Origin: Candidatus Beckwithbacteria bacterium GW2011_GWC1_49_16
Lineage (GTDB): Bacteria; Patescibacteriota; Microgenomatia; UBA1400; CG1-02-47-37
NCBI GenBank assembly: GCA_001029675.1
Contig: CP011210.1
Coordinates: 192,193 to 256,192, forward strand
Direction of reading: 5' to 3'
DNA: 64,000 bases
Under the pieces are notes generated by a model that saw nothing but the letters and a program-made list of their open reading frames with translations, did not search any database and had not been told where the DNA came from. Below are positions 1 to 64,000 of the stretch, piece after piece. The position numbers were made by a program, and so were the translations under genes. Position 1 is the first letter of the stretch, and every line of letters starts with the position of its first letter.

Positions 1-390
1 TTTTCTTAAATGTCCGGATTGGTTTTGGGGCAGTAATTTATCAGTTACTTGCTTTTGAATTTTAAGAATCAGGGTTAAATCTAACTTGAGACTACCAGAC
101 GAAAGTTGCCGGTTAAGGTCTTTTAAGGCTTGGTTGTAGTTTAAAACTTCCCGCTCGCTGGCGCGGATAAATTTAGGTTTGTTTTTGAGAATCCTTTTTA
201 CCTCGGTTAGCGGCAAGGGGTTGCCTTCGATGTTGGTTGAGGCGAAGCTGGAGATTTCCCGGGCGTTTTTCTCCAAAGTGGCCAGCACGACATCGGGGAG
301 ACGCTGTCGGTTTAAATCGGCCACGAGTTTGGTGATTTTTTTTATTTGGTTTAAGAGCCGGTTGGTAATGGTGTAGCGGGGTTTAAACAT
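1..390 (-). CDS. Fic/DOC family protein, N-terminal 130 aa; gene continues beyond window start
   Basis: Minus-strand translation from ATG at 388-390 reads MFKPRYTITNRLLNQIKKITKLVADLNRQR...STNIEGNPLPLTEVKRIL..., matching the conserved N-terminal IEGNxL region of Fic proteins. Open to the window edge. Confidence 0.45.
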   Translation of the reverse strand, partial: MFKPRYTITNRLLNQIKKITKLVADLNRQRLPDVVLATLEKNAREISSFASTNIEGNPLPLTEVKRILKNKPKFIRASEREVLNYNQALKDLNRQLSSGSLKLDLTLILKIQKQVTDKLLPQNQSGHLRK

Positions 391-436
391 TAGTCTAATT
401 TTAGACGAAAACTAGACGATTGACAACCTTCAGGGT

Positions 437-1429
437 TTATCCTTGAAGGTGGGGAGTTTCCGGGAGAACGTCGGCCGGGGGTGTGTCCGGGGGGCGGGAG
501 CGGCGGCGCTTGAGAACAATCAGGGTTATTAGGGCAATTAGGGCAATTGCGATAAGGATAATTTCTTTGACCGGGATAATCCAGAAGTAAATCAAGCCCT
601 CGATGGGAACATTAGTGTCGCCGGCAGTGGCGGTCAATTTAGCGGCGTAACGGCCCAAGCGGTACTTGCCGGGGACTTCGAAGTCATAAGTGCGGGAGGC
701 AAAAGGAAAGATGTTTTTTTCCTCGAGTTCAAACTCGGCGACAGTGTTGTTGACCATGTTGGTGACGCTGACACTACCGGTGGGGCGGAGGTGGACGTCG
801 CCCAGGTTTTCGATCTCGGCAAAAAGCTTGATCGGGCCGTAGTAGGCAAATGTTTTCTCGACTGAAAATTCTTTTAAGAGTGCGGCCTCGGTGACGTCGC
901 CGATGACGTTAAGATAAACCAGGGTGCCGGTGCGTTGTTCAATGCCCGAGCCGCCGCCGACAACAGTGTCCCCCCCGCCGCCAATTTGCCCCTCGGTGAT
1001 CGGTTTATAGGTGACCATGGCGTAGTGGCCGCCGGCCAGCGCGTCGGCGGGAATGGCGATTAACAGGTCGACGACGGCGGTTTGGCCGGGGGCGACCAAA
1101 ACTTTGTCGGGTGAGGTGGTCAGCCAGGATTTGAGGCTCCAGCGGCCGGAAACGGCTTCAGAGACGGCGACGGGAGTACCTTGGTTGTTGGTGACGATAA
1201 AGTCAGAAGTTTCGATGCTAAAGGCGAGTTCTTGGTCAGAACCGTTGGAAACCTTTAAAGTTTCCTGGAGGGTGGCGCCGGGCAGGGCTTCGACTTCCAG
1301 CCTGGGAGGAACGGCGGTGATGGTGATTTCGCTTGGGGCAGGCGGGGCGACTTGCCCAAAAACAGATCGTAGATTGTAGGTGGTAGATAGTAGAAGGGAA
1401 AAGAGGAGGAGGGGCAGGAGGCGTTTCAT
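437..1429 (-). CDS. cell-surface protein with signal peptide and C-terminal TM anchor plus basic tail (DUF916/DUF3324-like, CscA-like topology)
   Basis: N-terminal signal peptide MKRLLPLLLFSLLL and a C-terminal hydrophobic segment followed by KRRRSRPP. Paralogous to the 2906..3970 gene. Confidence 0.5.
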   Translation of the reverse strand: MKRLLPLLLFSLLLSTTYNLRSVFGQVAPPAPSEITITAVPPRLEVEALPGATLQETLKVSNGSDQELAFSIETSDFIVTNNQGTPVAVSEAVSGRWSLKSWLTTSPDKVLVAPGQTAVVDLLIAIPADALAGGHYAMVTYKPITEGQIGGGGDTVVGGGSGIEQRTGTLVYLNVIGDVTEAALLKEFSVEKTFAYYGPIKLFAEIENLGDVHLRPTGSVSVTNMVNNTVAEFELEEKNIFPFASRTYDFEVPGKYRLGRYAAKLTATAGDTNVPIEGLIYFWIIPVKEIILIAIALIALITLIVLKRRRSRPPDTPPADVLPETPHLQG

Positions 1430-1432
1430 AAT

Positions 1433-2896
1433 TTAAAACGTCGCGGTGGCGGTATAAGTGACGTTGTTTTCGTAGTCGCCGGCCGACTGTGTAGTATCGA
1501 CCACCAAGCGGTAGCAGACATAAAGGTCCTCGGTGGTGGAGGGAGTAGAGGTGTTGGACATAATCTGTAAGACCGCGTCGCTGTCGTCGGGAGTCTCGCT
1601 GGCCGTGGCCGTTGAGGGCACCATGCGGGCACAGTAATCGGCGCCGCCGGCGCAACTGCCGGTGACAGTATCATATTCAAACGGGACGGTAGTAGCATCG
1701 ATGTTTTCGAGCGAAAAACCAAATCCGGAGACGTCGTTTTCCGTCGACCAATCACCGCTGGTGGTGTCGGTGCAATCTTCGCCGTCGCAGTCGGTGTTTT
1801 CAATTTCGGTCGTGTGGTCGCCGCCGATTGACAGTTGGTCGTCGGAGATAACGGTGACAGCATAGCCGCCGAGAGCGTTGGTGACGGCGGAGAGTTTCTG
1901 GGCGGCGTCGTTAAAGGCGGCTAGGGTTACCGCGCCGAAAGGAACGGTGGTGGCGGTAGTGGTGACGTCGGTGGTGACGCCGCAGCGTGAACCGCTGGCA
2001 GCCTCGCCGGCAACGGTGAAGGTGATCGAGGGGTCGACGGTGGCGGTGACCCGGACCGACTCGATGACGGCGATCTTGATAGTGGTGGAGTCGAGCACCG
2101 GGTAGTCGCTGGTGCGGGAGCCTAAGTGTTGAACGGTGACGGTGTAGGTGTCGGCGGTGCCGGCAGCGTGTCCGGTAGCGGCAACGGGGTTGATCAGGTC
2201 GGTAGCGCCGCCGTCGCCGATGGTGAAGGTTAAGCTGGCATTGACATTGTTAGTGCCGTTGTAGCGGGCCTCAAAGCAGTGGTTGCCGGCGGAGCAAAAA
2301 GTGCCGCCGGAAACGGTGGCGGTGGGTGATTCCCAGGAAGTGACGCCGCCGCCGGTGGGAGCGGTTAAATCGCCGGCGACAATGCTGTTGAAGTCAAAGC
2401 CGTCGTGGTTGGGGATGCCGTCGTTGACGCCGTTGGTGCCTGAGGGAATCAAAATTCTGATGGCGCCGTTGGGGATGGCGGTAGCAGTGGTGAAAGCCAG
2501 GGTGTGGGTGGCCGAGCGGGTGGCAATCACCAGGTCGTCGTCTTCAACATCGCCGGAGGCCAGGCCGGCGGTGATGGTGAATTCGTCGGTGTCGATGATG
2601 TCGTCGACGGTGTAAGTCGAGCCGGTAGAGCCGTCGCCGATCCAGGTAGTGTCACCGGTGAAAAGGTTAGCGGTAGAAGTAGAGGGCATGCCCGAAGTGT
2701 TGACTTTGACGATGGTGGTGCCGACAGTGTGGGCGCCGTTTAACGAGCCGTAGTAGGACAGGCGCGAGGTGGACAGGGTGTCTTTGACCGAGGTTAAGTT
2801 GGCTGAATCAAGCTCGGGGGGGCGGACTAAAAGGGCGCCTTGGATGGAGAGGGCGAGTAGAGTTGAGATTAAGACTTTGGCTAAAAAACGTTTCAC
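1433..2896 (-). CDS. secreted Thr/Gly-rich surface protein (WxL-like architecture, C-terminal AGDYENxVTY motif)
   Basis: 487 aa with a signal peptide and low-complexity T/G/S-rich body. Its C-terminus ...SAGDYENNVTYTATATF parallels the C-terminus of the 3972..4694 protein. Confidence 0.45.
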   Translation of the reverse strand: MKRFLAKVLISTLLALSIQGALLVRPPELDSANLTSVKDTLSTSRLSYYGSLNGAHTVGTTIVKVNTSGMPSTSTANLFTGDTTWIGDGSTGSTYTVDDIIDTDEFTITAGLASGDVEDDDLVIATRSATHTLAFTTATAIPNGAIRILIPSGTNGVNDGIPNHDGFDFNSIVAGDLTAPTGGGVTSWESPTATVSGGTFCSAGNHCFEARYNGTNNVNASLTFTIGDGGATDLINPVAATGHAAGTADTYTVTVQHLGSRTSDYPVLDSTTIKIAVIESVRVTATVDPSITFTVAGEAASGSRCGVTTDVTTTATTVPFGAVTLAAFNDAAQKLSAVTNALGGYAVTVISDDQLSIGGDHTTEIENTDCDGEDCTDTTSGDWSTENDVSGFGFSLENIDATTVPFEYDTVTGSCAGGADYCARMVPSTATASETPDDSDAVLQIMSNTSTPSTTEDLYVCYRLVVDTTQSAGDYENNVTYTATATF

Positions 2897-2905
2897 CAGT
2901 TAATC

Positions 2906-3970
2906 TTATTTCTTTTTAAAGAATTCTGTCAAGGATGATTTCCTCATAAAATTCCTACCAAAAAGGTAGAAGTTAATGATCAAAAACAGCGCCAGCAGGG
3001 CTTTGTAGGGTAGGACTAGAAACTTGATGGTAGCGGAAACGGTGTTGGTGGTATCGGCCGGGGTAATTTGGGCGGTGGCGGAGTAGAGGCCCAAAGGGAA
3101 AAGGGGATTCCAACCAACAACACACCCGGTGTGTAAGTTTCTTTCACACCGGGTGTGTTCGAGTGAAGTAAGCGATCTGGTGGAGCCGGCCAAAATGTTG
3201 TCTTCACGCAGAGGCAAGACGGCGCTTGACTGACCAAACATGTTGGTGACGGTGATTGAACCGACGGCTTTGAGTTTGGTTTGGGAGGTGTTTTTGACCC
3301 GGAGGGTAAAGCCGATGGGGTCGAAAGAATCCAATAAGGAGAGTCCTCGAAGGGAACCTTCAAGGACTCTCCTTGAAGGTCTGAACTCTTCTATTTTGGC
3401 GTTTCTGACCGGTTGGCCGTCGCGGGAAACGGTCAGCAGGATATTGGCGCCGATAGCGGCGCGGGAGAGGCTGCCCGAGCCGCCGATTAGGCCCTCGGTG
3501 TCGGAGTCGAAAAGAAAGGTTAAGGAGTGATCGGCGTCGGCAGCGGTTTCCGGGACGCGGATTTTCAAAACCAGCTCCTGGGTGGCGCCGGCGGCAAGCG
3601 CAAAGCGGGCGGGAAGATCAAGGTCGGCGTTTTGCAGGGAGAAATAGCTCACTGTCGGAGAAACTTCATTGGGGAGGACTTCGACGTGGCCGAGCTCGTC
3701 AGCCGGGCGGAAAGGGACGATCCTGGCGGTAATGTTGGTGTCGTCGCCCATATTTTTCAAGCGGTAAACTTGGGTGATGGCGGTGCCGGGTTTGATGGTG
3801 ACTTCCAAAAGCGGCGGCCAGATGGAAAGAGAGGTGGTTTGCCCGTAAGCGGCTGGCGCTGCGTAAACCGTAAACAGTAAACCGTAAACGGTAATTATCA
3901 GAGGTAAAAATAAATTACCGAATGTCGTTTTTAATGTTCCTCCATTAAGGTCCGACCTTTTTGTAGGCAT
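2906..3970 (-). CDS. cell-surface protein, paralog of 437..1429 (signal peptide plus C-terminal TM anchor)
   Basis: The 2906..4162 ORF is probably initiated at the internal Met (MPTKRSDL...) at 3970, giving signal peptide LPLIITVYGLLFTVYAAPAAYG. LEVTIKPGTAITQVYRLKN resembles LEVEALPGATLQETLKVSN of the paralog. C-terminal TM plus RKSSLTEFFKKK tail. Contains in-frame palindromic element at 3121..3157. Confidence 0.5.
   Translation of the reverse strand: MPTKRSDLNGGTLKTTFGNLFLPLIITVYGLLFTVYAAPAAYGQTTSLSIWPPLLEVTIKPGTAITQVYRLKNMGDDTNITARIVPFRPADELGHVEVLPNEVSPTVSYFSLQNADLDLPARFALAAGATQELVLKIRVPETAADADHSLTFLFDSDTEGLIGGSGSLSRAAIGANILLTVSRDGQPVRNAKIEEFRPSRRVLEGSLRGLSLLDSFDPIGFTLRVKNTSQTKLKAVGSITVTNMFGQSSAVLPLREDNILAGSTRSLTSLEHTRCERNLHTGCVVGWNPLFPLGLYSATAQITPADTTNTVSATIKFLVLPYKALLALFLIINFYLFGRNFMRKSSLTEFFKKK
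3121..3157. repeat. palindromic element variant CACACCCGGTGTG-taagtttcttt-CACACCGGGTGTG, in-frame in surface-protein gene
   Basis: Exact inverted 13-mers. Read on the minus strand as HTRCERNLHTGCV. Confidence 0.9.
3863..3897. repeat. (GTAAACN)x5 heptamer tandem repeat in signal-peptide-coding region
   Basis: gtaaacc gtaaaca gtaaacc gtaaacg gtaatta. Encodes ITVYGLLFTVY. Confidence 0.8.
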
Positions 3971-3971
3971 A

Positions 3972-4694
3972 TTAATAGCCGGGGGTGGCGATAAAAGTGA
4001 CGGCATTTTCGTAGTCGCCGGCGGCTTGGGTGGCGGAAATATTAACTTTGTAAGTGGCGGTGGCGCTGCGGTCTTGGCCGACGTTGGCACTCGACATGAC
4101 AATTTGGGCGGTTTCGGCGGCAGAAGCATCGGCGAACTGCCTGAAGTAAGTAGAGTTGACAAAGTCGGCCGGAATGTCGTTACCGCTCATGTTGAAGCCA
4201 AAGCCGAAGTTGGCGCTATTGGTCCAGACGGCAGCGGTGGTTTCGTCGCAAGCGGTGTCGCAGGTGGTGTCAGGGATGGTGGTAGATGAGGTTTGCAGTT
4301 TCAAGGGGTGGTTGGCAAAGGCAGCGACCGAGTAGCCGCCCGCCCCGCCGGCAGAGACGGTTAGGGTGTTGGTTTGGGTAGAGAAGCTAGACGGGGTCAA
4401 AGCGCCAAAGTCGATGGACAGATCAGAGATGGTAAAGGCAAAAGCGATGATGGTTTTGATATAGGGGAAGCCAGCGCGGACGATGTAGCCGGTCGAATCG
4501 TATTGCCCCGGGGCGGTTTGGCCGACGGTGTCCAAAATATTGTAGTTATTCGAGGATTTACTGCCAGAAGTCATGTTGAGGTTGGTAAACTGGAGCTCAT
4601 AAGAGTCAGAAGACATGTTTTCGGCCCTGGCGGGCGTAAACCGTAATCCGTAAACCGTAATCAGTAAAATCAGACTCAAAAGCAGTTTTTTCAT
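3972..4694 (-). CDS. secreted surface protein (paralog of 1433..2896, C-terminal AGDYENAVTF motif)
   Basis: Signal peptide MKKLLLSLILLITVYGL. C-terminus AAGDYENAVTFIATPGY matches the 487-aa protein. Confidence 0.5.
   Translation of the reverse strand: MKKLLLSLILLITVYGLRFTPARAENMSSDSYELQFTNLNMTSGSKSSNNYNILDTVGQTAPGQYDSTGYIVRAGFPYIKTIIAFAFTISDLSIDFGALTPSSFSTQTNTLTVSAGGAGGYSVAAFANHPLKLQTSSTTIPDTTCDTACDETTAAVWTNSANFGFGFNMSGNDIPADFVNSTYFRQFADASAAETAQIVMSSANVGQDRSATATYKVNISATQAAGDYENAVTFIATPGY
4635..4669. repeat. (CGTAAWC)x4-5 heptamer tandem repeat in signal-peptide-coding region
   Basis: cgtaaac cgtaatc cgtaaac cgtaatc agtaaaa. Encodes ITVYGLRFTP. Confidence 0.8.
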
Positions 4695-5425
4695 TCGTCG
4701 GTCGCTTGGTCGATGGTTTGCTGCAACTTTTTGCCTGATTGGGCCAGCTTCTTGAGGTCTTGGTAGAGTTGGTTTAATTTTTCTCTTTGGTGATAAGGGA
4801 TACGGGATAGGTTAGTCGTAAGTTGAGAAACGATATCCATTGCTTGATCTATTTTGTTATGGAATTCTATAGAAAGCCAGATTAAAGTAGTTGATTCTTC
4901 GTCACTGATGGTTTGATTGAGGATTTTAGCTTGATGTTTGAGGACTTTTATTCTATTTTTTCCTTCTAGCAGTCTTATATATTGAGTGCCAAAGATAAGC
5001 GCCAGAGGAGCCATGAATATGAGAGAAAAGAGGTTGACCAGCTGGGAGTTGGTCAAAGGGGCCGAATTTATCAGAAAGAAGCCTACGAGTGCTAAAGAAG
5101 TGATGAAGCTTACTAAGGGCATGAGGAAGAGGCTCAAGCCGAAGAGGAGAAGGTAAAGTAAGAACAGAAGGGGGGAGTCGAGGCCGCCGGTGGACAAAAC
5201 CAGCAGCAAGGTCAAAATAGTGTAGATAATAGCTTTTGATATGTTTTGATATTTTATGTTAGATTTATGATGGCGCAGGAGCAGGTCGTGAAATAGATAA
5301 AACAGGATCAACAGGGCAGTCAGTTGCAAGGAAAACTTGGACAGTTCAGGATTTTCCCGCCAATAGAAAGAAAAAGCCACGGCGAAGATTAATAAAAGCG
5401 AGTTTAACAGTACGGGCAGGGTCAT
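4691..5425 (-). CDS. hypothetical membrane protein with C-terminal coiled-coil
   Basis: Four or more N-terminal hydrophobic helices followed by a charged helical C-terminus. Confidence 0.4.
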   Translation of the reverse strand: MTLPVLLNSLLLIFAVAFSFYWRENPELSKFSLQLTALLILFYLFHDLLLRHHKSNIKYQNISKAIIYTILTLLLVLSTGGLDSPLLFLLYLLLFGLSLFLMPLVSFITSLALVGFFLINSAPLTNSQLVNLFSLIFMAPLALIFGTQYIRLLEGKNRIKVLKHQAKILNQTISDEESTTLIWLSIEFHNKIDQAMDIVSQLTTNLSRIPYHQREKLNQLYQDLKKLAQSGKKLQQTIDQATDE

Positions 5426-5479
5426 AGAATTATTGTACTAGTAAATGTCGGTCGGCGTCAATTTTGGTATAATAGAGGT

Positions 5480-5776
5480 ATGGCTAACAAACTGCCGCGG
5501 CGCTTTGCCAAGTATTTCTGGGATGTGGATCCTAAAAAGATTGACTTGGTGGTAAATGACGACTACGTGATTAAAAGGATGTTAGATTTGAGTGAAACCA
5601 GTGGCATTAAGTGGTTGCTTAAGCGTTATGGTGTGGCCAAAATCAAGCAGGTGTTGCGTCACTCCCGAGGGATTAAAAGGAAAACGGCCTGGTTTTGGAT
5701 GAACGTTTTGAATTTACCAAAAGAGGAGATAAAGTGTTTAAGAACACCTTATCAGTCGACACCTTTCGGGGTTTAA
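5480..5776 (+). CDS. small protein upstream of the AbiEii-like gene (possible antitoxin/partner)
   Basis: 98-aa ORF overlapping the start of the downstream nucleotidyltransferase gene. No recognisable domain. Confidence 0.3.
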   Translation: MANKLPRRFAKYFWDVDPKKIDLVVNDDYVIKRMLDLSETSGIKWLLKRYGVAKIKQVLRHSRGIKRKTAWFWMNVLNLPKEEIKCLRTPYQSTPFGV

Positions 5777-6372
5777 AGCTGGTAGGCAAAAGCAAGATAT
5801 TGCCTGGTGCCTATTTGGCGGGCGGGACGGCGCTAGCCTTGAGGTTGGGGCACAGACGATCGGTAGATTTGGACTTTTTTACCAGAAAAAAATTTAATGA
5901 ACAGATTGTGGTGCGGCGACTAAAAAAGCTGGGCAAGTTTAAAGAGAAAACGGTTGATTGGCAAACGGTTATGGGTAGTCTATTTGGGGTAAGTTTTAGT
6001 TTATTTTATTTTGAGTATCCGTTAGTGGGGAAGACCGATCAGTTTGAAGGGGTAGCTATCGCTTCGCTTAAAGATATAGCGGCGATGAAGTTGAGGGCTA
6101 TAGGCGATCGGGGGACCAAGAGAGATTTTGTCGACCTGTTTTTTTTGGCCAAGGAAATGCGCTTGGCAGAAGTGTTTCAGCTTTACCATAAGAAGTTTGG
6201 CGGGCTTACGGAGCAAAAGTATCATTTGTGGCGGGCCTTAAACTACTTTGAAGATGCCGATAAGGACGTCTTGCCGAAAATGTTTAGGCCGGTCGAGTGG
6301 AGTCAAGTGAAGCGGTTTTTTAACGGCGAGGTGAAAAAGTTAGCCGCCGAGTTGAAGTTGACGCGGGGGTAG
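5695..6372 (+). CDS. nucleotidyltransferase AbiEii/AbiGii (DUF1814) family toxin-like protein
   Basis: Motif LAGGTALALRLGHRRSVDLDFF is characteristic of AbiEii-type nucleotidyltransferases. The start may be downstream of 5695. Confidence 0.6.
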   Translation: MDERFEFTKRGDKVFKNTLSVDTFRGLKLVGKSKILPGAYLAGGTALALRLGHRRSVDLDFFTRKKFNEQIVVRRLKKLGKFKEKTVDWQTVMGSLFGVSFSLFYFEYPLVGKTDQFEGVAIASLKDIAAMKLRAIGDRGTKRDFVDLFFLAKEMRLAEVFQLYHKKFGGLTEQKYHLWRALNYFEDADKDVLPKMFRPVEWSQVKRFFNGEVKKLAAELKLTRG

Positions 6373-6436
6373 AGATTTTTGATAAGTTGTGGTATAAAGT
6401 AACCTTAGTCTGCCCGAAAGGCGGATTTTTAGTATG
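6371..6436 (+). promoter_or_regulatory. conserved ~65-bp 5' leader (copy A) with tataaa box and CUGCC-CGAAA-GGCGG hairpin plus U-run immediately before ATG
   Basis: Near-identical to 6922..6988: gttgtggtataaa(g/c)taac...agtctgcccgaaaggcggatttttagtATGG. Confidence 0.4.
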
Positions 6437-6892
6437 GCGCCGGAGATTTTTTACCCAGACAATGATAGAGTCAAAGAATTGTCATTTCAACCGAGTCAGA
6501 GTTATTTAGGAATAGATTTAAAAGCTGAAGGAGGGGTTGATACAGAAGCAATTGATGACTTTGGAGTAGAAGTGGGTAAGCATATTGCTGGAACTTTAAC
6601 TCTTAAGTATGTGGTTGTGGAGGATTTAATGTTTGTTTTTTCGGGAAACGTTCAACACCTTGATTTTTGGAATTCAGCCGTAAAATTGACAGATCTAAAA
6701 ATTCAGGCAGCAGGGTTGTTGGTTTTACCTGATGAGTCCAACAGATTTGGTCTAAGAATGTTACGAAATGAGGCTCCAAGTATGGTGGGCAAGAATCTTT
6801 TTTTTGAGAGAGAATCGAAAGCATATACTGAGAAAGTTATCATTCCAGGCCTAGGTGAGGGGTTTTTATTATCAGAGCTTGGCGTTTTATAA
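6434..6892 (+). CDS. hypothetical protein
   Basis: 152-aa ORF directly downstream of conserved leader copy A. Confidence 0.35.
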   Translation: MAPEIFYPDNDRVKELSFQPSQSYLGIDLKAEGGVDTEAIDDFGVEVGKHIAGTLTLKYVVVEDLMFVFSGNVQHLDFWNSAVKLTDLKIQAAGLLVLPDESNRFGLRMLRNEAPSMVGKNLFFERESKAYTEKVIIPGLGEGFLLSELGVL

Positions 6893-6921
6893 AGCTTCTC
6901 AGTTCTTTGGCTTTTTTAAGC

Positions 6922-6988
6922 TAGAGTTTTTGGGCAGGTTGTGGTATAAACTAACTCAAGTCTGCCCGAAAGGCGGATTTTTAGTATG
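6922..6988 (+). promoter_or_regulatory. conserved ~65-bp 5' leader (copy B)
   Basis: Direct repeat of 6371..6436 ending at the ATG of the 6986 gene. Confidence 0.4.
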
Positions 6989-7708
6989 GGATTTGAAACA
7001 CAATCAGGATTACCAGGAAAACCACAATTTGGCTGGGATTCTCCTGCGACTCAAGAGGCGGTGGAGCGAGCCAAAAAAGCCACGATAAGGAAGATAGGTA
7101 AAGGAGAGTTGAAGTTAAGTTTGGGGCAGGGAGGTGGAGAGAGGGTTGTTAGCTATAGTTCAGGAATTAAGGTTGGGTTACCTTTGGAAGATGTAGCCAA
7201 GATTGCCCCGGGTAGGGACGGAAGTTTGTCTGTCGGCCGAATGCATTTAATGAGCCAATGGTTGAGGGCTTTTAACCTTTATGATTTGAGTTTTGATTCT
7301 GATTCAGAGAGTGTAAGAGTTATTAAAAACTTTAGATCTTCAGTGACGCTTGGAGGGTTCAGGCCAGCAGTGGATGTAATGGTGGGCGCTAGCGACTACC
7401 ACCATGGCGGAGTAAAGTTACCCGATGGTTATTGGTTTCTTAATAGCGCCAGAAGGGTTATTGGCGGGTTGATGCTGTTTTATGAGGGTGAGGATTTCGG
7501 CGCAGTGAGGGATAGGGGTTTCTTAGTGGTACAGCAAGGCGAGGATAATAAAACCGTGGCTGCTTTTCCGGACTACATGGGTCGACTTTGGCCGGTGCCG
7601 TTTGCGGAGCAGACAGGGCCTGGCCTGAAGAGGATGTTTGAGGAGGGAGGAGCTTTGGCAGCTTGGAATCCGGTGATAGGGGTTTGCGATCCGGAATTTA
7701 AAACATAA
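6986..7708 (+). CDS. hypothetical protein
   Basis: 240-aa ORF downstream of leader copy B. Confidence 0.4.
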   Translation: MGFETQSGLPGKPQFGWDSPATQEAVERAKKATIRKIGKGELKLSLGQGGGERVVSYSSGIKVGLPLEDVAKIAPGRDGSLSVGRMHLMSQWLRAFNLYDLSFDSDSESVRVIKNFRSSVTLGGFRPAVDVMVGASDYHHGGVKLPDGYWFLNSARRVIGGLMLFYEGEDFGAVRDRGFLVVQQGEDNKTVAAFPDYMGRLWPVPFAEQTGPGLKRMFEEGGALAAWNPVIGVCDPEFKT

Positions 7709-7763
7709 TTGGTGAGGGAGTAGATTTTTTTGTATACTCCCATTATCGGGAGTTTTTTGTTTT

Positions 7764-10310
7764 ATGAGTTTTGACCATAATAAAATCGAAGCCAAGTGGC
7801 GGAAGAAATGGCGGGAGTCTGGGCTATATAAGGTAGACCTTAAAGGCGCCAAAAAGCCCTTTTATAACTTAATGATGTTTCCATATCCTAGCGCCGAAGG
7901 GCTTCATGTGGGTAACATGTACGCTTTCACCGGGGCGGATTTTTACGGCCGGTTCCAGGCGATGCGGGGGCAAGAGGTGTTTGAGCCGATTGGGCTTGAC
8001 GGTTTTGGGATTCACAGCGAAAACTACGCCATCAAGATCGGCGCCCACCCGTCGCAGCAAGCCAAGGTGAGTCAGAAGCGCTTTTACGACCAACTATCCC
8101 GCATCGGTAACCGCTTTTCCTGGGAACAGCGTTTGGAGACTTACGATCCCGAGTACTACAAATGGACCCAGTGGCTGTTTATCAAGATGTTTGAGAAAGG
8201 GTTGGCGGTCAGGAAAAAATCGATGGTCAACTGGTGCCCGAGCTGTAAAACGGTTCTGGCCGACGAGCAGGTCGAGGGCGGGGTGTGTGAGCGGTGTAAG
8301 ACGCCGACGGTGAGAAAAGAGACCTATCAGTGGTTTTTCAAGATTACCGACTATGCCGACAGACTGCTTGGTAACATCGACAAGATCGACTGGCCGCAAA
8401 AGATTAAGACCGCCCAAAGGAATTGGATTGGTCGCAAAGAAGGCATTAACATCACTTACGAAATTAAAGGCAGCAAAAAAACAGTCACTTGTTTTACAAC
8501 CACGCCGGTGAATTTTGGCGCCACTTTTATTGTTATTGCTCCTGAACATGTGTTAGTAAAAGAAAGTAAGAACAAAAAAATCCAAGAATATGTCACTAAG
8601 GCACTGAAAAAAACTGAACAGCAGCGACAAATGGAAGGAAAAGAGAAAACCGGCGTTTTCACCGGGCTTTATGCTGTTAATCATGTCACCAAAAAAGAAA
8701 TTCCCATTTGGGTGGCAGATTTTGTCTTAAAAGACGTTGGCACTGGGGCGGTTCAGGGTTGCCCGGGGCATGATTTACGCGACTTTGAGTTTGCCAAGAA
8801 GTTTGGATTGCCGATTACACGGGTTGTGGTTGGTCCTGATGGGGACAGAAACGAAATTACCAGAAAGGAGCAAGTGATTCAGTCGGGAACGTCAGGAAAA
8901 ATGGTAAATTCAGACTTTTTGAACGGTATGGAGTTTAGTAAAGCAATGCAAAAAACCATGGATTACTTTGAAGAAAGGGGTTGGGGCGAAAGAGTGATTA
9001 GTTTTCACCTGCGCGATTGGCTCATATCCCGCCAACGCTACTGGGGGCCGCCGATACCGATGATTTTTTGTGATAAGTGCGAATGGCAGCCGGTGCCCGA
9101 GAAAGATTTGCCGGTGGAGTTGCCGTTCGTCAAAGACTATCAGCCTTTGGGCGAGGGTAAGGCGCCTTTGGAGAAAGCCCCGAAAGAGTGGCTTGAGGTC
9201 AAGTGCCCGAATTGCGGCGGGAAAGCCAGAAGAGAGACAGACGTCTCGGATACTTTTCTAGACTCAAGTTGGTATTTTTTACGTTATCCTTCGATTAAAT
9301 CCAATAAGGACAGTCTTCCCGGTACCGGAAAGACTGTCCTTAGGGAAAAACTGCCGTGGGATCAAGAGGTCACACGGCGCTGGCTGCCGGTCAACGCCTA
9401 CATTGGCGGCGCCGAGCACGCGGTGTTGCATCTTCTGTACTCGCGCTTTGTCTGGATGTGTTTAAGAGATTGGGGGTATTTGCCCAAAAGCCTGGGTGAC
9501 GAGCCGTTTCCGTTTTTGTATTCCCACGGCCTGTTAATCAAAGACGGTGCCAAGATGAGTAAAAGCCGCGGCAACGTGGTTATTCCTGACGAGTACATGG
9601 AAAAATTCGGCACCGACGCTTTGCGGATGTACTTGATGTTTATCGGCCCCTACGACCAGGGAGGGGATTTCCAAGATACGGGGATGATGGGGATGAGGAA
9701 GTTTTTGGATCGGGTGTGGCGGTTGGTGATTGCCATCCAGGACACTCCCGGAGTGAAAAATTCTGCCACTCCGGGAGTGTCTGAGGTGGGTCGCTTCCGG
9801 CATCAGACGGTAAAAAGAGTTACCCAGGCCATGGAAAACTTGCGCTACAACGTCGGTATCGCCGCTTTGATGGAGTATGTTAACTTCTTGGAATTTCACC
9901 TTAGATTACTCACTCCCGGAGTGAAAAATTCCTCCACTCCGGGAGTGGTTGTGGAAGCCGTCGAAACTTTAGTATTGCTGCTGGCGCCAATGGCACCGTT
10001 TATCAGCGAAGAGATGTGGCAGATGCTGCGCAAATCCGAAGCACGAAGCACGAAATTCGAATCCGTCCACCAGCAAGCTTGGCCGACTTTTGACGAAGAG
10101 AAAGCGCGCGCCGATAAAGTTGAAGTGGTGGTCCAGGTTAATGGCAAACTGCGCGCCCGGTTGAGCCTTGGTCGAGACGAAGCCCAAGACAAAGAGCAGG
10201 TGTTTAAGGCAGCCAAGTCAGAGGCGGCGGTCAAAAGATACCTTGAGAACAAAAAGCCGGTCAAGGAGATTTTTGTCAAGGGCAAGCTGGTTAACCTGGT
10301 GGTTAGATAA
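7764..10310 (+). CDS. leuS: leucyl-tRNA synthetase
   Basis: 848 aa with a class I HIGH-type motif (HVGN) and KMSKS (GAKMSKSRGN). Carries two in-frame palindromic inserts (TPGVKNSATPGV, TPGVKNSSTPGV) and a heptamer-repeat insert (SEARSTKFES). Confidence 0.95.
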   Translation: MSFDHNKIEAKWRKKWRESGLYKVDLKGAKKPFYNLMMFPYPSAEGLHVGNMYAFTGADFYGRFQAMRGQEVFEPIGLDGFGIHSENYAIKIGAHPSQQAKVSQKRFYDQLSRIGNRFSWEQRLETYDPEYYKWTQWLFIKMFEKGLAVRKKSMVNWCPSCKTVLADEQVEGGVCERCKTPTVRKETYQWFFKITDYADRLLGNIDKIDWPQKIKTAQRNWIGRKEGINITYEIKGSKKTVTCFTTTPVNFGATFIVIAPEHVLVKESKNKKIQEYVTKALKKTEQQRQMEGKEKTGVFTGLYAVNHVTKKEIPIWVADFVLKDVGTGAVQGCPGHDLRDFEFAKKFGLPITRVVVGPDGDRNEITRKEQVIQSGTSGKMVNSDFLNGMEFSKAMQKTMDYFEERGWGERVISFHLRDWLISRQRYWGPPIPMIFCDKCEWQPVPEKDLPVELPFVKDYQPLGEGKAPLEKAPKEWLEVKCPNCGGKARRETDVSDTFLDSSWYFLRYPSIKSNKDSLPGTGKTVLREKLPWDQEVTRRWLPVNAYIGGAEHAVLHLLYSRFVWMCLRDWGYLPKSLGDEPFPFLYSHGLLIKDGAKMSKSRGNVVIPDEYMEKFGTDALRMYLMFIGPYDQGGDFQDTGMMGMRKFLDRVWRLVIAIQDTPGVKNSATPGVSEVGRFRHQTVKRVTQAMENLRYNVGIAALMEYVNFLEFHLRLLTPGVKNSSTPGVVVEAVETLVLLLAPMAPFISEEMWQMLRKSEARSTKFESVHQQAWPTFDEEKARADKVEVVVQVNGKLRARLSLGRDEAQDKEQVFKAAKSEAAVKRYLENKKPVKEIFVKGKLVNLVVR
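9743..9779. repeat. palindromic element CACTCCCGGAGTG-aaaaattctgc-CACTCCGGGAGTG, in-frame in leuS
   Basis: Exact inverted 13-mers separated by 11 nt. Translated as TPGVKNSATPGV. Confidence 0.9.
9911..9947. repeat. palindromic element CACTCCCGGAGTG-aaaaattcctc-CACTCCGGGAGTG, in-frame in leuS
   Basis: Second copy 168 bp downstream of the first. Translated as TPGVKNSSTPGV. Confidence 0.9.
10033..10066. repeat. heptamer-type simple repeat insert (CGAAGCA x2.5) in leuS
   Basis: aaatccgaagcacgaagcacgaaattcgaatccg encodes SEARSTKFES. Related to the inserts in argS and truB. Confidence 0.7.
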
Positions 10311-11328
10311 ATTTGTCCAGGATGATATAGACGACCATGGCAAAGAAAGCCGAGGCGGGAATGGTTAAAAACCAAGCCAGAACGATTCTTCTGGCCGTGC
10401 CCCAGCTGACGGCACGATTGGCCCGGGTGGCGCCGACCCCCATGATCGAGCCGGAGATAGCGTGGGTGGTTGAAACCGGAAAACCCATAAAGCTTGAGGC
10501 AGCCAGCACTATGGCGCTGCCGGTTTCGGCGGCAAAACCCTGGTAGGGCCGCAGTTTGGTAATTTTTTTGGCCATGGTTTTGACGATCTTCCAGCCGCCG
10601 AGTAAAGTGCCCAAGGCAATAGTTAAGTTGACGCTGATAATCACCCAAAGGGGAACTTGAAAGTGAGTCAGAAAGCCTTGCTGGACCAAAAGAATGGTTA
10701 ATATCCCCATGACTTTCTGGCCGTCGTTTGAGCCGTGGGTGACGGAAAAGAAAAAGGAGGAGAAAATTTGTAACAGGCGAAAATAAGGGTTGATTTTGAC
10801 GGTAGAGAAACGGATAAACAAGCGGATAATCAGAGCGATAAACAGAAAAGTAAAGCTAAAAGAGATAACCGGCGAGGCGACCATGGGGATGATTACTTTG
10901 TTCCAAACGCCGATGAGGTTGACCGGCGACCAGCTTCTGGCAGCCGTGGCGCCGGCGCCGACCAGACCGCCGATCAAAACGTGGGATTCGGATATGGGCA
11001 AACCCCAGAACCAGGTGGCCACATCAAAAATCAAGCCGCCGATCAACGCCGCCAGGATGAGTTTGTAGCTGATGATGTTAGGGTCAATAATGCCTTGACC
11101 GATGGTGGCGGCCACAGCCGTGCCTAAAAGAACACCCATGAAGTTGCCCAACGCCGAGAGCATTACCGCTTGTCCGGGTTTTAAAACCCGGGTGGCGACG
11201 ATGGTGGCGATGGCGTTGGCCGCGTCAGAAAAGCCGTTCCAAAAAGCAAAAAAAAGACTCACCGCCAGGGTAAGAATAAACAACCCCATCAAAGGTTTTT
11301 CATGACAACTTTTTGAGTCAGGTTGCAA
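10303..11328 (-). CDS. inorganic phosphate transporter, PiT family
   Basis: Polytopic membrane protein with GFSDAANAIATIV and GSNDGQKVMGI motifs typical of PiT (PF01384). Confidence 0.85.
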   Translation of the reverse strand: MQPDSKSCHEKPLMGLFILTLAVSLFFAFWNGFSDAANAIATIVATRVLKPGQAVMLSALGNFMGVLLGTAVAATIGQGIIDPNIISYKLILAALIGGLIFDVATWFWGLPISESHVLIGGLVGAGATAARSWSPVNLIGVWNKVIIPMVASPVISFSFTFLFIALIIRLFIRFSTVKINPYFRLLQIFSSFFFSVTHGSNDGQKVMGILTILLVQQGFLTHFQVPLWVIISVNLTIALGTLLGGWKIVKTMAKKITKLRPYQGFAAETGSAIVLAASSFMGFPVSTTHAISGSIMGVGATRANRAVSWGTARRIVLAWFLTIPASAFFAMVVYIILDKFI

Positions 11329-11915
11329 AACTCTTCGATTTTGTCAGTGAGTGTCTCCAGGATCTCAAAAACTTCTTTTTTCTGGATGAGGCTTTTTATA
11401 TTTTTCTCCCGCATCAGTTGTTCGAGGCAGTCTAAAAGCAGGTTGTCGGCCTGGTTTTCCAGGCGGTGGATTTTTCTGGCGTGGGAGCGCATCTCTTTCT
11501 GGCTCATTTGTCTGATTTTGCCCACCAGCTTTTGCGATTCCTGGATCATAGCGTTAATAATTTGGGTGAACTGTTTAATTTTTAAGTTTTGACCGTCGAG
11601 CTTGTAAATGTTGATTCTTCTGGCTGAGGCTTGAACCAGGTCAATCAGGTCGTCGGCGGAGATGATTAGGTTGCCCAGGTCTTCGTGGTCGACAGGGGTG
11701 ATAAAGGTCTGGTTTAACTTGTCAAAAACGTCGGTGATGATGTTGTCGGCCTGGCTTTCCAGGTTTTCGATGAGGCGAACGGTTTTAGGGGAGAAGGCGC
11801 CTTTTTGTAAAGAATGATGGAGGAGGGCGGAGGCTTTGACCACCAGGTTGATGTGCTCGTCCAAAAGCTCAAAAAAAACTTTGTCTTGGGGGATGAGCCA
11901 GTCTTTGAGTTTCAT
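11289..11915 (-). CDS. DUF47 / PhoU-like phosphate transport regulator (Pit accessory protein)
   Basis: Immediately upstream of and overlapping the PiT gene. N-terminus MKLKDWLIPQDKVFFELL is typical of the TIGR00153 family. Confidence 0.8.
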   Translation of the reverse strand: MKLKDWLIPQDKVFFELLDEHINLVVKASALLHHSLQKGAFSPKTVRLIENLESQADNIITDVFDKLNQTFITPVDHEDLGNLIISADDLIDLVQASARRINIYKLDGQNLKIKQFTQIINAMIQESQKLVGKIRQMSQKEMRSHARKIHRLENQADNLLLDCLEQLMREKNIKSLIQKKEVFEILETLTDKIEEFCNLTQKVVMKNL

Positions 11916-11965
11916 ATGGCAATAAAAAGCTGCCGCCGGCAGCCAAGTTAATTTATAGACGCAAC

Positions 11966-12613
11966 TTGATCAGAAGTCAATCTTTGCCTAAAATTAAACT
12001 AATGGAGTTGGAGAGGTTGGTTAAAGAAAAGCCTTATTTGGTGACGGTGGCTTTGGTGGGGGCACTACTCATCGGCGTGGGCGTTCTTTCGGCGGCAATG
12101 ATTGCGGGGAGAGCCAGTTCGAGTGAGATTGAGATAGTAAGAAGTGGTGAGGAGGCCTTCGACGATGCTCAGGATAAAGAGATTTTTGTCGATGTTTCCG
12201 GGGCGGTGATCAAGCCGGGGCTTTACCAATTGGCGGCAGACGCCAGGGTCAACGACGCTTTGGCGGCGGCGGGGGGTTTGGATGAGGCAGCCGACCGGGA
12301 GTGGTTTGCCAAAAACATCAACTTAGCCCAGAAAGTTGAAGACGGAGCCAAAATTTTTATCCCGACTATCAGTGAAACCAGCAGTGAAAACTTGGGAGTT
12401 GGCGGTGGCGCGGCGGGGGAGACAGTCACCGGCAAAGTCAACGTCAACACGGCAACTGCCGCCGAATTAGATTTGTTATGGGGCATCGGACCGGCCACGG
12501 CGGAGAAGATCATTGCCAACCGGCCTTATTCAAGCGTCGAAGAACTGTTGGACAAGAAAGTGTTGAAGAGCAATGTTTATGAAACCAATCGCGACAAACT
12601 TACGGTTTATTAA
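11966..12613 (+). CDS. comEA: competence protein ComEA (SLBB domain plus helix-hairpin-helix)
   Basis: N-terminal TM, then EIFVDVSGAVIKPGLYQL (SLBB) and C-terminal GKVNVNTATAAELDLLWGIGPATAEKII (HhH). Confidence 0.85.
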   Translation: MIRSQSLPKIKLMELERLVKEKPYLVTVALVGALLIGVGVLSAAMIAGRASSSEIEIVRSGEEAFDDAQDKEIFVDVSGAVIKPGLYQLAADARVNDALAAAGGLDEAADREWFAKNINLAQKVEDGAKIFIPTISETSSENLGVGGGAAGETVTGKVNVNTATAAELDLLWGIGPATAEKIIANRPYSSVEELLDKKVLKSNVYETNRDKLTVY

Positions 12614-12638
12614 TAAGCTTCGGCTAAGCCTCTAGCCG

Positions 12639-13856
12639 ATGAGGGGCTTCAAGTGGTTTTTGATATGGTTTGTGGTTTTTTTAGTGAGATTCTGGTTTGA
12701 GGTTCAGGAGAAACAAAAGATAGCTAAGTTTGCCGGGGATGAAGTCAGGCTGACGGGAAGAATATCTTCTGTACCAATACTACAGGGTACCAGACAAAAC
12801 TTTGATTTAGGCCGGGTAAAGGTGGTGACCGAGCGCTTTCCGGAGTACCACTACGGCGATAGGCTAAGGCTTTCTGGCACTCTGGAGGAGAAGGTGTTAA
12901 CTCCAGGATACTCAAGGTTTAGCTTGGTGTATCCGAGCGTTTCCAAAATAGAGACTTATAGCACAAACTCTTGGGTTTTTAGGTTGAGAAGTAAGCTTGA
13001 AGGGATTTTTCGCCGGAACCTGCCGGAGCCTGAAGCTTCATTACTTTCCGGCATTGTTTTGGGGATTAAGTCGAGTTTGCCGTATGATTTCTGGCAAGCG
13101 TTAAGAAAGACGAGTACTTTACACATCGTGGTGGCTTCCGGCTACAACGTCACCGTGGTCATCGGCACGGTGATCAAGTATTTAGCCGGGTTAATCAAAC
13201 GAAGCTGGGCGGTGGGGTTAGGTGTGGCCGCGGTGGTGGTTTATACCCTGATGGCCGGGGGAGAGCCGGCGATTGTCCGGGCGGCGATCATGGGCAGTTT
13301 GGCTTATTTAGGCCAGGTTTTGGGTAGAAAAAGCGATGGAGTAAGGCTGCTTCTGGCAGCGGCGGGAGTGATGCTTTGGGTTGAGCCGAGCCTGGTTTAT
13401 GATGTCGGCTTCAGATTATCGGTGGCGGCTACCGCCGGGTTGTTGTTGATAGCCCCGCTTCTAGGCAAGGTGTTCGACCGGGTGGCACTCATTGGTAAAG
13501 ACTTATCCGAAACCACGGCGGCCCAGATTGCCGTCTGGCCGATACTTTTGACCACCTTTGGCCAGGTGAGTGCTTTTTCTATATTAATTAATGGTTTGAT
13601 ACTGTGGTTGGTGCCGATGATCATGGTTTTGGGGGCGGTGCTGGCAGGGGCGGGATTAGTTTTGGGGCCTTGGGCGGCTCCGATAGGCTGGCTTGCTTAT
13701 GGCCCGCTACACTTGATGGTGGGGGTGATTTCCTGGTTTGGCGGCTTGTCTTTTGTCAGTTGGACCGTGGATCTTAAAGCCTCGGTTATCGGCAGTTTCA
13801 CTTGGGTTTTTTTGTACTATCTGGTTTTGGGGGTGGTGATCTGGCGAAAAAGATAA
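12639..13856 (+). CDS. comEC: ComEC/Rec2 N-terminal part (DUF4131 plus competence membrane domain)
   Basis: LHIVVASGYNVTVV and a multi-TM competence domain. Ends 55 nt after the start of the next ORF, which continues in another frame. Confidence 0.75.
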   Translation: MRGFKWFLIWFVVFLVRFWFEVQEKQKIAKFAGDEVRLTGRISSVPILQGTRQNFDLGRVKVVTERFPEYHYGDRLRLSGTLEEKVLTPGYSRFSLVYPSVSKIETYSTNSWVFRLRSKLEGIFRRNLPEPEASLLSGIVLGIKSSLPYDFWQALRKTSTLHIVVASGYNVTVVIGTVIKYLAGLIKRSWAVGLGVAAVVVYTLMAGGEPAIVRAAIMGSLAYLGQVLGRKSDGVRLLLAAAGVMLWVEPSLVYDVGFRLSVAATAGLLLIAPLLGKVFDRVALIGKDLSETTAAQIAVWPILLTTFGQVSAFSILINGLILWLVPMIMVLGAVLAGAGLVLGPWAAPIGWLAYGPLHLMVGVISWFGGLSFVSWTVDLKASVIGSFTWVFLYYLVLGVVIWRKR

Positions 13857-14713
13857 ACCTAATTTTGTTTCTTTTAGTGTTGCTGGTGGGGTTGACCATC
13901 CGGCAGCTGCCGGACGATAAGCTTCATCTTATTTTTTGCGACGTCGGCCAGGGTGATGCGACGTTGATTTCTTACAAAAACTGGCAAATGCTGGTTGACG
14001 GCGGGCCGGGGGACGCGGTGGTTTCTTGTTTGGGAGAACACATGTCTTTTTGGGATAGGAAAGTGGAAGTTTTAGCCGTGACTCACCCCCAAGCAGACCA
14101 CATTATCGGTTTAGTTGAAGTGGTTAGGCGCTACCGGGTAGAAAAGGTAATTGCCGGAAGCTATCTAAACGACACGGCCGAGTTCAGGGCCTTTTACGAG
14201 GCGGTGACGGCCAAGAATTTGCCGGTATTCTCGCCGGTGCAAGGAGATAAATTTCGCCTGGGGCAAGTGGATTTGGCCGTGTTATGGCCAAGGCAGCAAA
14301 CCGGTGACCTGGCTTGGAACGGGCAGGGTCACGAGCTGGTCTTGGGGGCAGAGTATCAAGGCGAGATCAACGAAACCTCGTTTGTATTAAAAGGGACTTT
14401 CAGCGGGTTTGACTTTTTGTTGACCGGCGACATCGGTGAGGCGACGGAGCGACGGCTGGTGGACAAAGTGGGGCAAGTAGAGGTGTTGAAAGTGGCCCAC
14501 CATGGCAGCAAGTATTCATCAAGCGGGCAGTTTTTGGAGGAAGTCAGGCCGGAAGTGGCGGTAATATCAGCCGGACAAAACAACCGCTTTGGTCACCCGA
14601 CGGCAGAAACTTTGTCCCGGCTTGAAGCGGTGGGGGCCAAGGTGTTTCGCACCGACGAGATGGAAACGATTGAAATAGTCAGCGATGGGCAAAAATATTG
14701 GTTTGTGTTATAG
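13802..14713 (+). CDS. comEC: ComEC C-terminal metallo-beta-lactamase domain (separate ORF or frameshifted)
   Basis: DVGQGDATLI, VTHPQADHIIG and VAHHGSKYSSS are MBL-fold ComEC motifs. Overlaps the upstream ComEC part in a different frame. Confidence 0.75.
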   Translation: MGFFVLSGFGGGDLAKKINLILFLLVLLVGLTIRQLPDDKLHLIFCDVGQGDATLISYKNWQMLVDGGPGDAVVSCLGEHMSFWDRKVEVLAVTHPQADHIIGLVEVVRRYRVEKVIAGSYLNDTAEFRAFYEAVTAKNLPVFSPVQGDKFRLGQVDLAVLWPRQQTGDLAWNGQGHELVLGAEYQGEINETSFVLKGTFSGFDFLLTGDIGEATERRLVDKVGQVEVLKVAHHGSKYSSSGQFLEEVRPEVAVISAGQNNRFGHPTAETLSRLEAVGAKVFRTDEMETIEIVSDGQKYWFVL

Positions 14714-14741
14714 TAACAGGGAGAATATTTAGTCAACGAGT

Positions 14742-15515
14742 GTGGAGATAAAAATGGCTTTAAGAATCAGAGACCGGATCCTTTTGGGCCTGGCGGTGGG
14801 GGGAGAGATTTTGGACGCAATTGAGTCCGGTTCCCGGGCGTACCCGACCGAAAAGCTTTACACCTTCACGCCGCCGGGTTACTCAAAAAGGAAGTACCGC
14901 CACTTGGTAGGTAGGCTCGCGCGGGAAGATTTAATCAAAAGAGTGGTAATAAACGGTGGAGTACATTTTCGGATCGGCGATGCCGGAAGAAATCGGCTTA
15001 CCAGCTTGCGGCCGGCATTAAAACTTAAAAACAAACCTTGGGATGGGTTTTGGCGCTTGGTGGTGTTTGACGTGCCGGAAAGAGACAGGCGGAAAAGGGA
15101 TTTGTTGAGAAGAAAACTCAAGTTAATGGGTTTTGGGGCGTTGATGTACAGTACTTATATATCCCCTTACGACCAAGAAGAGAGTTTAGTGGAGTTTTTT
15201 AAACTCAATAAAATTCCCGACGTGCTGCTTTTGGAAGCCAAACAAAAAAACTTAGGGGAGCCCAAGAAGTTGGCCGAAAAAGCTTGGAATTTGAGTGGGA
15301 TTGCCAAAAGGTACTTAGCCGTTGCCGAACAGCTGACTACCAGGTTTGGCATAGGAAGCGTTCAAAAACGCGAGGACTTTTTGAAAAAGGTCTATGGCGA
15401 GTACCTCAAAGTTTTAACCGCCGACCCGTTTTTACCCAGAGACCTTTTACCCGATTCCTGGCCGGCGGAGAAAGTTAGAAAGATAGTTCTGGCCGCAGGG
15501 GTGGTGAAGGAGTAG
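14742..15515 (+). CDS. PaaX-like transcriptional regulator (wHTH plus PaaX_C-like domain)
   Basis: WDGFWRLVVFDVPERDRRKRDLLRRKLKLMGFGAL matches the PaaX C-terminal signature WDGxWxLVxFxxPE...R..LR..L...GFG. Confidence 0.5.
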   Translation: MEIKMALRIRDRILLGLAVGGEILDAIESGSRAYPTEKLYTFTPPGYSKRKYRHLVGRLAREDLIKRVVINGGVHFRIGDAGRNRLTSLRPALKLKNKPWDGFWRLVVFDVPERDRRKRDLLRRKLKLMGFGALMYSTYISPYDQEESLVEFFKLNKIPDVLLLEAKQKNLGEPKKLAEKAWNLSGIAKRYLAVAEQLTTRFGIGSVQKREDFLKKVYGEYLKVLTADPFLPRDLLPDSWPAEKVRKIVLAAGVVKE

Positions 15516-15530
15516 GTTTGAGGGTAGAAT

Positions 15531-17288
15531 ATGGTGATGAATCTTGAAGGGAAGATAAAAACAGCGATTGATAAAGTCTTGAAAGATTTTGGCGTTCCCG
15601 GAGGTGAATTTAAAGTGGAGCACCCCGAAAACGAGGCGCATGGGGATTATTCGGCCAACGTGGCTCTAGTTGCTGGAGGTGGGCGAGACTTAGCCGAGAA
15701 GATCACGGAGAAATTGAGAGCGGATAAAGGGTTGGAGGAAATTGCTTCGAAAATTAAGGTCGCAGGAGCCGGTTTTATTAATATATCAATCAAAACTGAC
15801 CATCTTATCACTCAAGCTGTTGAACTGCTAAAAGAAGGCTATATGGGGGGTAAAAGCACACGCCGCCAAGGCTTTGTGGGGCAAAGGATCATGGTCGAGT
15901 TTACTGACCCCAACCCTTTCAAGGAGTTTCATATCGGGCATCTTTACTCCAACATTGTCGGTGAGTCTTTGTGCCGGCTGCTTGAGGTGGAGGGAGCAGA
16001 GGTAAAGCGAGTTAATTATCAGGGCGATGTCGGTTTACATGTCGCCAAAGCCATTTGGGGCATGAAGCAGATGATCCAAAAAGATATAGATTTAAATAGT
16101 TTGAGTAAGAAATCTTTGCCTGAAAGGCAAAAGTTTATGGGTCAGGCTTACGCCATGGGGGCGACTGCCTACGAGGAAGACAAAAAGGCTAAAGAGGAGA
16201 TAGAGGTTTTAAATAAAAAGATTTACGAGCTTGATGATGACGTCAGGCAGTTATACGAGAAAGGTAGAGGTTGGAGCTTGGAGTATTTTGAGACGATTTA
16301 TAAGCGCTTGGGAACTAAGTTTGACGACTATTTTTTTGAAAGAGAAGTGGGTCAGGTGGGTTTAAAATTGGTTAAGGAGTTTTTGAAAAAAGGTGTCTTT
16401 GAAGAAAGCCAGGGGGCGGTGGTGTTTCCCGGAGAAAAGTATGGCCTTCATACCCGGGTGTTTGTCAATAAGCTAGGCCTGCCGACTTATGAAGCTAAGG
16501 ATTTGGGTCTGGCGCCGACCAAATACGGACGCTACCAATACGACCAATCGATTATCGTCACCGCCAACGAGATCGATGAGTACTTCAAGGTGGTAATTGC
16601 CGCTTTGAAAAAGATAAATCCTAAGCTGGGGAAGAAAACCCGCCACGTGTCGCACGGGATGGTCAAGCTGCCGGAGGGAAAGATGAGCTCGAGAACCGGC
16701 AAGATCGTCACCGGCGAGTGGCTGCTTGATGAAGCCCGCGCCAGAGCTTTGAAAATTATGGCGGAGGCAGAGATTAGTGAAGAGGAGAAAGAAATAATCG
16801 CCGAGCAGGTGGGCCAAGCGGCGGTCAAGTACGCGTTACTCAAAACCGGCATTGGCCAGGACGTGGTGTTTAACTTTGGCACCTCGGTATCGTTTGAGGG
16901 CAACTCCGGGCCGTATCTTCAATATACTTACGCCAGAGCGCAGAGCGTCTTGGCAAAATCCGAAACTCGAAGCACGAAGCACGAAAAAATTTCGGATTTC
17001 GGATTTCGGATTTCGGATTTAGCACCAGAGGAACTCGCAGTGCTGCGCTGGCTTTACCGCTACGGGGAAGTGGTGGATGAGGCGGCGGCGGAGTTGTCAC
17101 CCAACCTGGTAGCCAACTTCCTTTTCGAGCTAGCCCAGCGTTTCAACAGTTTTTACAATAAAATGCCGATTTTGAAAGCCAAAGACGAAAAGATTAAGAG
17201 TTTGCGTTTGCTACTGACGGCGGCGACGGCAGAGGTGGTTAAACGAGGTTTGTATCTTTTGGGGATTCAGTCCCCGGAGAAGATGTAG
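15531..17288 (+). CDS. argS: arginyl-tRNA synthetase
   Basis: HIGH motif (FHIGHLYS), Arg-tRNA synthetase core and DALR anticodon-binding C-terminus. Contains heptamer-repeat insert encoding ETRSTKHEKISDFGFRISD. Confidence 0.95.
   Translation: MVMNLEGKIKTAIDKVLKDFGVPGGEFKVEHPENEAHGDYSANVALVAGGGRDLAEKITEKLRADKGLEEIASKIKVAGAGFINISIKTDHLITQAVELLKEGYMGGKSTRRQGFVGQRIMVEFTDPNPFKEFHIGHLYSNIVGESLCRLLEVEGAEVKRVNYQGDVGLHVAKAIWGMKQMIQKDIDLNSLSKKSLPERQKFMGQAYAMGATAYEEDKKAKEEIEVLNKKIYELDDDVRQLYEKGRGWSLEYFETIYKRLGTKFDDYFFEREVGQVGLKLVKEFLKKGVFEESQGAVVFPGEKYGLHTRVFVNKLGLPTYEAKDLGLAPTKYGRYQYDQSIIVTANEIDEYFKVVIAALKKINPKLGKKTRHVSHGMVKLPEGKMSSRTGKIVTGEWLLDEARARALKIMAEAEISEEEKEIIAEQVGQAAVKYALLKTGIGQDVVFNFGTSVSFEGNSGPYLQYTYARAQSVLAKSETRSTKHEKISDFGFRISDLAPEELAVLRWLYRYGEVVDEAAAELSPNLVANFLFELAQRFNSFYNKMPILKAKDEKIKSLRLLLTAATAEVVKRGLYLLGIQSPEKM
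16965..17020. repeat. composite simple repeat in argS: CGAAGCA x2 followed by (TTCGGAT)x4, flanked by inverted AAATCCGAAA / TTTCGGATTT
   Basis: The tandem 7-mers and the inverted 10-mers can both be read directly from the sequence. The repeat is in-frame in argS. Confidence 0.8.
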
Positions 17289-17293
17289 TGCCC

Positions 17294-18736
17294 CTAGTAT
17301 TCAATAAATCCAGGAATGTCTCTGGGATCAATACCGGGGTTTTCGTCTAGGATTTGCTCTCTCTCTTTTTGGGTGATGGGTCTGAGCCCGTGGGGTTGGT
17401 GGATTTTTTGGACTCTGCTACCTATATTTCTTGAGGCGTAGATGAGGAAGAAGACGATGGTAAGTCCCGTGCCTCCATAGCACAAAAGAGGGGTCCAGAA
17501 AGATTTTGTCTCATCGGCGCCCGGAGTTAATGGGGTTACTAGGGTGTTAGGAATTTCGAGTTTTGGTCTGCCAGTAGAAGACGGGAGAGGGGCAGCGGCA
17601 TAACTGGTAGCGGTTTTGTTGGCATTTTTAACGGCGTTGGTGGCTTCAAGGTTGGCCCGGTGTTCTTCAAGTGCCTCGAAAGGGGTTCGGTGAAGGGAGT
17701 AAGGAATGGGTTGTTTATAGTAGTCTTCGGTTTTTGGTAGTTGGTTTTGGACAGGAAGCTGTAAGTCCTTTAAGAGGGTCCAGTAGCGGTTGTGGACGGG
17801 GCGGAGGCCGAGATCGGAAACATAATTTTCTCCAGTGCCTTCAACCAGGGCATAAGTTTCACCGTTGGGACCTTCGGTGAGCTCATAGACGGTGACGCTG
17901 GTACCCAGAGGTAGAGGATAACTGAAACTATCCAGGGCGATGTCGTAGTCGGGTTCTTGAGTGTAGGTTAACAGCGGGCGGGGAAAGTCATGGGGGCTGG
18001 CTTTTAGACCGAAGGCGTTCCAGAAGTCATTTTCTAAGTTGGGGTTTTGTTGCAGATAGAATTCATACAGATCTCCCAGGGCAAGCTTAGGAGAGTCGTA
18101 TGGAGCCAGTTGTTTAAAGTTTTCTTGGAATTTTTCTGGTATGACGATGGCTTCCTGGGCTAGATTTTGGGTAAAAAAGCCGCTTTCCAGATGCCGTTGG
18201 TTGAGTTCTTTGACTATGATATCAATCTCACCGCCGAGGCTGGCTTGAGCTAGTTGTTCCCGGTCGAGGGCGATGATGAAAGAGAAAAGATCGTTAGCTC
18301 TGGGTTGAAAGGTAAGTAAAGCAATGGCTTTGTCCGAGCCAGGATCGAGACTAAGGCGATGGACGGTAAGGGGTTGACCGGTATACTGTGGCGGACCCTG
18401 CTTTTGGTATTCGAGGGGTTTATCTCTGGAAAAAAGTTTGTCTTCATAGACGTTGCCTTTAAGAATGTTGAGGGTTTGGTTACCAGTTTGAGAAAAAGCT
18501 TGGCGATATACGTCAAAACCTTCACCGTTTTGGTCAATGATCGAAAAGACTTCAAACTCGGCGTCGGCAGAAAGAGTAATAGTGCCGATGCCTGGTCCTA
18601 AGGGAAAAGGCTCGATAGTTGATTCCTGCTCTGGTTTAAGTAGACCGCCGCAGGCTGACTCAACGGCTGCTCCGGCCGCAAATATAGTAGCGACTTTGAG
18701 AAAGTTTCTTCTAGAAAGTTGTTCTGCTGCTGGCAT
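17294..18736 (-). CDS. predicted Tat-secreted protein with C-terminal TM anchor
   Basis: N-terminal twin-arginine motif SRRNFLKVATIFAAGAAV and a C-terminal hydrophobic helix. Confidence 0.5.
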   Translation of the reverse strand: MPAAEQLSRRNFLKVATIFAAGAAVESACGGLLKPEQESTIEPFPLGPGIGTITLSADAEFEVFSIIDQNGEGFDVYRQAFSQTGNQTLNILKGNVYEDKLFSRDKPLEYQKQGPPQYTGQPLTVHRLSLDPGSDKAIALLTFQPRANDLFSFIIALDREQLAQASLGGEIDIIVKELNQRHLESGFFTQNLAQEAIVIPEKFQENFKQLAPYDSPKLALGDLYEFYLQQNPNLENDFWNAFGLKASPHDFPRPLLTYTQEPDYDIALDSFSYPLPLGTSVTVYELTEGPNGETYALVEGTGENYVSDLGLRPVHNRYWTLLKDLQLPVQNQLPKTEDYYKQPIPYSLHRTPFEALEEHRANLEATNAVKNANKTATSYAAAPLPSSTGRPKLEIPNTLVTPLTPGADETKSFWTPLLCYGGTGLTIVFFLIYASRNIGSRVQKIHQPHGLRPITQKEREQILDENPGIDPRDIPGFIEY

Positions 18737-18760
18737 AAACCTCTATTATACTATAGGGCT

Positions 18761-20113
18761 TTAAATCAGGGAAGAGAGCAGGAATAAAAACAGCAGCCCC
18801 GGTTGAAGCGTCAGGGGGTAGTGATCGAAAAGGCCGAGGAAGAGAAGTAAGCCGTAAAGCGTAATCGGTAAGCTGTAATTTTTAGATTTTATCGCCCGGT
18901 AGAAAGGAGAAAAGATCAAGTAAAGGAAGCCGGCCAGTCCCAAAATTCCGGTTTCGGCCAGGATCAATAGATAGACGTTGTGGACCGGTTGTAAAAAGCG
19001 GGTGGTGGCGGGAATTAAGCCGTAGCGGTCCATGATGACGGTGAAGTTGTTCAGTCCGACCCCGGTGAGCGGGGATTCTTTAACCATGGACAGGGCCATT
19101 TGGGTTAACTGCGACCGGCGGCTGAAGGAAGATTGGGGGGCCAAAAAGCTCAAGTTTTGGGCAAAGACCAAAAACAGCAGTAAAACTCCGGCGTAGAAAG
19201 CGACTAGCTTGACAGCAACTGATTTCACTCCCGGAGTGAAAAATTCCTCCACTCCGGGAGTGGGATTACTAAGCCGGTCCTGCCAGAAAGAAAAGCGGGG
19301 CAGGTCTTTGATCAGGGCCAACTGTTTGGCGCGGAGCTTTTGTTTGAGCGAGTCGGTTTGAAGCAAAGTTGCTGCCGGCAGGCCGATTAACAAAAACCCC
19401 AGCCAGGCGGAGAGGGAAAAGGTGAGGAATAAGCTGGCTACGCCAGCGGTAATCAGTAATCCGTAATAGGTAGTGCGTAAAAAGTTGACCTTCAAGGATA
19501 AACCCTGAAGGTGCTGGCGGATAACTAGCGGCAGGGTGACGGCCAAAAAGCCGCCTAGAACGTTAGGATGGGGAGTGGTGCCCAAAGGCGGGACTTTGAG
19601 CGAGCCGTCAAACCAGGTGATTTTGTCGATACCCGGTGTCGCGTCGGTGTAGGGTTGTTCGCCCAGAAACCAAAAGCCAAAGATTGAAGACTGGTTTAAC
19701 CATTGAGTCAGAGCCAGAAGCGATTGGAATAAAACCGCCAGGCTTAAGGTTTTGGCAATTGAGGGAAGGTGGATTTTAAGGTCAATGTGGCGGCGGATCC
19801 AGAGGCTAAAAAGAGATAGCTCAAAAAATTTAAGCCATTTGTAGGCGGCCGGCACGAACGAGGCGGAAAAAATTACTGAAGGTAAAAGTAAAGCTAAAAA
19901 AACGGCCGTGGGGCCACGACCTTTTGGTCGGGACGAAGAACTAAACCACAGGCCAAGAAGTAAGAATATGAGAAAGTCGGTAAGATAGACGGTGGGGACA
20001 AGATAGTCGACCAGGGTGCCGGAGACGTATGATGAGGGCAGAATAAAGTGACGGGCAAGATTAGTGGGCAGAAGAAAGAGGATTAAATAGAAAAGCCGGT
20101 ATTGCCAGACCAT
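18761..20113 (-). CDS. polytopic membrane protein, possibly O-antigen ligase/polymerase-like
   Basis: More than 10 predicted TM helices. Contains in-frame palindromic element (TPGVEEFFTPGV) and two GTAANNN heptamer repeats (ITLYGLL, TTYYGLLIT). Confidence 0.35.
   Translation of the reverse strand: MVWQYRLFYLILFLLPTNLARHFILPSSYVSGTLVDYLVPTVYLTDFLIFLLLGLWFSSSSRPKGRGPTAVFLALLLPSVIFSASFVPAAYKWLKFFELSLFSLWIRRHIDLKIHLPSIAKTLSLAVLFQSLLALTQWLNQSSIFGFWFLGEQPYTDATPGIDKITWFDGSLKVPPLGTTPHPNVLGGFLAVTLPLVIRQHLQGLSLKVNFLRTTYYGLLITAGVASLFLTFSLSAWLGFLLIGLPAATLLQTDSLKQKLRAKQLALIKDLPRFSFWQDRLSNPTPGVEEFFTPGVKSVAVKLVAFYAGVLLLFLVFAQNLSFLAPQSSFSRRSQLTQMALSMVKESPLTGVGLNNFTVIMDRYGLIPATTRFLQPVHNVYLLILAETGILGLAGFLYLIFSPFYRAIKSKNYSLPITLYGLLLFLGLFDHYPLTLQPGLLFLFLLSSLI
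18844..18871. repeat. (GTAANNN)x4 heptamer repeat
   Basis: gtaaagc gtaatcg gtaagct gtaattt. Encodes ITLYGLL in a TM helix. Confidence 0.6.
19226..19262. repeat. palindromic element CACTCCCGGAGTG-aaaaattcctc-CACTCCGGGAGTG, in-frame in membrane protein gene
   Basis: Identical to the second leuS copy. Read on the minus strand as TPGVEEFFTPGV. Confidence 0.9.
19448..19482. repeat. (NGTAATN)x5 heptamer repeat
   Basis: ggtaatc agtaatc cgtaata ggtagtg cgtaaaa. Confidence 0.55.
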
Positions 20114-20153
20114 TAAAAATTACTATAGCATAATCTGTGTTATACTCGAGCTT

Positions 20154-21428
20154 ATGAGATTAAAACCTCAAAAAAAATTACTGAAAAACGGCTTGACTTT
20201 GGTGACGGTGCCGATGGGCTCGGCTTCGGTTTCGGCGGTGCTTTTGGTGCGGGTGGGCAGCCGGGACGAGTCGGTGAGTGTAAACGGCATGTCTCACTTT
20301 TTGGAGCACATGGTGTTTAAAGGCACCAAAAAGTGGCCGACGTCACGGGAGATGAACCAGGTGATCGATTCTGTAGGCGGAGTGTATAACGCCTTTACCT
20401 CGCACGAGAATACCGGTTTTTGGGTCAAGCTAGCCAAAAAACACCTGAAGCTGGGTTTGGAGTATTTGCAACAGGCAGTGTTTGAGCCGCTGTTGCCGGC
20501 TGACGAACTTGAGCGGGAGCGGGGAGTGATTTTGGAAGAAATCAAGATGTACGAGGACAACCCGATGGCCAACGTAGCCAAGAGCTTTGTGGCCCAGCTT
20601 TACCAAGGCACAACTTTAGGCCAGCAGATTATCGGTACTGCCGCTAACATCAGAAGTTTAAAAAGAGACCAGTTTTACCGGCATCTTAAGCGTTGGTACC
20701 AGCCTAAAAATATGGTCTTGACCGTGGCCGGGGGAATTGACGGCAACGTCGGCCGCCTGGCGACAGAGGTTTTCAACAATAACTTTACCAGTCAGGTGAA
20801 GTTTGCCCGCCGGGTGAAAGAGATCAAAGTGGAAAAAACCGACAAAATTAGAGTAGTGAGTAAGGATATTAAGCAAGCTCACTTTTGTTTAGGAATGACC
20901 ACTTTCAGAAGGGGTCACCAAGACCGCTATGCCCTGGCAGTGTTAAACACGGTTTTGGGGGCCAACTCGAGTTCCCGGCTGTTTGAAGAAATCAGGAATA
21001 AGCGAGGGTTGGTTTATTACGTCAGAACCGGGCTCAATAGTTTTTACGAAACCGGCTATTTAGTGGCCCAGGCAGGCTGCGACGTAAAAAGAGTTGGCGA
21101 GGCGGTCAAGGTGACTGTCGGTGAGTACGACAAGATGACGGGCAGGGTCAGCGGCATTACCGACGAGGAGTTAACCCGGGCCAAAGAATATCTCAAAGGC
21201 AGATTAGCTTTGGACTTGGAGGATAGCCAGGAGGTGGCCGGCATGTTTGGTGAAGATTTGCTGATGGAAAATAAGTTGAGGCCGGTGGAGGAGCTCTATC
21301 GGGGAGTAGAAAAAGTGACGGCGGTCGACGTCACCAGAGTGGCCAAGGCCATTTTTAGCCCCGAGCGTTTGCGCTTGACCGTAGTCGGGCCATTTAAGGG
21401 GAAAAATGAGTTTGCTAAGCTGGTATGA
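20154..21428 (+). CDS. M16 family (pitrilysin/insulinase-like) zinc peptidase
   Basis: Inverted zinc-binding motif HxxEH (SHFLEHMVFKGT) near the N-terminus. Confidence 0.85.
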   Translation: MRLKPQKKLLKNGLTLVTVPMGSASVSAVLLVRVGSRDESVSVNGMSHFLEHMVFKGTKKWPTSREMNQVIDSVGGVYNAFTSHENTGFWVKLAKKHLKLGLEYLQQAVFEPLLPADELERERGVILEEIKMYEDNPMANVAKSFVAQLYQGTTLGQQIIGTAANIRSLKRDQFYRHLKRWYQPKNMVLTVAGGIDGNVGRLATEVFNNNFTSQVKFARRVKEIKVEKTDKIRVVSKDIKQAHFCLGMTTFRRGHQDRYALAVLNTVLGANSSSRLFEEIRNKRGLVYYVRTGLNSFYETGYLVAQAGCDVKRVGEAVKVTVGEYDKMTGRVSGITDEELTRAKEYLKGRLALDLEDSQEVAGMFGEDLLMENKLRPVEELYRGVEKVTAVDVTRVAKAIFSPERLRLTVVGPFKGKNEFAKLV

Positions 21429-22279
21429 CAGTTTTCTTGCTGGCATTTATCGCGATGGTAAGTTTAGGGGTAGGTTGGTTTTTTGCCGCTCGGTCGTCAA
21501 AGGATATGGATCCGCTTGCTTCGATGTTTATGTTTCAGCTAGTCGGGATACCTTTTTTCTTACTGCTTTTACCCTGGGCTCCAGCTGGATTTAATAGCGG
21601 TTTGTGGTTGCCGATTTTTTTGGTGGGAGTCTACGAAACCTTTGTGATGTTGTTGCTGTTTTATACAATGAGAATTGGTGATATCAGCGTGGTTTTTCCT
21701 ATAACTACAGGAGGTTATGCGCTGGTGGCCTTTGTTTTAGGCTGGCTGTTTTTACACGAAACAACATCGTTGGCCAGGATTTTAGGCATGTTATTGGTGA
21801 TTTTGGGGATAGTTTTGGTTTCAGCTAAGACTACAAAAGAAAAGATAAGGCAAAAAACCGGACTCAAAAAGGGAGCTTTGCCTGCTATGTTGGTCGCAGT
21901 TGGTACTGGGTTATATTTATTTTTGGTGGGGTTGGTAGCAAGGGGAAGTAGTTGGTTTGTGACGGCGTTGGGGATAAGAATAGCTATTTCGCTCACGGCC
22001 CTCATGCTGTTGTTGGTGAAGAGAGTAAGTCTTAAAAAGTTGTGGCAGGGGGTGGTGTGGCAGTGGATTTTGCCGGCAGCTTTTTTAGATGTTTTGGGGT
22101 TTTCCTTTTACAACATGGTAGTGGTTCAAGCCGAAGTCTCTTACGCCACGATTATGATTTCGGCCCAGTCTTTGATAACGGTGCTTCTGGGTTATTTTGT
22201 CTTAAAAGAGCAGGTTGTCAGGCGTCAGTGGGCGGGAATATTTTTGGCCATTGGCGGTTTGGTGATTTTACAGCTTTGA
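21425..22279 (+). CDS. DMT/EamA-like 10-TM transporter
   Basis: Two-fold repeated 5-TM architecture. Confidence 0.55.
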   Translation: MTVFLLAFIAMVSLGVGWFFAARSSKDMDPLASMFMFQLVGIPFFLLLLPWAPAGFNSGLWLPIFLVGVYETFVMLLLFYTMRIGDISVVFPITTGGYALVAFVLGWLFLHETTSLARILGMLLVILGIVLVSAKTTKEKIRQKTGLKKGALPAMLVAVGTGLYLFLVGLVARGSSWFVTALGIRIAISLTALMLLLVKRVSLKKLWQGVVWQWILPAAFLDVLGFSFYNMVVVQAEVSYATIMISAQSLITVLLGYFVLKEQVVRRQWAGIFLAIGGLVILQL

Positions 22280-22296
22280 TGGTGTATATTTAATCT

Positions 22297-22767
22297 ATGG
22301 CCAAAGAGCAGTCGGTAGTTTTAGTTAAACCGGACGGGTTACAGCGGGGGTTGTTGGGCGAGATGGTCAGCCGGTTTGAGAGGAAGGGGTTGAAGTTGGT
22401 GGCAGTCAAGATGATGAGACTAACGGATGAGATTTTGGATCATTGGTACGAGCATCACAAGGACAAGGATTTTTTTGACGAGCTTAAATCTTTCATGAAG
22501 TCGGCGCCGATTGTGGCCATGCTGTGGCAGGGGGTGGAGGCGGTGGCGGTGGTGAGAAAGCTTTGCGGCACTACTTCGGGCCGTGAGGCCGAGGCCGGTT
22601 CGATCAGAGGCGATTTTTCCATCAGCCAACAATTGAATCTGATCCACGCGTCAGACAGCGTCGATAATGCCGACAGGGAAAGAAAACTTATTTTCAAAGA
22701 CGGCGAGATAATCGATTGGGAAAGCGCGGCCGAGGCTTTGGTTTATTCGGCGGCAGAGAGAAGTTAA
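22297..22767 (+). CDS. ndk: nucleoside diphosphate kinase
   Basis: SVVLVKPDG...RGDFSIS...NLIHASD matches the NDK catalytic His motif. Confidence 0.95.
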   Translation: MAKEQSVVLVKPDGLQRGLLGEMVSRFERKGLKLVAVKMMRLTDEILDHWYEHHKDKDFFDELKSFMKSAPIVAMLWQGVEAVAVVRKLCGTTSGREAEAGSIRGDFSISQQLNLIHASDSVDNADRERKLIFKDGEIIDWESAAEALVYSAAERS

Positions 22768-23138
22768 AGGTTTTTAAGAAAGTTTTTGATTCTGTTTCTG
22801 TCTTCGTTTGGTTTGTTCCCTTTATAGTATATCTCAATAAAAATAATCTTAGAGTTTGATTTGAGAAAGGCGTAGATGACTCTTAGTCCACTTCTTGAGC
22901 CTTTACCAAAGAGGGATTTACAGGCAAATTTCTTGATTTTACAGATATCAACTTTCTGGCTACAAAGTTCTGGAATTGGGAAAATGCTGCGGTTATCTGT
23001 GTTTTGAAGGTAAAGAAGTTCTATCGTGGTCTTTTTGACAAGGTTAAAGTCTTCGTGAAGGGTTCTTAAGCGTTTCTTTAGCTTCTTAAAATCCTTTTTA
23101 AATTCTGGAGTCTGTTCATAGATTAGATTTATCGTCAT
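22764..23138 (-). CDS. putative toxin (RelE/ParE-like fold) partnered with the Panacea-domain antitoxin
   Basis: 124 aa overlapping the upstream HTH-DUF4065 gene by ~23 nt. Pattern GKGSRSGLRVIYAF...IIFIEIYYKGNK resembles RelE/ParE toxins. Confidence 0.45.
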   Translation of the reverse strand: MTINLIYEQTPEFKKDFKKLKKRLRTLHEDFNLVKKTTIELLYLQNTDNRSIFPIPELCSQKVDICKIKKFACKSLFGKGSRSGLRVIYAFLKSNSKIIFIEIYYKGNKPNEDRNRIKNFLKNL

Positions 23139-23874
23139 AGCTTCTTACAGACGTTTCATCGGTGCGATAAAAGACTGCTTCGTATTCTATTTGTTGGCCT
23201 TGTTTGGCGGTAATAAAGGGAACATCTTTATGAGAGTAGACGCTTAAGTCGTTGGCGTTTTTATCCGAGAGCCTATTTAAGACTTCGTCGATGTGTTTGA
23301 TTTCTCTGGCAGTGAGTAAGTTGATATTTGGGGAACGATTAGGCAGATACTTCTTTTGATCGTACTGGAAGTATTTGCTTTTAACTTGGACGATTTCTTT
23401 TTTCTTTTCCATGTCCTGAATAACTTGGTCGAACATTGCCGGGGTGGGACCATGGTGGTTTTTAACATAAGCTGCCCCTATCAATTGCTCTTCAAATTTT
23501 TCGTAAAAGTCAAAGTCGATAAAGTAGAGTAGCTTGTAGATAACGGTTTTACCTACGTTACGCTTGGCGCCGACTTTTTCCAGGACGTAAAGCAAAACCT
23601 CTTTGAACTTGTCCACTTTTTCTTGAGGAATACTGATGCGGATGGTGTCATTTTTAATGAGAGGTTTTTTAGCTTTGGTGATCATAACTGTGATTTTAGG
23701 AAGATTAAGTATTGACTCAAGTCTTTTTAACTCTTTCAGGGTGAGTTCCCGAGAACCCTTTTCTACTAATATGTATGTCGGGCGAGAGATACCTAGTTTT
23801 TTAGCCAGGTAGGCTTGAGATAAACCTAGTTCTGTCCGTTTCTTTCTGATGATGCTTTCAAGAGATTGAACCAT
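23116..23874 (-). CDS. HTH_XRE plus Panacea (DUF4065) domain antitoxin-like protein
   Basis: N-terminus LGLSQAYLAKKLGISRPTYILVEKG is an XRE HTH. C-terminus KTVIYKLLYFIDFDFYEKFEEQLIGAAYVKNHHGPTPAMF matches the DUF4065/Panacea signature (KLxKLLY...W.HGPV). Confidence 0.6.
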   Translation of the reverse strand: MVQSLESIIRKKRTELGLSQAYLAKKLGISRPTYILVEKGSRELTLKELKRLESILNLPKITVMITKAKKPLIKNDTIRISIPQEKVDKFKEVLLYVLEKVGAKRNVGKTVIYKLLYFIDFDFYEKFEEQLIGAAYVKNHHGPTPAMFDQVIQDMEKKKEIVQVKSKYFQYDQKKYLPNRSPNINLLTAREIKHIDEVLNRLSDKNANDLSVYSHKDVPFITAKQGQQIEYEAVFYRTDETSVRSYDDKSNL

Positions 23875-23945
23875 AAACCGCTACCAGTTTAGCAGGTGTA
23901 AAGAATTTTTGTCAAGTCTTAGAGTAAGAAATGTTGACACAGAAC

Positions 23946-24080
23946 TTACTTTTTATTGACGTATTTCCACAGGGTCATGATGGCCAGAACCAAAAGGATT
24001 AGGACTAGGATGTAGATGAGCCAGCCGAAAAACATGACAGAGCCGCCTCCCCAACCGTTCATCATTTGATATCCCCACAT
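23946..24080 (-). CDS. small hydrophobic peptide (44 aa) with strong SD
   Basis: GGAGGTGA lies 7 nt upstream of the ATG. Product is MWGYQMMNGWGGGSVMFFGWLIYILVLILLVLAIMTLWKYVNKK. Confidence 0.3.
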   Translation of the reverse strand: MWGYQMMNGWGGGSVMFFGWLIYILVLILLVLAIMTLWKYVNKK

Positions 24081-24539
24081 TTTGCCTCACCTCCTTTAAC
24101 AAGAGAGTTTTTAACTTGAAGCGTGATCTTTAAGTTTTTTTCGTAAAGTCTTTATCTCGTTGATAATCTCATCCCTGATTTCATAGAGTTCATCCTGGAA
24201 AGATTTAGAGTTTTCATTTAAGCCTTGATTCGTGACTAACTTGTCTGATTTGATCATTACGTTATTATTGTTGGTGATTGACGAGTGGTTGTTAATTGGT
24301 CGGGGTGGCCCGCCTAAGGCGGGCGGCCTGTCGCCTAAGGCGACCGCTCTGCCAACTGATAATTTTTGCTTTAACCATTTTCTTCCTTGCCCAGACTTAA
24401 GTTGTCTTTCTCTTTTCTTAGTTTTGTATATTTAGATTGACCGGAATTATGTTCATGAATCCGCCTTTTAAGATTATTAGTATGTCCAATGTAATGTCTT
24501 TCATTTTTATAACTTTTAATGACGTAGACGTAATACATG

Positions 24540-24612
24540 TCGGAGAGCCGGGATTCGAACCCGGGACCTCGTCGTCCCGAACGACGCGCGCTACCAACTG
24601 CGCTACTCTCCG
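24540..24612 (-). tRNA. tRNA-Pro (anticodon CGG)
   Basis: Hand-folded cloverleaf: acceptor CGGAGAG/CTCTCCG, D-arm GCGCAGTTGGTAGCGC, anticodon loop TTCGGGA, T-arm CCGGG-TTCGAAT-CCCGG. No encoded CCA. Confidence 0.85.
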
Positions 24613-24680
24613 TAACCGGCGATTCGTCTAAGGCGGGCGACCGCGCTACTCCGCCTCAGGCGGACGCTACACCCCGTGGG

Positions 24681-24752
24681 TGCCCCCACCAGGAGTCGAA
24701 CCTGGATTAGAGGTTTAGGAAACCTCTGTTCTATCCATTAAACTATGGGAGC
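24681..24752 (-). tRNA. tRNA-Arg (anticodon CCU)
   Basis: Acceptor GCTCCCA/TGGGGGC, anticodon stem GAGGT/ACCTC with loop TTCCTAA, T-arm CCAGG-TTCGACT-CCTGG. Confidence 0.85.
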
Positions 24753-24808
24753 TAGTGAACCTGAAAGGATTATAGCAAATTTATATTTGGTATAATCATT
24801 CTGTTTTT

Positions 24809-26371
24809 ATGATGGCAGAACGAGAAAAAAAACAGCAGCTTCATCCCGGTATGGTAATACATGCGGAAAAGTTGCTTGATGAAGCTGGAGCAAGAAATAA
24901 GAATTATAATGAATTACTGAATCAGGGACGAAGGCAAAAGATAGTTGAGTTTCTTGGAGAAGGAACTGTTTTTAACAACTACACTCAAGCATACATGGAG
25001 GCTTTTGTGGCAGCAGACGAAGTGTTAACCCTCGATCATGGTTTAGAGGGTTTAAAAGTGCTTCCGTCCTTGAAACGGGTAGCGTTGGTTTTTGGAGAAG
25101 ACTTGCCTCCACAGGAAGGAATTTTTAGGCGCCTAGAGGACATTATGTTTGACACTCAATTTTTTGCAGATAGGCATTATGATAAGAGAGAAATTGGGCA
25201 GGGTTTGAGCGGTTTACAGAAAATGATTGCCTTTTACTATAACGCCACGGAGGTAAAGTTGAGATTTATACCTATGGAAGAAAAACTGTATGATGATGCT
25301 TGGTTCACATATTTGGGTCAGATGTTAATAGAGCGAAGAATTTGGAATAACCTAGACAGTTTTAGGGGGGAAGACAGTTTTGAAACAATGGTTAACTTTC
25401 ATAAATACTACAAAGTTAACGCCTCTCATGTTTTTGCACACATTAGAAGAATTCCTAGTGGTAGATACTTAGAATTAAGCGCTAGAGATACGTCTGAACC
25501 AAGAGAGAGGGTGTTGTCTTTTCAAAGAGATGTGATTGATATCGAAGATTTACTAGAGGGAGAAGAAAATTTTTCTTTAGTCGATCTAGAAACGCTCGCG
25601 GAAAGATTATCGAAAAAGCATCAAACTATAATGGGGCAGCTTTTAGCTGGTCAAAGTCAAAAGATGCTTATAGAAGGTGGTTTTAAAAGAAGAGAAATTC
25701 AGTTAGCGACGTTTGAATTTGGCAAAGTGCTGGCAGAATTAGACGAGAAGTATAAAGGCTTGATAGTTGCTGAAAAGCAAAAACAAGCGAACATGAAAGA
25801 ATTATGGGAGAATTTGCATATGGCGACGAGATATCTAACCCTCAGAGAGTTTTTTAATCATGTTTCAAGGTTGGGTCAAAGAGAAAGGTTTGCAATGCTG
25901 AAAATGACTGGTTACTCCGACCCGGGAAAATCTCTAAAGGAATCGGCGCAGGCCCATGGATTTTCAGGAGAGTTAATTATAATGAGGGATTTTAGCAGCG
26001 CCGTAAAATCATTAACCGAATCAGTTTCTAAATATAAACTTATTGACGAAAATAGTTCTCTAAAGATCAATCCTAAAAAATTAGTAAGGGAATCAGAAAA
26101 TGTTAGATCTTTTAGGGTTGAAAAGGAGAGAGCTTTGAGGCCTGATGGACGGGGTAAAATAGTTGATAATATGATGTTATCCAGCGACGGCGAATTTATG
26201 AATTTATTGCCGTCTCATTTGCGCCGAACTTTTCTTTTGTTAATCGAACTAAACGATGATGGAGAATCATTGAAGCACAGTCGACAATCATTAATCAATA
26301 AATATGGATTGGGTTCAGGCAGATTGGATCGTCATATTGCTTCGATTAAAAGGGTGATTGAAGATTATTAA
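24809..26371 (+). CDS. hypothetical protein (520 aa, no recognisable domain)
   Basis: Long ORF adjacent to the tRNA pair. No signal peptide or TM. Confidence 0.45.
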   Translation: MMAEREKKQQLHPGMVIHAEKLLDEAGARNKNYNELLNQGRRQKIVEFLGEGTVFNNYTQAYMEAFVAADEVLTLDHGLEGLKVLPSLKRVALVFGEDLPPQEGIFRRLEDIMFDTQFFADRHYDKREIGQGLSGLQKMIAFYYNATEVKLRFIPMEEKLYDDAWFTYLGQMLIERRIWNNLDSFRGEDSFETMVNFHKYYKVNASHVFAHIRRIPSGRYLELSARDTSEPRERVLSFQRDVIDIEDLLEGEENFSLVDLETLAERLSKKHQTIMGQLLAGQSQKMLIEGGFKRREIQLATFEFGKVLAELDEKYKGLIVAEKQKQANMKELWENLHMATRYLTLREFFNHVSRLGQRERFAMLKMTGYSDPGKSLKESAQAHGFSGELIIMRDFSSAVKSLTESVSKYKLIDENSSLKINPKKLVRESENVRSFRVEKERALRPDGRGKIVDNMMLSSDGEFMNLLPSHLRRTFLLLIELNDDGESLKHSRQSLINKYGLGSGRLDRHIASIKRVIEDY

Positions 26372-26379
26372 GATTTTTC

Positions 26380-27525
26380 TTAATACTTGAAATTTAAGCT
26401 CGGTTGGCGGTCGAGCTTTTTAGGGTTTTTGACAAAGTCTTTTTTGAGGAATTTGAAGTAAGCAGCTACGGCGATCATGGCGGCGTTGTCGGTGAAGAGT
26501 TTTTTGGAAAAAGGCAGGTAGACGGGTAGGTTATGGCCGCGGGCGACGCGGCGCAGCTGGCGGCGGATGTAGAGATTAGAAATAACGCCGCCGCCCAAAA
26601 GGATGCCTTTAGGCTGGGTTTTTTTAATGGCAAGCTCGAGCTTGCCGGTCAAACTGTCGGCGACGGCTTTTTGGAAAGAGGCGGCCAGGTTGTGGGTGAA
26701 ATTTAAGCTAAGGGTCTGACCTTTTTTATTTTGGATGATATACAGAGCAGCGGTTTTAAGGCCGGAGAAAGAAAAGTTTAAGTCTTTGGAGTGCTGCATG
26801 GGTACGGGCAGGGGGATTTTGGCTATAGCCAGCGGCGAAGCTTTACGGGCCAGTTCCTCAATGATCGGGCCGCCGGGGTAGCCCAATTTAAGCATTTTGG
26901 CCAGTTTATCCAAGGCCTCGCCGGCAGCGTCGTCCAGAGTTTCGCCCAAAAGTTGATAACGGCCGATGGCGTGGACAAGAACAAGTTGGGTGTGGCCGCC
27001 GGAAACGAGGAGAGCTAGCAAGGGGAATTTGATAGACACACCCGGTGTGGGGGATTTCTTCACACCGGGTGTGTTGGGTAAGGCCAGGGGTGAAAGCAGA
27101 TGTCCTTCCATGTGGTTGACGGCGATTAGAGGCAGATGGAGGTAGGCGGCGAGCTTGCGGGCAGTAGCGATGCCGACTTCCAGGGCCGGGGCCAGGCCTG
27201 GGCCAACGGTGACGGCGATGGCGTCGAGAGAATCCGTCAAGGTCGGACCTTTCGCCTGCCGGCGAGCCCTGCTTGGCTGGCTGCCAGGCATTCCTTTTAA
27301 GGTCCGACCTTGCCTGCGCGCTCGCATCAGCGCCTCCCGCACCACATAGTCGATTTTTTCTTGGTGGGCGCGCTTGGCCAGATGGGGGACGACCCCGCCG
27401 TACTTTTTGTGGATGTTAATTTGGGAGGCGATGACGTTGGAGAGGATTTTGCGGCCGCGGCTGACGGCGGCGGCGGTTTCGTCGCAGGAAGTGTCGATGG
27501 CTAGAATTAAAGGCTGTTTCATCAA
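26380..27525 (-). CDS. tsaD: tRNA N6-adenosine threonylcarbamoyltransferase TsaD (Kae1/YgjD family)
   Basis: LILAIDTSCDETAAAV...GGVVPHLAKRAH N-terminal signature and GGGVISN C-terminal motif. Carries in-frame palindromic insert TPGVKKSPTPGV. Confidence 0.9.
   Translation of the reverse strand: MMKQPLILAIDTSCDETAAAVSRGRKILSNVIASQINIHKKYGGVVPHLAKRAHQEKIDYVVREALMRARRQGRTLKGMPGSQPSRARRQAKGPTLTDSLDAIAVTVGPGLAPALEVGIATARKLAAYLHLPLIAVNHMEGHLLSPLALPNTPGVKKSPTPGVSIKFPLLALLVSGGHTQLVLVHAIGRYQLLGETLDDAAGEALDKLAKMLKLGYPGGPIIEELARKASPLAIAKIPLPVPMQHSKDLNFSFSGLKTAALYIIQNKKGQTLSLNFTHNLAASFQKAVADSLTGKLELAIKKTQPKGILLGGGVISNLYIRRQLRRVARGHNLPVYLPFSKKLFTDNAAMIAVAAYFKFLKKDFVKNPKKLDRQPSLNFKY
27037..27073. repeat. 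palindromic element variant CACACCCGGTGTG-ggggatttctt-CACACCGGGTGTG, in-frame in tsaD
   Basis: Exact inverted 13-mers. Minus-strand reading gives TPGVKKSPTPGV. Confidence 0.9.
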
Positions 27526-27885
27526 AGCATTTTACCACTTTTTCACACTGGTAAAAACAGGTAAATAGACGGCGGAAGGGTGACGACTTCTATATAATTA
27601 TAGGTTCTATGGGCTTCGGTAATTATTTTGTTAGTGGCCGAGTTTGACTCGGTTCTTTGGGTGGTAAAACGTCAAATTCCGTGAAAACTAAGAAAAAAGC
27701 TGACTCAAGATTTAAAAACGAGCAGCAAACGTGTTCAATTATTGATTTAAGATCAGTTTTATTTGGTGAATGTTGGGTTAAAAAAACTTTTTCAACCTGG
27801 AATCAGTCATTTGGCGATAAATTAATATAGGCTTTTAAAAAATTGGAAACAAGACAAGAAGAAGATTTTAAGCTATGATAGCAGT

Positions 27886-28242
27886 ATGCCGGAAGTGTTA
27901 ATGGCGGTTTTGCCAATGATTTTATGGTTTGTCGAGCGCTTATTGCCTTTTCCGGCAGTAGTGGAAGAGGTGGCCAAGGCTTTGGTGGTGGTTAGGGCTG
28001 ATGGGCGGCGCCAAGCTTTCTTCTTGGGTTTGATTTTCGGCTTGTCCGAGGCTTTTTTGTTTTTAGTCAACGCCAACCTGCTGGCGGACTTGACCGGCTT
28101 TTGGCGGCGGCTACTTTTTACCGTGCCGATGCACGGCGTCACCGCCGGGCTGATTATGTTGTGGGGAAAACGCTACTGGTGGTTGGGTTTGCCTCTGGCG
28201 ATGCTGGCACACGCTTGGTTCAATCTAAGAATTGCGAGCTGA
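27886..28242 (+). CDS. small membrane protein with PrsW/CPBP-like motifs
   Basis: EEVAK (EExxK), MHGV (xxxH) and HAWFN (HxxxN) spaced as in CPBP/PrsW intramembrane proteases. Only 118 aa. Confidence 0.35.
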   Translation: MPEVLMAVLPMILWFVERLLPFPAVVEEVAKALVVVRADGRRQAFFLGLIFGLSEAFLFLVNANLLADLTGFWRRLLFTVPMHGVTAGLIMLWGKRYWWLGLPLAMLAHAWFNLRIAS

Positions 28243-30538
28243 CCCACCAGGATTGACCGGAGTCTTGCCGGCTAAAGTCGATACGGGACCAATCATCACT
28301 GGTTTCAAAGACATAAACATCCAGGCTGGTTTTGACGGCCATGACTACGGCCGCGGCCGGGTCGGGTTTGAAGCGTACGTTGACGCTTGAGCCTTCAGGC
28401 ACGGTCAGGCGTTTGGGAGTGGCCTCTCCCAGCACCTGTTTTTCCTGTTTGACGTTGACTTCTTGAGGCAGGGGTGAAGGTGAGGCCGAGGGTGAAGGTG
28501 AGGCCGGGGCGACTTCTAGGATTGTCGGTTCGGGTGCGCTTTTGGGCCGGAGTAAGGCCTGGGTGATGATGACGGTGACGATGGTGGTTGCCAGGATCAC
28601 CAGCGGGATCAGGGCAGGGTTAGATATAAGCCGCCGCCAATCACCCGGCGTTGCCGCTGCGGTCAACGATTTTGGTTTGGTTGCCTTGGTGGATTTAAAC
28701 CTGATCTGACGCATATAAATGGTCAGGAAGACAAAACCGGCAATGACAATGATGATGATTCCCCAGACGGCGACGGCCTGAACGCCGCCGATAAAGCCGA
28801 AGATCGAGCCGGTGCCCGAGGCTTGGGCTACCAGGTCTTGAAGACGGGCCATGTTGGTATTGACGCCATTAAGCTCGAGCTGGGCTTCGCGGTAGGTGCG
28901 GATGCGGTTTTCCGGGGCGATGGCTTTGCTTTGGGCTAAAAGAATTTTATTGACGGTGACGTCGATTTCCGACTTTAACACCGTGCCTTGGGCAAAGTAA
29001 CTGGTTTTTTCCAGCGGCCTTAAGAGTTCGGCTGCCTGGTTTTTGAGCGCATCCAGCTCGGAGGCCGTCAGCTGCCAAATGTCTTCAACCTCGACGGCCA
29101 CCAGCTTGGTTTCTTGGGGTTTTAAAGTGTAGGAGCCGGAGACAAACAACGCCTCTTCGGTGGTGTCGTAATGGGTTTCCAGGGACGGGTCGAGGCCGAT
29201 GATGTTTTCGGTTTTTAACTCCCGGGGCAGGAAAAACTTTAAGGGGACGGTTTGGCTGATGACGCTTGATGGGTTGGTGATGACCGCCCTAAAGATGATG
29301 CTGCCTTCTTCAAGCCATAGAGAGCGGATCGGGTCGCCCGGCCTGACGGCCAGAAGCTGGCGGTTTAAGCCAAGTAAGGCTTTGAGATTAAAAAGCAGAT
29401 TTTTTAAGTTGAGTTTTTTATCTTTGTTTGTCTTGGTGGGTTGAATCAAGCTGCCTCCGCCGGGATACTGGTTTAAGGCGAGAACCTGTTTTTCCATGGC
29501 GGTGACACTGGTGGTTAAAAGTGTTTCTCCCTGCCCTTGCCAGTTTTCCAGAAGCAGGGCCAGTTTTTGGTTTTGGTTTTCCAGAGCGGCGTCGCGGGCG
29601 GCGACATATGCCAGGAAACCAAAAAGCGTTGCTTGGGCGCTGGTATCGCCTGGGTGGCCAACAAAACTTTTCAACTGGTCTAGGTTTTGGTTCTGGACGG
29701 CTAGGTTAATGGCTTTGATTACCGGCGCATCCCAGTCATTAACTAGCGCGGTCAGAGCCGAAGGGTTAGTAAACAAAATGGCGCTGCCTGACTGGACCCA
29801 ATCATAAAGGGCTTGGGCGTGTTTCCGGCTTTGCTCGAGTTTGACGTTCAGGTCGGGAATGGTCTGGCCCTCCTCCAAAGACAAAGACACCACCGGGGCG
29901 TTGACCAGTTTTTCCAGAAGCACCCGCTGTTGCTGTTGTTCTTGGGTAATGGCGGTAATTTGCTGGGCCGGGCCGGAGGTGGAAGTGGTGACGGCCGAAG
30001 TCCAGATGTTGGCGATAAGATCGCCAAAGGTAGTCAAGGAGCGGGTGGAGTGATCCCAAATGTCGGCAATCAAATCGCCGAAGTCAGTTAAAGAGCGAGA
30101 AGAGTAGGACCAGACCTCGGCAGCGGTTAGTCCGGGAGAAGGCGAGGCGGCCGAGGCCGTCACCTCAAAGGTTTTGTCGATACATAAATAGTCGGCGCCC
30201 GAGCTGCAGCACAGAGTAGTCGGGTAAAGCCCCTCGGTCGTATCAATAGTCGCGTCGTAATGATACCAGGCGTCAATCGGGGCAGTGATGCCGTCAATGT
30301 CTAAAAAACTGCTGCCGTTAGGGTATGAGGCGGTCAAATCACAACTGGCGTCGGTATCCAAGGCGTACTCATCGTCATACAAAAACTCGCCGATGGTGCA
30401 GGTAGCGGAAGTGGGGCACTGTTGATAGGTGGCGGCTAGTGCCGGTCGGGCCGGGAGCAAAAAAGCCAGGGCAAGCAGGTAGAACATGCCATCAGCTTTT
30501 ATTTTTCTTGCTTTTGGTTGGGGGGCTGTCGTTTTCAT
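28220..30538 (-). CDS. large membrane-anchored surface protein with C-terminal SH3b-like domain
   Basis: Signal peptide likely from the internal Met (MFYLLALAFLLPARPALA). Internal TM helices, a tandem ~19-aa repeat (SRSLTDFGDLIADIW / TRSLTTFGDLIANIW) and an SH3-like C-terminus. Confidence 0.5.
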   Translation of the reverse strand: MKTTAPQPKARKIKADGMFYLLALAFLLPARPALAATYQQCPTSATCTIGEFLYDDEYALDTDASCDLTASYPNGSSFLDIDGITAPIDAWYHYDATIDTTEGLYPTTLCCSSGADYLCIDKTFEVTASAASPSPGLTAAEVWSYSSRSLTDFGDLIADIWDHSTRSLTTFGDLIANIWTSAVTTSTSGPAQQITAITQEQQQQRVLLEKLVNAPVVSLSLEEGQTIPDLNVKLEQSRKHAQALYDWVQSGSAILFTNPSALTALVNDWDAPVIKAINLAVQNQNLDQLKSFVGHPGDTSAQATLFGFLAYVAARDAALENQNQKLALLLENWQGQGETLLTTSVTAMEKQVLALNQYPGGGSLIQPTKTNKDKKLNLKNLLFNLKALLGLNRQLLAVRPGDPIRSLWLEEGSIIFRAVITNPSSVISQTVPLKFFLPRELKTENIIGLDPSLETHYDTTEEALFVSGSYTLKPQETKLVAVEVEDIWQLTASELDALKNQAAELLRPLEKTSYFAQGTVLKSEIDVTVNKILLAQSKAIAPENRIRTYREAQLELNGVNTNMARLQDLVAQASGTGSIFGFIGGVQAVAVWGIIIIVIAGFVFLTIYMRQIRFKSTKATKPKSLTAAATPGDWRRLISNPALIPLVILATTIVTVIITQALLRPKSAPEPTILEVAPASPSPSASPSPLPQEVNVKQEKQVLGEATPKRLTVPEGSSVNVRFKPDPAAAVVMAVKTSLDVYVFETSDDWSRIDFSRQDSGQSWWVSSQFLD

Positions 30539-30671
30539 TTAAAGCCCGCCTGAATTCGTTGGTGGCCCGGCGGATGCCTCGGGCCAGTTCCGGCAGTTTA
30601 TCGCCGCCGAAAAACAGCATCAAGACCAGGGCTATGACGATAATCTCGCCCAGACCAATATTGGCAAACAT
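30492..30671 (-). CDS. tatA: twin-arginine translocase TatA/E family protein, copy 1 (59 aa)
   Basis: MFANIGLGEIIVIALVLMLFFGGDKLPELARGIRRATNEFRRA. Too short for the ORF track. Confidence 0.8.
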   Translation of the reverse strand: MFANIGLGEIIVIALVLMLFFGGDKLPELARGIRRATNEFRRALNENDSPPTKSKKNKS

Positions 30672-30674
30672 TGA

Positions 30675-30842
30675 TTATTCTTTTTCTTTGATGGCCTCTT
30701 TGAGGTCTTTGGAGGCTTTTTTAATCTCCACCTTAGACTGGCCCAAATTTTTACCCATCTTAGGCAAAAATTTGGCGCCAAAGAGCACCAACAAAACGAC
30801 CGCTATGATGATAATCTCGGTCGTTCCCAGGTTAGCAAACAT
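30675..30842 (-). CDS. tatA: TatA/E family protein, copy 2 (55 aa)
   Basis: MFANLGTTEIIIIAVVLLVLFGAKFLPKMGKNLGQSKVEIKKA. Confidence 0.8.
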   Translation of the reverse strand: MFANLGTTEIIIIAVVLLVLFGAKFLPKMGKNLGQSKVEIKKASKDLKEAIKEKE

Positions 30843-30869
30843 GGTTTCTCCTTTCTTGTTGGGGTAATT

Positions 30870-31013
30870 TTATTTTTCTTTGCTGGCCCGCCTAAATTCT
30901 TTAATAGCTTGGCCAATACCCCGCATCAATTCGGGGATTTTTTTGCCGCCGAATAAAAGGATGATGATGACGGCGATGACGATGATTTCGGTGCTGCCGA
31001 TGTTACGAAACAT
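30870..31013 (-). CDS. tatA: TatA/E family protein, copy 3 (47 aa)
   Basis: MFRNIGSTEIIVIAVIIILLFGGKKIPELMRGIGQAIKEFRRASKEK. Confidence 0.8.
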   Translation of the reverse strand: MFRNIGSTEIIVIAVIIILLFGGKKIPELMRGIGQAIKEFRRASKEK

Positions 31014-31016
31014 TAA

Positions 31017-31196
31017 TTATTCACCCCCTTCATCTTCCTCTTTAAAGGCTTTTTGGATGTCTTTTTTGGCGCCTTTTAACTCCCGGCCGGCCTGGCCCAA
31101 GCCCCGGGCCAGTTCCGGTAGTTTTTTACCGCCAAACAGCACCAGTAAAACGACAAGAATGACGATAATTTCGACAGCGCCTAAGTTTTTAAACAT
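31017..31196 (-). CDS. tatA: TatA/E family protein, copy 4 (59 aa)
   Basis: MFKNLGAVEIIVILVVLLVLFGGKKLPELARGLGQAGRELKGAKKD. Confidence 0.8.
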   Translation of the reverse strand: MFKNLGAVEIIVILVVLLVLFGGKKLPELARGLGQAGRELKGAKKDIQKAFKEEDEGGE

Positions 31197-31911
31197 AACT
31201 TCTATTAAATATTAGCGTCAGTTCAAAAAGAAGTAAAGGGGGAATTGTCAGAATAGTTAAAGAGACGATGTCGTTGGGGGGGAGTAAGGCTACCAGGATC
31301 AAGATGGCGGTGTAAATATAGCGGCGGGAGCGTTTGAGGGACAAGGGCGACAGGACGTGAAGCTGGATCAGCCCGGAAAGGACGATCGGCAGTTGGAACA
31401 CTAGAGCCATGAGGATGCCGGTAGAGATGATTTGCCTTAAAAACCCGCTTAGATCCCAGAGGTTTTCGACGGCGAAGTCGGCCGAGACTTGGGTATAAAG
31501 GCTAATTATAAACTGGATGATCCAGGCGCCGAAGGCAAAGCCGACGACAAATAAAATCAGGCTGACGGGGTAGAGGCGTACCAGCAAGCGGTATTCTTTA
31601 GCCCTTAAAGCCGGGCTGATAAAGCGGATCAGATAAAAACCCAAAAGCGGCAGGGACACGCTCAAGCCGGTCAAGACACCGGAACTGACGGCCAGGTCAA
31701 TAAACTGGTAAGGGGAGGTCAAAACCAGGTTGATACCTTCGAGATTAAATAGGTGCATGATGGTTTTAATGATCGGTTGGTAATAAATAAAGCCCAGGGC
31801 ACCGCCGCCGATAAAGACGGCGATGACATGGAATAAGCGCTTTTGGGCTTCCTTTAAGTAGGGCAGGTATTTGGCAATGGCTTGGTCCCGGTAGTCTAAT
31901 TTAGGGCTCAT
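31189..31911 (-). CDS. tatC: twin-arginine translocase subunit TatC
   Basis: 6-TM protein with the TatC N-terminus (YLPYLKEAQKRLFHVIAVFIGGGALGF). Directly upstream of the tatA array on the same strand. Confidence 0.85.
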   Translation of the reverse strand: MSPKLDYRDQAIAKYLPYLKEAQKRLFHVIAVFIGGGALGFIYYQPIIKTIMHLFNLEGINLVLTSPYQFIDLAVSSGVLTGLSVSLPLLGFYLIRFISPALRAKEYRLLVRLYPVSLILFVVGFAFGAWIIQFIISLYTQVSADFAVENLWDLSGFLRQIISTGILMALVFQLPIVLSGLIQLHVLSPLSLKRSRRYIYTAILILVALLPPNDIVSLTILTIPPLLLFELTLIFNRSYV

Positions 31912-33245
31912 TTAAGTGAAGCTAGAGTGGCTTTGGTTTTGGCGTCTTTAAGGGTTTTGGCAGCTGAACCGGTGACGGTGTGGCCGCTGGTAATTACTTC
32001 ATCCCAAACACCATTGACGATATTAGTGATGTCGTCTCCGGTGACCGCGCCGCCGGTGTCAATGAATGTTCCAACACTGCCCACGCTTTGAGTCGAACCG
32101 GCAGTATTCCCCGAGAAAGTATTATGGAGGCGGATGCCGGTCCGGACTACCCCGTTACCGACATTGATGCCGTAGCTGGTATTGTTGTAGATGATATTAT
32201 TTTCAAAGATATTGTCGGTTGAGTTGCTGCCGGTGATGACCACTCCGTCGGCGGGCGTGGGGACTGTGCCGCTGCCGGTGACAATACATTTTCTTACCGT
32301 CGACAGGGTAGTGTAGTCACCCATATTGATTCCGTTACCCTTGCAGTTTTCCACCACACAGGTTTCTACGATTGTTCTGGCGCTTGAGCTGATATCGATG
32401 CCGCTGCCGGTCGCGCCATATACCCAGCAGTCTTCGATTTGTGCCCGGTCACCGGTAACGGTGATGCCGTTGTCAGTGCCGCCGGCGGCAGTTGTAATGT
32501 AAAAGCCGGATACCTCCACATTGTCTGCCTGAATATTGATCGTTGGGGAACCCTCGGTACCTGTTAGTTTGAATGGGTATCCTGGGCCTCTTAGTTTTAA
32601 GTTGTCAATGGTGATATCTAAGGTTTCGGTAGTGGTCACGCCGCCGCTGGTGGTTGATAAAGCAAAAATGATGTCGCCCGCGCCGGCGCCGGGGGTGGCT
32701 AGCTGTTGGGCCCGATCAAAAGTCAAGACCGCATTAGCTGGAGTGGTACCATCGTTTCCGTCATTGCCTTTGGTCGGATCAGGGTTCCAGTACCAAATAC
32801 TACCAATGGATTTATTTTTTCCCCGCAAAGATTCCAAAAGGTATAAAGTGGCGTAGTCGGCGTCGGCCTGGATGATCGTCGGCGAGGACGACTGGGCAAT
32901 CACCACTTGGGTAAAGGCAGTCGGGTAGATGGGATTGTTGGCATAGTCATTGATGGCCACCAAATTGCCGCCGGAAACAGTACAAAGGATTGTGCCGGAT
33001 AGGCCGTCTCTGGCCTCAAACGACAACCGCCAGTTATTGATCAGCTCCAAAGTAATGCCGATGTAAGAGCCGCCGCCCAGGGGTTGTTTACCGTAGGCAT
33101 TAGCAATCGTGCCGTAATCTAAGTTAATTAACTGTTCCTCATAAAGCCGGATTTGGTCGTGAAGATCCTGAATTTCTACCGAGGTCTGGGGGGCGTCCAC
33201 TTGGATAATTCTTTCGTATTTAAAAAAAGTTAATGCGGCAGGCAT
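31908..33245 (-). CDS. right-handed parallel beta-helix repeat protein (pectate-lyase/tailspike-like), no signal peptide
   Basis: Repeated GxxG/NxxI rungs: GITVTGDRAQIEDCWVYGATGSGIDISS...CKGNGINMGD...NNIIYNNTSYGINVGNG. Confidence 0.55.
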   Translation of the reverse strand: MPAALTFFKYERIIQVDAPQTSVEIQDLHDQIRLYEEQLINLDYGTIANAYGKQPLGGGSYIGITLELINNWRLSFEARDGLSGTILCTVSGGNLVAINDYANNPIYPTAFTQVVIAQSSSPTIIQADADYATLYLLESLRGKNKSIGSIWYWNPDPTKGNDGNDGTTPANAVLTFDRAQQLATPGAGAGDIIFALSTTSGGVTTTETLDITIDNLKLRGPGYPFKLTGTEGSPTINIQADNVEVSGFYITTAAGGTDNGITVTGDRAQIEDCWVYGATGSGIDISSSARTIVETCVVENCKGNGINMGDYTTLSTVRKCIVTGSGTVPTPADGVVITGSNSTDNIFENNIIYNNTSYGINVGNGVVRTGIRLHNTFSGNTAGSTQSVGSVGTFIDTGGAVTGDDITNIVNGVWDEVITSGHTVTGSAAKTLKDAKTKATLASLK

Positions 33246-33246
33246 G

Positions 33247-34092
33247 TTAAGAATCTAAATAAACTGAAATTTTTAATTCTGGGATCAAACGTTTATTTCT
33301 GTAAATATAATTTACATCAGGATTGATCTTAATCGCCAGATAATTTTTGGGAATCTTCGATAATTCTTGCCCGGTTTGATTAAAGCTTTGATTAGTCTCA
33401 TCAAGCTGAAAACAAATCAGCCGCATGGCTGATTTGGGTGAAAAGGGTAAGCCTGATTGGTTAATCACCAGTTTTTTTTGCCCTGCCGGTTGGTAAAAGT
33501 TGATCGGAATTAGCCCCCGGTCCATCAAGGCCACAAACCGGCCGATATTTTCGGCCACTACCCGGCTAAACTCTGTTTTTTTGGCTTTTTGACCGGGGTG
33601 ATCTCTAAGATGCTCTAAAAGGTGGCGGTTAACCAAGTGGATTTGTCCTCGTTTGTCTTGAGCAAAAAACACTAATGAATTGTTGTATTGAAACAGGGGA
33701 GTCAATCGGTATTGTTTAAAAATTGGTACAATTTTCTCATCAATTCTGGCCGCAGTTAGATCAAGTAAATTCGGATCATTGACCAAAAAGGCCCTAGTTT
33801 TGGTGTTATAAATTCTTAATCTCAAGTTTTTGACGGCAATTTTTACTAGATTTACCGTCAAATTATCGTTGGCAGCACAAGTCAAAACAATTTGTTTTGT
33901 CCGGGTGTTTATTTTCATTGCCGCCATCATTTTTGTCTCTGGGTAAGATATCAGCAAGGTTTGATTTTTACCCTTTTTTACCTCAACTTCTCCGGTAAAG
34001 GTTAAAAGATAGTCGTTGATTTTTTGTAAGCACTTTTGTAAGTTGACAGAAGAGTTGGTGCTTATCAGCCTATAGGTTACAAGCTTTGCCAT
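33247..34092 (-). CDS. hypothetical protein
   Basis: 281-aa ORF. No recognisable domain. Confidence 0.4.
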   Translation of the reverse strand: MAKLVTYRLISTNSSVNLQKCLQKINDYLLTFTGEVEVKKGKNQTLLISYPETKMMAAMKINTRTKQIVLTCAANDNLTVNLVKIAVKNLRLRIYNTKTRAFLVNDPNLLDLTAARIDEKIVPIFKQYRLTPLFQYNNSLVFFAQDKRGQIHLVNRHLLEHLRDHPGQKAKKTEFSRVVAENIGRFVALMDRGLIPINFYQPAGQKKLVINQSGLPFSPKSAMRLICFQLDETNQSFNQTGQELSKIPKNYLAIKINPDVNYIYRNKRLIPELKISVYLDS

Positions 34093-34099
34093 TTAATGG

Positions 34100-34429
34100 T
34101 TACTTAACCAATTTTTTGAGCTTTTCGGCTTGGACAATGTCGTTTTTTAAAACTTTAATCATGCCGTCAATCCGCTTGAGTTCGTTTCTTTCTTTTTTGA
34201 TCGCTTCCTCAAATACTTTGATGTTCTGCTTGATTTTATTCTGGTATCTTTTTAAATCATTAACACCATAGCCGCGGATAATTTTGATTTTTTCCAGCTC
34301 TGCCTTTGACGGAATCGAGCTAACGATTGGCGTCGATGATGGCAATGATTTGGAAGAGCCTTTGGATCTCTTTTTCTTCGGCATCGATTTGATCCTGAAA
34401 TAATTTAATATTGCGGCGGCGGCGGGCAA
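34100..34429 (-). CDS. coiled-coil protein (possibly frameshift-linked to 34320..34502)
   Basis: Lys/Glu-rich heptad pattern. Overlaps a 60-aa ORF that carries a similar motif (NIKLFQDQIDAEEKEIQRL vs NIKVFEEAIKKERNELKRI). Confidence 0.3.
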   Translation of the reverse strand: MPAAAAILNYFRIKSMPKKKRSKGSSKSLPSSTPIVSSIPSKAELEKIKIIRGYGVNDLKRYQNKIKQNIKVFEEAIKKERNELKRIDGMIKVLKNDIVQAEKLKKLVK

Positions 34430-34506
34430 TTTCGTCCTCCAGGGCAGGCTTACTGTAGCGCAAGGCTTCCTCTTTGGTGACCGGAAGGGTCGGGTCGGTC
34501 ATCTGG

Positions 34507-34779
34507 TTATCCCCAAAAACGTTTTTTCCGGGCAGGTTTATTAGTTTTACCCTTGGCGATTTTGCTTGGTTTTTTGGCAGTTTTTTTACTGGCTAATTTG
34601 GCTGCTTTTTTTTGGGCTTTCTTTTTGGCGGCCAAAAGGCGGTCGATAGCCCGGGTCAGTTTTTCTTGAGAAGGTTCCCGGAAACGGACTACTCCTGACG
34701 CGTCCCGGGCGATGTGAAGGATTTTCGCACCACCATCATATGAGGAAACCGAGAGTTGATAGCCTTTATGGTATTTCAT
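34507..34779 (-). CDS. small protein with Lys-rich histone-H1-like tail
   Basis: C-terminus KKKAQKKAAKLASKKTAKKPSKIAKGKTNKPARKK. Confidence 0.4.
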   Translation of the reverse strand: MKYHKGYQLSVSSYDGGAKILHIARDASGVVRFREPSQEKLTRAIDRLLAAKKKAQKKAAKLASKKTAKKPSKIAKGKTNKPARKKRFWG

Positions 34780-34785
34780 AAGTTA

Positions 34786-37338
34786 TTAACTAAAGATCGT
34801 ATCGGTGCTTCTAATCACAGACACGGTCATGCCGTTACTGGTAATTGTTGAGTCCTGTTCAAAGGGGATCATTCTCGGGGCAGCAGTAGAGTGCCGGGCG
34901 CGGACCCGGGTGAAAACAGTGGTGTCATAAACAACTTGGACTGTTTCCGAGTCTTCCGATCCGATCGAGCCGGTAGTTTCGTGAACATCGATAAATGGCA
35001 CATAAAGCGTGTCATTGGTGGCTTCCGGGGCAATCGGCAGGGTGTTAATTTCATAGCCGTCAGTGTTGGTAAAGCCGGTTACGGTGGTCATGTTAACGTT
35101 GTCATCGTCAACTACTTCGGTGATATAACCGACTGCGCCGTTGGCAGTGCGCCGGATTAAGTCACCCACTTTAGCGGTGGCAAAAGCACCGGTATCTTGG
35201 ATATGGGTGGTGGTATTGCCGGTGGCGTCTGATGTCAAACCGGTGGTTGAGTCTAAAGTGAAAACACTGCCGCTCCAGGAGGCAAAGCGGATTCGGTATT
35301 CGGTATTGGCACTATCATCCACAATTCTCAATACTCCGCCGACGGTTTTGCCTGGTTCGTCAATCCTGATTGTTTGGTTGACAGTTAAACTGGTGCCGCC
35401 GGCAGCCTCGCCGCCGACACAGGTGTAGTAGTTTTTTTCAATATCACCGCCAGAGCCGGTCAATCTAAAGACGGCGATTCTGTCGCCTTCAATCGTTTTA
35501 TTAACAGTAACGTTTACCTTAATTGGGGCCAGTCTCACTGTACCGCCGTCATCAACCAGCTGAAAATTATTTAAGTCAGAATCCAGACGATCGTTAAGGT
35601 AAACTCCTGGGGCACAGAAGAACTTGCCGCCGGCGAAGGTGCCGAAAGGAGCGGCGCTGATTGGGGTAATGGTAGCGATTGTTGCCCCGGTTGGGTTTAT
35701 AGTTACACCGCCGCCGGTAATGCTACCGCCGCCGGCAGTAAAAGTTCCCCGGGAATCTCTTAAAATCAGGATATCATCTGTAGAGTTATGGTTAGTACAG
35801 GTGCCAGTTGCGCCGGTGCCGGCTTGGGTGACTACTGTTCCGGTAGTGATAGTGCCGTCGTCGCTGGTATAGCCGGAGATTTTGTAATCAGAGCCGATAT
35901 AAGATTCGCCGATAACCGTGGCTGCACCCGGGTCAATGTCGTCGGCATTTAGGTTGCGCCTGGTAATGTATTTTGTCCACTGGTAGACTTTGCCGACTGA
36001 ATTTTGATTACAGTCAATGACGATCGAGTAGTTTTCATTTGTCCCGTTTTCGTCAACGTCAAAACTGCCTCCGTCGGCCATTCCGCCGAAAGCAAGCGTT
36101 GCGGGAGTGCCGCTTTCCCAAAATGTCGTCCCTGAAGTTGTTGCCGGTCCGGCAACAACCGGAGCCGAAGCGGTGATCGTGCCGCTGCCGTCGCCATCTG
36201 ATTGAGTCGAGAAAACATATTCTTGAATGACGGTATCGCTAGCAGAAAAATCAGTGATCGGTTCACCGAGTAGGTAATAGTAAATATAGTTGTTGTCGGT
36301 ATCAATGGCGGTAATCACTCCGCGCTTGGTAGTTGTAGCCCAAGTATTGGCGCCGGAGTTGGTCCAATATATATAGTTACCAACATCAAAGTTTGCCACA
36401 GAGGCAGTCATTGTCATTCGGCTGTAGCCGGTTGGATTGTCCAGGTCAGTACCGGTTTGAAGCGGGATAGGGTTACGACCCACCACCCCGGCAGTAGTGA
36501 TCAAGTCCACAGTATAGTAGGAATAGGTTTTGGAGTATTGCCGGGCATAGACTTTGATCCAGCCTTCGTCGGTTTCCGCACCCAACTCCTGGACGTTGAT
36601 CAAAATGTCGATATGGTCGGTGGACAAACCTGTAGTTTTGTCGCTCCACCAGTCGCTTTGGGTGTCTTTGTAGGCGGTTAAATAGGCACCGTCTTGATAG
36701 ACGTAAATATGAGTGTAGTTTTCAATCGCACCGATGGAATAGATATTGGCCCAGAGCGATTCGCCGGCGGAAACGGCCGCGGCCGATTGGGTAGCGGTGT
36801 GGGTGTTACAGGTAATACCGCCTGAGGTTGAGTTCCAGTCGTTAGCGAGAGCATTGTTAGCTGGCCTGATCCACAAGGTGCTGCCGGCGCCGGTGCCTTT
36901 TACATCCAAGAGCGTCCCGGAGTCGAGGTCGGTGTCGTGGCTGATGGTCTCACCGATGTCGCCAGCAACGATATTGGTATTGTTGCAGGTGACTTTGACG
37001 ATACCGACATTGCCGGTGCCGTCACCCGGCAGGTCTCTTTGCCATTCAGCCGTTTTTAAAGCACCGCCATAGAGGTGTTCGACCGTGGTTCGGTCAATAA
37101 ACCAGGGGTCTTTATCGCCTGTGTCAATAATGCCGATGGTGTACTCGGTCGGGGTCTGGGCGGACATGGGCACGCCGTCGTCCATCTGGGTGAGTTCGTC
37201 AAAGAGGTCCTGGAGAGCCGAGTAGAGTTCATTGATCGTTCTGGTGCCGGTGTCCGATCCGGTCCAAACAATCCGCTTCTGCCGATTTTCGGCGCCGTAG
37301 TAAACTGTGAAGTCACCGCTTAAAATAGTGTCTGACAT
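34786..37338 (-). CDS. giant fibre/tail-fibre-like protein (850 aa, Thr/Gly-rich beta-rich, no signal peptide)
   Basis: N-terminal module ...TINELYSALQDLFDELTQMDDGVPMSAQTP... is shared with the 82-aa ORF at 38548..38796. Long low-complexity T/G/S/N-rich body. Confidence 0.5.
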   Translation of the reverse strand: MSDTILSGDFTVYYGAENRQKRIVWTGSDTGTRTINELYSALQDLFDELTQMDDGVPMSAQTPTEYTIGIIDTGDKDPWFIDRTTVEHLYGGALKTAEWQRDLPGDGTGNVGIVKVTCNNTNIVAGDIGETISHDTDLDSGTLLDVKGTGAGSTLWIRPANNALANDWNSTSGGITCNTHTATQSAAAVSAGESLWANIYSIGAIENYTHIYVYQDGAYLTAYKDTQSDWWSDKTTGLSTDHIDILINVQELGAETDEGWIKVYARQYSKTYSYYTVDLITTAGVVGRNPIPLQTGTDLDNPTGYSRMTMTASVANFDVGNYIYWTNSGANTWATTTKRGVITAIDTDNNYIYYYLLGEPITDFSASDTVIQEYVFSTQSDGDGSGTITASAPVVAGPATTSGTTFWESGTPATLAFGGMADGGSFDVDENGTNENYSIVIDCNQNSVGKVYQWTKYITRRNLNADDIDPGAATVIGESYIGSDYKISGYTSDDGTITTGTVVTQAGTGATGTCTNHNSTDDILILRDSRGTFTAGGGSITGGGVTINPTGATIATITPISAAPFGTFAGGKFFCAPGVYLNDRLDSDLNNFQLVDDGGTVRLAPIKVNVTVNKTIEGDRIAVFRLTGSGGDIEKNYYTCVGGEAAGGTSLTVNQTIRIDEPGKTVGGVLRIVDDSANTEYRIRFASWSGSVFTLDSTTGLTSDATGNTTTHIQDTGAFATAKVGDLIRRTANGAVGYITEVVDDDNVNMTTVTGFTNTDGYEINTLPIAPEATNDTLYVPFIDVHETTGSIGSEDSETVQVVYDTTVFTRVRARHSTAAPRMIPFEQDSTITSNGMTVSVIRSTDTIFS

Positions 37339-37432
37339 AGCAGGCTATAAAGTTCAGTATGGGTGGTTTTTCAAACCCTGTCAAGTAGGAGTCCTTGACA
37401 TAGACTTTAATAAAAGTTAGACTTTCGTTAAA

Positions 37433-38566
37433 ATGAAGTTATATAAAAGAAAGGTATTCTCTGTTATCCAACGGCTGGTGGAAAGAGAAAAGTCGTTGGT
37501 GATTACCGGTGGAAGACAGGTAGGTAAGTCATCGGTTTTGCTTTACCTAAAGGAGTGGTTAGAGCGTCAAGGTAAACGGACGGTTTTCTACGATTTGAAC
37601 TTTTCGGATGGGCCGTTTAACCTGGCAGCCGATTTAACCGCCAAGGGGGTAGGCGGCGACCAGCCGGTTTATGTTTTGGTAGATAACTGGCGGCCGGAAG
37701 CAGGCGGGGAGCTTGAGAAAAACTTTCATCTGGTGGCCGCCAGCGCGGTCAAAGCCTTTCTGCCCGCCTCGGCCCGGGCGGTGGAAGTGCTACCTTTGTC
37801 TTTTGCCGAGTTTTTAGAGTTTAAAGCGGCAGACCCAAAAGACGCGTCCCAATGGCCGGAGCTTTACCGGGAGTTTGTTAGCTACGGTGGTTTTCCGGCA
37901 GTGGTGCTGGAGCCGGTAGTGGAGCAAAAGAAGCAAGTTTTGTGGCAGATAGTGGATCTTTATTTAAGAAAAGACCTTAGCGATTTGGCCCGGATCAAGG
38001 ACCCTACTAAGTTTTACCAGCTGCTTTCGGCCCTGGCCGGCAGATCCGGTCAGGTTCTAGACATGATGGCTCTGACCCGGGAACTGAAAGTGTCTTTTCC
38101 CACCCTGAAAAAGTATCTGGCGATATTGGAGCAGACTTTACTGGTGCAGACGGTCAAACCTTACAGCCGCCAGCCGGAGAGGGAGATCAGCAAAAGCCCC
38201 AAGGTGTATTTTTTGGACAGCGGCCTGATGTCACTTTTATGGTTGAACCAGTTTTCAACCAAGATTCTTGAGCCGGTGTTTGCTACCAACGTCTTTGCCG
38301 AGTTGGTTAAGAAGGTGGGCCGGGAGGCGGTCGGCTTTTGGCGCACCAAAGCCGGGGCCGAGGTCGATTTTGTGGTTGAAAAGGGCGGCGGCGACCTGCC
38401 TGCCGGCAGGCAGATTTTGGCCGTTGAGGCCGAAGTCAACTTCGACCGCTTTAGCCCCAAAGACATCAATAGTTTCAAGCGCCGCTACGACCCCAAGCGC
38501 TGGCGGGTGATCGGGCTGACCGGAGAAAAAATGGCCAAAAACGGCTTTTACCCTTGGGAGATGTGA
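37433..38566 (+). CDS. AAA-family ATPase (AAA_14 plus DUF4143)
   Basis: Walker A VITGGRQVGKSSVLLYL and the DUF4143-type C-terminal region. Lies between the fibre-like genes. Confidence 0.65.
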   Translation: MKLYKRKVFSVIQRLVEREKSLVITGGRQVGKSSVLLYLKEWLERQGKRTVFYDLNFSDGPFNLAADLTAKGVGGDQPVYVLVDNWRPEAGGELEKNFHLVAASAVKAFLPASARAVEVLPLSFAEFLEFKAADPKDASQWPELYREFVSYGGFPAVVLEPVVEQKKQVLWQIVDLYLRKDLSDLARIKDPTKFYQLLSALAGRSGQVLDMMALTRELKVSFPTLKKYLAILEQTLLVQTVKPYSRQPEREISKSPKVYFLDSGLMSLLWLNQFSTKILEPVFATNVFAELVKKVGREAVGFWRTKAGAEVDFVVEKGGGDLPAGRQILAVEAEVNFDRFSPKDINSFKRRYDPKRWRVIGLTGEKMAKNGFYPWEM

Positions 38567-38796
38567 CCCTTTAAAAATTTTCGGCTGGCTTTATCAATAG
38601 TCCAGCCATTGATCAGTTTAAACTCGTCCTTGGCTTGGGCCTTTATCGGAATGTCGTAGCGCATGTTTTCCGGCTCGTCAAACAGATCCATGAGAAATGA
38701 GTATAGTTGTTTGGCGTTGTAACTTTTACCGCTGCCTTTTTCCTGGCAGCTGATGGTCTTGGTTTTAAAGTCGACTTGAAAAACTGTTGGCGTCAT
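38548..38796 (-). CDS. small protein sharing the N-terminal module of the 850-aa fibre protein
   Basis: NAKQLYSFLMDLFDEPENMRYDIPIKAQAKDEFKLINGWTI parallels TINELYSALQDLFDELTQMDDGVPMSAQTPTEYTIGII. Confidence 0.35.
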   Translation of the reverse strand: MTPTVFQVDFKTKTISCQEKGSGKSYNAKQLYSFLMDLFDEPENMRYDIPIKAQAKDEFKLINGWTIDKASRKFLKGHISQG

Positions 38797-38797
38797 A

Positions 38798-40735
38798 TTA
38801 GGTATTAGAATCTATTCTCAGGGTGACTTGTAGGTCTAACCCCGTGCTTGATGCGATCGTTGCAGTAGTGCTAAGCGGAACATATCTTGTGTATCCGGTA
38901 GAACTTTTTCGTACCCTGACATAACAATCAGCCGGAGTGGCTCCGGCAAAAGAGCCGGAAGCAACCCCAGAGGCATTGGTGTCGGTATTGAGAATCTCGC
39001 TATCGTCTGAAGTTAGGAACACAGCTGTCTGTGCCAGTTCTATCGGATCGGTGGCGGTATCGTTCACAGTTATGGTTATCGGCACTGATCCCTGGAAAAC
39101 GACTATTCCCGTATTGGTAGAGGGGTTTGAGGTGCCCGACTTTGATATCACCAGCGCGTCTTGGGGAGAAGTTGAGTTGTGGACGTCTTTTTCATTGCCG
39201 TTGAAGTTTAGGTCAGTGTAGGTAATCGGGGTAGTCACGCTGTAGGCATCGGATGAATCCCACCGATTGTCGGATCCATTGGCAAGACCGGCTGCACAAA
39301 CCAAATTATTATTATCAGTAATGCTGGTCACCGTGGCGTACGATCCGTCGATTTCGTTATAGGCTATATCGTTCACCGCCGCAGTGGTCAGGAAAGAGGC
39401 CGAGCTGTCCGTCAGCGTCACTCCTGTTGCGTCCGGGGTGGTGACTGTTCCCGTGGCCACTCCGGGTATGGTATCGTGCTCTATGCCGTGGGCTACATCA
39501 GAGCTGGCGTGGCTGTTGGCCAAGAAGTTACATTTTTGTATATTGATCGAACTGTTCCAAAGCAGGGCTGATCGGTTGCTGGCATCAGCCGTGCCGTCGT
39601 CATAGACGGTGGTGAAGTTACAGTTTCTGATTTGTACCCCTCCCACCGGATCAAACTGCTCGCAACCCGAAAAAGAACTTGAAAATAATTTGTGTGCCGT
39701 ATTTGTTCCCCAAGTTAGTGACCCAGATAAACTTTCAAAAGAACAGGCGTACCATTCGCTGGTGTTTACACTCCCGTTATCAAAGGAGATGTTGACGTGG
39801 TAGGTGGAATTACCTACTACTGACCAGCCGTTTCGTCCCGAATCAGAACCTACAGGCTTTCCGATTATTATCGAGTTTGTGCCCGTACCCCCGACACAAT
39901 TAATATCAAAATAGTCAAGCGGCACCGAATTGGTAAAAGAAGTGCCGTCATAATACCGGGGCTCTGCTACGAATATTTTTGAATTGATATCAGACAAGGT
40001 TGAGTCGGTGGCGGCAGTCGTATCTCCCAAAATTAATTTTCCGTTTAGTTCGACGGCTGTTTGTGAATCGTTTAGGGACTGGATAATGCCATGCCGATTG
40101 GTGGTTTCGTTGGCCAGAAGGTCGGCAACCAAAGCATCGCTGGTCGATGTTCCTGTGACTGTGATCCCGGTGCCTACCCTGATTTGATCAACCACCAGGT
40201 TGTCAAAACGGGCCGTAGCCGTGGTATCTGCGAATAGGCCAAAATATCTGACTGCTGCCAGGTTTATTGCCGTACCCGAACTGGCCGATACGGTTTCGGT
40301 TGGGTCCAGGACAAACCTTTTCCAACCTCCGGAATAGTTATCTTTGCCATAAAAATACCACAGGTGGTACTGCGTGGCCGATGGCGTGGAGCTCTCCAGA
40401 AATACCCCAAAACCACCGGTATTTTTGGTCTGCAGTAGTCCGGCCGCCAAAAAGTTCCCCCAGATGTACACCATTTGCCCAAAAGCATTGCCGCCGCCGG
40501 TAAAGTCTAGCGTGTTGCCAGCACCGATGTCTGCGTACAGTGCTACTCTTTTATTGTTGGAAGTAATTGTCACGGCACCCGTTCCTTCAATAGCGCCATC
40601 GGCCACACCTATTGATGGCGTAGCTCCGCCTGCGGTAATCTTGATCACTCCCCAGCCGGTTGTCGAATCGGCGGTATTGACCACGCCGTTGCTGGTTGGT
40701 CCGGTTGTTCCGTTCCAGGTGACTGTCGCTGCCAT
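38798..40735 (-). CDS. giant fibre-like protein (645 aa, beta-helix-like repeats, no signal peptide)
   Basis: T/G/S/N-rich low-complexity protein with repeated NxxG rungs. Confidence 0.5.
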   Translation of the reverse strand: MAATVTWNGTTGPTSNGVVNTADSTTGWGVIKITAGGATPSIGVADGAIEGTGAVTITSNNKRVALYADIGAGNTLDFTGGGNAFGQMVYIWGNFLAAGLLQTKNTGGFGVFLESSTPSATQYHLWYFYGKDNYSGGWKRFVLDPTETVSASSGTAINLAAVRYFGLFADTTATARFDNLVVDQIRVGTGITVTGTSTSDALVADLLANETTNRHGIIQSLNDSQTAVELNGKLILGDTTAATDSTLSDINSKIFVAEPRYYDGTSFTNSVPLDYFDINCVGGTGTNSIIIGKPVGSDSGRNGWSVVGNSTYHVNISFDNGSVNTSEWYACSFESLSGSLTWGTNTAHKLFSSSFSGCEQFDPVGGVQIRNCNFTTVYDDGTADASNRSALLWNSSINIQKCNFLANSHASSDVAHGIEHDTIPGVATGTVTTPDATGVTLTDSSASFLTTAAVNDIAYNEIDGSYATVTSITDNNNLVCAAGLANGSDNRWDSSDAYSVTTPITYTDLNFNGNEKDVHNSTSPQDALVISKSGTSNPSTNTGIVVFQGSVPITITVNDTATDPIELAQTAVFLTSDDSEILNTDTNASGVASGSFAGATPADCYVRVRKSSTGYTRYVPLSTTATIASSTGLDLQVTLRIDSNT

Positions 40736-40792
40736 ATTTCTACTTTACGACAAAATGTAACTTAGCAAAAGGGGGTAGGTGATGTGTTATGG

Positions 40793-41275
40793 TCAATCGT
40801 CATCGTCATCGTCATCGGGGGTAAAGGGGTTGGGGGCAGCCGCAATTTTTTCGTGAGCCGAGTGGAGCATTCCCTGAAGTAAAAGCAGGGCTGTCGGTAA
40901 AAGTAGGGCCAGACCAGCGGCCGCCAGAGAAAACGACCATTCCAGCGTTACCATCTTTGAGGCAGTAGCAGTTTGCTGAAGCGCATAAAGCTGCATCAAG
41001 CCGGCAATTACCAATAAGCTGCCGCCTTTAGCCAGGTGGGCCGATTCAAAGAAAGAAAAGACCCATAAAGGGGATAAAAACAAGCCTAAAGCCCGGATAA
41101 AAATAATCGCCGCGGTAAAGGGATAAGTGTTAAAGAAGGTTTGGTTTAAAAAGACGTAGGGCGAGGAAGGTTTAATGGTTAAAGGATCAATTCCGGACTG
41201 CAAAACATAGGTTAACAAAAACAGTCCGCCGATGATTGCCAAAACATATTCTTTGCCGATTTTCATTAAGCTCAA
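40793..41275 (-). CDS. hypothetical membrane protein with poly-Asp C-terminus
   Basis: 4-5 TM helices. C-terminal DDDDDD is encoded by a (GTCATC)n repeat at 40795..40818. Confidence 0.4.
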   Translation of the reverse strand: MSLMKIGKEYVLAIIGGLFLLTYVLQSGIDPLTIKPSSPYVFLNQTFFNTYPFTAAIIFIRALGLFLSPLWVFSFFESAHLAKGGSLLVIAGLMQLYALQQTATASKMVTLEWSFSLAAAGLALLLPTALLLLQGMLHSAHEKIAAAPNPFTPDDDDDDD

Positions 41276-41281
41276 TTTAGC

Positions 41282-42265
41282 CTAATCGTGCCAGCGTTTC
41301 AAGTGGAGGCGGTAGAAATAGAGGTTAGCTAGAAAAAATAATGCCGAAAAGGTTAATCCGATAATCAGCGTAGCTTTTGGCAGATTTTCCTCGGCGGCAG
41401 TTAAGACAAGCGAGGGTTTGGCGGTAACAAAAATCGTCCACGAGGCATTGCCGACAGTGACGTATTTTTTAGTATGTAGCAAAGCAGGAAATTTCATCGG
41501 ATCAAACTCCGGGTCGGAATCAAAGAGTAAGTGTTCAGTTCCGGGAGGGGAATCATAGTGATCGTGGAAGATGGCAAAGTCGATATCCGGCATGGGGTTT
41601 TGCCGGCCGAAAAGGGCGGTAAACAGGTCGGCATCCCGGAAAGCCAGGTTAACAAAACCGATCAGTTGACTGCGCCGTTCGTCGATACTTCTGGGTGTCT
41701 CGCCGCCGCGGTAAAGCGGTGCCGTTAGAAAAAATCCCGGCCGATTGGTGGTGACCAAAGTAAAAGGTTGACTGGAGAGAATTTCGCCGCTGTCGCGTAC
41801 CTGCTCTAAAAAGGCTTTTCGTTCCTGCCTGGTGTTGTGGTCAAATCCCAGGGCGGTTTCCCGGTCGGCAAGCGGTTCAATATAAACAGTAATCAATTTT
41901 TCGCCCCGGCGCTCAAAAAAGGCCACCGAGGAAATACCGGGATAGTCATTGAGTAGGTTCAGCGAGGCAGTATAGGCGCTAAATTCTTCTTTAGTAACTC
42001 CAGAGTTACTGCCGGCCCAGAACGCTTGGAGTCCCTTGAGAGTGGTGACGTGGGTGAGCATGCGCTCTTCAATCCACTGCTGCACCCGCTCGCTGGTTTG
42101 CTCGAAGATTTTTTGTTTTTCCCTTGCCAGAGTTTTCTGGGTCAGAGAGTATGCCAGCAGGGTAGTTACCAACAACAGAATATTCAGGCCGCTCAGCACC
42201 GTCAGGAATTTTTTATCCTGTTGGTGTTCGGCCGGTTGGTTAAAAGATGTCTTCAAAGTCGTCAT
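41282..42265 (-). CDS. CHASE-like extracytoplasmic sensor domain protein flanked by two TM helices (no output domain)
   Basis: TM at the N-terminus and at the C-terminus (LIIGLTFSALFFLANLYFY) with a ~250-aa periplasmic domain between. Confidence 0.45.
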   Translation of the reverse strand: MTTLKTSFNQPAEHQQDKKFLTVLSGLNILLLVTTLLAYSLTQKTLAREKQKIFEQTSERVQQWIEERMLTHVTTLKGLQAFWAGSNSGVTKEEFSAYTASLNLLNDYPGISSVAFFERRGEKLITVYIEPLADRETALGFDHNTRQERKAFLEQVRDSGEILSSQPFTLVTTNRPGFFLTAPLYRGGETPRSIDERRSQLIGFVNLAFRDADLFTALFGRQNPMPDIDFAIFHDHYDSPPGTEHLLFDSDPEFDPMKFPALLHTKKYVTVGNASWTIFVTAKPSLVLTAAEENLPKATLIIGLTFSALFFLANLYFYRLHLKRWHD

Positions 42266-43070
42266 AAATTAGGCCGTCGCGGCCGTCCCAATTAGTAGAA
42301 AAACCGGTACTGCCTGCAAAATAGCGGTAAGCGCCGGTATCGACGCCGGTTAAGGTTTCCCGTTGAATGTACCAGTTGCCGTTTTTGTCAGTAAAGCCGT
42401 AGTAGGCGAAGTCGGGATCGGAAGTGTCGTCGATTTGGGAGATGTTATAGCCGTCGGTGGGCTGTTTTTGAGCCGGATCAATGGCAGCGCCGCTTAAGTC
42501 TTTCAAGGCCACAGTGCCCGGCCCGGGCATGGAGCCGAAAAAGGTGGCCTGGGCTTCTTTAGACACCAACGACATGAAAAAGAGGGATAGTCCGGTCGAG
42601 CCGATGAGTTTAAGAAAGAGTCTCCGGTCGCGGTCGGAAATGCCGGCCGGCCCCGCCACTACCTTGCCGGAAAGCGGCGACTCACGGGTTTTTCCGGCAG
42701 TGGTGACGGTTTTAAAAAAAGTCAGCGGCTGAAAACCGGTGGGGAAACGGCGGGGCAGGGAACGGGGCCGGCGGACCAGCTCGAAGGCTAAATGATAAAT
42801 AAGCGGAACTAAAAGCAGGGGGAATACCAGCCCGGCAATTGAGCTGGCCGATTTGATCCCGGCCGCGCCGATCATGACTAAAACCAGCAAATTGTAAATT
42901 AAGAGCAGCCTTAAGAGCATAAGTTTTAGGGTATGGCAAAGACCGTAACCACGGTAATTAAAAGCAGGGTCAGGCTCAAGCGGAAGCCAAAGCTGGGTTG
43001 GAGCAAAAAACTTTTGAAAGAAAAAGAATCGCGGTAATGACTGATTTGGGGCTGATCGGGGAACAACCAC
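42240..43070 (-). CDS. hypothetical protein; C-terminal part likely a separate Tat-secreted protein
   Basis: Internal twin-arginine signal SDRDRRLFLKLIGSTGLSLFFMSLVSKEAQA is preceded by an in-frame GTG. The upstream part is hydrophobic. Confidence 0.4.
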   Translation of the reverse strand: MVVPRSAPNQSLPRFFFFQKFFAPTQLWLPLEPDPAFNYRGYGLCHTLKLMLLRLLLIYNLLVLVMIGAAGIKSASSIAGLVFPLLLVPLIYHLAFELVRRPRSLPRRFPTGFQPLTFFKTVTTAGKTRESPLSGKVVAGPAGISDRDRRLFLKLIGSTGLSLFFMSLVSKEAQATFFGSMPGPGTVALKDLSGAAIDPAQKQPTDGYNISQIDDTSDPDFAYYGFTDKNGNWYIQRETLTGVDTGAYRYFAGSTGFSTNWDGRDGLIYDDFEDIF

Positions 43071-43287
43071 TCGGCGTACTTTTGAACAAAGAGGCGGTTT
43101 TTGGCGGTTTGCCTGAACGCGGCTGCCAGAAAATAAGCCACCAGCGGCAGTAAAAAGATCAAGGTTACCCCCCGGCTGGCGGCGGCAATCAGCAGACAGA
43201 TGAGGCTGCCGTAGTAGAGTCGGTAGGCGCGCCAGCGCTTGCGCCGCAGTTTAGTTAGGATTAACAGTCGGTTGGCTTCGGCTTGGT

Positions 43288-43662
43288 TTAGCGGCGTAGG
43301 TAACCTCCTTGTTGGTAGGCGAGTAACAGGGCAATGGTTAAAAACAGCAACCGGTTTAACTGGACGGTCAGCGATACCGTTCGGTTGGAAAAAGCGTCGA
43401 TTAAAATGAGGCCTAAGCCCAAAAGAATTAAACCCCGGATGAGTTTTAAGGGCAGGTTTTTGCCGGCGGCGGCGGGGGAGGCGGGGTTGGTTTTCAGCGG
43501 AGCGCCCAAGAATTCCTCCAAAGAGGTTTGGGGAATGCGGAAGCGGCCTTGGTGTTTGGTACCCCGGCTGGCCTTAATCCGGCCTTCGTTTAAGTATTTA
43601 TAAAGGGTGTTGGTGGAACAGCCGACGATTTGGGCGGCTTTTCTGACAGTGTAGAGCTGCAT
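43288..43662 (-). CDS. excisionase/MerR-type HTH domain fused to TM helices
   Basis: MQLYTVRKAAQIVGCSTNTLYKYLNEGRI followed by two hydrophobic helices. Confidence 0.45.
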   Translation of the reverse strand: MQLYTVRKAAQIVGCSTNTLYKYLNEGRIKASRGTKHQGRFRIPQTSLEEFLGAPLKTNPASPAAAGKNLPLKLIRGLILLGLGLILIDAFSNRTVSLTVQLNRLLFLTIALLLAYQQGGYLRR

Positions 43663-43740
43663 GGGCAGGTTTTCTCTTGTTTTTTACAAGTTTTTACCAA
43701 TTGGGTTAATTCTATTGATCTATTTTGATGCTGTCAAGCC

Positions 43741-44391
43741 CTAGGGAACTACGTCTGCCAATCTAACCCAGCCTGATTGAGTGGAGTTTAGTTGAATTTT
43801 AAAAAAATCAGCGGCAAATTCCAGAGAGGGGAAAGTTTCTCCTGTCGTGGCGATGTCGATAATTTGACTATTTAAATTAGGTTGGGAGTAGATGTTGGCC
43901 GCCTGGTGGGAAATGGTGATTGTGCCCAGAGTAAATTGTGGCGTTGGCGACGGTTGGATATCGGGTAAAACCAAGAGTTCCGGGTCGATGGCAAGCGTCG
44001 GCGAGGGGGCGACTGCAGCGGTTGAGCAGACCGGGCAGTCCGGTTGAACCGGTTTGAGCCAAAAAGACAGTTGAAAGGTGATCAGACCCAGAACGGTAAG
44101 GCAGAAAACCACGATGACCACTCTTAGCGACCAGACGGCCTCCGAGGTTTTTTGGGGATTGGTTAAGTTGAGCCAAGAAAGAGCGGTCAAAGGAGCGACG
44201 ATGATTAGGTTGGCGGTTCTGACCGGGCCGGAAAGAAGCAGTAGGCTGGCCAGAAATATCACCGTCGAGGCGATGATGGTGTAAAGCTGGTAAAAGCGAA
44301 ACAGCTTTTTAGGCACAAACCGATTATAGCCATGTGTTATGATAATTGGTAGTATGCAAGAGTGTATTTTTTGCCAGATTGTGGCCGGCAA
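43741..44391 (-). CDS. membrane protein with C-terminal SH3b-like domain
   Basis: N-terminal TM helices. C-terminus ...IYSQPNLNSQIIDIATTGETFP...GWVRLADV resembles bacterial SH3. Confidence 0.4.
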   Translation of the reverse strand: MPATIWQKIHSCILPIIITHGYNRFVPKKLFRFYQLYTIIASTVIFLASLLLLSGPVRTANLIIVAPLTALSWLNLTNPQKTSEAVWSLRVVIVVFCLTVLGLITFQLSFWLKPVQPDCPVCSTAAVAPSPTLAIDPELLVLPDIQPSPTPQFTLGTITISHQAANIYSQPNLNSQIIDIATTGETFPSLEFAADFFKIQLNSTQSGWVRLADVVP

Positions 44392-44749
44392 ACTGCCCAG
44401 CTACAAGGTTTACGAGGATGAGGAGTTCTTGGCTTTTTTGGATATTTTTCCCAAATCAACCGGTCACACTTTGGTGATTCCTAAAAAGCACGTGGAGTGG
44501 GTGTGGGACCTGCCTGCCGGCAGGCAGGTTACTCCGAATTTAGGCAAGTACTTTGAAGTAGTGGGTAAAATTGCCAAAAACCACAGGAAACTGGCGCCCG
44601 ACGGGATTGTCCGGTCGATCATCTGGGGCTGGGAAGTGCCTCATGCTCATATTCATCTTCTTCCGGGAAAAAGTAACGACCTTTCGGGTGAGAAGCTGGG
44701 TGACGAGAAAATGAAGCAGATACAAAGGCAGTTTAGCCTCAAAAAATGA
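44339..44749 (+). CDS. HIT family hydrolase
   Basis: CIFCQI...FLDIFPKSTGHTLVIPKKH...HAHIHLLP histidine triad. Confidence 0.85.
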   Translation: MIIGSMQECIFCQIVAGKLPSYKVYEDEEFLAFLDIFPKSTGHTLVIPKKHVEWVWDLPAGRQVTPNLGKYFEVVGKIAKNHRKLAPDGIVRSIIWGWEVPHAHIHLLPGKSNDLSGEKLGDEKMKQIQRQFSLKK

Positions 44750-45732
44750 GGCTCGCACCCAAGTTTTGGTGGGGACTGGGGCTGGTTTTAATCCTTCACG
44801 GAGTTATGTTTTGGGTCAAGCAGAGTCAAAACCCGCTCTGGTACCAGCAGGATAACTATGTGGGTTATGCCAGGGGGTTGATTGAGGGTGGCGGGATTGA
44901 CCAACCGTGGTTGTTTCCCGGGTTGGCGATGTTGATCGCTGCCGCGGCCAAGGCGGTCGGCAGCGTGGTGGTAGCGGCAACAGGGGTGGCGGCAATAAGC
45001 TTGGCGGCGATTTACGCTTTAGCTTACTTAATGACTTATGATTGGTTATTTGCCGCGATGATTAGCTTGTTTCCGCCGATAGTGTTTGAGCAGACGAGTA
45101 AAGTGAGTACGACCGGCTTAGTGGTGGCGGGCTGGCTTGGTGCCTACTACCTCTACAGTAAGCGGCGGGGCTATTGGGCCAGCTTGGTGACGGTTTTATC
45201 GGCTTTGGTGAGGCCGGTGGCGGTGATTTTGGGCGTAGCTTGGCTGATAGATTTAGGCACAAAGGGGAAGTATAAAGAGGCGTTGATTAACGGATTGATT
45301 TTGGGGTTGTTTCCCATGGGCTTGTGGCTGTTTAACCGGCAAGTGTTTGGCGAGGGGGTGTTTTATCAAGCAAAAATGTACCAAACTTTGGGGCCGGTGC
45401 GGGTGGGGATTGTTCAGTTTGGCAGGGACATTTTGCGGGCGGTTGATTGGGGCTACTGGCGGATTCTGGCTTCGGGTTTGACCTATTTGGGGCTGTCTTT
45501 GGTCTTGGTAGGGATGATAATAAAAAGCCGGGCCGAGGTTTTGATCAAGTGGTGGGCGGGGCTGACTTTGGTTTATGTTTTGGCAGTGGGGCCGGAGCCG
45601 CTGCTGGAGGAGTTTAGGCGTTACATTGCGGTTTTGTTTCCTTTGGGACTGGTGGTTTTATACCCGAGATTTAAGCCTTACCGGTTGGTCTTAGGAGTGC
45701 TGATGGTGATGTCTCTGGCGGCTTTTTGGTGA
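44746..45732 (+). CDS. hypothetical polytopic membrane protein
   Basis: About 9 TM helices. Possibly glycosyltransferase-C-like. Confidence 0.4.
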   Translation: MRLAPKFWWGLGLVLILHGVMFWVKQSQNPLWYQQDNYVGYARGLIEGGGIDQPWLFPGLAMLIAAAAKAVGSVVVAATGVAAISLAAIYALAYLMTYDWLFAAMISLFPPIVFEQTSKVSTTGLVVAGWLGAYYLYSKRRGYWASLVTVLSALVRPVAVILGVAWLIDLGTKGKYKEALINGLILGLFPMGLWLFNRQVFGEGVFYQAKMYQTLGPVRVGIVQFGRDILRAVDWGYWRILASGLTYLGLSLVLVGMIIKSRAEVLIKWWAGLTLVYVLAVGPEPLLEEFRRYIAVLFPLGLVVLYPRFKPYRLVLGVLMVMSLAAFW

Positions 45733-46775
45733 GGCGGGGTTTTGAGGTTGACCAAGACAACGCGGGCGCGTGATTTTTGAGCCAGAGTTAGCAGCGGTTT
45801 TAGGGTGCGGCCGGCCCACTCGACGGCGGCGACGGTTTTGGTTTTGAGGCGATCTTCAAGATGAAGCTGATAAAACTCCTCGATGTGACTAAGCCGCCAA
45901 GTGTCAAGGTGTAAAAACTTGCCGAAAACTTTATAGCGGCGGAAGGGGTATTCTCTTTCGATGGTGTAGGTGGGCGAAACGATGGTTTGAGGGATTTTAA
46001 GAAACCGGCCGATGCCTTTGGCAAACTGGGTTTTGCCCGAGCCAAGGTCACCAATGAGCAAAAACAGCAAGGGTTTTTTCTGTAAATCGTTCCAGTGTGC
46101 CAGCATCAGTTTTTGGGCCAAGTCGCTTGTTTCTTGAGGAGAGTGGGTGGTAACACTTTCCGCACTCCCGGAGTGGGGGAATTTTTCACTCCGGGAGTGA
46201 AGGAGTTTAATTTTGCCTTCGCGCAGAATCAGCGGATCATCCAGAGTGGTATCGACCACGGTGGAGGCCGGGCGGCGGGGGAGTTTACCAACATCAATAA
46301 TAAAATCAATCAAACTTTGCTGTTTTCGGCTGGTGTGTTTCAAAAGTTGGGAGATGGAATAAGGCTTGGGTTTGTAGGAGACATTGGCAGAAGTGGCGGT
46401 GATGGGGCGTCCCAGCCTGCCAGCGAGCGCCAGCGCTACCGGGTGATCAGGAATGCGGATCCCCAGAGTGCCGGTTTCTGACTCCACTCCCGGGGCGACT
46501 TTGCCCCGGCCCCACGACACCACAGTCAACGGTCCGGGTAAAAACTTTCTGTATAAGTTTTTAGCAGAGGTATTTAGTTTGACATATTTTGATGCCATGG
46601 TTTGGTCAGCGACGGCCACTGATAAAGGTTTGCCTTCGCGGCGGGATTTGTAGGCAAGTAATTTGGCGACCGCCTTTTTGCTGGTGGCGTCGACGCCGGC
46701 ACCGTAACACGTTTCGGTGGGGTAGATCACCAGGCCGTGGGCTTTTAAGACTTTGACGGCTTGGGTGATTTCCAT
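45678..46775 (-). CDS. fused L-threonylcarbamoyladenylate synthase TsaC (YrdC domain) and TsaE (YjeE P-loop) protein
   Basis: N-terminus VIYPTETCYGAGVDA...GIRIPDHPVALALAGRLGRPITATSAN is the YrdC domain. C-terminus LLFLLIGDLGSGKTQFAKGI...SPTYTI...HLDTWRL is TsaE. The palindromic insert (HSRSEKFPHSGSAE) sits in the inter-domain linker. Confidence 0.8.
   Translation of the reverse strand: MEITQAVKVLKAHGLVIYPTETCYGAGVDATSKKAVAKLLAYKSRREGKPLSVAVADQTMASKYVKLNTSAKNLYRKFLPGPLTVVSWGRGKVAPGVESETGTLGIRIPDHPVALALAGRLGRPITATSANVSYKPKPYSISQLLKHTSRKQQSLIDFIIDVGKLPRRPASTVVDTTLDDPLILREGKIKLLHSRSEKFPHSGSAESVTTHSPQETSDLAQKLMLAHWNDLQKKPLLFLLIGDLGSGKTQFAKGIGRFLKIPQTIVSPTYTIEREYPFRRYKVFGKFLHLDTWRLSHIEEFYQLHLEDRLKTKTVAAVEWAGRTLKPLLTLAQKSRARVVLVNLKTPPHQKAARDITISTPKTNR
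46163..46199. repeat. palindromic element CACTCCCGGAGTG-ggggaattttt-CACTCCGGGAGTG, in-frame at the TsaC/TsaE junction
   Basis: Exact inverted 13-mers separated by an 11-nt spacer. Confidence 0.9.
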
Positions 46776-48082
46776 TACTTAAGGTTAATCGAGTACAGAT
46801 TGGGGGGCTGGTTTGAACCGCCGTTTAAGGAGGCCAGAATTATCAGCCTGGAGCCGTTGGGCCAGGGATAGGCAAAGTCGTCGGAAAAAGGGCCGGCGTA
46901 GACGGTATCCTGGTTGGTGCCGTCGTATTCACCGATAACGATTTTACCCTCCTGGACTAAAATGTAGTGGCGGGAATCGGGGAACCACTGGACGGGCTGG
47001 AAGTGAATCGGGCTGTAGCGGTGGGAAAGAGTTTCGAGGGAGGAATCTTTCACTCCGGGAGTGTCAGTTGCAGGCGCAGCTGCCAGCCAGAAATTTTTGT
47101 CTTCTTCCAAGTCATAGATGTAAATGTTGTCTTTTTCAAGGTTGCGCCTTTGAACTTGGGTGGAGGAGGCTGGTACCGGCGGGATTAAGTTCTCTGGGAT
47201 GGTAAGAGTTTCCACAGCGGTGTACATCAGCTTGTCTTCGTCGGGTGACCAGTAGACGGCTCGGGCCGACTCGGTGGCAACTTTTTGCATAAATTCGGGC
47301 AGAAGGACTAGCCGTTCGTGGTCTTTTTTATCCAAAAGCTCGTGCCATTCTGAAAGGGTTACCGGCAGCCTGGCGGTGGCGTCTTTTAGGGTGGCGATGT
47401 CATTGAGGCTTGATACGGAAAGGAGAATGTTACGCTCGTCCGGCTGATTAAGGTTGACGCTAACCAGGATTTGGGATGAGTCGGGCGACCAGGTGAGACG
47501 GGCAACGGTAAAGTCAAAGTCCGGGTGGGGCCGGGAGATTTGCCGGGGCTCGGAGTTGAAGCCAAAGGGGCGGTCGAAAAGGTCTAAAACGTAGAGGCCA
47601 TTTTTGTCGTTGGTGGTGGCGTTGCCGACGGCAAAGGCGATCTTCTGGCCGTCGGGCGAGGGGGTGAGATTTAAAGCTCCGGAAAAAGTCAGGGGTTTTA
47701 AGTCGGGGACAGAGGGGAAGAGCCGGGCGTTGGTTTGGGCGACCAGTTCTGCCTCCAAAACCAAAGTTTTTTCCCAGGGAATGTAGCCGTCTTGGGCGAT
47801 TTTGACCCGGTACTGGCCCGGGGGCAAGTTTAAGGTGTCGTCGGTGGCGGTGGTCAACTTGTCGTTTAAAAAGACGCTGGCACCGCGGGGTACGGAGTTG
47901 GCGGCGAGCAACCCCGTGCCCTGTAAGGCCCGACTAGCCAGCGACGGCCGGTAGCCCCGGGCAAGCCTGATGGCAAAGTAAGTGCCGGTGACAAAAAACA
48001 AGACGGCCACGATGACGATCAAAAGCCTTGGGGTGCGCTGGAACATGGTAGCGGTATTATACCTTAATTTATAATCAGCCAA
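46775..48082 (-). CDS. PEGA-domain plus TolB-like beta-propeller repeat protein, N-terminal TM anchor
   Basis: PEGA motif (RGASVFLNDKLTTATDDTLNLPPGQYRVKIAQDGYIPWEKTL) and repeated WSPDxxxL propeller blades. Contains a half-site of the palindromic element (TPGVKDSS). Confidence 0.55.
   Translation of the reverse strand: MADYKLRYNTATMFQRTPRLLIVIVAVLFFVTGTYFAIRLARGYRPSLASRALQGTGLLAANSVPRGASVFLNDKLTTATDDTLNLPPGQYRVKIAQDGYIPWEKTLVLEAELVAQTNARLFPSVPDLKPLTFSGALNLTPSPDGQKIAFAVGNATTNDKNGLYVLDLFDRPFGFNSEPRQISRPHPDFDFTVARLTWSPDSSQILVSVNLNQPDERNILLSVSSLNDIATLKDATARLPVTLSEWHELLDKKDHERLVLLPEFMQKVATESARAVYWSPDEDKLMYTAVETLTIPENLIPPVPASSTQVQRRNLEKDNIYIYDLEEDKNFWLAAAPATDTPGVKDSSLETLSHRYSPIHFQPVQWFPDSRHYILVQEGKIVIGEYDGTNQDTVYAGPFSDDFAYPWPNGSRLIILASLNGGSNQPPNLYSINLK
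47050..47062. repeat. solo half-site CACTCCGGGAGTG of the palindromic element
   Basis: Followed by ...gcaggcgca..., which also occurs in the spacer of the GT4 copy. Confidence 0.7.
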
Positions 48083-50796
48083 TCAATGGTGGTGTTGGCG
48101 TTGACCGGGTAGTTGGTAAAGACGGTAAACTGGTTTTTATCTGGTTCTTTGATCACCCAGTATTTGGTGGCGGGCGAGTAAGACGAGGTAAAAGTGATGA
48201 TGACTTGGGAAGAATCGGTCAAGCGGTCGGTAGCGACAATGGCGTGATTGTTTCCGGTCGGAATTAGGACGGAGCCGGCAGCAGACAGATTTAGGCGGGA
48301 AAAACTAGCCGAGCCGGAAGAGTCGATGGCGCCCACCAGGCCTTCGATGTCGTTATAGAAAGTCAGGGCGGAGTTGGTAGCCAAAGTGACGCTTAGGTCT
48401 TGCCCTGGCGGTGGTTTTAGCTCGGAAGCGATTAGGGTTGGGGTGGTGATTGATTCTGATACCGCCAGCCTGCCGCTGATGGCGACGTTGCCGGCGGCGT
48501 CCAGAGTCATGACTCCGGCCAGAAAGTTGATGGCGCCGACCCCGCCGGGTTGAAGATAAAGGGTGTTGGAGCACTTCTCGGAGGTGGCCGAAGGGTCTCC
48601 TCCGAGGTGGGTGGGACAGGGTAAAGTAGAGATAGAGTTACCAGTAATCAGTAAATTGTCGTTTAGGTTTAGGGAGTTGGTGACTTTAAGGTTGGTGATA
48701 GTGGCTTGGCCGAGAACGGCCAGGTATTCGGAGAAAAAGCCGGAGTCGGCGCTAAGCGAGTTAAGATCAAGATGCCCGGAAGGGCTGGCCGTCGGGGCAG
48801 AGGCCAACAGAGCCGAGGCGGTGGCTGTTGAGTCGGGGTCGGCGGCGGCGGAAGCGGTGGCGCTGGTTTGCTGATAAGAAGCGACCAGGTCTTTGATTTT
48901 TTCTTTGAGGCCGTCGATGGCGGAAGCGTTAATGGATTTGGCGGTGAGTGTTCCGGAAACGGAAACGTCGCCGGTGATCTTTAAGGCTTGCCGGTCGGTA
49001 AGAGCCACGATTAAGTCTTGGTCAGAAACCGGTTTAATGAAGTTGGTGGTCAGCGCCTGGCCGACAGGGTCGGTGGAGACGTAGGGAGTAATCAGGGCTT
49101 CAAGGCGGCCGACGCGCTCATAGAGGTCCAAGATATAAAGGACGTTGTTTTCCACTCGTTCTAAGATAGCCATAATTGAAGTGGAGATGTTGAGGCCGGA
49201 GTTTTGGATTTCTTCCTGGCTGGGGACGCCGGGCAGGTGGTGGTAGGTGGCGATAAAGTCTTTGAGGGCGATGGGCGAGAGAAGTTGATAGCCAGTTTCA
49301 AAAACGTAGTCGGGGACGGCAGTGCCGTTGATGGTGACAGTGCCGCCGTCGGCGATGGTGATGCCGTTGCCGGCGTTGTCAAACAGCTTTAAGCCGGAGT
49401 CGTTGGTGGCCTCGATGAGATTGTCGGAAAGTTTGATGTTTTTAACGGTTAGCTCGTTATCAAAGTTGCCCTGTTTGGCATTTAGCTTGAAGCTCGCGCT
49501 GATGCCATAGCTGGTCTCGCCGCCCACACCTAAGCCGCCGGAAAAAACCAGATAGCCGTCCAGGTCGTTGGAGATAGAGTCGCCGTAGTCGGAGAAGGTT
49601 AGCCCGGTAGCGAGGGTTATGTCTCCGGCCAAAGACAAGCCGATGCCAGGAGCGGCAGGGTCGAGAAAGTAGGCAGAGTTATCAGAGTCGATCAGTTTGG
49701 GTGCGTAAAGGTTGCCTGAAATCAAGGTCGGTTGGGACAGGGTAATGGGGTAGACAGCGTCGTCGTCGATGGTGAGTAAAGTTTGGGCCGCGCCGCCCAA
49801 AACGCTAAAGGCGCTGTTGACTCCGGCCAAAGTCAATTTCAGGGAGGTGGCCGAGCTGGTGGCTAAGTCTCCTAAGGTTATATCTAGGTCGGTTTTGTTG
49901 GCGGTAAGGCTGGTGTTGCCGGCGTCGTAAAGGTTTTGGATGCTTGACTTGCCTGAAGGGGAGGCGGTGGGGTTTAGGTTGACCCAGTCTAAGCCGTCAA
50001 AGTAGTTGAGGTTGCCGGTGTTTTTGTCAACGTAGAGGCTGCCGACCTGATTTTCTGGTTGGTCGGTGGGAATGAATTTTAGGACCGGGGTAGTCAGGCT
50101 GCCTTGGATGAGGGCGTCATTCTTAAGATAAAAATTGCCTTTTTGATCTAAAAAAGACAGGGTGCCGGTGTCGCTGCCGATAGTAATCTGGCCGTTTAAA
50201 AAATTGGCTACCGAAGGCAGGGCGACTTCGACTTGAGAAGGGATGGCTAGTTGTTCAATGGCAGGGCTGGCGATTTCTTGATTGCCTCTGACATAAAAGT
50301 AGGTGGCCAGAGCCAGGCCGGTAAAGATTGCGGTTAGTCCTAGGTAGACTAAGGGTTTATGGGGTAGACTGGTTATTTGAAGCGGGGTTGGCGGTTTTTC
50401 CTTGGTCTCCGGCGACGGAGTCACGGGCAAGGTTTTGGGGGAAATTTGGGCTAAAATTTGTTTTAGGGTTTTTTCTGAATAGCCGGTATTGCCGGTTTTG
50501 TCGATGGTGAGTTTTAATCTTTTTTCTCTGGTCCAACGCCGCACTGTAGCCGGGGAAACTTTCAACAGCAACGAGGCCTGGTTTAAATCTAAGAGCCGGT
50601 CGGTGGGCGGCGGGTCAAACTGGCCGGTTTTGATGCCAACTAGGGTTTTTAGGTGTTGGTCGGTGTAGCGGCGTTGGTTACCGATGGTGCGGGTCGGGTT
50701 GACTAGTCCGGAGTCTTCCCAGCGGCGCAGGGTTTTGGGGTGAACGCCGACAAACTTGGCGGCAGCGGAGACGGAGTAGTGGTTTTGATCGGGCAA
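48064..50796 (-). CDS. membrane-spanning protein with two N-terminal cytoplasmic MerR/excisionase-type HTH domains and a huge extracellular domain (910 aa)
   Basis: AAKFVGVHPKTLRRWEDSGLV and ASLLLKVSPATVRRWTREKRL HTH pair, one TM helix (LVYLGLTAIFTGLALATYFYV), then an ~800-aa S/T/G-rich extracytoplasmic region. Confidence 0.5.
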   Translation of the reverse strand: MPDQNHYSVSAAAKFVGVHPKTLRRWEDSGLVNPTRTIGNQRRYTDQHLKTLVGIKTGQFDPPPTDRLLDLNQASLLLKVSPATVRRWTREKRLKLTIDKTGNTGYSEKTLKQILAQISPKTLPVTPSPETKEKPPTPLQITSLPHKPLVYLGLTAIFTGLALATYFYVRGNQEIASPAIEQLAIPSQVEVALPSVANFLNGQITIGSDTGTLSFLDQKGNFYLKNDALIQGSLTTPVLKFIPTDQPENQVGSLYVDKNTGNLNYFDGLDWVNLNPTASPSGKSSIQNLYDAGNTSLTANKTDLDITLGDLATSSATSLKLTLAGVNSAFSVLGGAAQTLLTIDDDAVYPITLSQPTLISGNLYAPKLIDSDNSAYFLDPAAPGIGLSLAGDITLATGLTFSDYGDSISNDLDGYLVFSGGLGVGGETSYGISASFKLNAKQGNFDNELTVKNIKLSDNLIEATNDSGLKLFDNAGNGITIADGGTVTINGTAVPDYVFETGYQLLSPIALKDFIATYHHLPGVPSQEEIQNSGLNISTSIMAILERVENNVLYILDLYERVGRLEALITPYVSTDPVGQALTTNFIKPVSDQDLIVALTDRQALKITGDVSVSGTLTAKSINASAIDGLKEKIKDLVASYQQTSATASAAADPDSTATASALLASAPTASPSGHLDLNSLSADSGFFSEYLAVLGQATITNLKVTNSLNLNDNLLITGNSISTLPCPTHLGGDPSATSEKCSNTLYLQPGGVGAINFLAGVMTLDAAGNVAISGRLAVSESITTPTLIASELKPPPGQDLSVTLATNSALTFYNDIEGLVGAIDSSGSASFSRLNLSAAGSVLIPTGNNHAIVATDRLTDSSQVIITFTSSYSPATKYWVIKEPDKNQFTVFTNYPVNANTTIDWLIIN

Positions 50797-51020
50797 AGGT
50801 TTACCTCTTGAAATGTCTAACTTTGTACAATGGTTGGACTGTTTTCACGATCCAGTATGGACTATATTAAAAAGGCTGTCAAGGTGGGGAAAATGAGATA
50901 AAATTGCTATAAATAGTTATATATTGTTATACTTATTGAGGCTTTAGAGAGAGTTAAATGATGTTTTTTGATATGTTTTGATAGTGACTAGTTTTTGCCA
51001 GTTGAGATTAAATTGGTGGC

Positions 51021-52073
51021 GTGCTAAATTTATTCACCATGGCGATGATTCAAAAAGTAGGCATAGATTTAGGCACGGCCAACTCGGTGGTGTATTTGGC
51101 GGGCAGCGGCATAGTGCTGGCCGAACCGACGGTGGTAGCGGTGACGGTGGAAGACAACCGGGTGGTGGCGGTGGGTAACGAAGCCAAAGAAATGCTGGGG
51201 AGGACTCCGGAAAACATTGTCGCTTCAAAGCCGATGCGCGACGGGGTGATTGCCGATTACGTGGTCACCGAAGCGATGTTGCGGTATTTTTTGCAGAAAG
51301 TGGCCGGGCGAAACTTGATTTTTAAACCGGACGTGATGATTTGCGTTCCCGCCGGTTGTACTCAAGTAGAGAGAAGAGCGGTTGAAGACGCCACCTACGC
51401 TGCCGGAGCCAGAGAAGTGTATATCATTCACGAGCCGTTTGCGGCGGCTTTGGGAGCCGGGGTGCCGGTGGGCGAGGCCTCGGGCAACATGATTGTCGAC
51501 ATGGGCGGCGGTTCGTCTGAAGCGGCAGTGATCTCTTTAGGCGGGGTGGTAGTGGCCAAGGGTATCCGGGTGGCCGGCAATAGCCTGGACGACGCCATCG
51601 CCGGTTTTGTCAGGAAAAAACACGGCCTGGTGGTGGGCGAGAGGATGGCCGAGGAGATAAAGATCAACTTGGGCCGAGCGTCGAGCGAAGTTGAAACCAC
51701 GAACCACGAACCACGAACCACGAACCAGAAAATGCGGGTCAAAGGCAGGGACAGCATCCAAGGCTTACCCAAATCAGTCGAGGTGACGGCAGAAGAGATT
51801 GAAGAGGCGATTAAACCTAAATTATCCCAGATCGTCGGCATGGTTAAGTCGGTTTTAGAGGAGATTCCGCCGGAGCTATCCAGCGACATTATTGATAAGG
51901 GGATTGTGATGAGCGGCGGGACGAGCCTGCTAACTAACCTGGACAAGTTACTGACTGCCGAGACCGGCGTTCCCTGCCACATTGCCGAAGAGCCGATGCT
52001 TTGCGTCGCCCGCGGCACGGGGATTGCTTTGGATAACCTGGAGCTTTACAAGCGGGCGATTAGTAAGAGGTAG
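51021..52073 (+). CDS. mreB: rod-shape-determining protein MreB
   Basis: IGIDLGTANSVVY, actin-fold phosphate motifs and GGGSSEAAV. The start may be the internal Met at ~51039. Contains (CACGAAC)x4 insert encoding ETTNHEPRTTNQ. Confidence 0.9.
   Translation: MLNLFTMAMIQKVGIDLGTANSVVYLAGSGIVLAEPTVVAVTVEDNRVVAVGNEAKEMLGRTPENIVASKPMRDGVIADYVVTEAMLRYFLQKVAGRNLIFKPDVMICVPAGCTQVERRAVEDATYAAGAREVYIIHEPFAAALGAGVPVGEASGNMIVDMGGGSSEAAVISLGGVVVAKGIRVAGNSLDDAIAGFVRKKHGLVVGERMAEEIKINLGRASSEVETTNHEPRTTNQKMRVKGRDSIQGLPKSVEVTAEEIEEAIKPKLSQIVGMVKSVLEEIPPELSSDIIDKGIVMSGGTSLLTNLDKLLTAETGVPCHIAEEPMLCVARGTGIALDNLELYKRAISKR
51698..51725. repeat. (CACGAAC)x4 perfect heptamer tandem repeat inside mreB
   Basis: The four perfect 7-mers can be read directly from the sequence. 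Confidence 0.85.
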
Positions 52074-52074
52074 C

Positions 52075-52845
52075 TTAGCGGTGTTTGACTACCAGTTTTC
52101 TGGCAGTCTTGGCAAAGTTTTTGTCGCCGATTAAGCCCTGGGCAACTTGAAAGTATTGTTCAGCTAGGCCGTATTCTTGGGCGGTAGTGTAAACTACCCC
52201 GTTAAAATACTTTTGCCTAGCCTCGGTTTCCAATCCGAACTGGTAATAGCGATTATTAGGCTGAAAGCCCCTGTCTCTTGCTTTTTTACCTAGGGTTAAG
52301 GCGTCAATCCTGTCTCCCAGAGAGGGTTTAAACTCTAAGTCATCAAAGGCATGACCTAGTTCATGGCCGGCTTTTTGGGCAAAAACCAGAAGACTTTCGC
52401 CAGAGGTGAGGCCGAAGTGCTCGGCGTATGCCTCGCGGCTTGCCAGGGCTATTTCTATTGGTTTTAGCTGACCTAAAAAGCCTGCCTTATATCTTGAGTG
52501 AGCAAAACTTTCATTGCCGGTGAGAGCGTTCATGGCGGGAAGAGTGTTAAATATTTCAACCTTAACCCCTTTAAGGTGAAGGGCATTAATGCCTCGTTGT
52601 ACTGCTTCGATTACACCCTGTTCGTAGTTGCGCCTAATGTTAGAGACAATTTGAGTTTGAAAGTTTCTTAAACGATCGATCGGACCAAGTCTTAACTCAA
52701 AAACTTTAGGGATATACCCTTCCTCAATGCCGGCGTAATGAGCAATTTGGGCAATAGGGTCTATTGAGTAAAGGTTTCTTAGGGGTTTTCTGGTGGGGGT
52801 GGTTTCGCTTTGTTTTGGAGAGGGTAGATCGCCGCGGTTGTCCAT
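52075..52845 (-). CDS. hypothetical protein with HExxH zinc-metallopeptidase-like motif
   Basis: AGHELGHAFDD. Confidence 0.35.
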   Translation of the reverse strand: MDNRGDLPSPKQSETTPTRKPLRNLYSIDPIAQIAHYAGIEEGYIPKVFELRLGPIDRLRNFQTQIVSNIRRNYEQGVIEAVQRGINALHLKGVKVEIFNTLPAMNALTGNESFAHSRYKAGFLGQLKPIEIALASREAYAEHFGLTSGESLLVFAQKAGHELGHAFDDLEFKPSLGDRIDALTLGKKARDRGFQPNNRYYQFGLETEARQKYFNGVVYTTAQEYGLAEQYFQVAQGLIGDKNFAKTARKLVVKHR

Positions 52846-52922
52846 AGGTAAATTTTACCACGACCATCGATTTACTTTCCCCCTTGACAATTTTCACGCG
52901 GGTGTGCGACACTTAAATATTG

Positions 52923-53456
52923 ATGTTTGCCAGAATGAAATACAAATGGCTTAAAAACAAGAAAAAGATTTTAGGGTTTGGTGGGCTTTCGGTGGCAGTA
53001 GTCGGCTTGGCAGTAGGGGTATCTTTAGTCCAAAGAAGTCAAAGACTCGAAAGTCAAGCTAGAAGTGAACAGGTAAATCCGTGCGGGTACGGACTGGATT
53101 GTACCGACAAACCCATTACAGGAGCAACGAGTTGTGTTGATCAATATGGAGGAAATTCTTACTGTTGTCCGGAAAACTCTATTAGGTGGTACGGAGCCTG
53201 TGTGGAGAAATGTGGGTCGGGCTTAAGCTGTTGGGATTATCCTGTCCAGGGTGCTTCTCGCTGTATTGTTATTACTAACAAGATAACTGAGACTTACTGT
53301 TGTCCAAAGGATAAGCCATGGAACCTAAATGGCGTTTGCAACCCGGCGCCTAGACGTTTTCGTCCTAACCCAGTCAATAAACCGACATCTTCTCCAGAAG
53401 GAGAGTCGGGAGTTCCTGGATTGCCGGAAGTGTCGGGCCAACCCATTCCTCTATAG
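52923..53456 (+). CDS. small secreted Cys-rich protein, paralog A
   Basis: Signal peptide MFARMKYKWLKNKKKILGFGGLSVAVVGLAV. 12 Cys in the mature part (CCPEN...CCPKD). Confidence 0.5.
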   Translation: MFARMKYKWLKNKKKILGFGGLSVAVVGLAVGVSLVQRSQRLESQARSEQVNPCGYGLDCTDKPITGATSCVDQYGGNSYCCPENSIRWYGACVEKCGSGLSCWDYPVQGASRCIVITNKITETYCCPKDKPWNLNGVCNPAPRRFRPNPVNKPTSSPEGESGVPGLPEVSGQPIPL

Positions 53457-53531
53457 AGTTAGTTTTTTACACACGGTTGATTACTTTCCCCCTTGACAAT
53501 TTTCACGCGGGTGTGCGACACTTAAATATTG

Positions 53532-54023
53532 ATGTTTGCCAGAATGAAGTTTAAGTGGTTAAAAAACAAGAAAAAGATTTTAGGGTTTGGCGGGCTTTCG
53601 GTAGCGGTGGTGGGACTGGCAGTAGCTTTAACAGCGCTTCAAACAGGGGGTTTGGATATCCGCTCTCTGGCTTCTCCACCAAAAACCAATGAGTTCTGTG
53701 AAGTGATAAGAAAAAACGACCCGAATTGTGAAAGAGTCCCCAGCAAATTAAAAAATTGCTGTCAGTCAACACCTTCGCCATCACCGACACCGACACCATC
53801 ACCGACACCTTTAGTATCCCCAACACCTGGAGACGGGAGTTTACCAGCTTGTCCAGCCGGAACAGATGCTGATAGATGTATCGATGTTGACCAGCCGAAT
53901 GATATTGTTGGAGGGGTTTGTTTGTCTGAAATTGATAGTGGAGAAACAACTTATACGGCCTGTTGCGCTGAAGGGAAGAAGCCGGTTTATGATTTTGACA
54001 GTGCTAAGTACATCTGCCAGTAG
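53532..54023 (+). CDS. small secreted Cys-rich protein, paralog B
   Basis: 5' region and signal peptide near-identical to paralog A, then a divergent Cys-rich mature domain with a (SPTP)n linker. Confidence 0.5.
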   Translation: MFARMKFKWLKNKKKILGFGGLSVAVVGLAVALTALQTGGLDIRSLASPPKTNEFCEVIRKNDPNCERVPSKLKNCCQSTPSPSPTPTPSPTPLVSPTPGDGSLPACPAGTDADRCIDVDQPNDIVGGVCLSEIDSGETTYTACCAEGKKPVYDFDSAKYICQ

Positions 54024-54067
54024 TTAGAAAAGATTAGTGGTTTCTGCGGGCGGGGAGGGGAAGTGAG

Positions 54068-55147
54068 CTAGGCAAGAAAATAGGTGTTAAGGGTAAACCG
54101 GTATTGTTCCAGGAATAATCTCTTGACGTGGTATAAGTTGTTTGTTTCATAAAACAAAATCAGGGCTTGTTTGTATTCGTTCTCATCGAGACTGCGGTAC
54201 GACAAAGGGAAATAATCGTTAGCCAAAAGGATGGCGTTGGCAATCATCCTGGCCGTGCGTTTGTTGCCATCGGCAAATGGCTGGATATAGGCAATCAAAG
54301 TAGAGGTCAGTGAGGCTTTTTCCAAAGGGTAATCGATGGCGTTAATGGTTTTAAGCGTCTGCTCCAGAGTCTGTCTAATCTGCCACTGGTTCCCCGGCGG
54401 CTGATAAGTAGTTCCGGTAATGCCCACCGCCTGCTTTCTCATGCCGCTGCCGATGTTTAAGTTTTTGGTGAGCGTGTTGTGGAGCTCTAGTAGGTCGGTA
54501 AGGGTTATTTTTTTAAACTCCCGTCTGTGGGCGACAATAGTCTTAAAAGCATCTTTATGATTCAAAATCATGATGGCTTCCTCTTTGGTGCGGCCGCTAG
54601 CCTCCTGACCCTGCTTGATGAGTGTCTCTGTCTCCAGTAAGGTATAGGTGTTGCCTTCGATTTTTGAAGATTTCCAGGAAAGTTCAATCACGTAGCGCTC
54701 GAGTTCACGATTAAGAATGGCGGGTTCAAGGGTTTTGGTCGCAGCGGTGAAGGAACGGGAAATGCCAGTCAGTTCTTGGCGCTCTTGAGAAGTGATTATT
54801 CCCGGTAGCCTCTCAAATATGTCGGTGGTAAACGATTTTAGGACGGATTTTCGCTCGTCAGGGTTAAGGGTAAAATATTGTTCCAGGTCAACGTAAGTGA
54901 TTAAGGGATGAACGTTTTTAGCCCGGTAGACGCGGCTGGGCCCACTGCCAGCGGCAACTGCCAGTCGGTTTTTGATAAGATGTTTTAAGTCTCTGGCCAG
55001 GGTGGCTTTGGAAACAGCAAAAACCGAGGGTAACTTGGCCGCTATTTGTTCCCGGGACAATTCGGCCTGTTGAGCGAAGAGGTTGAGGATGGATTTTTGC
55101 CTGTAATTAAGTGATATCGTCTCATTCATACTGTCTAATCGTCTCAT
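54068..55147 (-). CDS. Fic/DOC family protein with N-terminal wHTH; degenerate Fic motif (QPFADGNKRTAR)
   Basis: Canonical HPFx[DE]GNGRxxR appears as YIQPFADGNKRTARMIAN, with the catalytic His replaced by Gln. Confidence 0.6.
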   Translation of the reverse strand: MRRLDSMNETISLNYRQKSILNLFAQQAELSREQIAAKLPSVFAVSKATLARDLKHLIKNRLAVAAGSGPSRVYRAKNVHPLITYVDLEQYFTLNPDERKSVLKSFTTDIFERLPGIITSQERQELTGISRSFTAATKTLEPAILNRELERYVIELSWKSSKIEGNTYTLLETETLIKQGQEASGRTKEEAIMILNHKDAFKTIVAHRREFKKITLTDLLELHNTLTKNLNIGSGMRKQAVGITGTTYQPPGNQWQIRQTLEQTLKTINAIDYPLEKASLTSTLIAYIQPFADGNKRTARMIANAILLANDYFPLSYRSLDENEYKQALILFYETNNLYHVKRLFLEQYRFTLNTYFLA

Positions 55148-55190
55148 AATGAGACGATGAACGCAAGCGAAGTTGTGTTAAGATTTACTC

Positions 55191-56354
55191 ATGATAATCG
55201 GCATTGATGCGTCGAGGGCGTATAGCAAAGACCGGGCCGGGGTGGAGAATTATTCCAATGAGTTAATCTGGGAGATGGTCAGGTTGCCGGAAGCAAAAAG
55301 CCATCAGTTTCGGCTTTATGTCCGGGCGGGGGCAAAGGTAGATGATGAGGTGAGGGGAAAAGAAAATGTCGAGGTAGTGGAGATCCCCTGGCCGAGGTTG
55401 TGGACGCAAGGGGGGTTGGCGTTGGAGTGTTTGGTGCGGCCGCCGGACGTTTTGTTTATTCCGGCTCACACTTTGCCGGTAATAAGAAGGTCGAGTTTGA
55501 AAACAGTGGTCACCATTCACGGCGTCGAGTACGAGTATTTGCCCGAGTATTACCGTTGGCCGCAAAAACTTTATCTTAATCGTTCCACCGAGTACGCGGT
55601 TGAGAGAGCCGACAAAATCATTGCTGTTTCCAATTGGGTTAAAAAGGAGTTGGTTAGTCGCTTAGGAGGGGATGAGAAGAAGATTCAAGTGATTTATGAG
55701 GGGGTAGGAAGAAGGTTTTTGGCCGCGGCAGAAACGGGACTTAATAAAAAGTTTTTCCGCCAAGTCAAGCACAAGTACGGTTTGCCGGACAGCTACTTGT
55801 TGTTTGTGGGCACAATCCAGCCGAGAAAGAACCTGGAGAAGTTGATTGAGGCGTTTGCGAAGGTAATACACTCCGGGAGTGTGCCGCAGGCGCAACACCA
55901 CTCCGGGAGTGAACCGCATTTAGTCATTGCCGGGAAAAAGGGCTGGATGTACCAGGAGATTTACGCCGCGCCGAAAAAGTTTGGCGTGGCCGACAAGGTC
56001 AAGTTTATCGGCCGGGTGGCCGATTACGACTTACCGGCGGTTTATCAAGGGGCGGAGGCGCTGGTTTATCCGAGTCTAATGGAGGGTTTTGGCTTGCCGG
56101 TGTTGGAAGCGTTTACTTTAGGCATTCCGGTTATCACTTCCGATCGCGGAGCGCTAAAAGAAGTCGCGGCCGCCGCCGCTTTACAGATAGATCCGGAAAA
56201 TGTCAGTCATTTAGCAGACGCGATCGGTTTGGTGCTAAAAAACCGGCAGTTGCGCGAGGGTTTAAGGGAAAAAGGCCTGGGACGGGCTCGAGAGTTTTCT
56301 TGGCAAAAAGCCGCCCTAGCCACTTTGAGCCTGGTCACCGATGTGGTAAAATAG
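55191..56354 (+). CDS. glycosyltransferase family 4 (GT-B)
   Basis: GTIQPRKNLEKLIEAF and YPSLMEGFGLPVLEAFTLGIPVITSDRGALKEV (the EX7E region). Carries a palindromic-element variant encoding HSGSVPQAQHHSGSE. Confidence 0.85.
   Translation: MIIGIDASRAYSKDRAGVENYSNELIWEMVRLPEAKSHQFRLYVRAGAKVDDEVRGKENVEVVEIPWPRLWTQGGLALECLVRPPDVLFIPAHTLPVIRRSSLKTVVTIHGVEYEYLPEYYRWPQKLYLNRSTEYAVERADKIIAVSNWVKKELVSRLGGDEKKIQVIYEGVGRRFLAAAETGLNKKFFRQVKHKYGLPDSYLLFVGTIQPRKNLEKLIEAFAKVIHSGSVPQAQHHSGSEPHLVIAGKKGWMYQEIYAAPKKFGVADKVKFIGRVADYDLPAVYQGAEALVYPSLMEGFGLPVLEAFTLGIPVITSDRGALKEVAAAAALQIDPENVSHLADAIGLVLKNRQLREGLREKGLGRAREFSWQKAALATLSLVTDVVK
55869..55911. repeat. palindromic-element variant: CACTCCGGGAGTG x2 in direct orientation with 17-nt spacer, in-frame in GT4 gene
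   Basis: cactccgggagtg-tgccgcaggcgcaacac-cactccgggagtg. Confidence 0.8.
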
Positions 56355-57739
56355 GCTTAGTGTTATTGACTTCGATTAACCCCATTAACGGCAAGCCCTT
56401 AGGTTCGGTGAGGATGGCTACCAAGAAAGACGTCGAGGAGACGGTGGCCATGGCCAGAAGGAAACTCAAAGGCTGGAGGAGTTTGACACTCAAAAAACGG
56501 GCGGCGATTTTAGTCAAGTTGGCGGGTCTGTTACGAAAAAATCAAGAGAAACTGGCTGAATTAATTTCCCAAGAGATGGGCAAGCCTTTGACAGAAGCGG
56601 CCGACGAGGTCGAATCAACCGCTGAATATGTTGACTACTTCGTCAAGGAGGGATTAAAGGTTTTGGCAGACGAGAGTCTTTTTAAGCGGAAAACCGGGGT
56701 GAGTTTGATTCGTTACGACCCGGTTGGGGTGGTGGCGGTAATCAAAGCCTGGAACTTTCCGGTCAAGGTGCCGTTGTGGTCGATCGTGCCGGCTTTGCTT
56801 GCCGGCAACACCGTGGTTTACAAGCCGTCCGAGTACGTGCCTTTGGTGAGCCAGGAATTGGTTAAACTTATCTTTAGCGCCGGAGTGCCCCGCGAGGCTT
56901 TCGGGGTGGTTTATGGCCGGGGTAAAGTGGGAGAGATGTTGGTGGAGCAAGATATCGACATGATTTCTTTCACCGGCTCCACCAAGGTGGGTAAAGACAT
57001 TGCTCAAAAGGCAAGCGGGCGGTTAGTCAAGCTGGTCTTGGAGTTGGGCGGCAGTTCGCCGGCTTTGGTTTTAAAAGACGCGGACCTTGACCTGGCGGCC
57101 GAGAGGATTGTTTGGAGCCGGTTCAGAAACTGCGGCCAGGTTTGCGGCGCCATCAAAAGGGTTTACGTCGAGGAGGCGGTGGCCGATAAATTCATTGCTA
57201 AGGTGGTAGAGAAAGTTAAAGCCTTAAGGGTAGGCGACCCGCTGGACAAAAAGACCGCGATGGGGCCGCTGGTAAGCGAAAGGCAGCTGCGGCGGTTTCA
57301 GGATCAAGTCACCCGGGGCGTGGTGGCCGGCGGCAGGATCATCAGCGGCGGGCGCCGCATCAGGAAAGGAAAGCTGGCAGAGGGTTGGTTTCATGAGCCG
57401 ACGGTGATGGTTTACGTGTCCAACAAAAATCCGGTGATGCAGGAAGAGGTGTTTGGGCCTTTGCTTCCGGTGATGCGCGTGGTCAGTTTCTCGGCTGGGT
57501 TAACTTTCGCCAATGACAACCCTTATGGCTTAACGGCGGCGGTGTTTACCCGGTCTAAGCTTAAGGCCAACCGGGCGGTTGAGACGCTCGTGGCCGGGTC
57601 GGTCTATGTCAACGAGGCAGGCTTTTTGTCGCCTGAATCTCCCTGGAGCGGGTTAAAAAACAGCGGATTAGGGGTGGAAAACTCGCGCCACGGGCTTTTA
57701 GAGTTTGTTCATAAGAGACATGTTTATTTTAGGGGTTAG
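56300..57739 (+). CDS. NAD(P)-dependent aldehyde dehydrogenase family protein
   Basis: KAWNFPVKVPLWSIVPALLAGN, ELGGSSP and catalytic-Cys region NCGQVCGAIKRVYV. The 5' end overlaps the GT4 gene, so the true start may be downstream (e.g. ATG at 56414). Confidence 0.85.
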   Translation: MAKSRPSHFEPGHRCGKIGLVLLTSINPINGKPLGSVRMATKKDVEETVAMARRKLKGWRSLTLKKRAAILVKLAGLLRKNQEKLAELISQEMGKPLTEAADEVESTAEYVDYFVKEGLKVLADESLFKRKTGVSLIRYDPVGVVAVIKAWNFPVKVPLWSIVPALLAGNTVVYKPSEYVPLVSQELVKLIFSAGVPREAFGVVYGRGKVGEMLVEQDIDMISFTGSTKVGKDIAQKASGRLVKLVLELGGSSPALVLKDADLDLAAERIVWSRFRNCGQVCGAIKRVYVEEAVADKFIAKVVEKVKALRVGDPLDKKTAMGPLVSERQLRRFQDQVTRGVVAGGRIISGGRRIRKGKLAEGWFHEPTVMVYVSNKNPVMQEEVFGPLLPVMRVVSFSAGLTFANDNPYGLTAAVFTRSKLKANRAVETLVAGSVYVNEAGFLSPESPWSGLKNSGLGVENSRHGLLEFVHKRHVYFRG

Positions 57740-58355
57740 GGTCGACCAGACTTCGACAAGTTCAGCGTTAAAAAAGGTGGCCTCCTGGGTTAAGGAGAGA
57801 GAAAAACGCTATATTGTCACCCCAAATCCGGAAATGATTGTCGCCGCTCAGAAAGACGAAGAGTTTAGGCGGATTTTGAACAGAGCCGATTTAGCCATTC
57901 CTGACGGAGTCGGTTTGCGCTTGGCCGATAGAAGGCTTCAGCGAGTGGCAGGGGCTGATTTGATGTTGGCTTTGATCAAACAAGGCTACAAAACTTTACT
58001 GGTCGGCGGCCGGCCGGGGGTAGCGCAAAGAGCGGCGGAGAGATTAGGAGTTTTGGGCATGACCGAACCAAGCGTGGCGGCAATTAACAAGATTAAGCCT
58101 GATTTGTTGTTCGTGGCTCTCGGCCACGGTAAGCAGGAGAAATGGATTGCCAAGAATTTACCCAAACTCAAAGTCAAAGTGGCCATGGGCGTGGGCGGGG
58201 CTTTGGATTATATTGCTAAGCCCTGGTTGCGGGCACCGCGGCTACTTCAGGCGCTTGGCTTAGAGTGGTTGTGGCGGTTAGCGTTGCAGCCCTGGCGGGT
58301 AAGAAGGCAGTTGAGCTTAGTGAAGTTTTTGTGGCTGGTGTTGAAGAGGGGTTAA
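57705..58355 (+). CDS. WecG/TagA/CpsF family glycosyltransferase
   Basis: Typical GT26 length and N-terminal FILGVRVD...IVTPNPEMIV motif. Confidence 0.7.
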   Translation: MFIRDMFILGVRVDQTSTSSALKKVASWVKEREKRYIVTPNPEMIVAAQKDEEFRRILNRADLAIPDGVGLRLADRRLQRVAGADLMLALIKQGYKTLLVGGRPGVAQRAAERLGVLGMTEPSVAAINKIKPDLLFVALGHGKQEKWIAKNLPKLKVKVAMGVGGALDYIAKPWLRAPRLLQALGLEWLWRLALQPWRVRRQLSLVKFLWLVLKRG

Positions 58356-58576
58356 CTTTTCTCCTGTATCCCCAGAAGCCATAAGACGGCTTCTTTTTTG
58401 TAGCGGCGGTCGCCCCGGGAGTTTATCCTGATGGCCGGCAATTTGCCGCGCTTGCCCCAACGTTTGATGGTTAAGGGGGAAACGCGCAGCAGATCGGCGA
58501 CTTCACGGACGGTGAGTAAATCCGGCAGGTTATCAAGAGATACAGATTTACCTTTTGATACACTTTGATCGACCAT
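58352..58576 (-). CDS. excisionase/MerR-type HTH DNA-binding protein
   Basis: LLTVREVADLLRVSPLTIKRWGKRGKLPAIRI. Confidence 0.45.
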   Translation of the reverse strand: MVDQSVSKGKSVSLDNLPDLLTVREVADLLRVSPLTIKRWGKRGKLPAIRINSRGDRRYKKEAVLWLLGIQEKS

Positions 58577-58650
58577 GGCTTGTTCACAAGGCAGCTAATT
58601 ACTACTTCAAGTAGAGTTAATATATCAAAGTGTGATAGAGAATGTCAAGA

Positions 58651-59067
58651 CTACTTGAGCTCAACCTGGGCGCCGGCGGCTTCAAGCTTTTTCTTGGCTT
58701 CTTCGGCCTGCTCTTTTTTGAAAGTGCCGACTTCTTTGGGAGCGGCTTCGGCCAGGTCCTTGGCTTCTTTGAGGCCCAGTTCCTGGTTGACTTCGCGTAG
58801 AGCCTTGATCACGCCGATTTTGTTGGCGCCGGCTGATGCCAGCACCACCTGATACTCTGATTTTTCTTCGGCGGCGGGTGCGCCAGCCGATTCGCCGGCG
58901 GCGGGAGCCGCAGCAGCGACAGCCATCGTCGGAGCCGCGGAAACGCCGAACTTATTCTCTAAAGCCTTAACCAGTTCATTTAGTTCCAAAACCGATAGCT
59001 TCTCGATCGTGTCGATGATTTTCTGCAACGAGGCGGAAACTTTAATTTCTTTCTTGGTATCTGCCAT
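58651..59067 (-). CDS. rplL: 50S ribosomal protein L7/L12
   Basis: N-terminal dimerisation helix, Ala/Glu-rich hinge, C-terminal [14 protein letters not shown]...LKEAKDL...VELK. Confidence 0.95.
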
Positions 59068-59582
59068 TAAGATTTCACCGCCTTTAAAACGTAAACTAAA
59101 TTTCTAAAATTTGCTGACAAGACGTTGACGATGCCGGTTAAGGGGGATTTGATGGTGGCCACGGTTTTGCCAATGAGTTCCACCTTGGAGGGGAGTGTGG
59201 CCAATTCTTCAACTTGGACTTTAGCTAAAGGTTCTTTGACTAAAAAACCCAGCTTGATCGTGGGTAGTTCGTTTTCTTTAACAAACTGGGCCAGGGTTTT
59301 GATTGGGGCGATGGGGTCAGAGTAAGCAAAGAGGGTCATGGTCGGGCCTTCCAGCGTTTGGGCAAAATCCTCTGGCAGAGAGTACTTTTCTGCCTCAAGA
59401 GCTAGTTTAAGAAGCGAGTTTTTAGCCACAACCAGCTCGCCTTCTACCTCAAGGATTTGGCGGCGGAGTTTGCTTTGTTGGGCGACGGTCAGGCCGCGGT
59501 AGTCGGCCAGCACCACGGATTTGGCCCGGGAGAGTTTGTCTTGGAGTGTTTTAACCTGGTCTAAGTTTTTTTGAGAAGGCAT
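59067..59582 (-). CDS. rplJ: 50S ribosomal protein L10
   Basis: Position immediately upstream of rplL, 171 aa, L10-like sequence. Confidence 0.9.
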
Positions 59583-59657
59583 AATTTCCTCGGTAGGGTT
59601 TATCCGCCGGCTGGCTGACCTACTGTCTTAGGACAAAAGGCATTATATAATCAGACC

Positions 59658-60323
59658 ATGGATTTTGTAAAGGGTCAAGTTAATTTAGATGAGGATATTT
59701 TGGTGGTGGATAAGCCGGTGGGTTGGACCAGCCATGACGTGGTGGCTAAAATAAGAGGGGAGCTTGGTAAGCACGAAACTCGAAGCACGAAACTCGAAAC
59801 TAAAATCGGTCACGGGGGGACGCTGGATCCGTTTGCCACCGGGGTGCTTTTAATCTTGGTGGGGAAAGCCACCAGAAGGTTTGAAGAGATAAAAACTTGG
59901 GATAAGGAGTATGTGATGACGGTTAAATTAGGGGCGGCCACGACCACGGGCGATCCTGAAGGAGAGGTAACGGAAACCAGGCCGGTAACAGGGGTAAAAA
60001 GGGAAAGGGTAGAGAGGGCTTTGAGAGATTTGACGGGGTTTTACCAGCAACAAGTGCCGGCTTACTCGGCGGTAAAAGTAGGCGGGGAGAGGCTTTACGC
60101 CCTTGCCCGGGAGGGAAAAGAGGTCAAGTTGCCCCGGCGTCAGGTAGAGATCAAAGAGATTGAGCTAGTTGACCTTCAAGGTTTATCCTTGAAGGTAAGG
60201 GTGGTTTGCGGCAGCGGCACCTATATGAGGCAGTTGGCGGTGGATATAGGAGAAAAGCTTGATCTTCCCGCTCATGCGGCGGCTCTGCGCCGCACCCGGG
60301 TAGGTGACTATGAGTTATCTTGA
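59658..60323 (+). CDS. truB: tRNA pseudouridine(55) synthase TruB
   Basis: VVDKPVGWTSHDVV...GHGGTLDPFATGVLLILVGKATR catalytic Asp motif. Contains a 14-nt x2 repeat insert encoding HETRSTKLETK. Confidence 0.9.
   Translation: MDFVKGQVNLDEDILVVDKPVGWTSHDVVAKIRGELGKHETRSTKLETKIGHGGTLDPFATGVLLILVGKATRRFEEIKTWDKEYVMTVKLGAATTTGDPEGEVTETRPVTGVKRERVERALRDLTGFYQQQVPAYSAVKVGGERLYALAREGKEVKLPRRQVEIKEIELVDLQGLSLKVRVVCGSGTYMRQLAVDIGEKLDLPAHAAALRRTRVGDYELS
59771..59798. repeat. (GCACGAAACTCGAA)x2 tandem repeat inside truB
   Basis: Shares CGAAGCACGAAA with the leuS and argS inserts. Confidence 0.8.
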
Positions 60324-61038
60324 GTTAGATCAGCAGTTTACGGCAAAAGCCGGGATTGTTAGAACCAGCTATCCCCTTGAAAAGGGGACTTTTCAGTGGG
60401 TGGGATTTTCTAAGACGCGAGAAGGGCTTTGGGGAGAAGAACCGGAGAAGATTTTTAAAGAGGCCAGGTGGGGAGCGACTGAACCCTGGTGGCGGGGAAC
60501 CAGACTTGAAGTTCATGGGTCCACGAGAGAGACGGCATTCTTATTAATGGGAACGGCTAACTTCCAGGTGGCGGTAGGCATGGGCAAAAGAGGTGAGCTA
60601 CAAAAAGTGGAGGCAGTCAGTTTGAGTCAGGATGGTTACTGGGAACGGGTGTTGTGTTTTGATGTCGGAGGGGTGTGGACGTTTTCCCGGCCGGCGATTA
60701 AAGGGAATATGGACCTGTTCTGGCAGACTATGAGGGGGGTACTGTTGAGTGGTTTGGATTTTGAAGAACTGGTGAAACAGACTGTTTATTTACCGACCCC
60801 AGAGGGCGACCGGTCAGAAGTGGCCATGGAGCTTGACAAAAGCGGAGAGTATCTGCTGATTACTGACAACGACTGGAGAGGATGGCTCGGAGTGAATTTA
60901 GACGGGGTCGATGTAGAGGAAACTAATGATTTGGAAAAGTTGTTGGAGTTGGTTGGAGTGGTATCACCGAGCCAAGAACAGGCTGTCGACTTAAGGGAAG
61001 CGGCAGACAGGCTTTTAGGGGGTTTAATCTACTTTTAG
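60304..61038 (+). CDS. hypothetical protein co-oriented with and overlapping truB
   Basis: 244-aa ORF. No recognisable domain. Confidence 0.45.
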   Translation: MTMSYLELDQQFTAKAGIVRTSYPLEKGTFQWVGFSKTREGLWGEEPEKIFKEARWGATEPWWRGTRLEVHGSTRETAFLLMGTANFQVAVGMGKRGELQKVEAVSLSQDGYWERVLCFDVGGVWTFSRPAIKGNMDLFWQTMRGVLLSGLDFEELVKQTVYLPTPEGDRSEVAMELDKSGEYLLITDNDWRGWLGVNLDGVDVEETNDLEKLLELVGVVSPSQEQAVDLREAADRLLGGLIYF

Positions 61039-61830
61039 CCTGATCGACGGGCTCATGGAGGAGCAGAGAAAGACGGAGGCGATGTTTTTTTTGGCGACGG
61101 CGGCAAACGCCGCTTTGATGTTTTCCTCGAGTTTGGTGTTTTCAAAAGAGAGTTTACCGACGGCCAGGTGCAGTAGCGGCGCTTTAGCTTCGGAGCGGAA
61201 GCGAAGGCTGCCGCCTGCCAGTTTTTTCTTTAACTCCTCGGGTTTGTCGGAAACGGTGCCGGCTTTGGGGTTGGGCATGAGGCCCTTGGGGCCTAAAATC
61301 TTGGCGTATTGAGCCACTTTGGGCATGATTTGGGGTTCGGCTAGAAGCACGTCGAAGTCGATTTTGCCGGCCTTTAATTTGACCAAGGTGGCGTCCGAGG
61401 CGATCTCGACCTTTTTGGTCTTGCCCGAGCCGTGGGGCAGGGTTAACTCGCCTGAGAGTTTGTCGGTGTTCAAGTTGAAGTGGAGTTCGACCGTGGGGTC
61501 AAAGTTGACATGAGAAATTTCTTTTAACAGTTTGATGGCGTCACTTACCGGGTAGGCCTTGGTTTTGTCGATTTTGGCGCGGGCCTCTTGGTAGCGCTGG
61601 CTTCTGGCGTGCTTGACGCGCTTTTTTTTCTTTTTGGGTCCCGGCTTATCAGCCGCGGATCCTCGACCCCGACTAGAAGTCGTGGGTCGGGACTTTATCG
61701 GTTCGGGTTCGGGCTGTGTTTCCAGTTCCGGTTTTTTGATTCTAATCCTTTGGTCGCGAGTGCCCCCGGCTTTGTATTGGGCGGATTCTGACTGAGACAG
61801 GTCGATGACGGCGACTTTCTTTTTACCCAT
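61024..61830 (-). CDS. rplA: 50S ribosomal protein L1 with ~75-aa Lys/Pro-rich N-terminal extension
   Basis: C-terminal two-thirds matches L1 (KAYPVSDAIKLLKEIS...FDPTVELHFNL...). Directly downstream of rplK. Confidence 0.9.
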   Translation of the reverse strand: MGKKKVAVIDLSQSESAQYKAGGTRDQRIRIKKPELETQPEPEPIKSRPTTSSRGRGSAADKPGPKKKKKRVKHARSQRYQEARAKIDKTKAYPVSDAIKLLKEISHVNFDPTVELHFNLNTDKLSGELTLPHGSGKTKKVEIASDATLVKLKAGKIDFDVLLAEPQIMPKVAQYAKILGPKGLMPNPKAGTVSDKPEELKKKLAGGSLRFRSEAKAPLLHLAVGKLSFENTKLEENIKAAFAAVAKKNIASVFLCSSMSPSIRLKVD

Positions 61831-62252
61831 TATTTCTCCACTTTAAGGCCCATCGACCGGGCCGAGCCGGCGACGATTTTTTTGGCGGCTTCAAGGTTGT
61901 TGGCGTTTAAGTCTTCCATTTTTTCTTCAGCAATTTTAGTCAGCTGTTCCTGGGTGATGGTGGCGACCTGATCGCGGCCGGGAGCCTGCGATCCTTTTTC
62001 CAGCTTCAACTCTTTTTTAATAAACTCGGTCACCGGAGGCTTTTTTAAGACAAAATCGAAAGAACGGTCTTCGTAGACGGTGATCACTGCCGGGATAACA
62101 CCGGACATAGTTTTGGTTTTTTCGTTGTAGGAGTTTACAAAGTCCATGATCGCCACACCGTGCTGGCCAAGAGCCGGGCCGACGGGCGGGGCCGGGTTGG
62201 CTTTACCGGCGGGCAGGTTGAGTTTGAGAACGACTTTGACTTTTTTGGCCAT
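61830..62252 (-). CDS. rplK: 50S ribosomal protein L11
   Basis: [33 protein letters not shown]. Confidence 0.95.
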
Positions 62253-62271
62253 ACTTGTCCGCCTAGGGCGG

Positions 62272-62293
62272 AAAAAAACCCGCTCACAGCGGG
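62272..62293 (-). terminator. intrinsic terminator/attenuator hairpin (CCCGCUGUGAGCGGG plus U7) between the Cys-rich gene and rplK
   Basis: Perfect 5-bp GC stem with a 5-nt loop followed by seven U on the minus strand, ~20 nt upstream of the rplK ATG. Confidence 0.4.
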
Positions 62294-62387
62294 AATTAGT
62301 TAAAATATTCTAGCGCAATTCCCTGAGAATCGCTCCCAGCCGACTAGCGTCGGCTAGTAAGGAGAGTATAGCAAAGCTGAAGAAGAC

Positions 62388-63269
62388 TTACAAGCACTGG
62401 CCGGTGCAGCGGTTAAGACAAATCGACCGGGATCCGGGCAGAATGCTTAGCTCGGGGAAGAGAGTGAAGACGGCATCGCACTGGGCGCTACAAGCGTTAC
62501 AGCTGATGCCGCCTAGGCTGGCCGAACCCCCTGGAATGCCCTCCCCGCCGATACCGTTAGTCGCATTGGATGCGTCTTGTGAGACAGTTGAGGTAGTTGT
62601 GGATGTGTCACTGCTGGTTCCTGTACAACTGGCTTGGTAGACCGCCAAAGCGGTTTGGCAGTTGGCTTGTTGGGCTCTTTTGCCGTATTTACAAAAAGGC
62701 ACCCCGGCGTCTTTGGCAATAGTAAAAGCCAGAGCGCTGCAGTCGTCGTTTCGGGGCAGGTCAAAAGAGCCGCAGCCTTCGTCGTGGAGCCTTTGGTAGC
62801 ATTCCTGAAACTTAACATCATCGCAGGGGACGGGGTAATTACAGGAGCCGCCGCTGCACAAAGAGGTGCCGCTTTGGCACGCTTGGGGGACGTTTCCCGG
62901 CGGCGGGTTGCCTCCGGATGAGCTGGGGGGGTCTTGGGGTGGAGGGTTATTATCAACGCAGCTCCAGCCATTACCACCATATTCTCCAATTGAACAGCGT
63001 TGTCCGTCACCGCATTCCTCAACCTTATTCCAATCACCGTTTTTACATTGAAAGACAGCGCTAATCCCTCCGGGCCTGTTGCAAGCAAAGGCGCCTTCTA
63101 AGTTGTCATTACAGCTTGCCGCCGGAGAATTTATGCCACCCGCCAAAGATCTGGTCCGGGTGGGGGACTGGGCAAGAAGGTAAGCAAAGCCGAGGCCGGC
63201 GACCAAGACCAGGCCGATGACAGCTTTGAGTAAAACGGAGAGCTTCTTGAGCCTATAAAACAGGGCCAT
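62388..63269 (-). CDS. secreted Cys-rich protein (28 Cys) inserted between nusG and rplK
   Basis: Signal peptide/TM LLKAVIGLVLVAGLGFAYLLA, then repeated C-x-C/G-rich modules with a PPPQDPP linker. Confidence 0.5.
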   Translation of the reverse strand: MALFYRLKKLSVLLKAVIGLVLVAGLGFAYLLAQSPTRTRSLAGGINSPAASCNDNLEGAFACNRPGGISAVFQCKNGDWNKVEECGDGQRCSIGEYGGNGWSCVDNNPPPQDPPSSSGGNPPPGNVPQACQSGTSLCSGGSCNYPVPCDDVKFQECYQRLHDEGCGSFDLPRNDDCSALAFTIAKDAGVPFCKYGKRAQQANCQTALAVYQASCTGTSSDTSTTTSTVSQDASNATNGIGGEGIPGGSASLGGISCNACSAQCDAVFTLFPELSILPGSRSICLNRCTGQCL

Positions 63270-63286
63270 CAGGGATCATTATAACC

Positions 63287-63880
63287 TTAGATTTTCTGAA
63301 CTTGCAAGAAGTCAAGCTCGACGGGGGTTTCACGGCCAAAGATGGACACCAAAACTTTGACCTTGCCGCGTTCGTTGTCGATACTCTCCACCGAGCCCAG
63401 AAAGTCGGCAAACGGCCCTTCGATAATTTTGACGGCCTCGCCGATGGTGAAGGCGGCCTTGTACTTGGGCGCCTCCATCTCCATGAACTTCAAGATGTTT
63501 TTGACTTCGGAGGCGGGCAGAGGGGTGGGTTTGTTGCCGGCGCCGACAAAGCCGGTAACACCCTGGGTGGTGCGGACCGCCAGCCAGGAGTCGTCGGTGA
63601 GGATCATTCTGACCAAAAGATAGCCGGGGAAAAGTTTTTCCCTGACGTTTTGCTTTTGACCTTTTTTGATCTGAATCTTGTTTTGGGTGGGGATTAAGAC
63701 TTCGAGGATCGAGTCAGTCAAGTTCATGGTTTTGACTCTTTGCTTTAAGCCTTGGGCGACTTTGTGCTCGTGGCCGGAGTAGGTGTGGACCACAAACCAG
63801 TTGGCTTTTTTACTGTCCTTATCGGAAATGACGATGTGGTTTTCCGAATCGGGTTGGGTTTTCTTTTTGGTTTTTACCAT
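63287..63880 (-). CDS. nusG: transcription termination/antitermination factor NusG
   Basis: NGN domain (WFVVHTYSGHEHKV) and KOW C-terminus (GEAVKIIEGPFADFLGSVESIDNERGKVKVLVSIFGR). Confidence 0.9.
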   Translation of the reverse strand: MVKTKKKTQPDSENHIVISDKDSKKANWFVVHTYSGHEHKVAQGLKQRVKTMNLTDSILEVLIPTQNKIQIKKGQKQNVREKLFPGYLLVRMILTDDSWLAVRTTQGVTGFVGAGNKPTPLPASEVKNILKFMEMEAPKYKAAFTIGEAVKIIEGPFADFLGSVESIDNERGKVKVLVSIFGRETPVELDFLQVQKI

Positions 63881-63882
63881 AT

Positions 63883-64000
63883 TTATTTGACTATCAGGCC
63901 GACCAGTTTAGTAAACAGGTAGTCGAGGCCGCCCAGCAGGGCGCCGGTGACGGCGCTGACGCCGATGACGATGCCGGTTAATTTGACCACCTGGTTTTTT
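63883..64000 (-). CDS. secE: preprotein translocase SecE, C-terminal fragment (gene continues beyond window end)
   Basis: Minus-strand reading ...KNQVVKLTGIVIGVSAVTGALLGGLDYLFTKLVGLIVK*. Sits directly upstream of nusG as in the canonical secE-nusG arrangement. Confidence 0.6.
   Translation of the reverse strand, partial: KNQVVKLTGIVIGVSAVTGALLGGLDYLFTKLVGLIVK

Follow-up and report, generated by a model that had tools for sequence, protein, structure and literature searches.

How have two proteins of the bacterial t6A pathway come to share a single chain, and what part, if any, was played by the palindromic DNA repeat found at their junction? In this pathway, the transfer of the labile threonylcarbamoyl-AMP (TC-AMP) from TsaC to TsaD and the purpose of the TsaE ATPase cycle are debated. 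In the window, i.e. the whole 64-kb stretch of Beckwithbacteria DNA analysed here, one gene (tsaCE) encodes both TsaC and TsaE, and a 37-nucleotide (nt) hairpin repeat lies within the linker that connects them. The original prediction left two alternatives side by side: either the element was tolerated in a pre-existing linker or it contributed to the fusion. We consider it highly probable that the gene encodes a bifunctional TsaC–TsaE protein, that the fusion took place deep in the lineage, and that the repeat settled later in the existing linker, where it is tolerated.

A TsaC–TsaE protein in one chain

The gene and its parts are the following.

45678..46775, minus strand: tsaCE open reading frame (ORF), TsaC–TsaE fusion protein of 365 aa (Pfam and NCBIfam matches, homologues)
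46215..46751, minus strand: TsaC/YrdC domain, predicted threonylcarbamoyl-AMP synthase, aa 9–187 (Pfam, NCBIfam, motifs, fold)
46146..46214, minus strand: inter-domain linker, aa 188–210 (low AlphaFold2 confidence)
45795..46145, minus strand: predicted TsaE P-loop ATPase domain, aa 211–327 (Pfam, NCBIfam, motifs, fold)
46163..46199: 37-nt palindromic element (arms 46163–46175 and 46187–46199, spacer 46176–46186)

The ORF begins with ATG, contains no internal stop, and shares 1 nt of its start with the stop of an upstream gene encoding a PEGA-domain protein; the single polypeptide claimed at the outset is indeed encoded by one uninterrupted frame. The proposed YrdC/Sua5-like N-terminus and TsaE P-loop C-terminus are likewise recognized by profile models, all above their curated cut-offs. 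Sua5_yciO_yrdC (Pfam PF01300) covers aa 9–187 (E 4.5e-45, 153.7 bits vs a cut-off of 25.1) and TsaE (PF02367) covers aa 211–327 (E 4.1e-24, 85.4 bits vs 26.6), while the NCBIfam models TIGR00057 and TIGR00150 score 170.4 bits (cut-off 123.2) and 69.7 bits (cut-off 60.1), respectively. Across 70 sequences, K43 and T128-S129-A130-N131 of the TsaC domain are invariant and R46 is conserved in at least 90%. The TsaE motifs, namely the Walker A residues G242/G245/G247-K248-T249, S267-P268, H289-x-D291-x-W293 and E319-W320, are invariant in these 70 and in a set of 43 diverse sequences, W293 standing in place of the tyrosine of the family's HxDxYR-type motif.

The AlphaFold2 model of the whole protein has a pLDDT of 91.9 and a pTM of 0.84. 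Foldseek matches its N-terminal domain to the YrdC/YciO fold (1hru, 1k7j; TM 0.80–0.81) and its C-terminal domain to the TsaE/YdiB/HI0065 fold (5np9, 1htw, 6s84_B; TM 0.74–0.77). The linker insert is the sole internal segment of low pLDDT, with values below 50 at aa 198–200. Among PDB chains, none was found to contain both a TsaC and a TsaE domain. On the grounds of sequence and structural model, tsaCE most probably encodes a genuine bifunctional fusion of the t6A pathway, a single polypeptide with two predicted activities.

The pathway partner tsaD is also present in the window and carries a palindromic element of its own.

26380..27525, minus strand: tsaD (Pfam TsaD, E 3e-77)
27037..27073: variant element with CACACC arms in tsaD, encoding TPGVKKSPTPGV, a 10-aa insertion relative to Thermotoga maritima TsaD

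In the window, tsaD lies 18 kb downstream of tsaCE, whereas in most relatives it is found directly downstream: immediately 3′ of tsaCE in 50 of 80 genomes, and less than 2 kb away in 14 more. Searches of the 64-kb window and the fetched loci, with profile HMMs built for the purpose and Pfam on candidate ORFs, revealed neither a tsaB nor a second or standalone tsaC or tsaE. An apparent TsaC–TsaE–TsaD triple fusion proved spurious, the result of overlapping stop-to-stop ORFs; in no ORF do the three domains occur together.

The linker element and its copies in the window

On the plus strand, the linker element reads CACTCCCGGAGTG-GGGGAATTTTT-CACTCCGGGAGTG, a perfect 13-11-13 nt hairpin; on the coding strand it reads CACTCCCGGAGTG-AAAAATTCCCC-CACTCCGGGAGTG. 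It encodes HSRSEKFPHSGS, corresponding to codons 193–204 and the first base of codon 205, and therefore falls between the TsaC and TsaE domain envelopes, in agreement with the palindrome of about 37 bp predicted for the linker. Unless the 37 nt are read through, translation would leave the frame of the TsaE domain. The predicted RNA hairpin has a free energy of −28.7 kcal/mol. Compared with the nearest relatives, the element seems to replace about 4 codons and is accompanied by 2 further linker codons, with a net gain of about 10. These relatives are 72% identical in DNA, too divergent to set the boundaries of the insert, and at this level of identity neither a clean empty site nor a target-site duplication was seen. 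The predicted peptide across the linker insert reads ...LLHSRSEKFPHSGSAES..., and its counterpart in TsaD and LeuRS is TPGVK..TPGV.

This element is one of a family. In the 64-kb window there are six full copies, one decayed copy and one atypical copy, distributed over seven genes. The 13-mer, with at most one mismatch, occurs at 11 places (22 matches over both strands), against about 0.04 expected by chance. In addition to the tsaCE and tsaD copies, the family comprises the following.

3121..3157: CACACC-arm copy in a gene for a 418-aa protein, function unassigned (motif search)
9743..9779: copy in leuS (LeuRS aa 661), lacking in orthologues (orthologue comparison)
9911..9947: second copy in leuS (aa 717), 12 codons cleanly inserted when compared with orthologues (orthologue comparison)
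19226..19262: copy in a Wzy_C/O-antigen-ligase-like gene, encoding TPGVEEFFTPGV (Pfam, motif search)
47027..47063: decayed copy in the neighbouring PEGA-domain gene, with the arm 47051–47063 and the spacer intact and the other arm degenerate
55869..55911: atypical copy, a direct repeat of two G-centre arms with a 17-nt spacer, in a GT4 glycosyltransferase gene

The element-bearing stretch of the Wzy_C-like gene has no counterpart in the ORFs recovered from three relatives (L004, L058, L076). The claim that tsaD carries the same element 19 kb away holds as far as family and distance (19.1 kb) are concerned, but the tsaD copy is a variant. Its arms are CACACC.GGTGTG, as opposed to CACTCC.GGAGTG in the linker, 2 of the 11 spacer positions are changed, and reading in a different phase yields TPGVKKSPTPGV. 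The resulting insertion sits just past the HMEGH motif of TsaD.

Variation and turnover

Beyond the window, exact matches to the element pattern were found in 62 metagenome stretches. The window and the fetched loci together provide 77 non-redundant elements, and around 70 of these the frame is open for 100 aa or more. The 77 are distributed 33/4/40 over the reading phases, the phase that yields TGA being avoided. No exact match was obtained in the viral contigs scanned, and the fetched loci of more distant Microgenomates (~1.1 Mb) contain no such elements; judging from these loci, the family appears to be confined to Beckwithbacteria-level relatives. Two other families of coding palindromes occur alongside the 13-11-13 elements.

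The layout of the element is invariant, with a C-centre arm first, a G-centre arm second and an arm period of 24 nt. The arms themselves vary between and within genomes (CACTCC, CACACC, CACCCC, CACCTC, CATTCC), and spacer types are specific to a genome and common to its dispersed copies. Orthologous sites, namely the TsaCE linker, the TsaD loop, LeuRS aa 517 and the 418-aa protein, have been re-occupied by genome-specific variants; the site in the 418-aa gene holds other variants, in another phase, in two relatives (L091 and L104). One element has an 18-nt palindrome nested within it. Strain pairs at least 98% identical differ by an indel of an 18-nt palindrome, duplication of a 22-nt palindromic unit and the swap of a block of ~85 nt; among the same pairs, no presence/absence difference of the 37-nt element was found. 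A presence/absence difference and a block swap were observed between strains as close as 99% identical. Recurrence at orthologous sites, genome-specific spacers, nesting and differences between near-identical strains together point to an active turnover mechanism.

This turnover bears on the possibility that the linker element is ancient, having been inherited vertically, evolved in place with compensatory changes in its arms and been precisely lost in many relatives. Such a history would be compatible with the elements or solo arms that many Beckwithbacteria have at the TsaCE linker position, and the 24-nt arm period would permit in-frame collapse to a solo arm. However, the linker DNA of the nearest relatives is plain, and spacers at orthologous sites differ at 8 of 11 positions, each being of its own genome's type, while the flanks can still be aligned. 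The change of phase at another orthologous site also argues against descent in place, and we regard an ancient insertion as unlikely.

Equally improbable, in our opinion, is that the elements are DNA sites for protein binding or recombination, in which two inverted 13-bp elements would surround an asymmetric spacer as in the core sites of recombinases. The invariant order and period of the arms and the sharing of one spacer type by the dispersed copies of a genome are what such a role would predict. All 16 perfect hairpins in the window lie in open frames, and candidate binding-site copies would have to lie inside genes, given that intergenic space is almost absent from the genome. Against this, neither a recombinase nor a candidate for the binding protein was identified, the known core sites of tyrosine recombinases have spacers shorter than the 11 nt of the elements, and the five arm variants would need a binder that is tolerant or that co-evolves with them.

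Selection of the linker hairpin at the RNA level, either as a translational pause that aids co-translational folding or as a signal for mRNA stability or processing, is very unlikely. The hairpins of the elements are certainly very stable (free energies of −27 to −39 kcal/mol, with z from −4.5 to −8), and in many Beckwithbacteria this position of the linker is taken by one palindrome or another. Yet most fusions have no hairpin there, the closest relatives and all distant Microgenomates included, and the same elements are found inside single domains, in the TsaD loop past HMEGH and in LeuRS. A terminator and promoter scan of positions 45400–47000 found nothing on the coding strand, which has no U-tract, and antisense matches were at chance level. 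Furthermore, an Rfam scan of the whole window returned two tRNAs only, with no match at the elements. The preferred reading, a tolerated insertion, is the one retained below, although repeated occupation of the same linker site may reflect function or targeting beyond mere tolerance.

The fusion in relatives and its age

The statement that tsaC and tsaE are separate genes in most bacteria is true in general, whereas the present lineage follows another rule. Both Pfam domains occur in all 120 homologues among the matches listed (47–72% identity), and the fusion is carried by 80 species-level genomes of the Microgenomates/Patescibacteria (44–66% identity). Among the best 150 TsaE relatives (clustered at 50% identity), 42 are fusions, and both models matched in each of these 42. 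Judged from these comparisons, the TsaC–TsaE fusion is the norm in the Microgenomates/Patescibacteria lineage and not a peculiarity of the present genome. A search for the same fusion in relatives, with or without the insert, had been suggested from the start; it is found mostly without, the majority of the listed fusions having a linker free of any element.

The nearest relatives of the tsaCE protein (P0004, P0006, P0009, P0014, P0015) have a core linker of 10–11 aa, and the linker DNA in L147 and L148 is plain and non-palindromic. In most Beckwithbacteria, 53 aa separate DTT from GxLGxGKT, vs 64 aa in the tsaCE protein. In a neighbour-joining (NJ) tree, the protein of the window groups among relatives with plain linkers, and within the Beckwithbacteria this linker site is filled by palindromes at no fewer than six separate places of the tree. 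Since no palindrome interrupts the plain linker of the protein's closest relatives, the linker was there before the element, and the fusion was not created by it; of the two alternatives put forward at first, tolerance is upheld and a contribution of the element to the fusion is rejected.

The rejected alternative would have an insertion or recombination event join separate tsaC and tsaE genes and remove the stop/start junction between them. It could draw on the position of the element, exactly between the two domain envelopes, and on the recurrence of palindromes at the TsaC–TsaE junction in several Beckwithbacteria. But the architecture is widespread, mostly without the element, in the 120 homologues, 80 genomes and 42 clusters mentioned above, the family is restricted to Beckwithbacteria-level relatives, and the nearest relatives lack the element, so that its role as creator of the fusion is refuted and has a vanishingly small residual probability. 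Least credible of all is a pair of separate genes, or a sequencing or assembly artefact, in which two ORFs were merged because a frameshift or stop in the linker escaped detection or because the hairpin led to a misassembly: strong hairpins can give sequencing errors, but the frame is uninterrupted, the same architecture recurs in hundreds of independent assemblies, every full-length member of the protein's 90% cluster has 365 aa (no insertion polymorphism of the linker element was found there), and the identical protein is present on 49 contigs, assembled independently and drawn from several sources, and is therefore not an assembly artefact. The fusion is ordinary for the clade, and the family of elements is the more interesting of the two.

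A proposed history and its significance

In the explanation that we favour, the N-terminal TsaC domain would make TC-AMP and the C-terminal TsaE domain would act as a P-loop ATPase docking on TsaD(-TsaB). Their fusion would have arisen deep in the Microgenomates/Patescibacteria lineage, where it is normally encoded directly upstream of tsaD, and may tether TC-AMP synthesis to the step at which TsaE docks on TsaD and resets it. Much later, on the branch leading to the present Beckwithbacteria genome, a 37-nt repeat made of a 13-nt arm, an 11-nt A/T-rich spacer and the reverse-complement arm would have occupied the existing, presumably disordered linker. The ribosome would read it through as ~12 extra hydrophilic residues, the fusion being neither split nor created by it. 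The linker element would be one copy of a dispersed and rapidly turning-over family of coding palindromes that survive only in permissive loops and linkers. We infer that these elements are spread or replaced by copying seeded by arm homology, through template switching or gene conversion, with no dedicated transposase. A phmmer search with E. coli RayT, a single-sequence query of limited reach, gave no match to a RAYT/IS200-type transposase among the ORFs of the 1.68 Mb of window and loci, nor was a parent insertion sequence (IS) or transposase found in the window and the fetched loci.

Conserved over a class-level lineage and encoded beside tsaD, the fusion physically ties TsaC to TsaE and constitutes a natural experiment, from which one would expect the docking of TsaE to bring TsaC to TsaD. 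The disordered linker between the two domains tolerates 10–28 extra residues. In addition, hairpin repeats of 37 nt that are translated illustrate how selfish or structure-forming DNA can last inside essential genes of compact genomes, and they may be behind some of the unusual peptide insertions seen in Candidate Phyla Radiation proteins. A bolder proposal, which we advance tentatively and hold to be possible rather than probable, is that the 13-11-13 elements and the two other families of coding palindromes form a class of ultra-small mobile DNA in Patescibacteria that is translated and hitherto undescribed. This class would be spread and overwritten by arm-seeded copying, possibly without a transposase, would re-occupy loops of essential proteins (TsaCE, TsaD, LeuRS) and would be a source of lineage-specific peptide insertions; separately, the TsaC–TsaE tether would serve to hand TC-AMP to TsaD during TsaE docking.

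Comparison with known systems

In the literature, no publication was found on a natural TsaC–TsaE fusion or on coding palindromic repeats in Patescibacteria. Rickettsia palindromic elements (RPEs) are dispersed, occur in-frame in unrelated and often essential genes of a small genome, and are read as an extra peptide at permissive positions (PMC10969869). The 37-nt elements are likewise dispersed, multi-copy, in-frame palindromes in unrelated ORFs. They are set apart by size and description, RPEs being ~100–150 bp long and known from Rickettsia, whereas the present elements are 37 nt long, have perfect 13-bp arms and are found in Patescibacteria. They also differ from RPEs in having two main phases, solo-arm forms and rapid replacement at orthologous sites.

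REP/REPIN sequences are short GC-rich palindromic units that exist either singly or in inverted pairs, which fold into a longer hairpin (PMC3116915, PMC3733652). The present elements share the short GC-rich unit and its palindromic singlets and inverted doublets. REPs, however, are extragenic and bear a GTAG/CGTC tag, whereas the present elements are nearly all intragenic and their arms start with CAC or CAT. MITEs resemble the elements as small non-autonomous repeats with terminal inverted repeats that are sometimes located within genes. The usual size of MITEs is far above 37 nt. The elements have inverted arms; the copies and sites compared showed no conserved flanking duplication of a target site, and a parent IS was not found in the window and the fetched loci. 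In mitochondrial genes of Nematomorpha, perfect inverted repeats of up to 284 bp are reported to lie in coding sequence, with both arms translated (PMC6649704). The likeness lies in the perfect inverted repeat with both arms within coding sequence; the Nematomorpha palindromes are nevertheless organellar, much longer, and not members of a dispersed 13-11-13 family.

As for the protein, several fusions of the t6A pathway are on record, including archaeal Kae1–Bud32, Pandoravirus TsaN (TsaD–TsaC–SUA5–TcdA), TsaC/HemK of M. genitalium and TobZ/HypF (YrdC-like and Kae1-like), and fusions of pathway partners are taken as a sign of functional coupling and of a possible hand-over of intermediates (PMC4615747, PMC10484737, PMC9654439). 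tsaCE resembles them in uniting pathway partners, or a YrdC-like domain with another, in one chain, but none of these examples joins TsaC to TsaE, and the papers cited make no mention of such a fusion. Sua5/TsaC2 proteins are built in a similar way, a YrdC-type TC-AMP synthase at the N-terminus being followed by a flexible linker and another alpha/beta domain. In tsaCE this second domain is the TsaE P-loop ATPase and not SUA5; a Pfam search of the protein gave no SUA5 domain, only the Sua5_yciO_yrdC and TsaE models matching. When the whole chain was submitted to Foldseek, its best matches were of the Sua5/TsaC2 type (6f89, 9dg5), with an rmsd of 13–15 Å.

A fused TsaC-TsaE protein

The gene tsaCE at 45678-46775 (-) is a single open reading frame of 365 amino acids without interruption, and the single-polypeptide fusion of TsaC (YrdC) and TsaE (YjeE) claimed in the original prediction is borne out by both Pfam and NCBIfam. 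Pfam places the domains as follows:

Residues 9-187: Sua5_yciO_yrdC (E 4.5e-45)
Residues 211-327: TsaE (E 4.1e-24)

The curated cut-offs of both NCBIfam equivalogs, TIGR00057 (L-threonylcarbamoyladenylate synthase) and TIGR00150 (TsaE), are exceeded. The catalytic and nucleotide-binding positions (K43, T128-S129-A130-N131, Walker A G242-T249, S267-P268, H289/D291/W293 and E319-W320) do not vary in sets of 70 and 43 diverse sequences. The AlphaFold2 model is confident (pLDDT 91.9, pTM 0.84), its N-domain superposing on YrdC/YciO (TM 0.80-0.81) and its C-domain on TsaE/YdiB/HI0065 (TM 0.74-0.77); no PDB chain holds both TsaC and TsaE domains. The protein belongs to the TsaC and TsaE families alike, and an identity as Sua5/TsaC2 was rejected in favour of this double membership. 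A frameshift or assembly artefact is ruled out for practical purposes, since 49 contigs, which come from several sources, carry the protein and every full-length member of its 90% cluster has 365 residues. Candidatus Beckwithbacteria bacterium GW2011_GWB1_47_15 (Microgenomates group, Patescibacteria) has a protein 100% identical to it.

Age and genomic setting of the fusion

The fusion is old and lineage-wide, and ordinary in this clade. Both Pfam domains are present in all 120 homologues listed (47-72% identity), and scanning a single genome for each species yielded 80 loci matching across both halves (44-66% identity), whose record names cover Beckwith-, Woese-, Shapiro-, Chisholm-, Roizman-, Pace- and Dojkabacteria as well as generic Patescibacteria. 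When the whole library was searched with the TsaE half only, the best 150 representatives at 50% identity included 42 proteins of 350-450 amino acids in which the TsaE stretch begins near residue 205-300; all 42 match both Pfam models. A different TsaE architecture came from the same search: the 442-residue protein P0259 has its TsaE domain at the N-terminus (residues 38-128), with no TsaC domain and no further Pfam match at E <= 1e-5. Precomputed database annotations already show the TsaC-TsaE fusion. Reviews and papers on t6A describe Kae1-Bud32, TsaC/HemK, TobZ/HypF and TsaN fusions and no TsaC-TsaE fusion, which is a new variant among the fusions of this pathway, undescribed in the searchable literature.

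In 50 of the 80 genomes tsaD directly follows tsaCE on the same strand, and in 14 more it lies at most 2 kb away; this adjacency is a good genomic argument for the fused protein as the pathway enzyme. The pair is separated in the window as well as in L147 and L148, the loci of its nearest relatives, where a convergent HIT-family gene lies downstream of tsaCE instead; in the window tsaD occupies 26380-27525, 18 kb from tsaCE. No tsaB-like reading frame was detected within the window or the loci.

TsaE, an ATPase, competes with tRNA for docking on the TsaD-TsaB interface (PMC10484737). With TC-AMP presumably made by the TsaC half, the covalent tether could bring the source of this intermediate to TsaD at every docking of TsaE. 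A long disordered linker would let both domains reach their sites, and might also be where extra residues can settle without harm.

An element younger than the fusion

Between the two Pfam envelopes, at 46163-46199 (+ strand), lies CACTCCCGGAGTG-GGGGAATTTTT-CACTCCGGGAGTG, a perfect 13-bp inverted repeat with an 11-nt spacer. Read on the coding strand, it supplies codons 193-204 (HSRSEKFPHSGS) and a single base of codon 205; all 37 nt must be read for the TsaE domain to stay in frame. The folded RNA has a predicted energy of -28.7 kcal/mol (z = -6.9), other copies ranging from -26.7 to -39.2 kcal/mol.

The original prediction offered two alternatives: that the element contributed to the fusion, or that it was tolerated in a pre-existing linker. 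The first is refuted, as the nearest relatives and distant Microgenomates are fused without the element. The second is supported by several lines of evidence. The DTT motif and Walker A lie 53 residues apart in most Beckwithbacteria and 64 apart in the window protein. In a neighbour-joining tree built with the linker left out, the window protein clusters with homologues P0004, P0006, P0009, P0014 and P0015, all with a core linker of 10-11 residues. The linker DNA of L147 and L148 is plain and non-palindromic; compared with it, the element seems to replace about 4 codons and the window linker has 2 codons more, a net gain of about 10 codons, although exact boundaries cannot be fixed at 72% DNA identity. 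Loci fetched from more distant Microgenomates (about 1.1 Mb) have ordinary linkers, with terminator-like hairpins only. Finally, the insert is the only internal segment of low confidence in the AlphaFold2 model (mean pLDDT 54 for residues 191-200, below 50 for 198-200). The element thus entered the linker after the fusion existed.

Families of coding palindromes

The finding is real, and the element family is a more surprising part of it than the fusion. The 13-mer of the linker copy occurs at 11 places in the window with at most one mismatch (22 matches on both strands, about 0.04 expected). Copies in the window are:

3121-3157: full element
9743-9779: full element
9911-9947: full element
19226-19262: full element
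27037-27073: full element, in tsaD
46163-46199: full element, in the TsaCE linker
47027-47063: decayed copy, in the neighbouring PEGA-domain gene
55869-55911: atypical pair in a GT4 glycosyltransferase gene, a direct repeat of two identical G-centre arms (CACTCCGGGAGTG) with 17 nt between, encoding HSGSVPQAQHHSGS

In locus L001 the orthologous glycosyltransferase gene has a CACCCC element (types are named by the first arm) in place of the atypical pair. The presence of the same element in tsaD, as originally predicted, holds at the level of the family; the copies are not identical, tsaD being one of two window copies with CACACC/GGTGTG arms, a compensated variant of CACTCC/GGAGTG. The tsaD copy encodes a 10-residue insertion relative to T. 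maritima TsaD, directly after the HMEGH metal motif. The leucyl-tRNA synthetase gene leuS (7764-10310, +) holds three separate in-frame palindromic inserts (9305-9342, 9743-9779 and 9911-9947); its two element copies are missing from orthologues, one being a clean 12-codon insertion.

The exact 13-N11-13 pattern was found in 62 metagenome stretches and in none of the viral contigs scanned. The window and all loci together hold 77 non-redundant full elements, 70 of them inside open stretches of at least 100 amino acids. They are read in three phases, with 33 (HSRS...HSGS), 40 (TPGV...TPGV) and 4 members, the rare phase being the one that gives TGA if the spacer begins with A. Location in open frames, avoidance of the TGA phase and the dependence of the TsaE frame on all 37 nt argue that the elements are translated rather than removed. 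Perfect hairpins (stem at least 10, loop 3-25) number 16 in the window against 1.1 expected, all within long open frames. Rfam matched two tRNA genes only (24540-24612 and 24681-24752, both -) and no element, and no terminator signature was found on the coding strand. An imperfect inverted repeat of TTTCGGA-type short repeats also occurs at 16953-17023, within a 585-aa reading frame (15531-17288).

A second family of coding palindromes has the form AAGGnnnGTCCTYGWAGG...loop...reverse complement, and a third the form CTGCCTGC(C)GGCAGGCAG, the latter in frame in the HIT-family gene and another reading frame. Their copies are:

3336-3374: second family, in frame in a 418-aa gene
9305-9342: second family, in frame in leuS (residue 517)
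27238-27312: second family, in frame in tsaD, an insertion of about 30 residues at 67-96
L001 239-280 and 4596-4635, and the TsaCE linker of L010: second family
38396-38413 and 44508-44529: third family
L002 around 7569, and the spacer of the L005 tsaD element: third family

The leuS site at residue 517 carries a CACTCC element instead in the L120 orthologue and nothing in L097 and L040. An 18-nt version of the third family is present in L002 and missing from L001 and L007 (99.3-99.7% identical); the same 18-mer is nested in the L005 tsaD spacer.

Turnover at shared sites

Other Beckwithbacteria carry different palindrome variants at the same linker position of TsaCE:

L001: CCACCCCGGGGTGG-AATATTTAAA-CACCCCGGGGTGG
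L003: CATTCCCGGAATG-AAATCTGCAAA-CATTCCGGGAATG
L005: CACTCC copy and a second hairpin
L004, L006: solo arms
L008: 26-nt palindrome
L009, L010: second-family hairpins

On the TsaCE tree, two-arm peptides appear at no fewer than six separate places and solo-arm peptides at more. In four genomes the TsaD loop holds a full element, with site and phase shared and with arm and spacer of each genome's own type (8 of 11 spacer positions differ between the window and L004). One site in the 418-aa protein of unknown function has three variants, CACACC, CACCTC and CACTCC, in two reading phases (window 3121-3157, L091 8136-8172 and L104 2224-2260). The first arm in L091 shares positions with conserved codons of the gene itself (CTC ACC TCC GAG), suggesting that native sequence resembling an arm acts as the seed from which an element forms. 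Strains 99.3-99.7% identical differ by the presence of an 18-nt palindrome and by an in-frame swap of a block of about 85 nt with different palindrome variants. This block lies in a MerR/HTH gene of 804 aa (L001 around 4566-4650, against the otherwise about 99% identical L002 and L007) and contains a solo CACCTC arm and a second-family hairpin in one strain and a different second-family variant in the other. Because sites are re-occupied by genome-specific variants, phases differ and strains show swaps, the picture agrees better with elements being inserted or replaced repeatedly, at sites that are permissive or arm-like, than with simple vertical descent.

Possible origin and relation to known repeats

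The element could conceivably have a function: it might pause translation between the two domains, or serve as a site for DNA binding or recombination. As to how repeated insertion or replacement could occur, the GC-rich 13-bp stem with its A/T-rich loop, the near-palindromic arms, the solo and doublet forms, the genome-specific spacers and the arm-like native seeds suggest copying seeded by arm homology, through template switching or through gene conversion from one copy to another. The products would then be filtered by selection, which keeps those that leave the frame open and sit at a permissive position in the protein.

The element is in-frame, dispersed and probably translated, like the Rickettsia palindromic elements (RPEs), but differs from them in size and host range. 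In form it is similar to REPIN doublets, but it departs from the extragenic location and the terminal tag that define REP sequences. As for the RAYT known to go with REPs, a single-sequence query with E. coli RayT, of limited reach, found no RayT-like protein in the 1.68 Mb sampled.

Two further arrangements were observed. Near-identical contigs (L089 at 2645, against L090 and L134) carry either a single 22-nt palindromic unit (TGTTGACACCGTTGTCAACAAG) or a tandem pair of it, which shows that palindromic units duplicate locally. L143 (contig C687J35174_10019242, 1-7947) contains about 2.9 copies of a 2,749-nt unit, 99.9% identical and with one element each; they may form a tandem repeat, or stem from a small circular molecule that was assembled as a concatemer.

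Follow-up and report, generated by a model that had tools for sequence, protein, structure and literature searches.

Two neighbouring genes, here called A and B, of Candidatus Beckwithbacteria bacterium GW2011_GWC1_49_16, a tiny groundwater organism, open with nearly the same DNA and nearly the same leader peptide, and then lose all evident resemblance. The first-pass annotation described them as tandem cysteine-rich secreted paralogs and compared them with diversifying bacteriocin- or effector-like families. What are the two products, and how did one 5' end come to stand in front of two different bodies? The question is of wider interest, as most surface proteins of CPR bacteria, which live attached to other cells, have yet to be characterised. 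We refer to the whole stretch of 64,000 nucleotides that was analysed (contig CP011210.1, positions 192,193 to 256,192) as the window, and all coordinates below are positions in it.

The duplicated 5' end

The two genes and the repeat that they share are laid out as follows:

52872..53016, + strand: copy 1 of the 5' module, covering codons 1-31 of gene A and the DNA before them (direct repeat, from alignment)
53481..53625, + strand: copy 2 of the 5' module, covering codons 1-31 of gene B and the DNA before them (direct repeat, from alignment)
52872..52939, + strand: copy 1 of a 68-nt block, 100% identical to copy 2, with TTGACA at 52884-52889, ATG at 52923 and 52935, and the imperfect palindrome CACGCGGGTGTG
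53481..53548, + strand: copy 2 of the 68-nt block, with TTGACA at 53493-53498
52923..53456, + strand: gene A, 177 aa, AKM79030.1 / KKU35206.1; other gene callers start at the ATG at 52935
53532..54023, + strand: gene B, 163 aa, AKM79031.1 / KKU35207.1; alternative start at the ATG at 53544

A repeat search of the window returns the 5' module as a two-copy family of direct repeats (D2; 52872-53016 and 53481-53625) of 145 nt with 91% identity and a spacing of 609, confirming the duplication first noticed in the sequence, with limits shifted by 3-4 nt. Within the window a 35-nt core of the module is present at exactly two places, and 100 shuffles gave no match. Depending on the ATG chosen, the upstream DNA common to A and B amounts to 51-63 nt. 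The TTGACA described for this upstream region is indeed present at 52884 and 53493. Further genes with a near-identical 5' module, as a diversifying family would lead one to expect, were sought among 5.8 billion proteins and in the DNA of the window, and only A and B were returned. The locus is no assembly artefact, because the same gene order is found on all of the 23 independent contigs read. An exact 23-mer gave 0 hits in collections of genome and metagenome contigs that lack this population; the locus from a JGI sample contains it twice. Collection scans with patterns for the tail and module and for the leader confirmed no loci.

The differences between the two copies are unevenly placed: 0 of 68 nt in the block, then 13 of 77 nt in the remainder of the module (Fisher p = 1.9e-4), after which the similarity of A and B ends abruptly. 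Of the 13 differences, 11 are synonymous; counted by codon there are 10 synonymous changes and one conservative replacement, Y7F. Both genes encode the leader MFARMK(Y/F)KWLKNKKKILGFGGLSVAVVGLAV as originally read. The 10 synonymous changes against a single conservative one show strong purifying selection on the leader peptide.

One explanation for the unbroken identity of the block is function rather than recent conversion: it may serve as a promoter with an operator, or as a start for leaderless or short-leader translation. The step from 0/68 to 13/77 differences would fit such a role, as would the point at which identity stops, 5 nt past the second ATG. Besides TTGACA the block contains the palindrome CACGCGGGTGTG, similar to the CACNCCSGGNGTG palindromes dispersed through this genome, and another pair of neighbouring genes also has a common 68-nt upstream block. 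However, promoters and operators rarely constrain all of 51-63 non-coding positions; neither a -10 element at canonical sigma-70 spacing nor a terminator was found around the block, its RNA shows no significant fold (z = 0.54), and the block was found neither upstream of a third paralog (C, below) nor elsewhere in the window or the fetched loci. As conversion between tandem repeats would account for the block more simply, we hold a purely functional origin of the identity to be possible though rather doubtful.

The six-cysteine module family of gene A

Downstream of the leader, gene A contains the 12 cysteines originally counted, and its product consists of a Lys-rich N-terminus, a hydrophobic helix, two six-cysteine modules and a Pro-rich tail:

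52971..53039, + strand: hydrophobic helix of A, residues 17-39, predicted signal-peptide core or membrane anchor (AlphaFold2 helix, hydrophobicity scan)
53079..53204, + strand: first six-cysteine module of A, residues 53-94, scoring 38.1 bits with an HMM from which A and B were left out
53208..53339, + strand: six-cysteine module 2 of A, residues 96-139, 38.3 bits against the same HMM
53394..53453, + strand: C-terminal tail of A, PEGESGVPGLPEVSGQPIPL, common to paralog C (PEGESQVPGLPTVSGKPYPL)

Gene A belongs, as a regular member, to a hitherto undescribed six-cysteine module family. Against the module HMM built without A or B its full sequence scores E = 6e-24, and among the 770 six-frame ORFs of the window gene A is the sole match (E = 5e-21). 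Both modules fit the Cys spacing of the family and its motifs CGxGLxC, GA(S/T)xC and YCCPxG, and the AlphaFold2 model of A reaches a pLDDT of 87-96 across the Cys region. By codon usage gene A scores like non-coding DNA; since A is a confirmed gene, this measure is uninformative on the coding status of B.

The module comprises ~45 residues with the spacing C-x4-C-x10-11-C-x9-10-CC-x10-11-C (C-x4-C-x10-C-x9-CC-x10-C in A), is of the beta-hairpin type and follows the consensus PxCGxGLxC-x6-GAxxC-x9-YCCPxGxxIxxGxCV. Exhaustive phmmer against 1.84e9 representatives gave 21 matches at E < 1e-3, A and B included; the matches besides A and B were fetched, P0015 excepted, and 18 of 18 carry between one and eight module copies. 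By HMMER the module is spread over about 20 protein clusters from Myxococcota, where it occurs in lipoproteins, and from small genomes that we call CPR-like on the basis of their leader design and gene context; named bearers are Cystobacter, Labilithrix, Myxococcales and Polyangiaceae. The copies, in tandem where there are several, stand behind an N-terminal membrane helix in the CPR-like proteins and behind a lipoprotein signal in the Myxococcota relatives, which have lipoboxes. An alignment of 44 modules holds six invariant Cys and a near-invariant Pro, and a single module is modelled by AlphaFold2 as all beta (pLDDT 88).

This recurrent module is covered by no domain database or solved structure. 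Across 20 members, no Pfam model covers it, the only matches being to the fused Peptidase_M23, Dockerin_1, DUF4214 and RsbR_N; NCBIfam has no counterpart, and a search of PDB sequences with the module profile gives nothing at E <= 10. Foldseek returns nothing significant, the nearest structures being EGF-like modules of Plasmodium (MSP1-19, Pfs25/Pfs28; TM about 0.5 on the module). These likewise have ~45 residues, six Cys and two beta-hairpins and are likewise repeated in tandem in membrane-tethered extracellular proteins, yet the matches remain below significance (E 0.2-1), C4 and C5 are adjacent in the module against C-x-C in EGF, and no Pfam EGF match is obtained.

A second comparison is offered by the pacifastin-like domains that a paper (Sci Rep 2026, PMC13388995) describes in Myxobacteria and CPR, with 24 bacterial accessions, KKQ86892.1 and OGD03279.1 among them, and with a signature composed of a C2-N-C3 core (Asn right after Cys2) and a Gly in the C4-C5 loop. 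They likewise are small beta-rich domains with six Cys in short secreted proteins, from the same odd taxa. The module might accordingly be the scaffold of a protease inhibitor, or might regulate M23 peptidoglycan hydrolases, and might correspond to the 'structure-only pacifastin-like domains'; the unusual pairing of Myxobacteria with CPR in both sets, the small, all-beta, six-Cys build and the M23 peptidases that adjoin or are fused to module-bearing relatives all point that way. The published signature nevertheless sets the module apart, as it has neither the C2-N-C3 core nor the loop Gly and, with C4 and C5 adjacent and no such Asn, could not accommodate them; Pfam yields no Pacifastin_I match, and the top 50 Foldseek matches in PDB include no pacifastin. 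We therefore regard an inhibitor of this kind as improbable. Membership of the module in Pacifastin (PF05375) was itself rejected on the signature, with no Pfam match at E <= 1.

The family also bears on the leader. In A and B alike, the leader joins a Lys-rich, positively charged n-region to a hydrophobic core, a helix of 21-23 residues. A candidate cleavage site S-x-A lies at residues 44-46 of A (A46) and 45-47 of B (A47), in both proteins ~10 residues past the 21-residue hydrophobic stretch, and the lipobox L-x-x-C is absent from the signal end of both, the first Cys being residue 54 in A and residue 56 in B. When 12 N-termini of the module family are aligned, A46 is invariant and G21, G28 and Q40 are nearly so; the N-terminus of A shows the membrane helix with these G/G/Q/A positions, one of the two kinds of export signal in the family beside the lipoprotein signal. 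The leader of A and B is predicted from sequence to be a signal or anchor of the Sec type, with a design common to other CPR-like members of the family. Thus, of the original description of a conserved secretion leader fused to hypervariable Cys-rich payloads, predicted export, richness in Cys and the conserved leader stand, while hypervariability does not, since A carries a module conserved in distant taxa.

Gene B and the history of the pair

Gene B contains 10 cysteines, as first counted, in two groups separated by a linker:

53697..53762, + strand: N-terminal four-Cys cluster of B, C-x9-C-x9-CC (read from the sequence)
53766..53828, + strand: Pro/Thr/Ser linker of B, including the hexanucleotide repeat CACCGA x4.7 at 53782-53809
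53850..54017, + strand: C-terminal six-Cys domain of B, C-x8-C-x13-C-x13-CC-x16-C, in the module's Cys order, homology not demonstrable

Complete divergence of the two bodies, as claimed at the outset, is borne out statistically: DNA comparison gives z = -0.8 globally and z = -0.3 locally, the best BLASTP hit has E = 1.7, and hhalign assigns a probability of 0.4%. In a word-indexed search of 5.8e9 proteins, A and B as queries recover only themselves and, via the leader, each other, and no relative of B was found among PDB sequences. The profile does not place B in the module family (-1.6 bits). Its C-terminal domain keeps the Cys order C-C-C-CC-C of the module, though not the spacing (x8, x13, x13, x16) or the motifs, and this domain scores better against the profile than full shuffles (p = 0.017) but not than shuffles with the Cys held fixed (p = 0.12). 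By its sequence, the body of B past the leader appears to be an orphan. The retained Cys order qualifies the completeness of the divergence; together with a juxtamembrane region that aligns to the invariant Ala, it would also fit a very diverged true paralog. A separate matter is the database name of B, 'Peptidase S1, chymotrypsin', which appears to be an annotation artefact: the product has 163 aa against ~220 aa for the trypsin fold, and neither Pfam nor NCBIfam gives a protease match.

These observations can be ordered with the help of a third paralog, encoded at another place in this 1.05-Mb genome. Paralog C (AKM78761.1, in the cluster of P0024/P0035, P0024 being a 98% variant of it) has a diverged leader, one module and the tail in common with A, within a different mix of Cys-rich modules. 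A and C are 52% identical over leader residues 21-49 and 43% over module and tail, whereas B matches C weakly and in the hydrophobic stretch only. As the leader of A and C has diverged as much as the rest of the protein, constraint alone does not explain the 97% identity of the A and B leaders. Conotoxins and paralog families of bacterial surface lipoproteins combine a conserved 5' region and signal with variable mature parts, which are Cys-rich in conotoxins. A and B likewise have a near-identical 5' region and signal before mature parts that cannot be aligned; here, however, only two genes carry the identical module, accompanied by one distant paralog, and one of the payloads is conserved.

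We consider it probable that A and B are a mosaic pair of Sec-exported, disulfide-rich surface proteins in which the 5' end of B derives from A by partial duplication or gene conversion. The arrangement of A (leader, juxtamembrane stretch, module, tail) would be the native one, because it is common along its length to paralog C. B would then have gained, or kept, the 5' end of A through partial duplication or through conversion between the adjacent genes, and the 68 nt would have been kept identical by later conversion or by constraint at the nucleotide level.

An alternative history is tandem duplication of the whole gene followed by runaway divergence, in which only the leader was preserved and diversifying selection acted on the ectodomain, for instance in contact with hosts or phages. 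Module 1 of B would have degenerated to C-x9-C-x9-CC and been cut by the Pro/Thr linker, and the loops of module 2 would have expanded. The two genes are adjacent and co-oriented, the N-terminal cluster of B is spaced like C2-C3-C4C5 of the module, B retains the invariant Ala ~10 residues past the helix, and the 10 synonymous leader changes against one replacement, like the advantage of the C-terminal domain over full shuffles (p = 0.017), can be read in the same sense. But the non-Cys residues of B add nothing to the profile match (p = 0.12), and both the HMM score of -1.6 bits and the hhalign probability of 0.4% speak against descent from a module protein. At third positions of the A and B leaders 10 of 27 sites differ (K about 0.5), and 6 of 12 at 4-fold sites; neutral DNA equally old should retain ~50-63% identity, yet the bodies have no DNA similarity although synonymous divergence of the leader is only ~0.5. 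Furthermore, population variants of A and B are 98-100% identical, with no sign of hypervariability. We thus judge whole-gene duplication with diversifying selection unlikely. The synonymous-site test covers 27 codons, excludes saturation only marginally and would still be compatible with an old duplication whose leader has been strongly conserved.

Toxin, cassette and cell-wall readings

The comparison with bacteriocins raises the question of whether A and B could be bacteriocin-like or secreted-toxin precursors, with the leader removed at export and the divergently oriented neighbour acting as a processing or immunity factor:

52075..52845, - strand: HExxH protein, HELGH at 52351-52365, neighbour only

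The products are small, in tandem and Cys-rich with a common leader, and the HExxH protein does adjoin. Class II bacteriocins with a double-glycine leader are likewise encoded by tandem small genes with a conserved N-terminus and variable, Cys-containing bodies. However, A and B, at 163-177 aa, are three to four times longer; their leader is Lys-rich with a Sec-type hydrophobic helix, and its sole GG lies inside that helix, outside the usual context of a double-glycine motif. The same leader design and module recur in large multidomain surface proteins and lipoproteins. No dedicated transporter, immunity or processing gene adjoins, the neighbours being MreB, the HExxH orphan, Fic and a GT4 glycosyltransferase, and within +/-6 kb there is no ABC transporter, C39 peptidase or immunity-like gene. 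Neither A nor B has a relevant match in Pfam, NCBIfam, PADLOC or PHROGs. As for the HExxH protein, it matches nothing in Pfam, NCBIfam, PADLOC, PHROGs or PDB, it is not among the window ORFs that a hydrophobicity scan credits with an N-terminal hydrophobic segment, and a word-indexed search returned no homologs (nor the query itself). The bacteriocin-like pattern proposed at first hence finds no counterpart in leader, transporter or immunity gene, and a toxin role for the pair seems to us highly improbable.

Under the mosaic-pair reading, the shared 5' end supplies A and B with common signals for transcription and translation and with one and the same helix for targeting or anchoring; the two would therefore probably be made together and placed at one site. 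The locus offers a clean example of two adjacent genes for surface proteins with common signals for expression and export, and poses no challenge to current understanding. Disulfides of A and B would be formed by an MdbA/VKOR-type system, which is reported to be enriched in CPR (preprint 10.1101/335083).

In a bolder proposal, the 145-nt module would act as a portable expression-and-export cassette, copies of which are set before different Cys-rich bodies; its identical GxxxG-like helix would join A and B in a heteromeric surface complex; and the six-cysteine module would represent a new EGF-like domain of bacteria, common to CPR and Myxococcota, which targets or regulates M23 hydrolases. If true, the cassette would represent a bacterial counterpart of exon shuffling, making new surface proteins in a reduced genome. 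Taken as a whole, we regard this proposal as a long shot.

Returning to the mosaic pair, the modules themselves are probably envelope-binding or spacer modules, possibly tied to M23-type peptidoglycan hydrolases. P0013 consists of an M23 peptidase followed by three modules, which there take the place that LysM or SH3b targeting modules occupy in M23 peptidases, and P0014 and its relative P0027 (36% identical) are each followed directly, on the downstream side, by a LysM or LysM-M23 gene. In sequence and fold, however, the six-cysteine module is unrelated to LysM and SH3b, and no M23 gene adjoins A or B. These fusions and neighbourhoods hint at an association of the module with M23 cell-wall hydrolases; the link comes from distant relatives, the neighbours of A and B being MreB, the HExxH orphan and Fic. 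The module ties CPR-like genomes to predatory Myxococcota, and is useful for domain annotation and as a candidate adhesion or cell-wall-binding module. Some members of the family, in addition, are fused to a dockerin or lie near cohesin or dockerin genes.

Duplicated 5′ block of genes A and B

The feature is real and largely explained: in this CPR bacterium, two adjacent surface-protein genes are best read as a mosaic pair, one of them a member of a six-cysteine repeat family that is widespread yet undescribed. Disulfide-rich extracellular repeat proteins and paralogs with shared 5′ regions are both kinds already known.

Genes and products
52923-53456 (+), gene A, 177 aa, AKM79030.1/KKU35206.1
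53532-54023 (+), gene B, 163 aa, AKM79031.1/KKU35207.1
6001-6777 of fetched loci L007-L009, paralog C, a third gene of the same genome

The near-identical 5′ module noticed in the first-pass annotation was borne out. Positions 52872-53016 and 53481-53625 form a direct repeat of 145 nt, 91% identical and present in two copies only in a repeat search of the window, and its 35-nt core has two exact occurrences in the window and none in 100 shuffles. The TTGACA, the leader peptide and the cysteine counts of 12 (A) and 10 (B) likewise read as claimed. Similarity is lost abruptly at both repeat borders, and gene order at the locus is identical on 23 of the 23 independent contigs read, so that an assembly artefact does not account for the duplication. 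The first 68 nt of the repeat show no difference between the copies, while the following 77 nt hold 13 differences (Fisher p = 1.9e-4); at codon level these amount to ten synonymous changes and a single conservative one, Tyr7/Phe7.

The 68-nt identity stops five bases past a second ATG (Met5), the start chosen by other gene callers (database proteins P0004 and P0007). This block includes an imperfect palindrome, CACGCGGGTGTG, similar to the dispersed CACNCCSGGNGTG palindromes of the genome. In this block, no sigma-70-like -10 follows TTGACA at the canonical distance and no RNA structure was found (fold z = 0.54). The block itself was found neither upstream of paralog C nor in any other locus fetched. 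As upstream signals and targeting helix are the same in both genes, we infer that A and B are co-expressed and co-localised.

A second neighbouring gene pair carries a duplicated 68-nt upstream block (6370-6437 and 6922-6989, 87% identical) containing TGGTATAAA and the hairpin GTCTGCCCGAAAGGCGGAT, then TTTTT, with similarity stopping at the start codon; the ORFs behind it (152 and 240 aa) go unmatched in Pfam and do not obviously resemble each other. Thus, 5′-block duplication before adjacent genes recurs in this genome.

The six-cysteine module of gene A

Pfam and NCBIfam models match neither A nor B, and a word-indexed search of 5.8 billion proteins returned A and B alone, joined through the leader. 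Exhaustive phmmer against 1.84 billion representatives gave 21 matches at E < 1e-3, A and B themselves included; in the others, the alignment covers the Cys-rich part of A and, for some, the hydrophobic helix as well. All 18 of the 18 other fetched matches (all but P0015) contain, in one to eight tandem copies, a module of ~45 residues with the consensus PxCGxGLxC-x6-GAxxC-x9-YCCPxGxxIxxGxCV. Across an alignment of 44 modules, the six cysteines never vary, and the Pro that follows the CC pair hardly does. Gene A has two modules, at residues 53-94 and 96-139 (mutual identity 36-39%), each reaching 38 bits with an HMM from which A and B had been left out, and A is the sole match of the module HMM among 770 six-frame ORFs of the window.

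The first-pass annotation had proposed AlphaFold as a check for disulfide-rich folds. With the family alignment as input, AlphaFold2 models the Cys-rich region of A as all β-hairpins at pLDDT 87-96, preceded by a helix at residues 17-39, and a single module at pLDDT 88. Foldseek searches of the PDB with both models returned nothing significant, the nearest being Plasmodium EGF-like module pairs (E 0.2-1), and a search of PDB sequences with the module profile was empty at E <= 10. Pfam matches in 20 family members are confined to fused domains, i.e., Peptidase_M23 (in relative P0013), Dockerin_1, DUF4214 (in relative P0025) and RsbR_N. Given these results, the module is a coherent domain, undescribed as far as the libraries searched show.

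Named family members come from Cystobacter fuscus and C. ferrugineus (‘lipoprotein’), Labilithrix, Myxococcales and Polyangiaceae. Others share the leader design of A (Lys-rich, one membrane helix), some of them near sortase, cohesin or dockerin genes; judged by leader design and gene surroundings, these would be CPR-like. The module is alike to EGF-like repeats in shape and use, yet no sequence test bears this out and the structural match falls short of significance. ‘Structure-only’ pacifastin-like domains were described in Myxobacteria and CPR in a 2026 paper (PMC13388995), exactly the same taxon pair as the module family; however, the described signature by which the two were compared (C2-N-C3 core, Gly in the C4-C5 loop) is absent from the module, and a relation between them is a possible lead.

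Gene B, paralog C and the history of the pair

Behind a first 31 residues as in A, gene B encodes a four-Cys cluster (C-x9-C-x9-CC), a Pro/Thr/Ser linker and a six-Cys domain (C-x8-C-x13-C-x13-CC-x16-C). The linker is partly encoded by a CACCGA hexanucleotide repeat (×4.7, 53782-53809), a possibly slippage-prone tract; P0008, the sole population variant of B, carries the linker changes P91Q and P97T. BLASTP of B against the body of A reached a best E of 1.7, the family HMM scored B at -1.6 bits, and hhalign against the module gave a probability of 0.4%. Cys-anchored profile alignment to the module gave p = 0.017 with all residues shuffled and p = 0.12 with cysteines held in place. On these results, cysteine order is all that B demonstrably shares with the module. 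No relatives of B appeared in any database searched, and its database name, ‘Peptidase S1, chymotrypsin’, is unsupported, with no Pfam or NCBIfam match behind it. B is accepted as a real gene because changes in its copy of the leader follow the synonymous-only pattern expected under translation and the frame stays open for 132 further codons after the leader, a chance that we estimated ourselves, rather than computed by a tool, at ~0.002. Codon usage is uninformative here, as the confirmed gene A scores like non-coding DNA.

One match, P0024, also covers the C-terminal tail of A, and the named member of its cluster, AKM78761.1/KKU60658.1, is paralog C, whose gene sits immediately downstream of one for a prenyltransferase-family (UppS-like) protein and beside the mevalonate operon. 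It contains a diverged leader, two copies of another Cys-rich repeat (C-x8-C-x5-C-x5-C-x14-C-x6-C), one six-Cys module and an A-type tail. A and C are related over their whole length, with 52% identity in leader and juxtamembrane residues 21-49 and 43% in module 2 plus tail, including PEGESxVPGLPxVSGxPxPL at the extreme C-terminus. This tail is conserved more than the module, which suggests that it is a functional motif. B matches C weakly, in the hydrophobic stretch only.

Between A and C, divergence is as great in the leader as in the body, whereas A and B are 97% identical in the leader and unalignable in the body. In their mature-coding DNA, A and B are no more alike than shuffled sequence (z = -0.8 and -0.3), yet the leader third positions differ at 10 of 27 (K about 0.5; 6 of 12 4-fold sites), and neutral DNA of the age so implied should still be ~50-63% identical. 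As the leader/body contrast and the DNA evidence agree, we conclude from sequence comparison that the A-B pair is best read as a mosaic. The few sites behind the synonymous-divergence argument (third positions of 27 codons) leave some room for an unlikely alternative, in which the whole gene was duplicated long ago and its leader was unusually constrained. Under the mosaic reading, the native arrangement would be that of A, and the 5′ end of B would be a copy of A’s, made by partial duplication or conversion between the adjacent genes; the 68 identical bases may reflect a younger conversion tract or nucleotide-level constraint.

Probable envelope association and surroundings

A and B have export-type N-termini and even cysteine numbers, and an S-x-A motif, the candidate cleavage site if the leader is removed rather than kept as an anchor, lies ~10 residues past their leader helix, with a similar S-L-A after the helices of other exported proteins of the window. 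Relatives are tethered to the membrane by a helix or lipid anchor. According to a preprint (10.1101/335083), an MdbA-like oxidoreductase for disulfide formation outside the cytoplasm, often encoded beside VKOR, is enriched in CPR genomes. In the envelope, the modules probably serve for binding or as spacers. In P0013, a Myxococcota-like protein (locus L004), three modules follow an M23 peptidase, occupying the place where M23-type enzymes usually have a wall-targeting domain. The genes of the relatives P0014 and P0027 (mutual identity 36%; L003 6001-7685 and L005 220-1527) each immediately precede a LysM or LysM-M23 gene, and cohesin and dockerin genes recur near relatives, or dockerin is fused. 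Collectively, these arrangements suggest a connection with cell-wall (peptidoglycan) hydrolases. At the A/B locus itself the link is weak, because the genes around the pair encode MreB, an HExxH orphan, a Fic protein and a glycosyltransferase.

The first-pass annotation had read the pair as a bacteriocin- or effector-like diversifying family. Its conserved leader before differing Cys-rich bodies fits A and B, and C more loosely; the payload of A, however, is a conserved domain and not hypervariable, and a Sec-type leader on proteins of 163-177 aa with no transporter or immunity gene does not support a bacteriocin or effector. Nor is the HExxH protein (52075-52845, (-); HELGH at 52351-52365) supported as an immunity or processing gene, having no export signal and no detectable relatives. 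Its gene is called in public assemblies; it has no match in Pfam, NCBIfam, PDB or PADLOC, and a large homology search returned nothing, itself included.

Elsewhere in the window, 62388-63269 (-) encodes an exported Cys-rich protein (293 aa, 22 Cys, no Pfam match) with a leader similar to the A/B design: Lys-rich, one helix, and Q + RSLA ~10 residues on. The 13-nt palindrome CACNCCSGGNGTG has 15 occurrences against 0.04 expected, mostly paired, 24-30 nt apart.

Positions of CACNCCSGGNGTG palindromes
3121-3157
9743-9779
9911-9947
19226-19262
27037-27073
46163-46199
47051-47063
55869-55911

Copies apparently lie inside long ORFs, e.g., LeuRS (reading TPGVKNSATPGV), a Sua5-TsaE fusion, between its two domains, and a GT4 glycosyltransferase (reading HSGS...HHSGSEPH), and may represent short palindromic elements that have entered protein linkers in frame. 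The Fic protein beside gene B (54068-55147, (-)) has an N-terminal HTH; the SoFic defence model of PADLOC recognises it (71 bits), as do several PHROGs families. G+C is 0.43-0.49 over the HExxH, A, B and Fic genes (52000-55000) versus 0.50-0.58 in the flanks, and this may be an accessory stretch.
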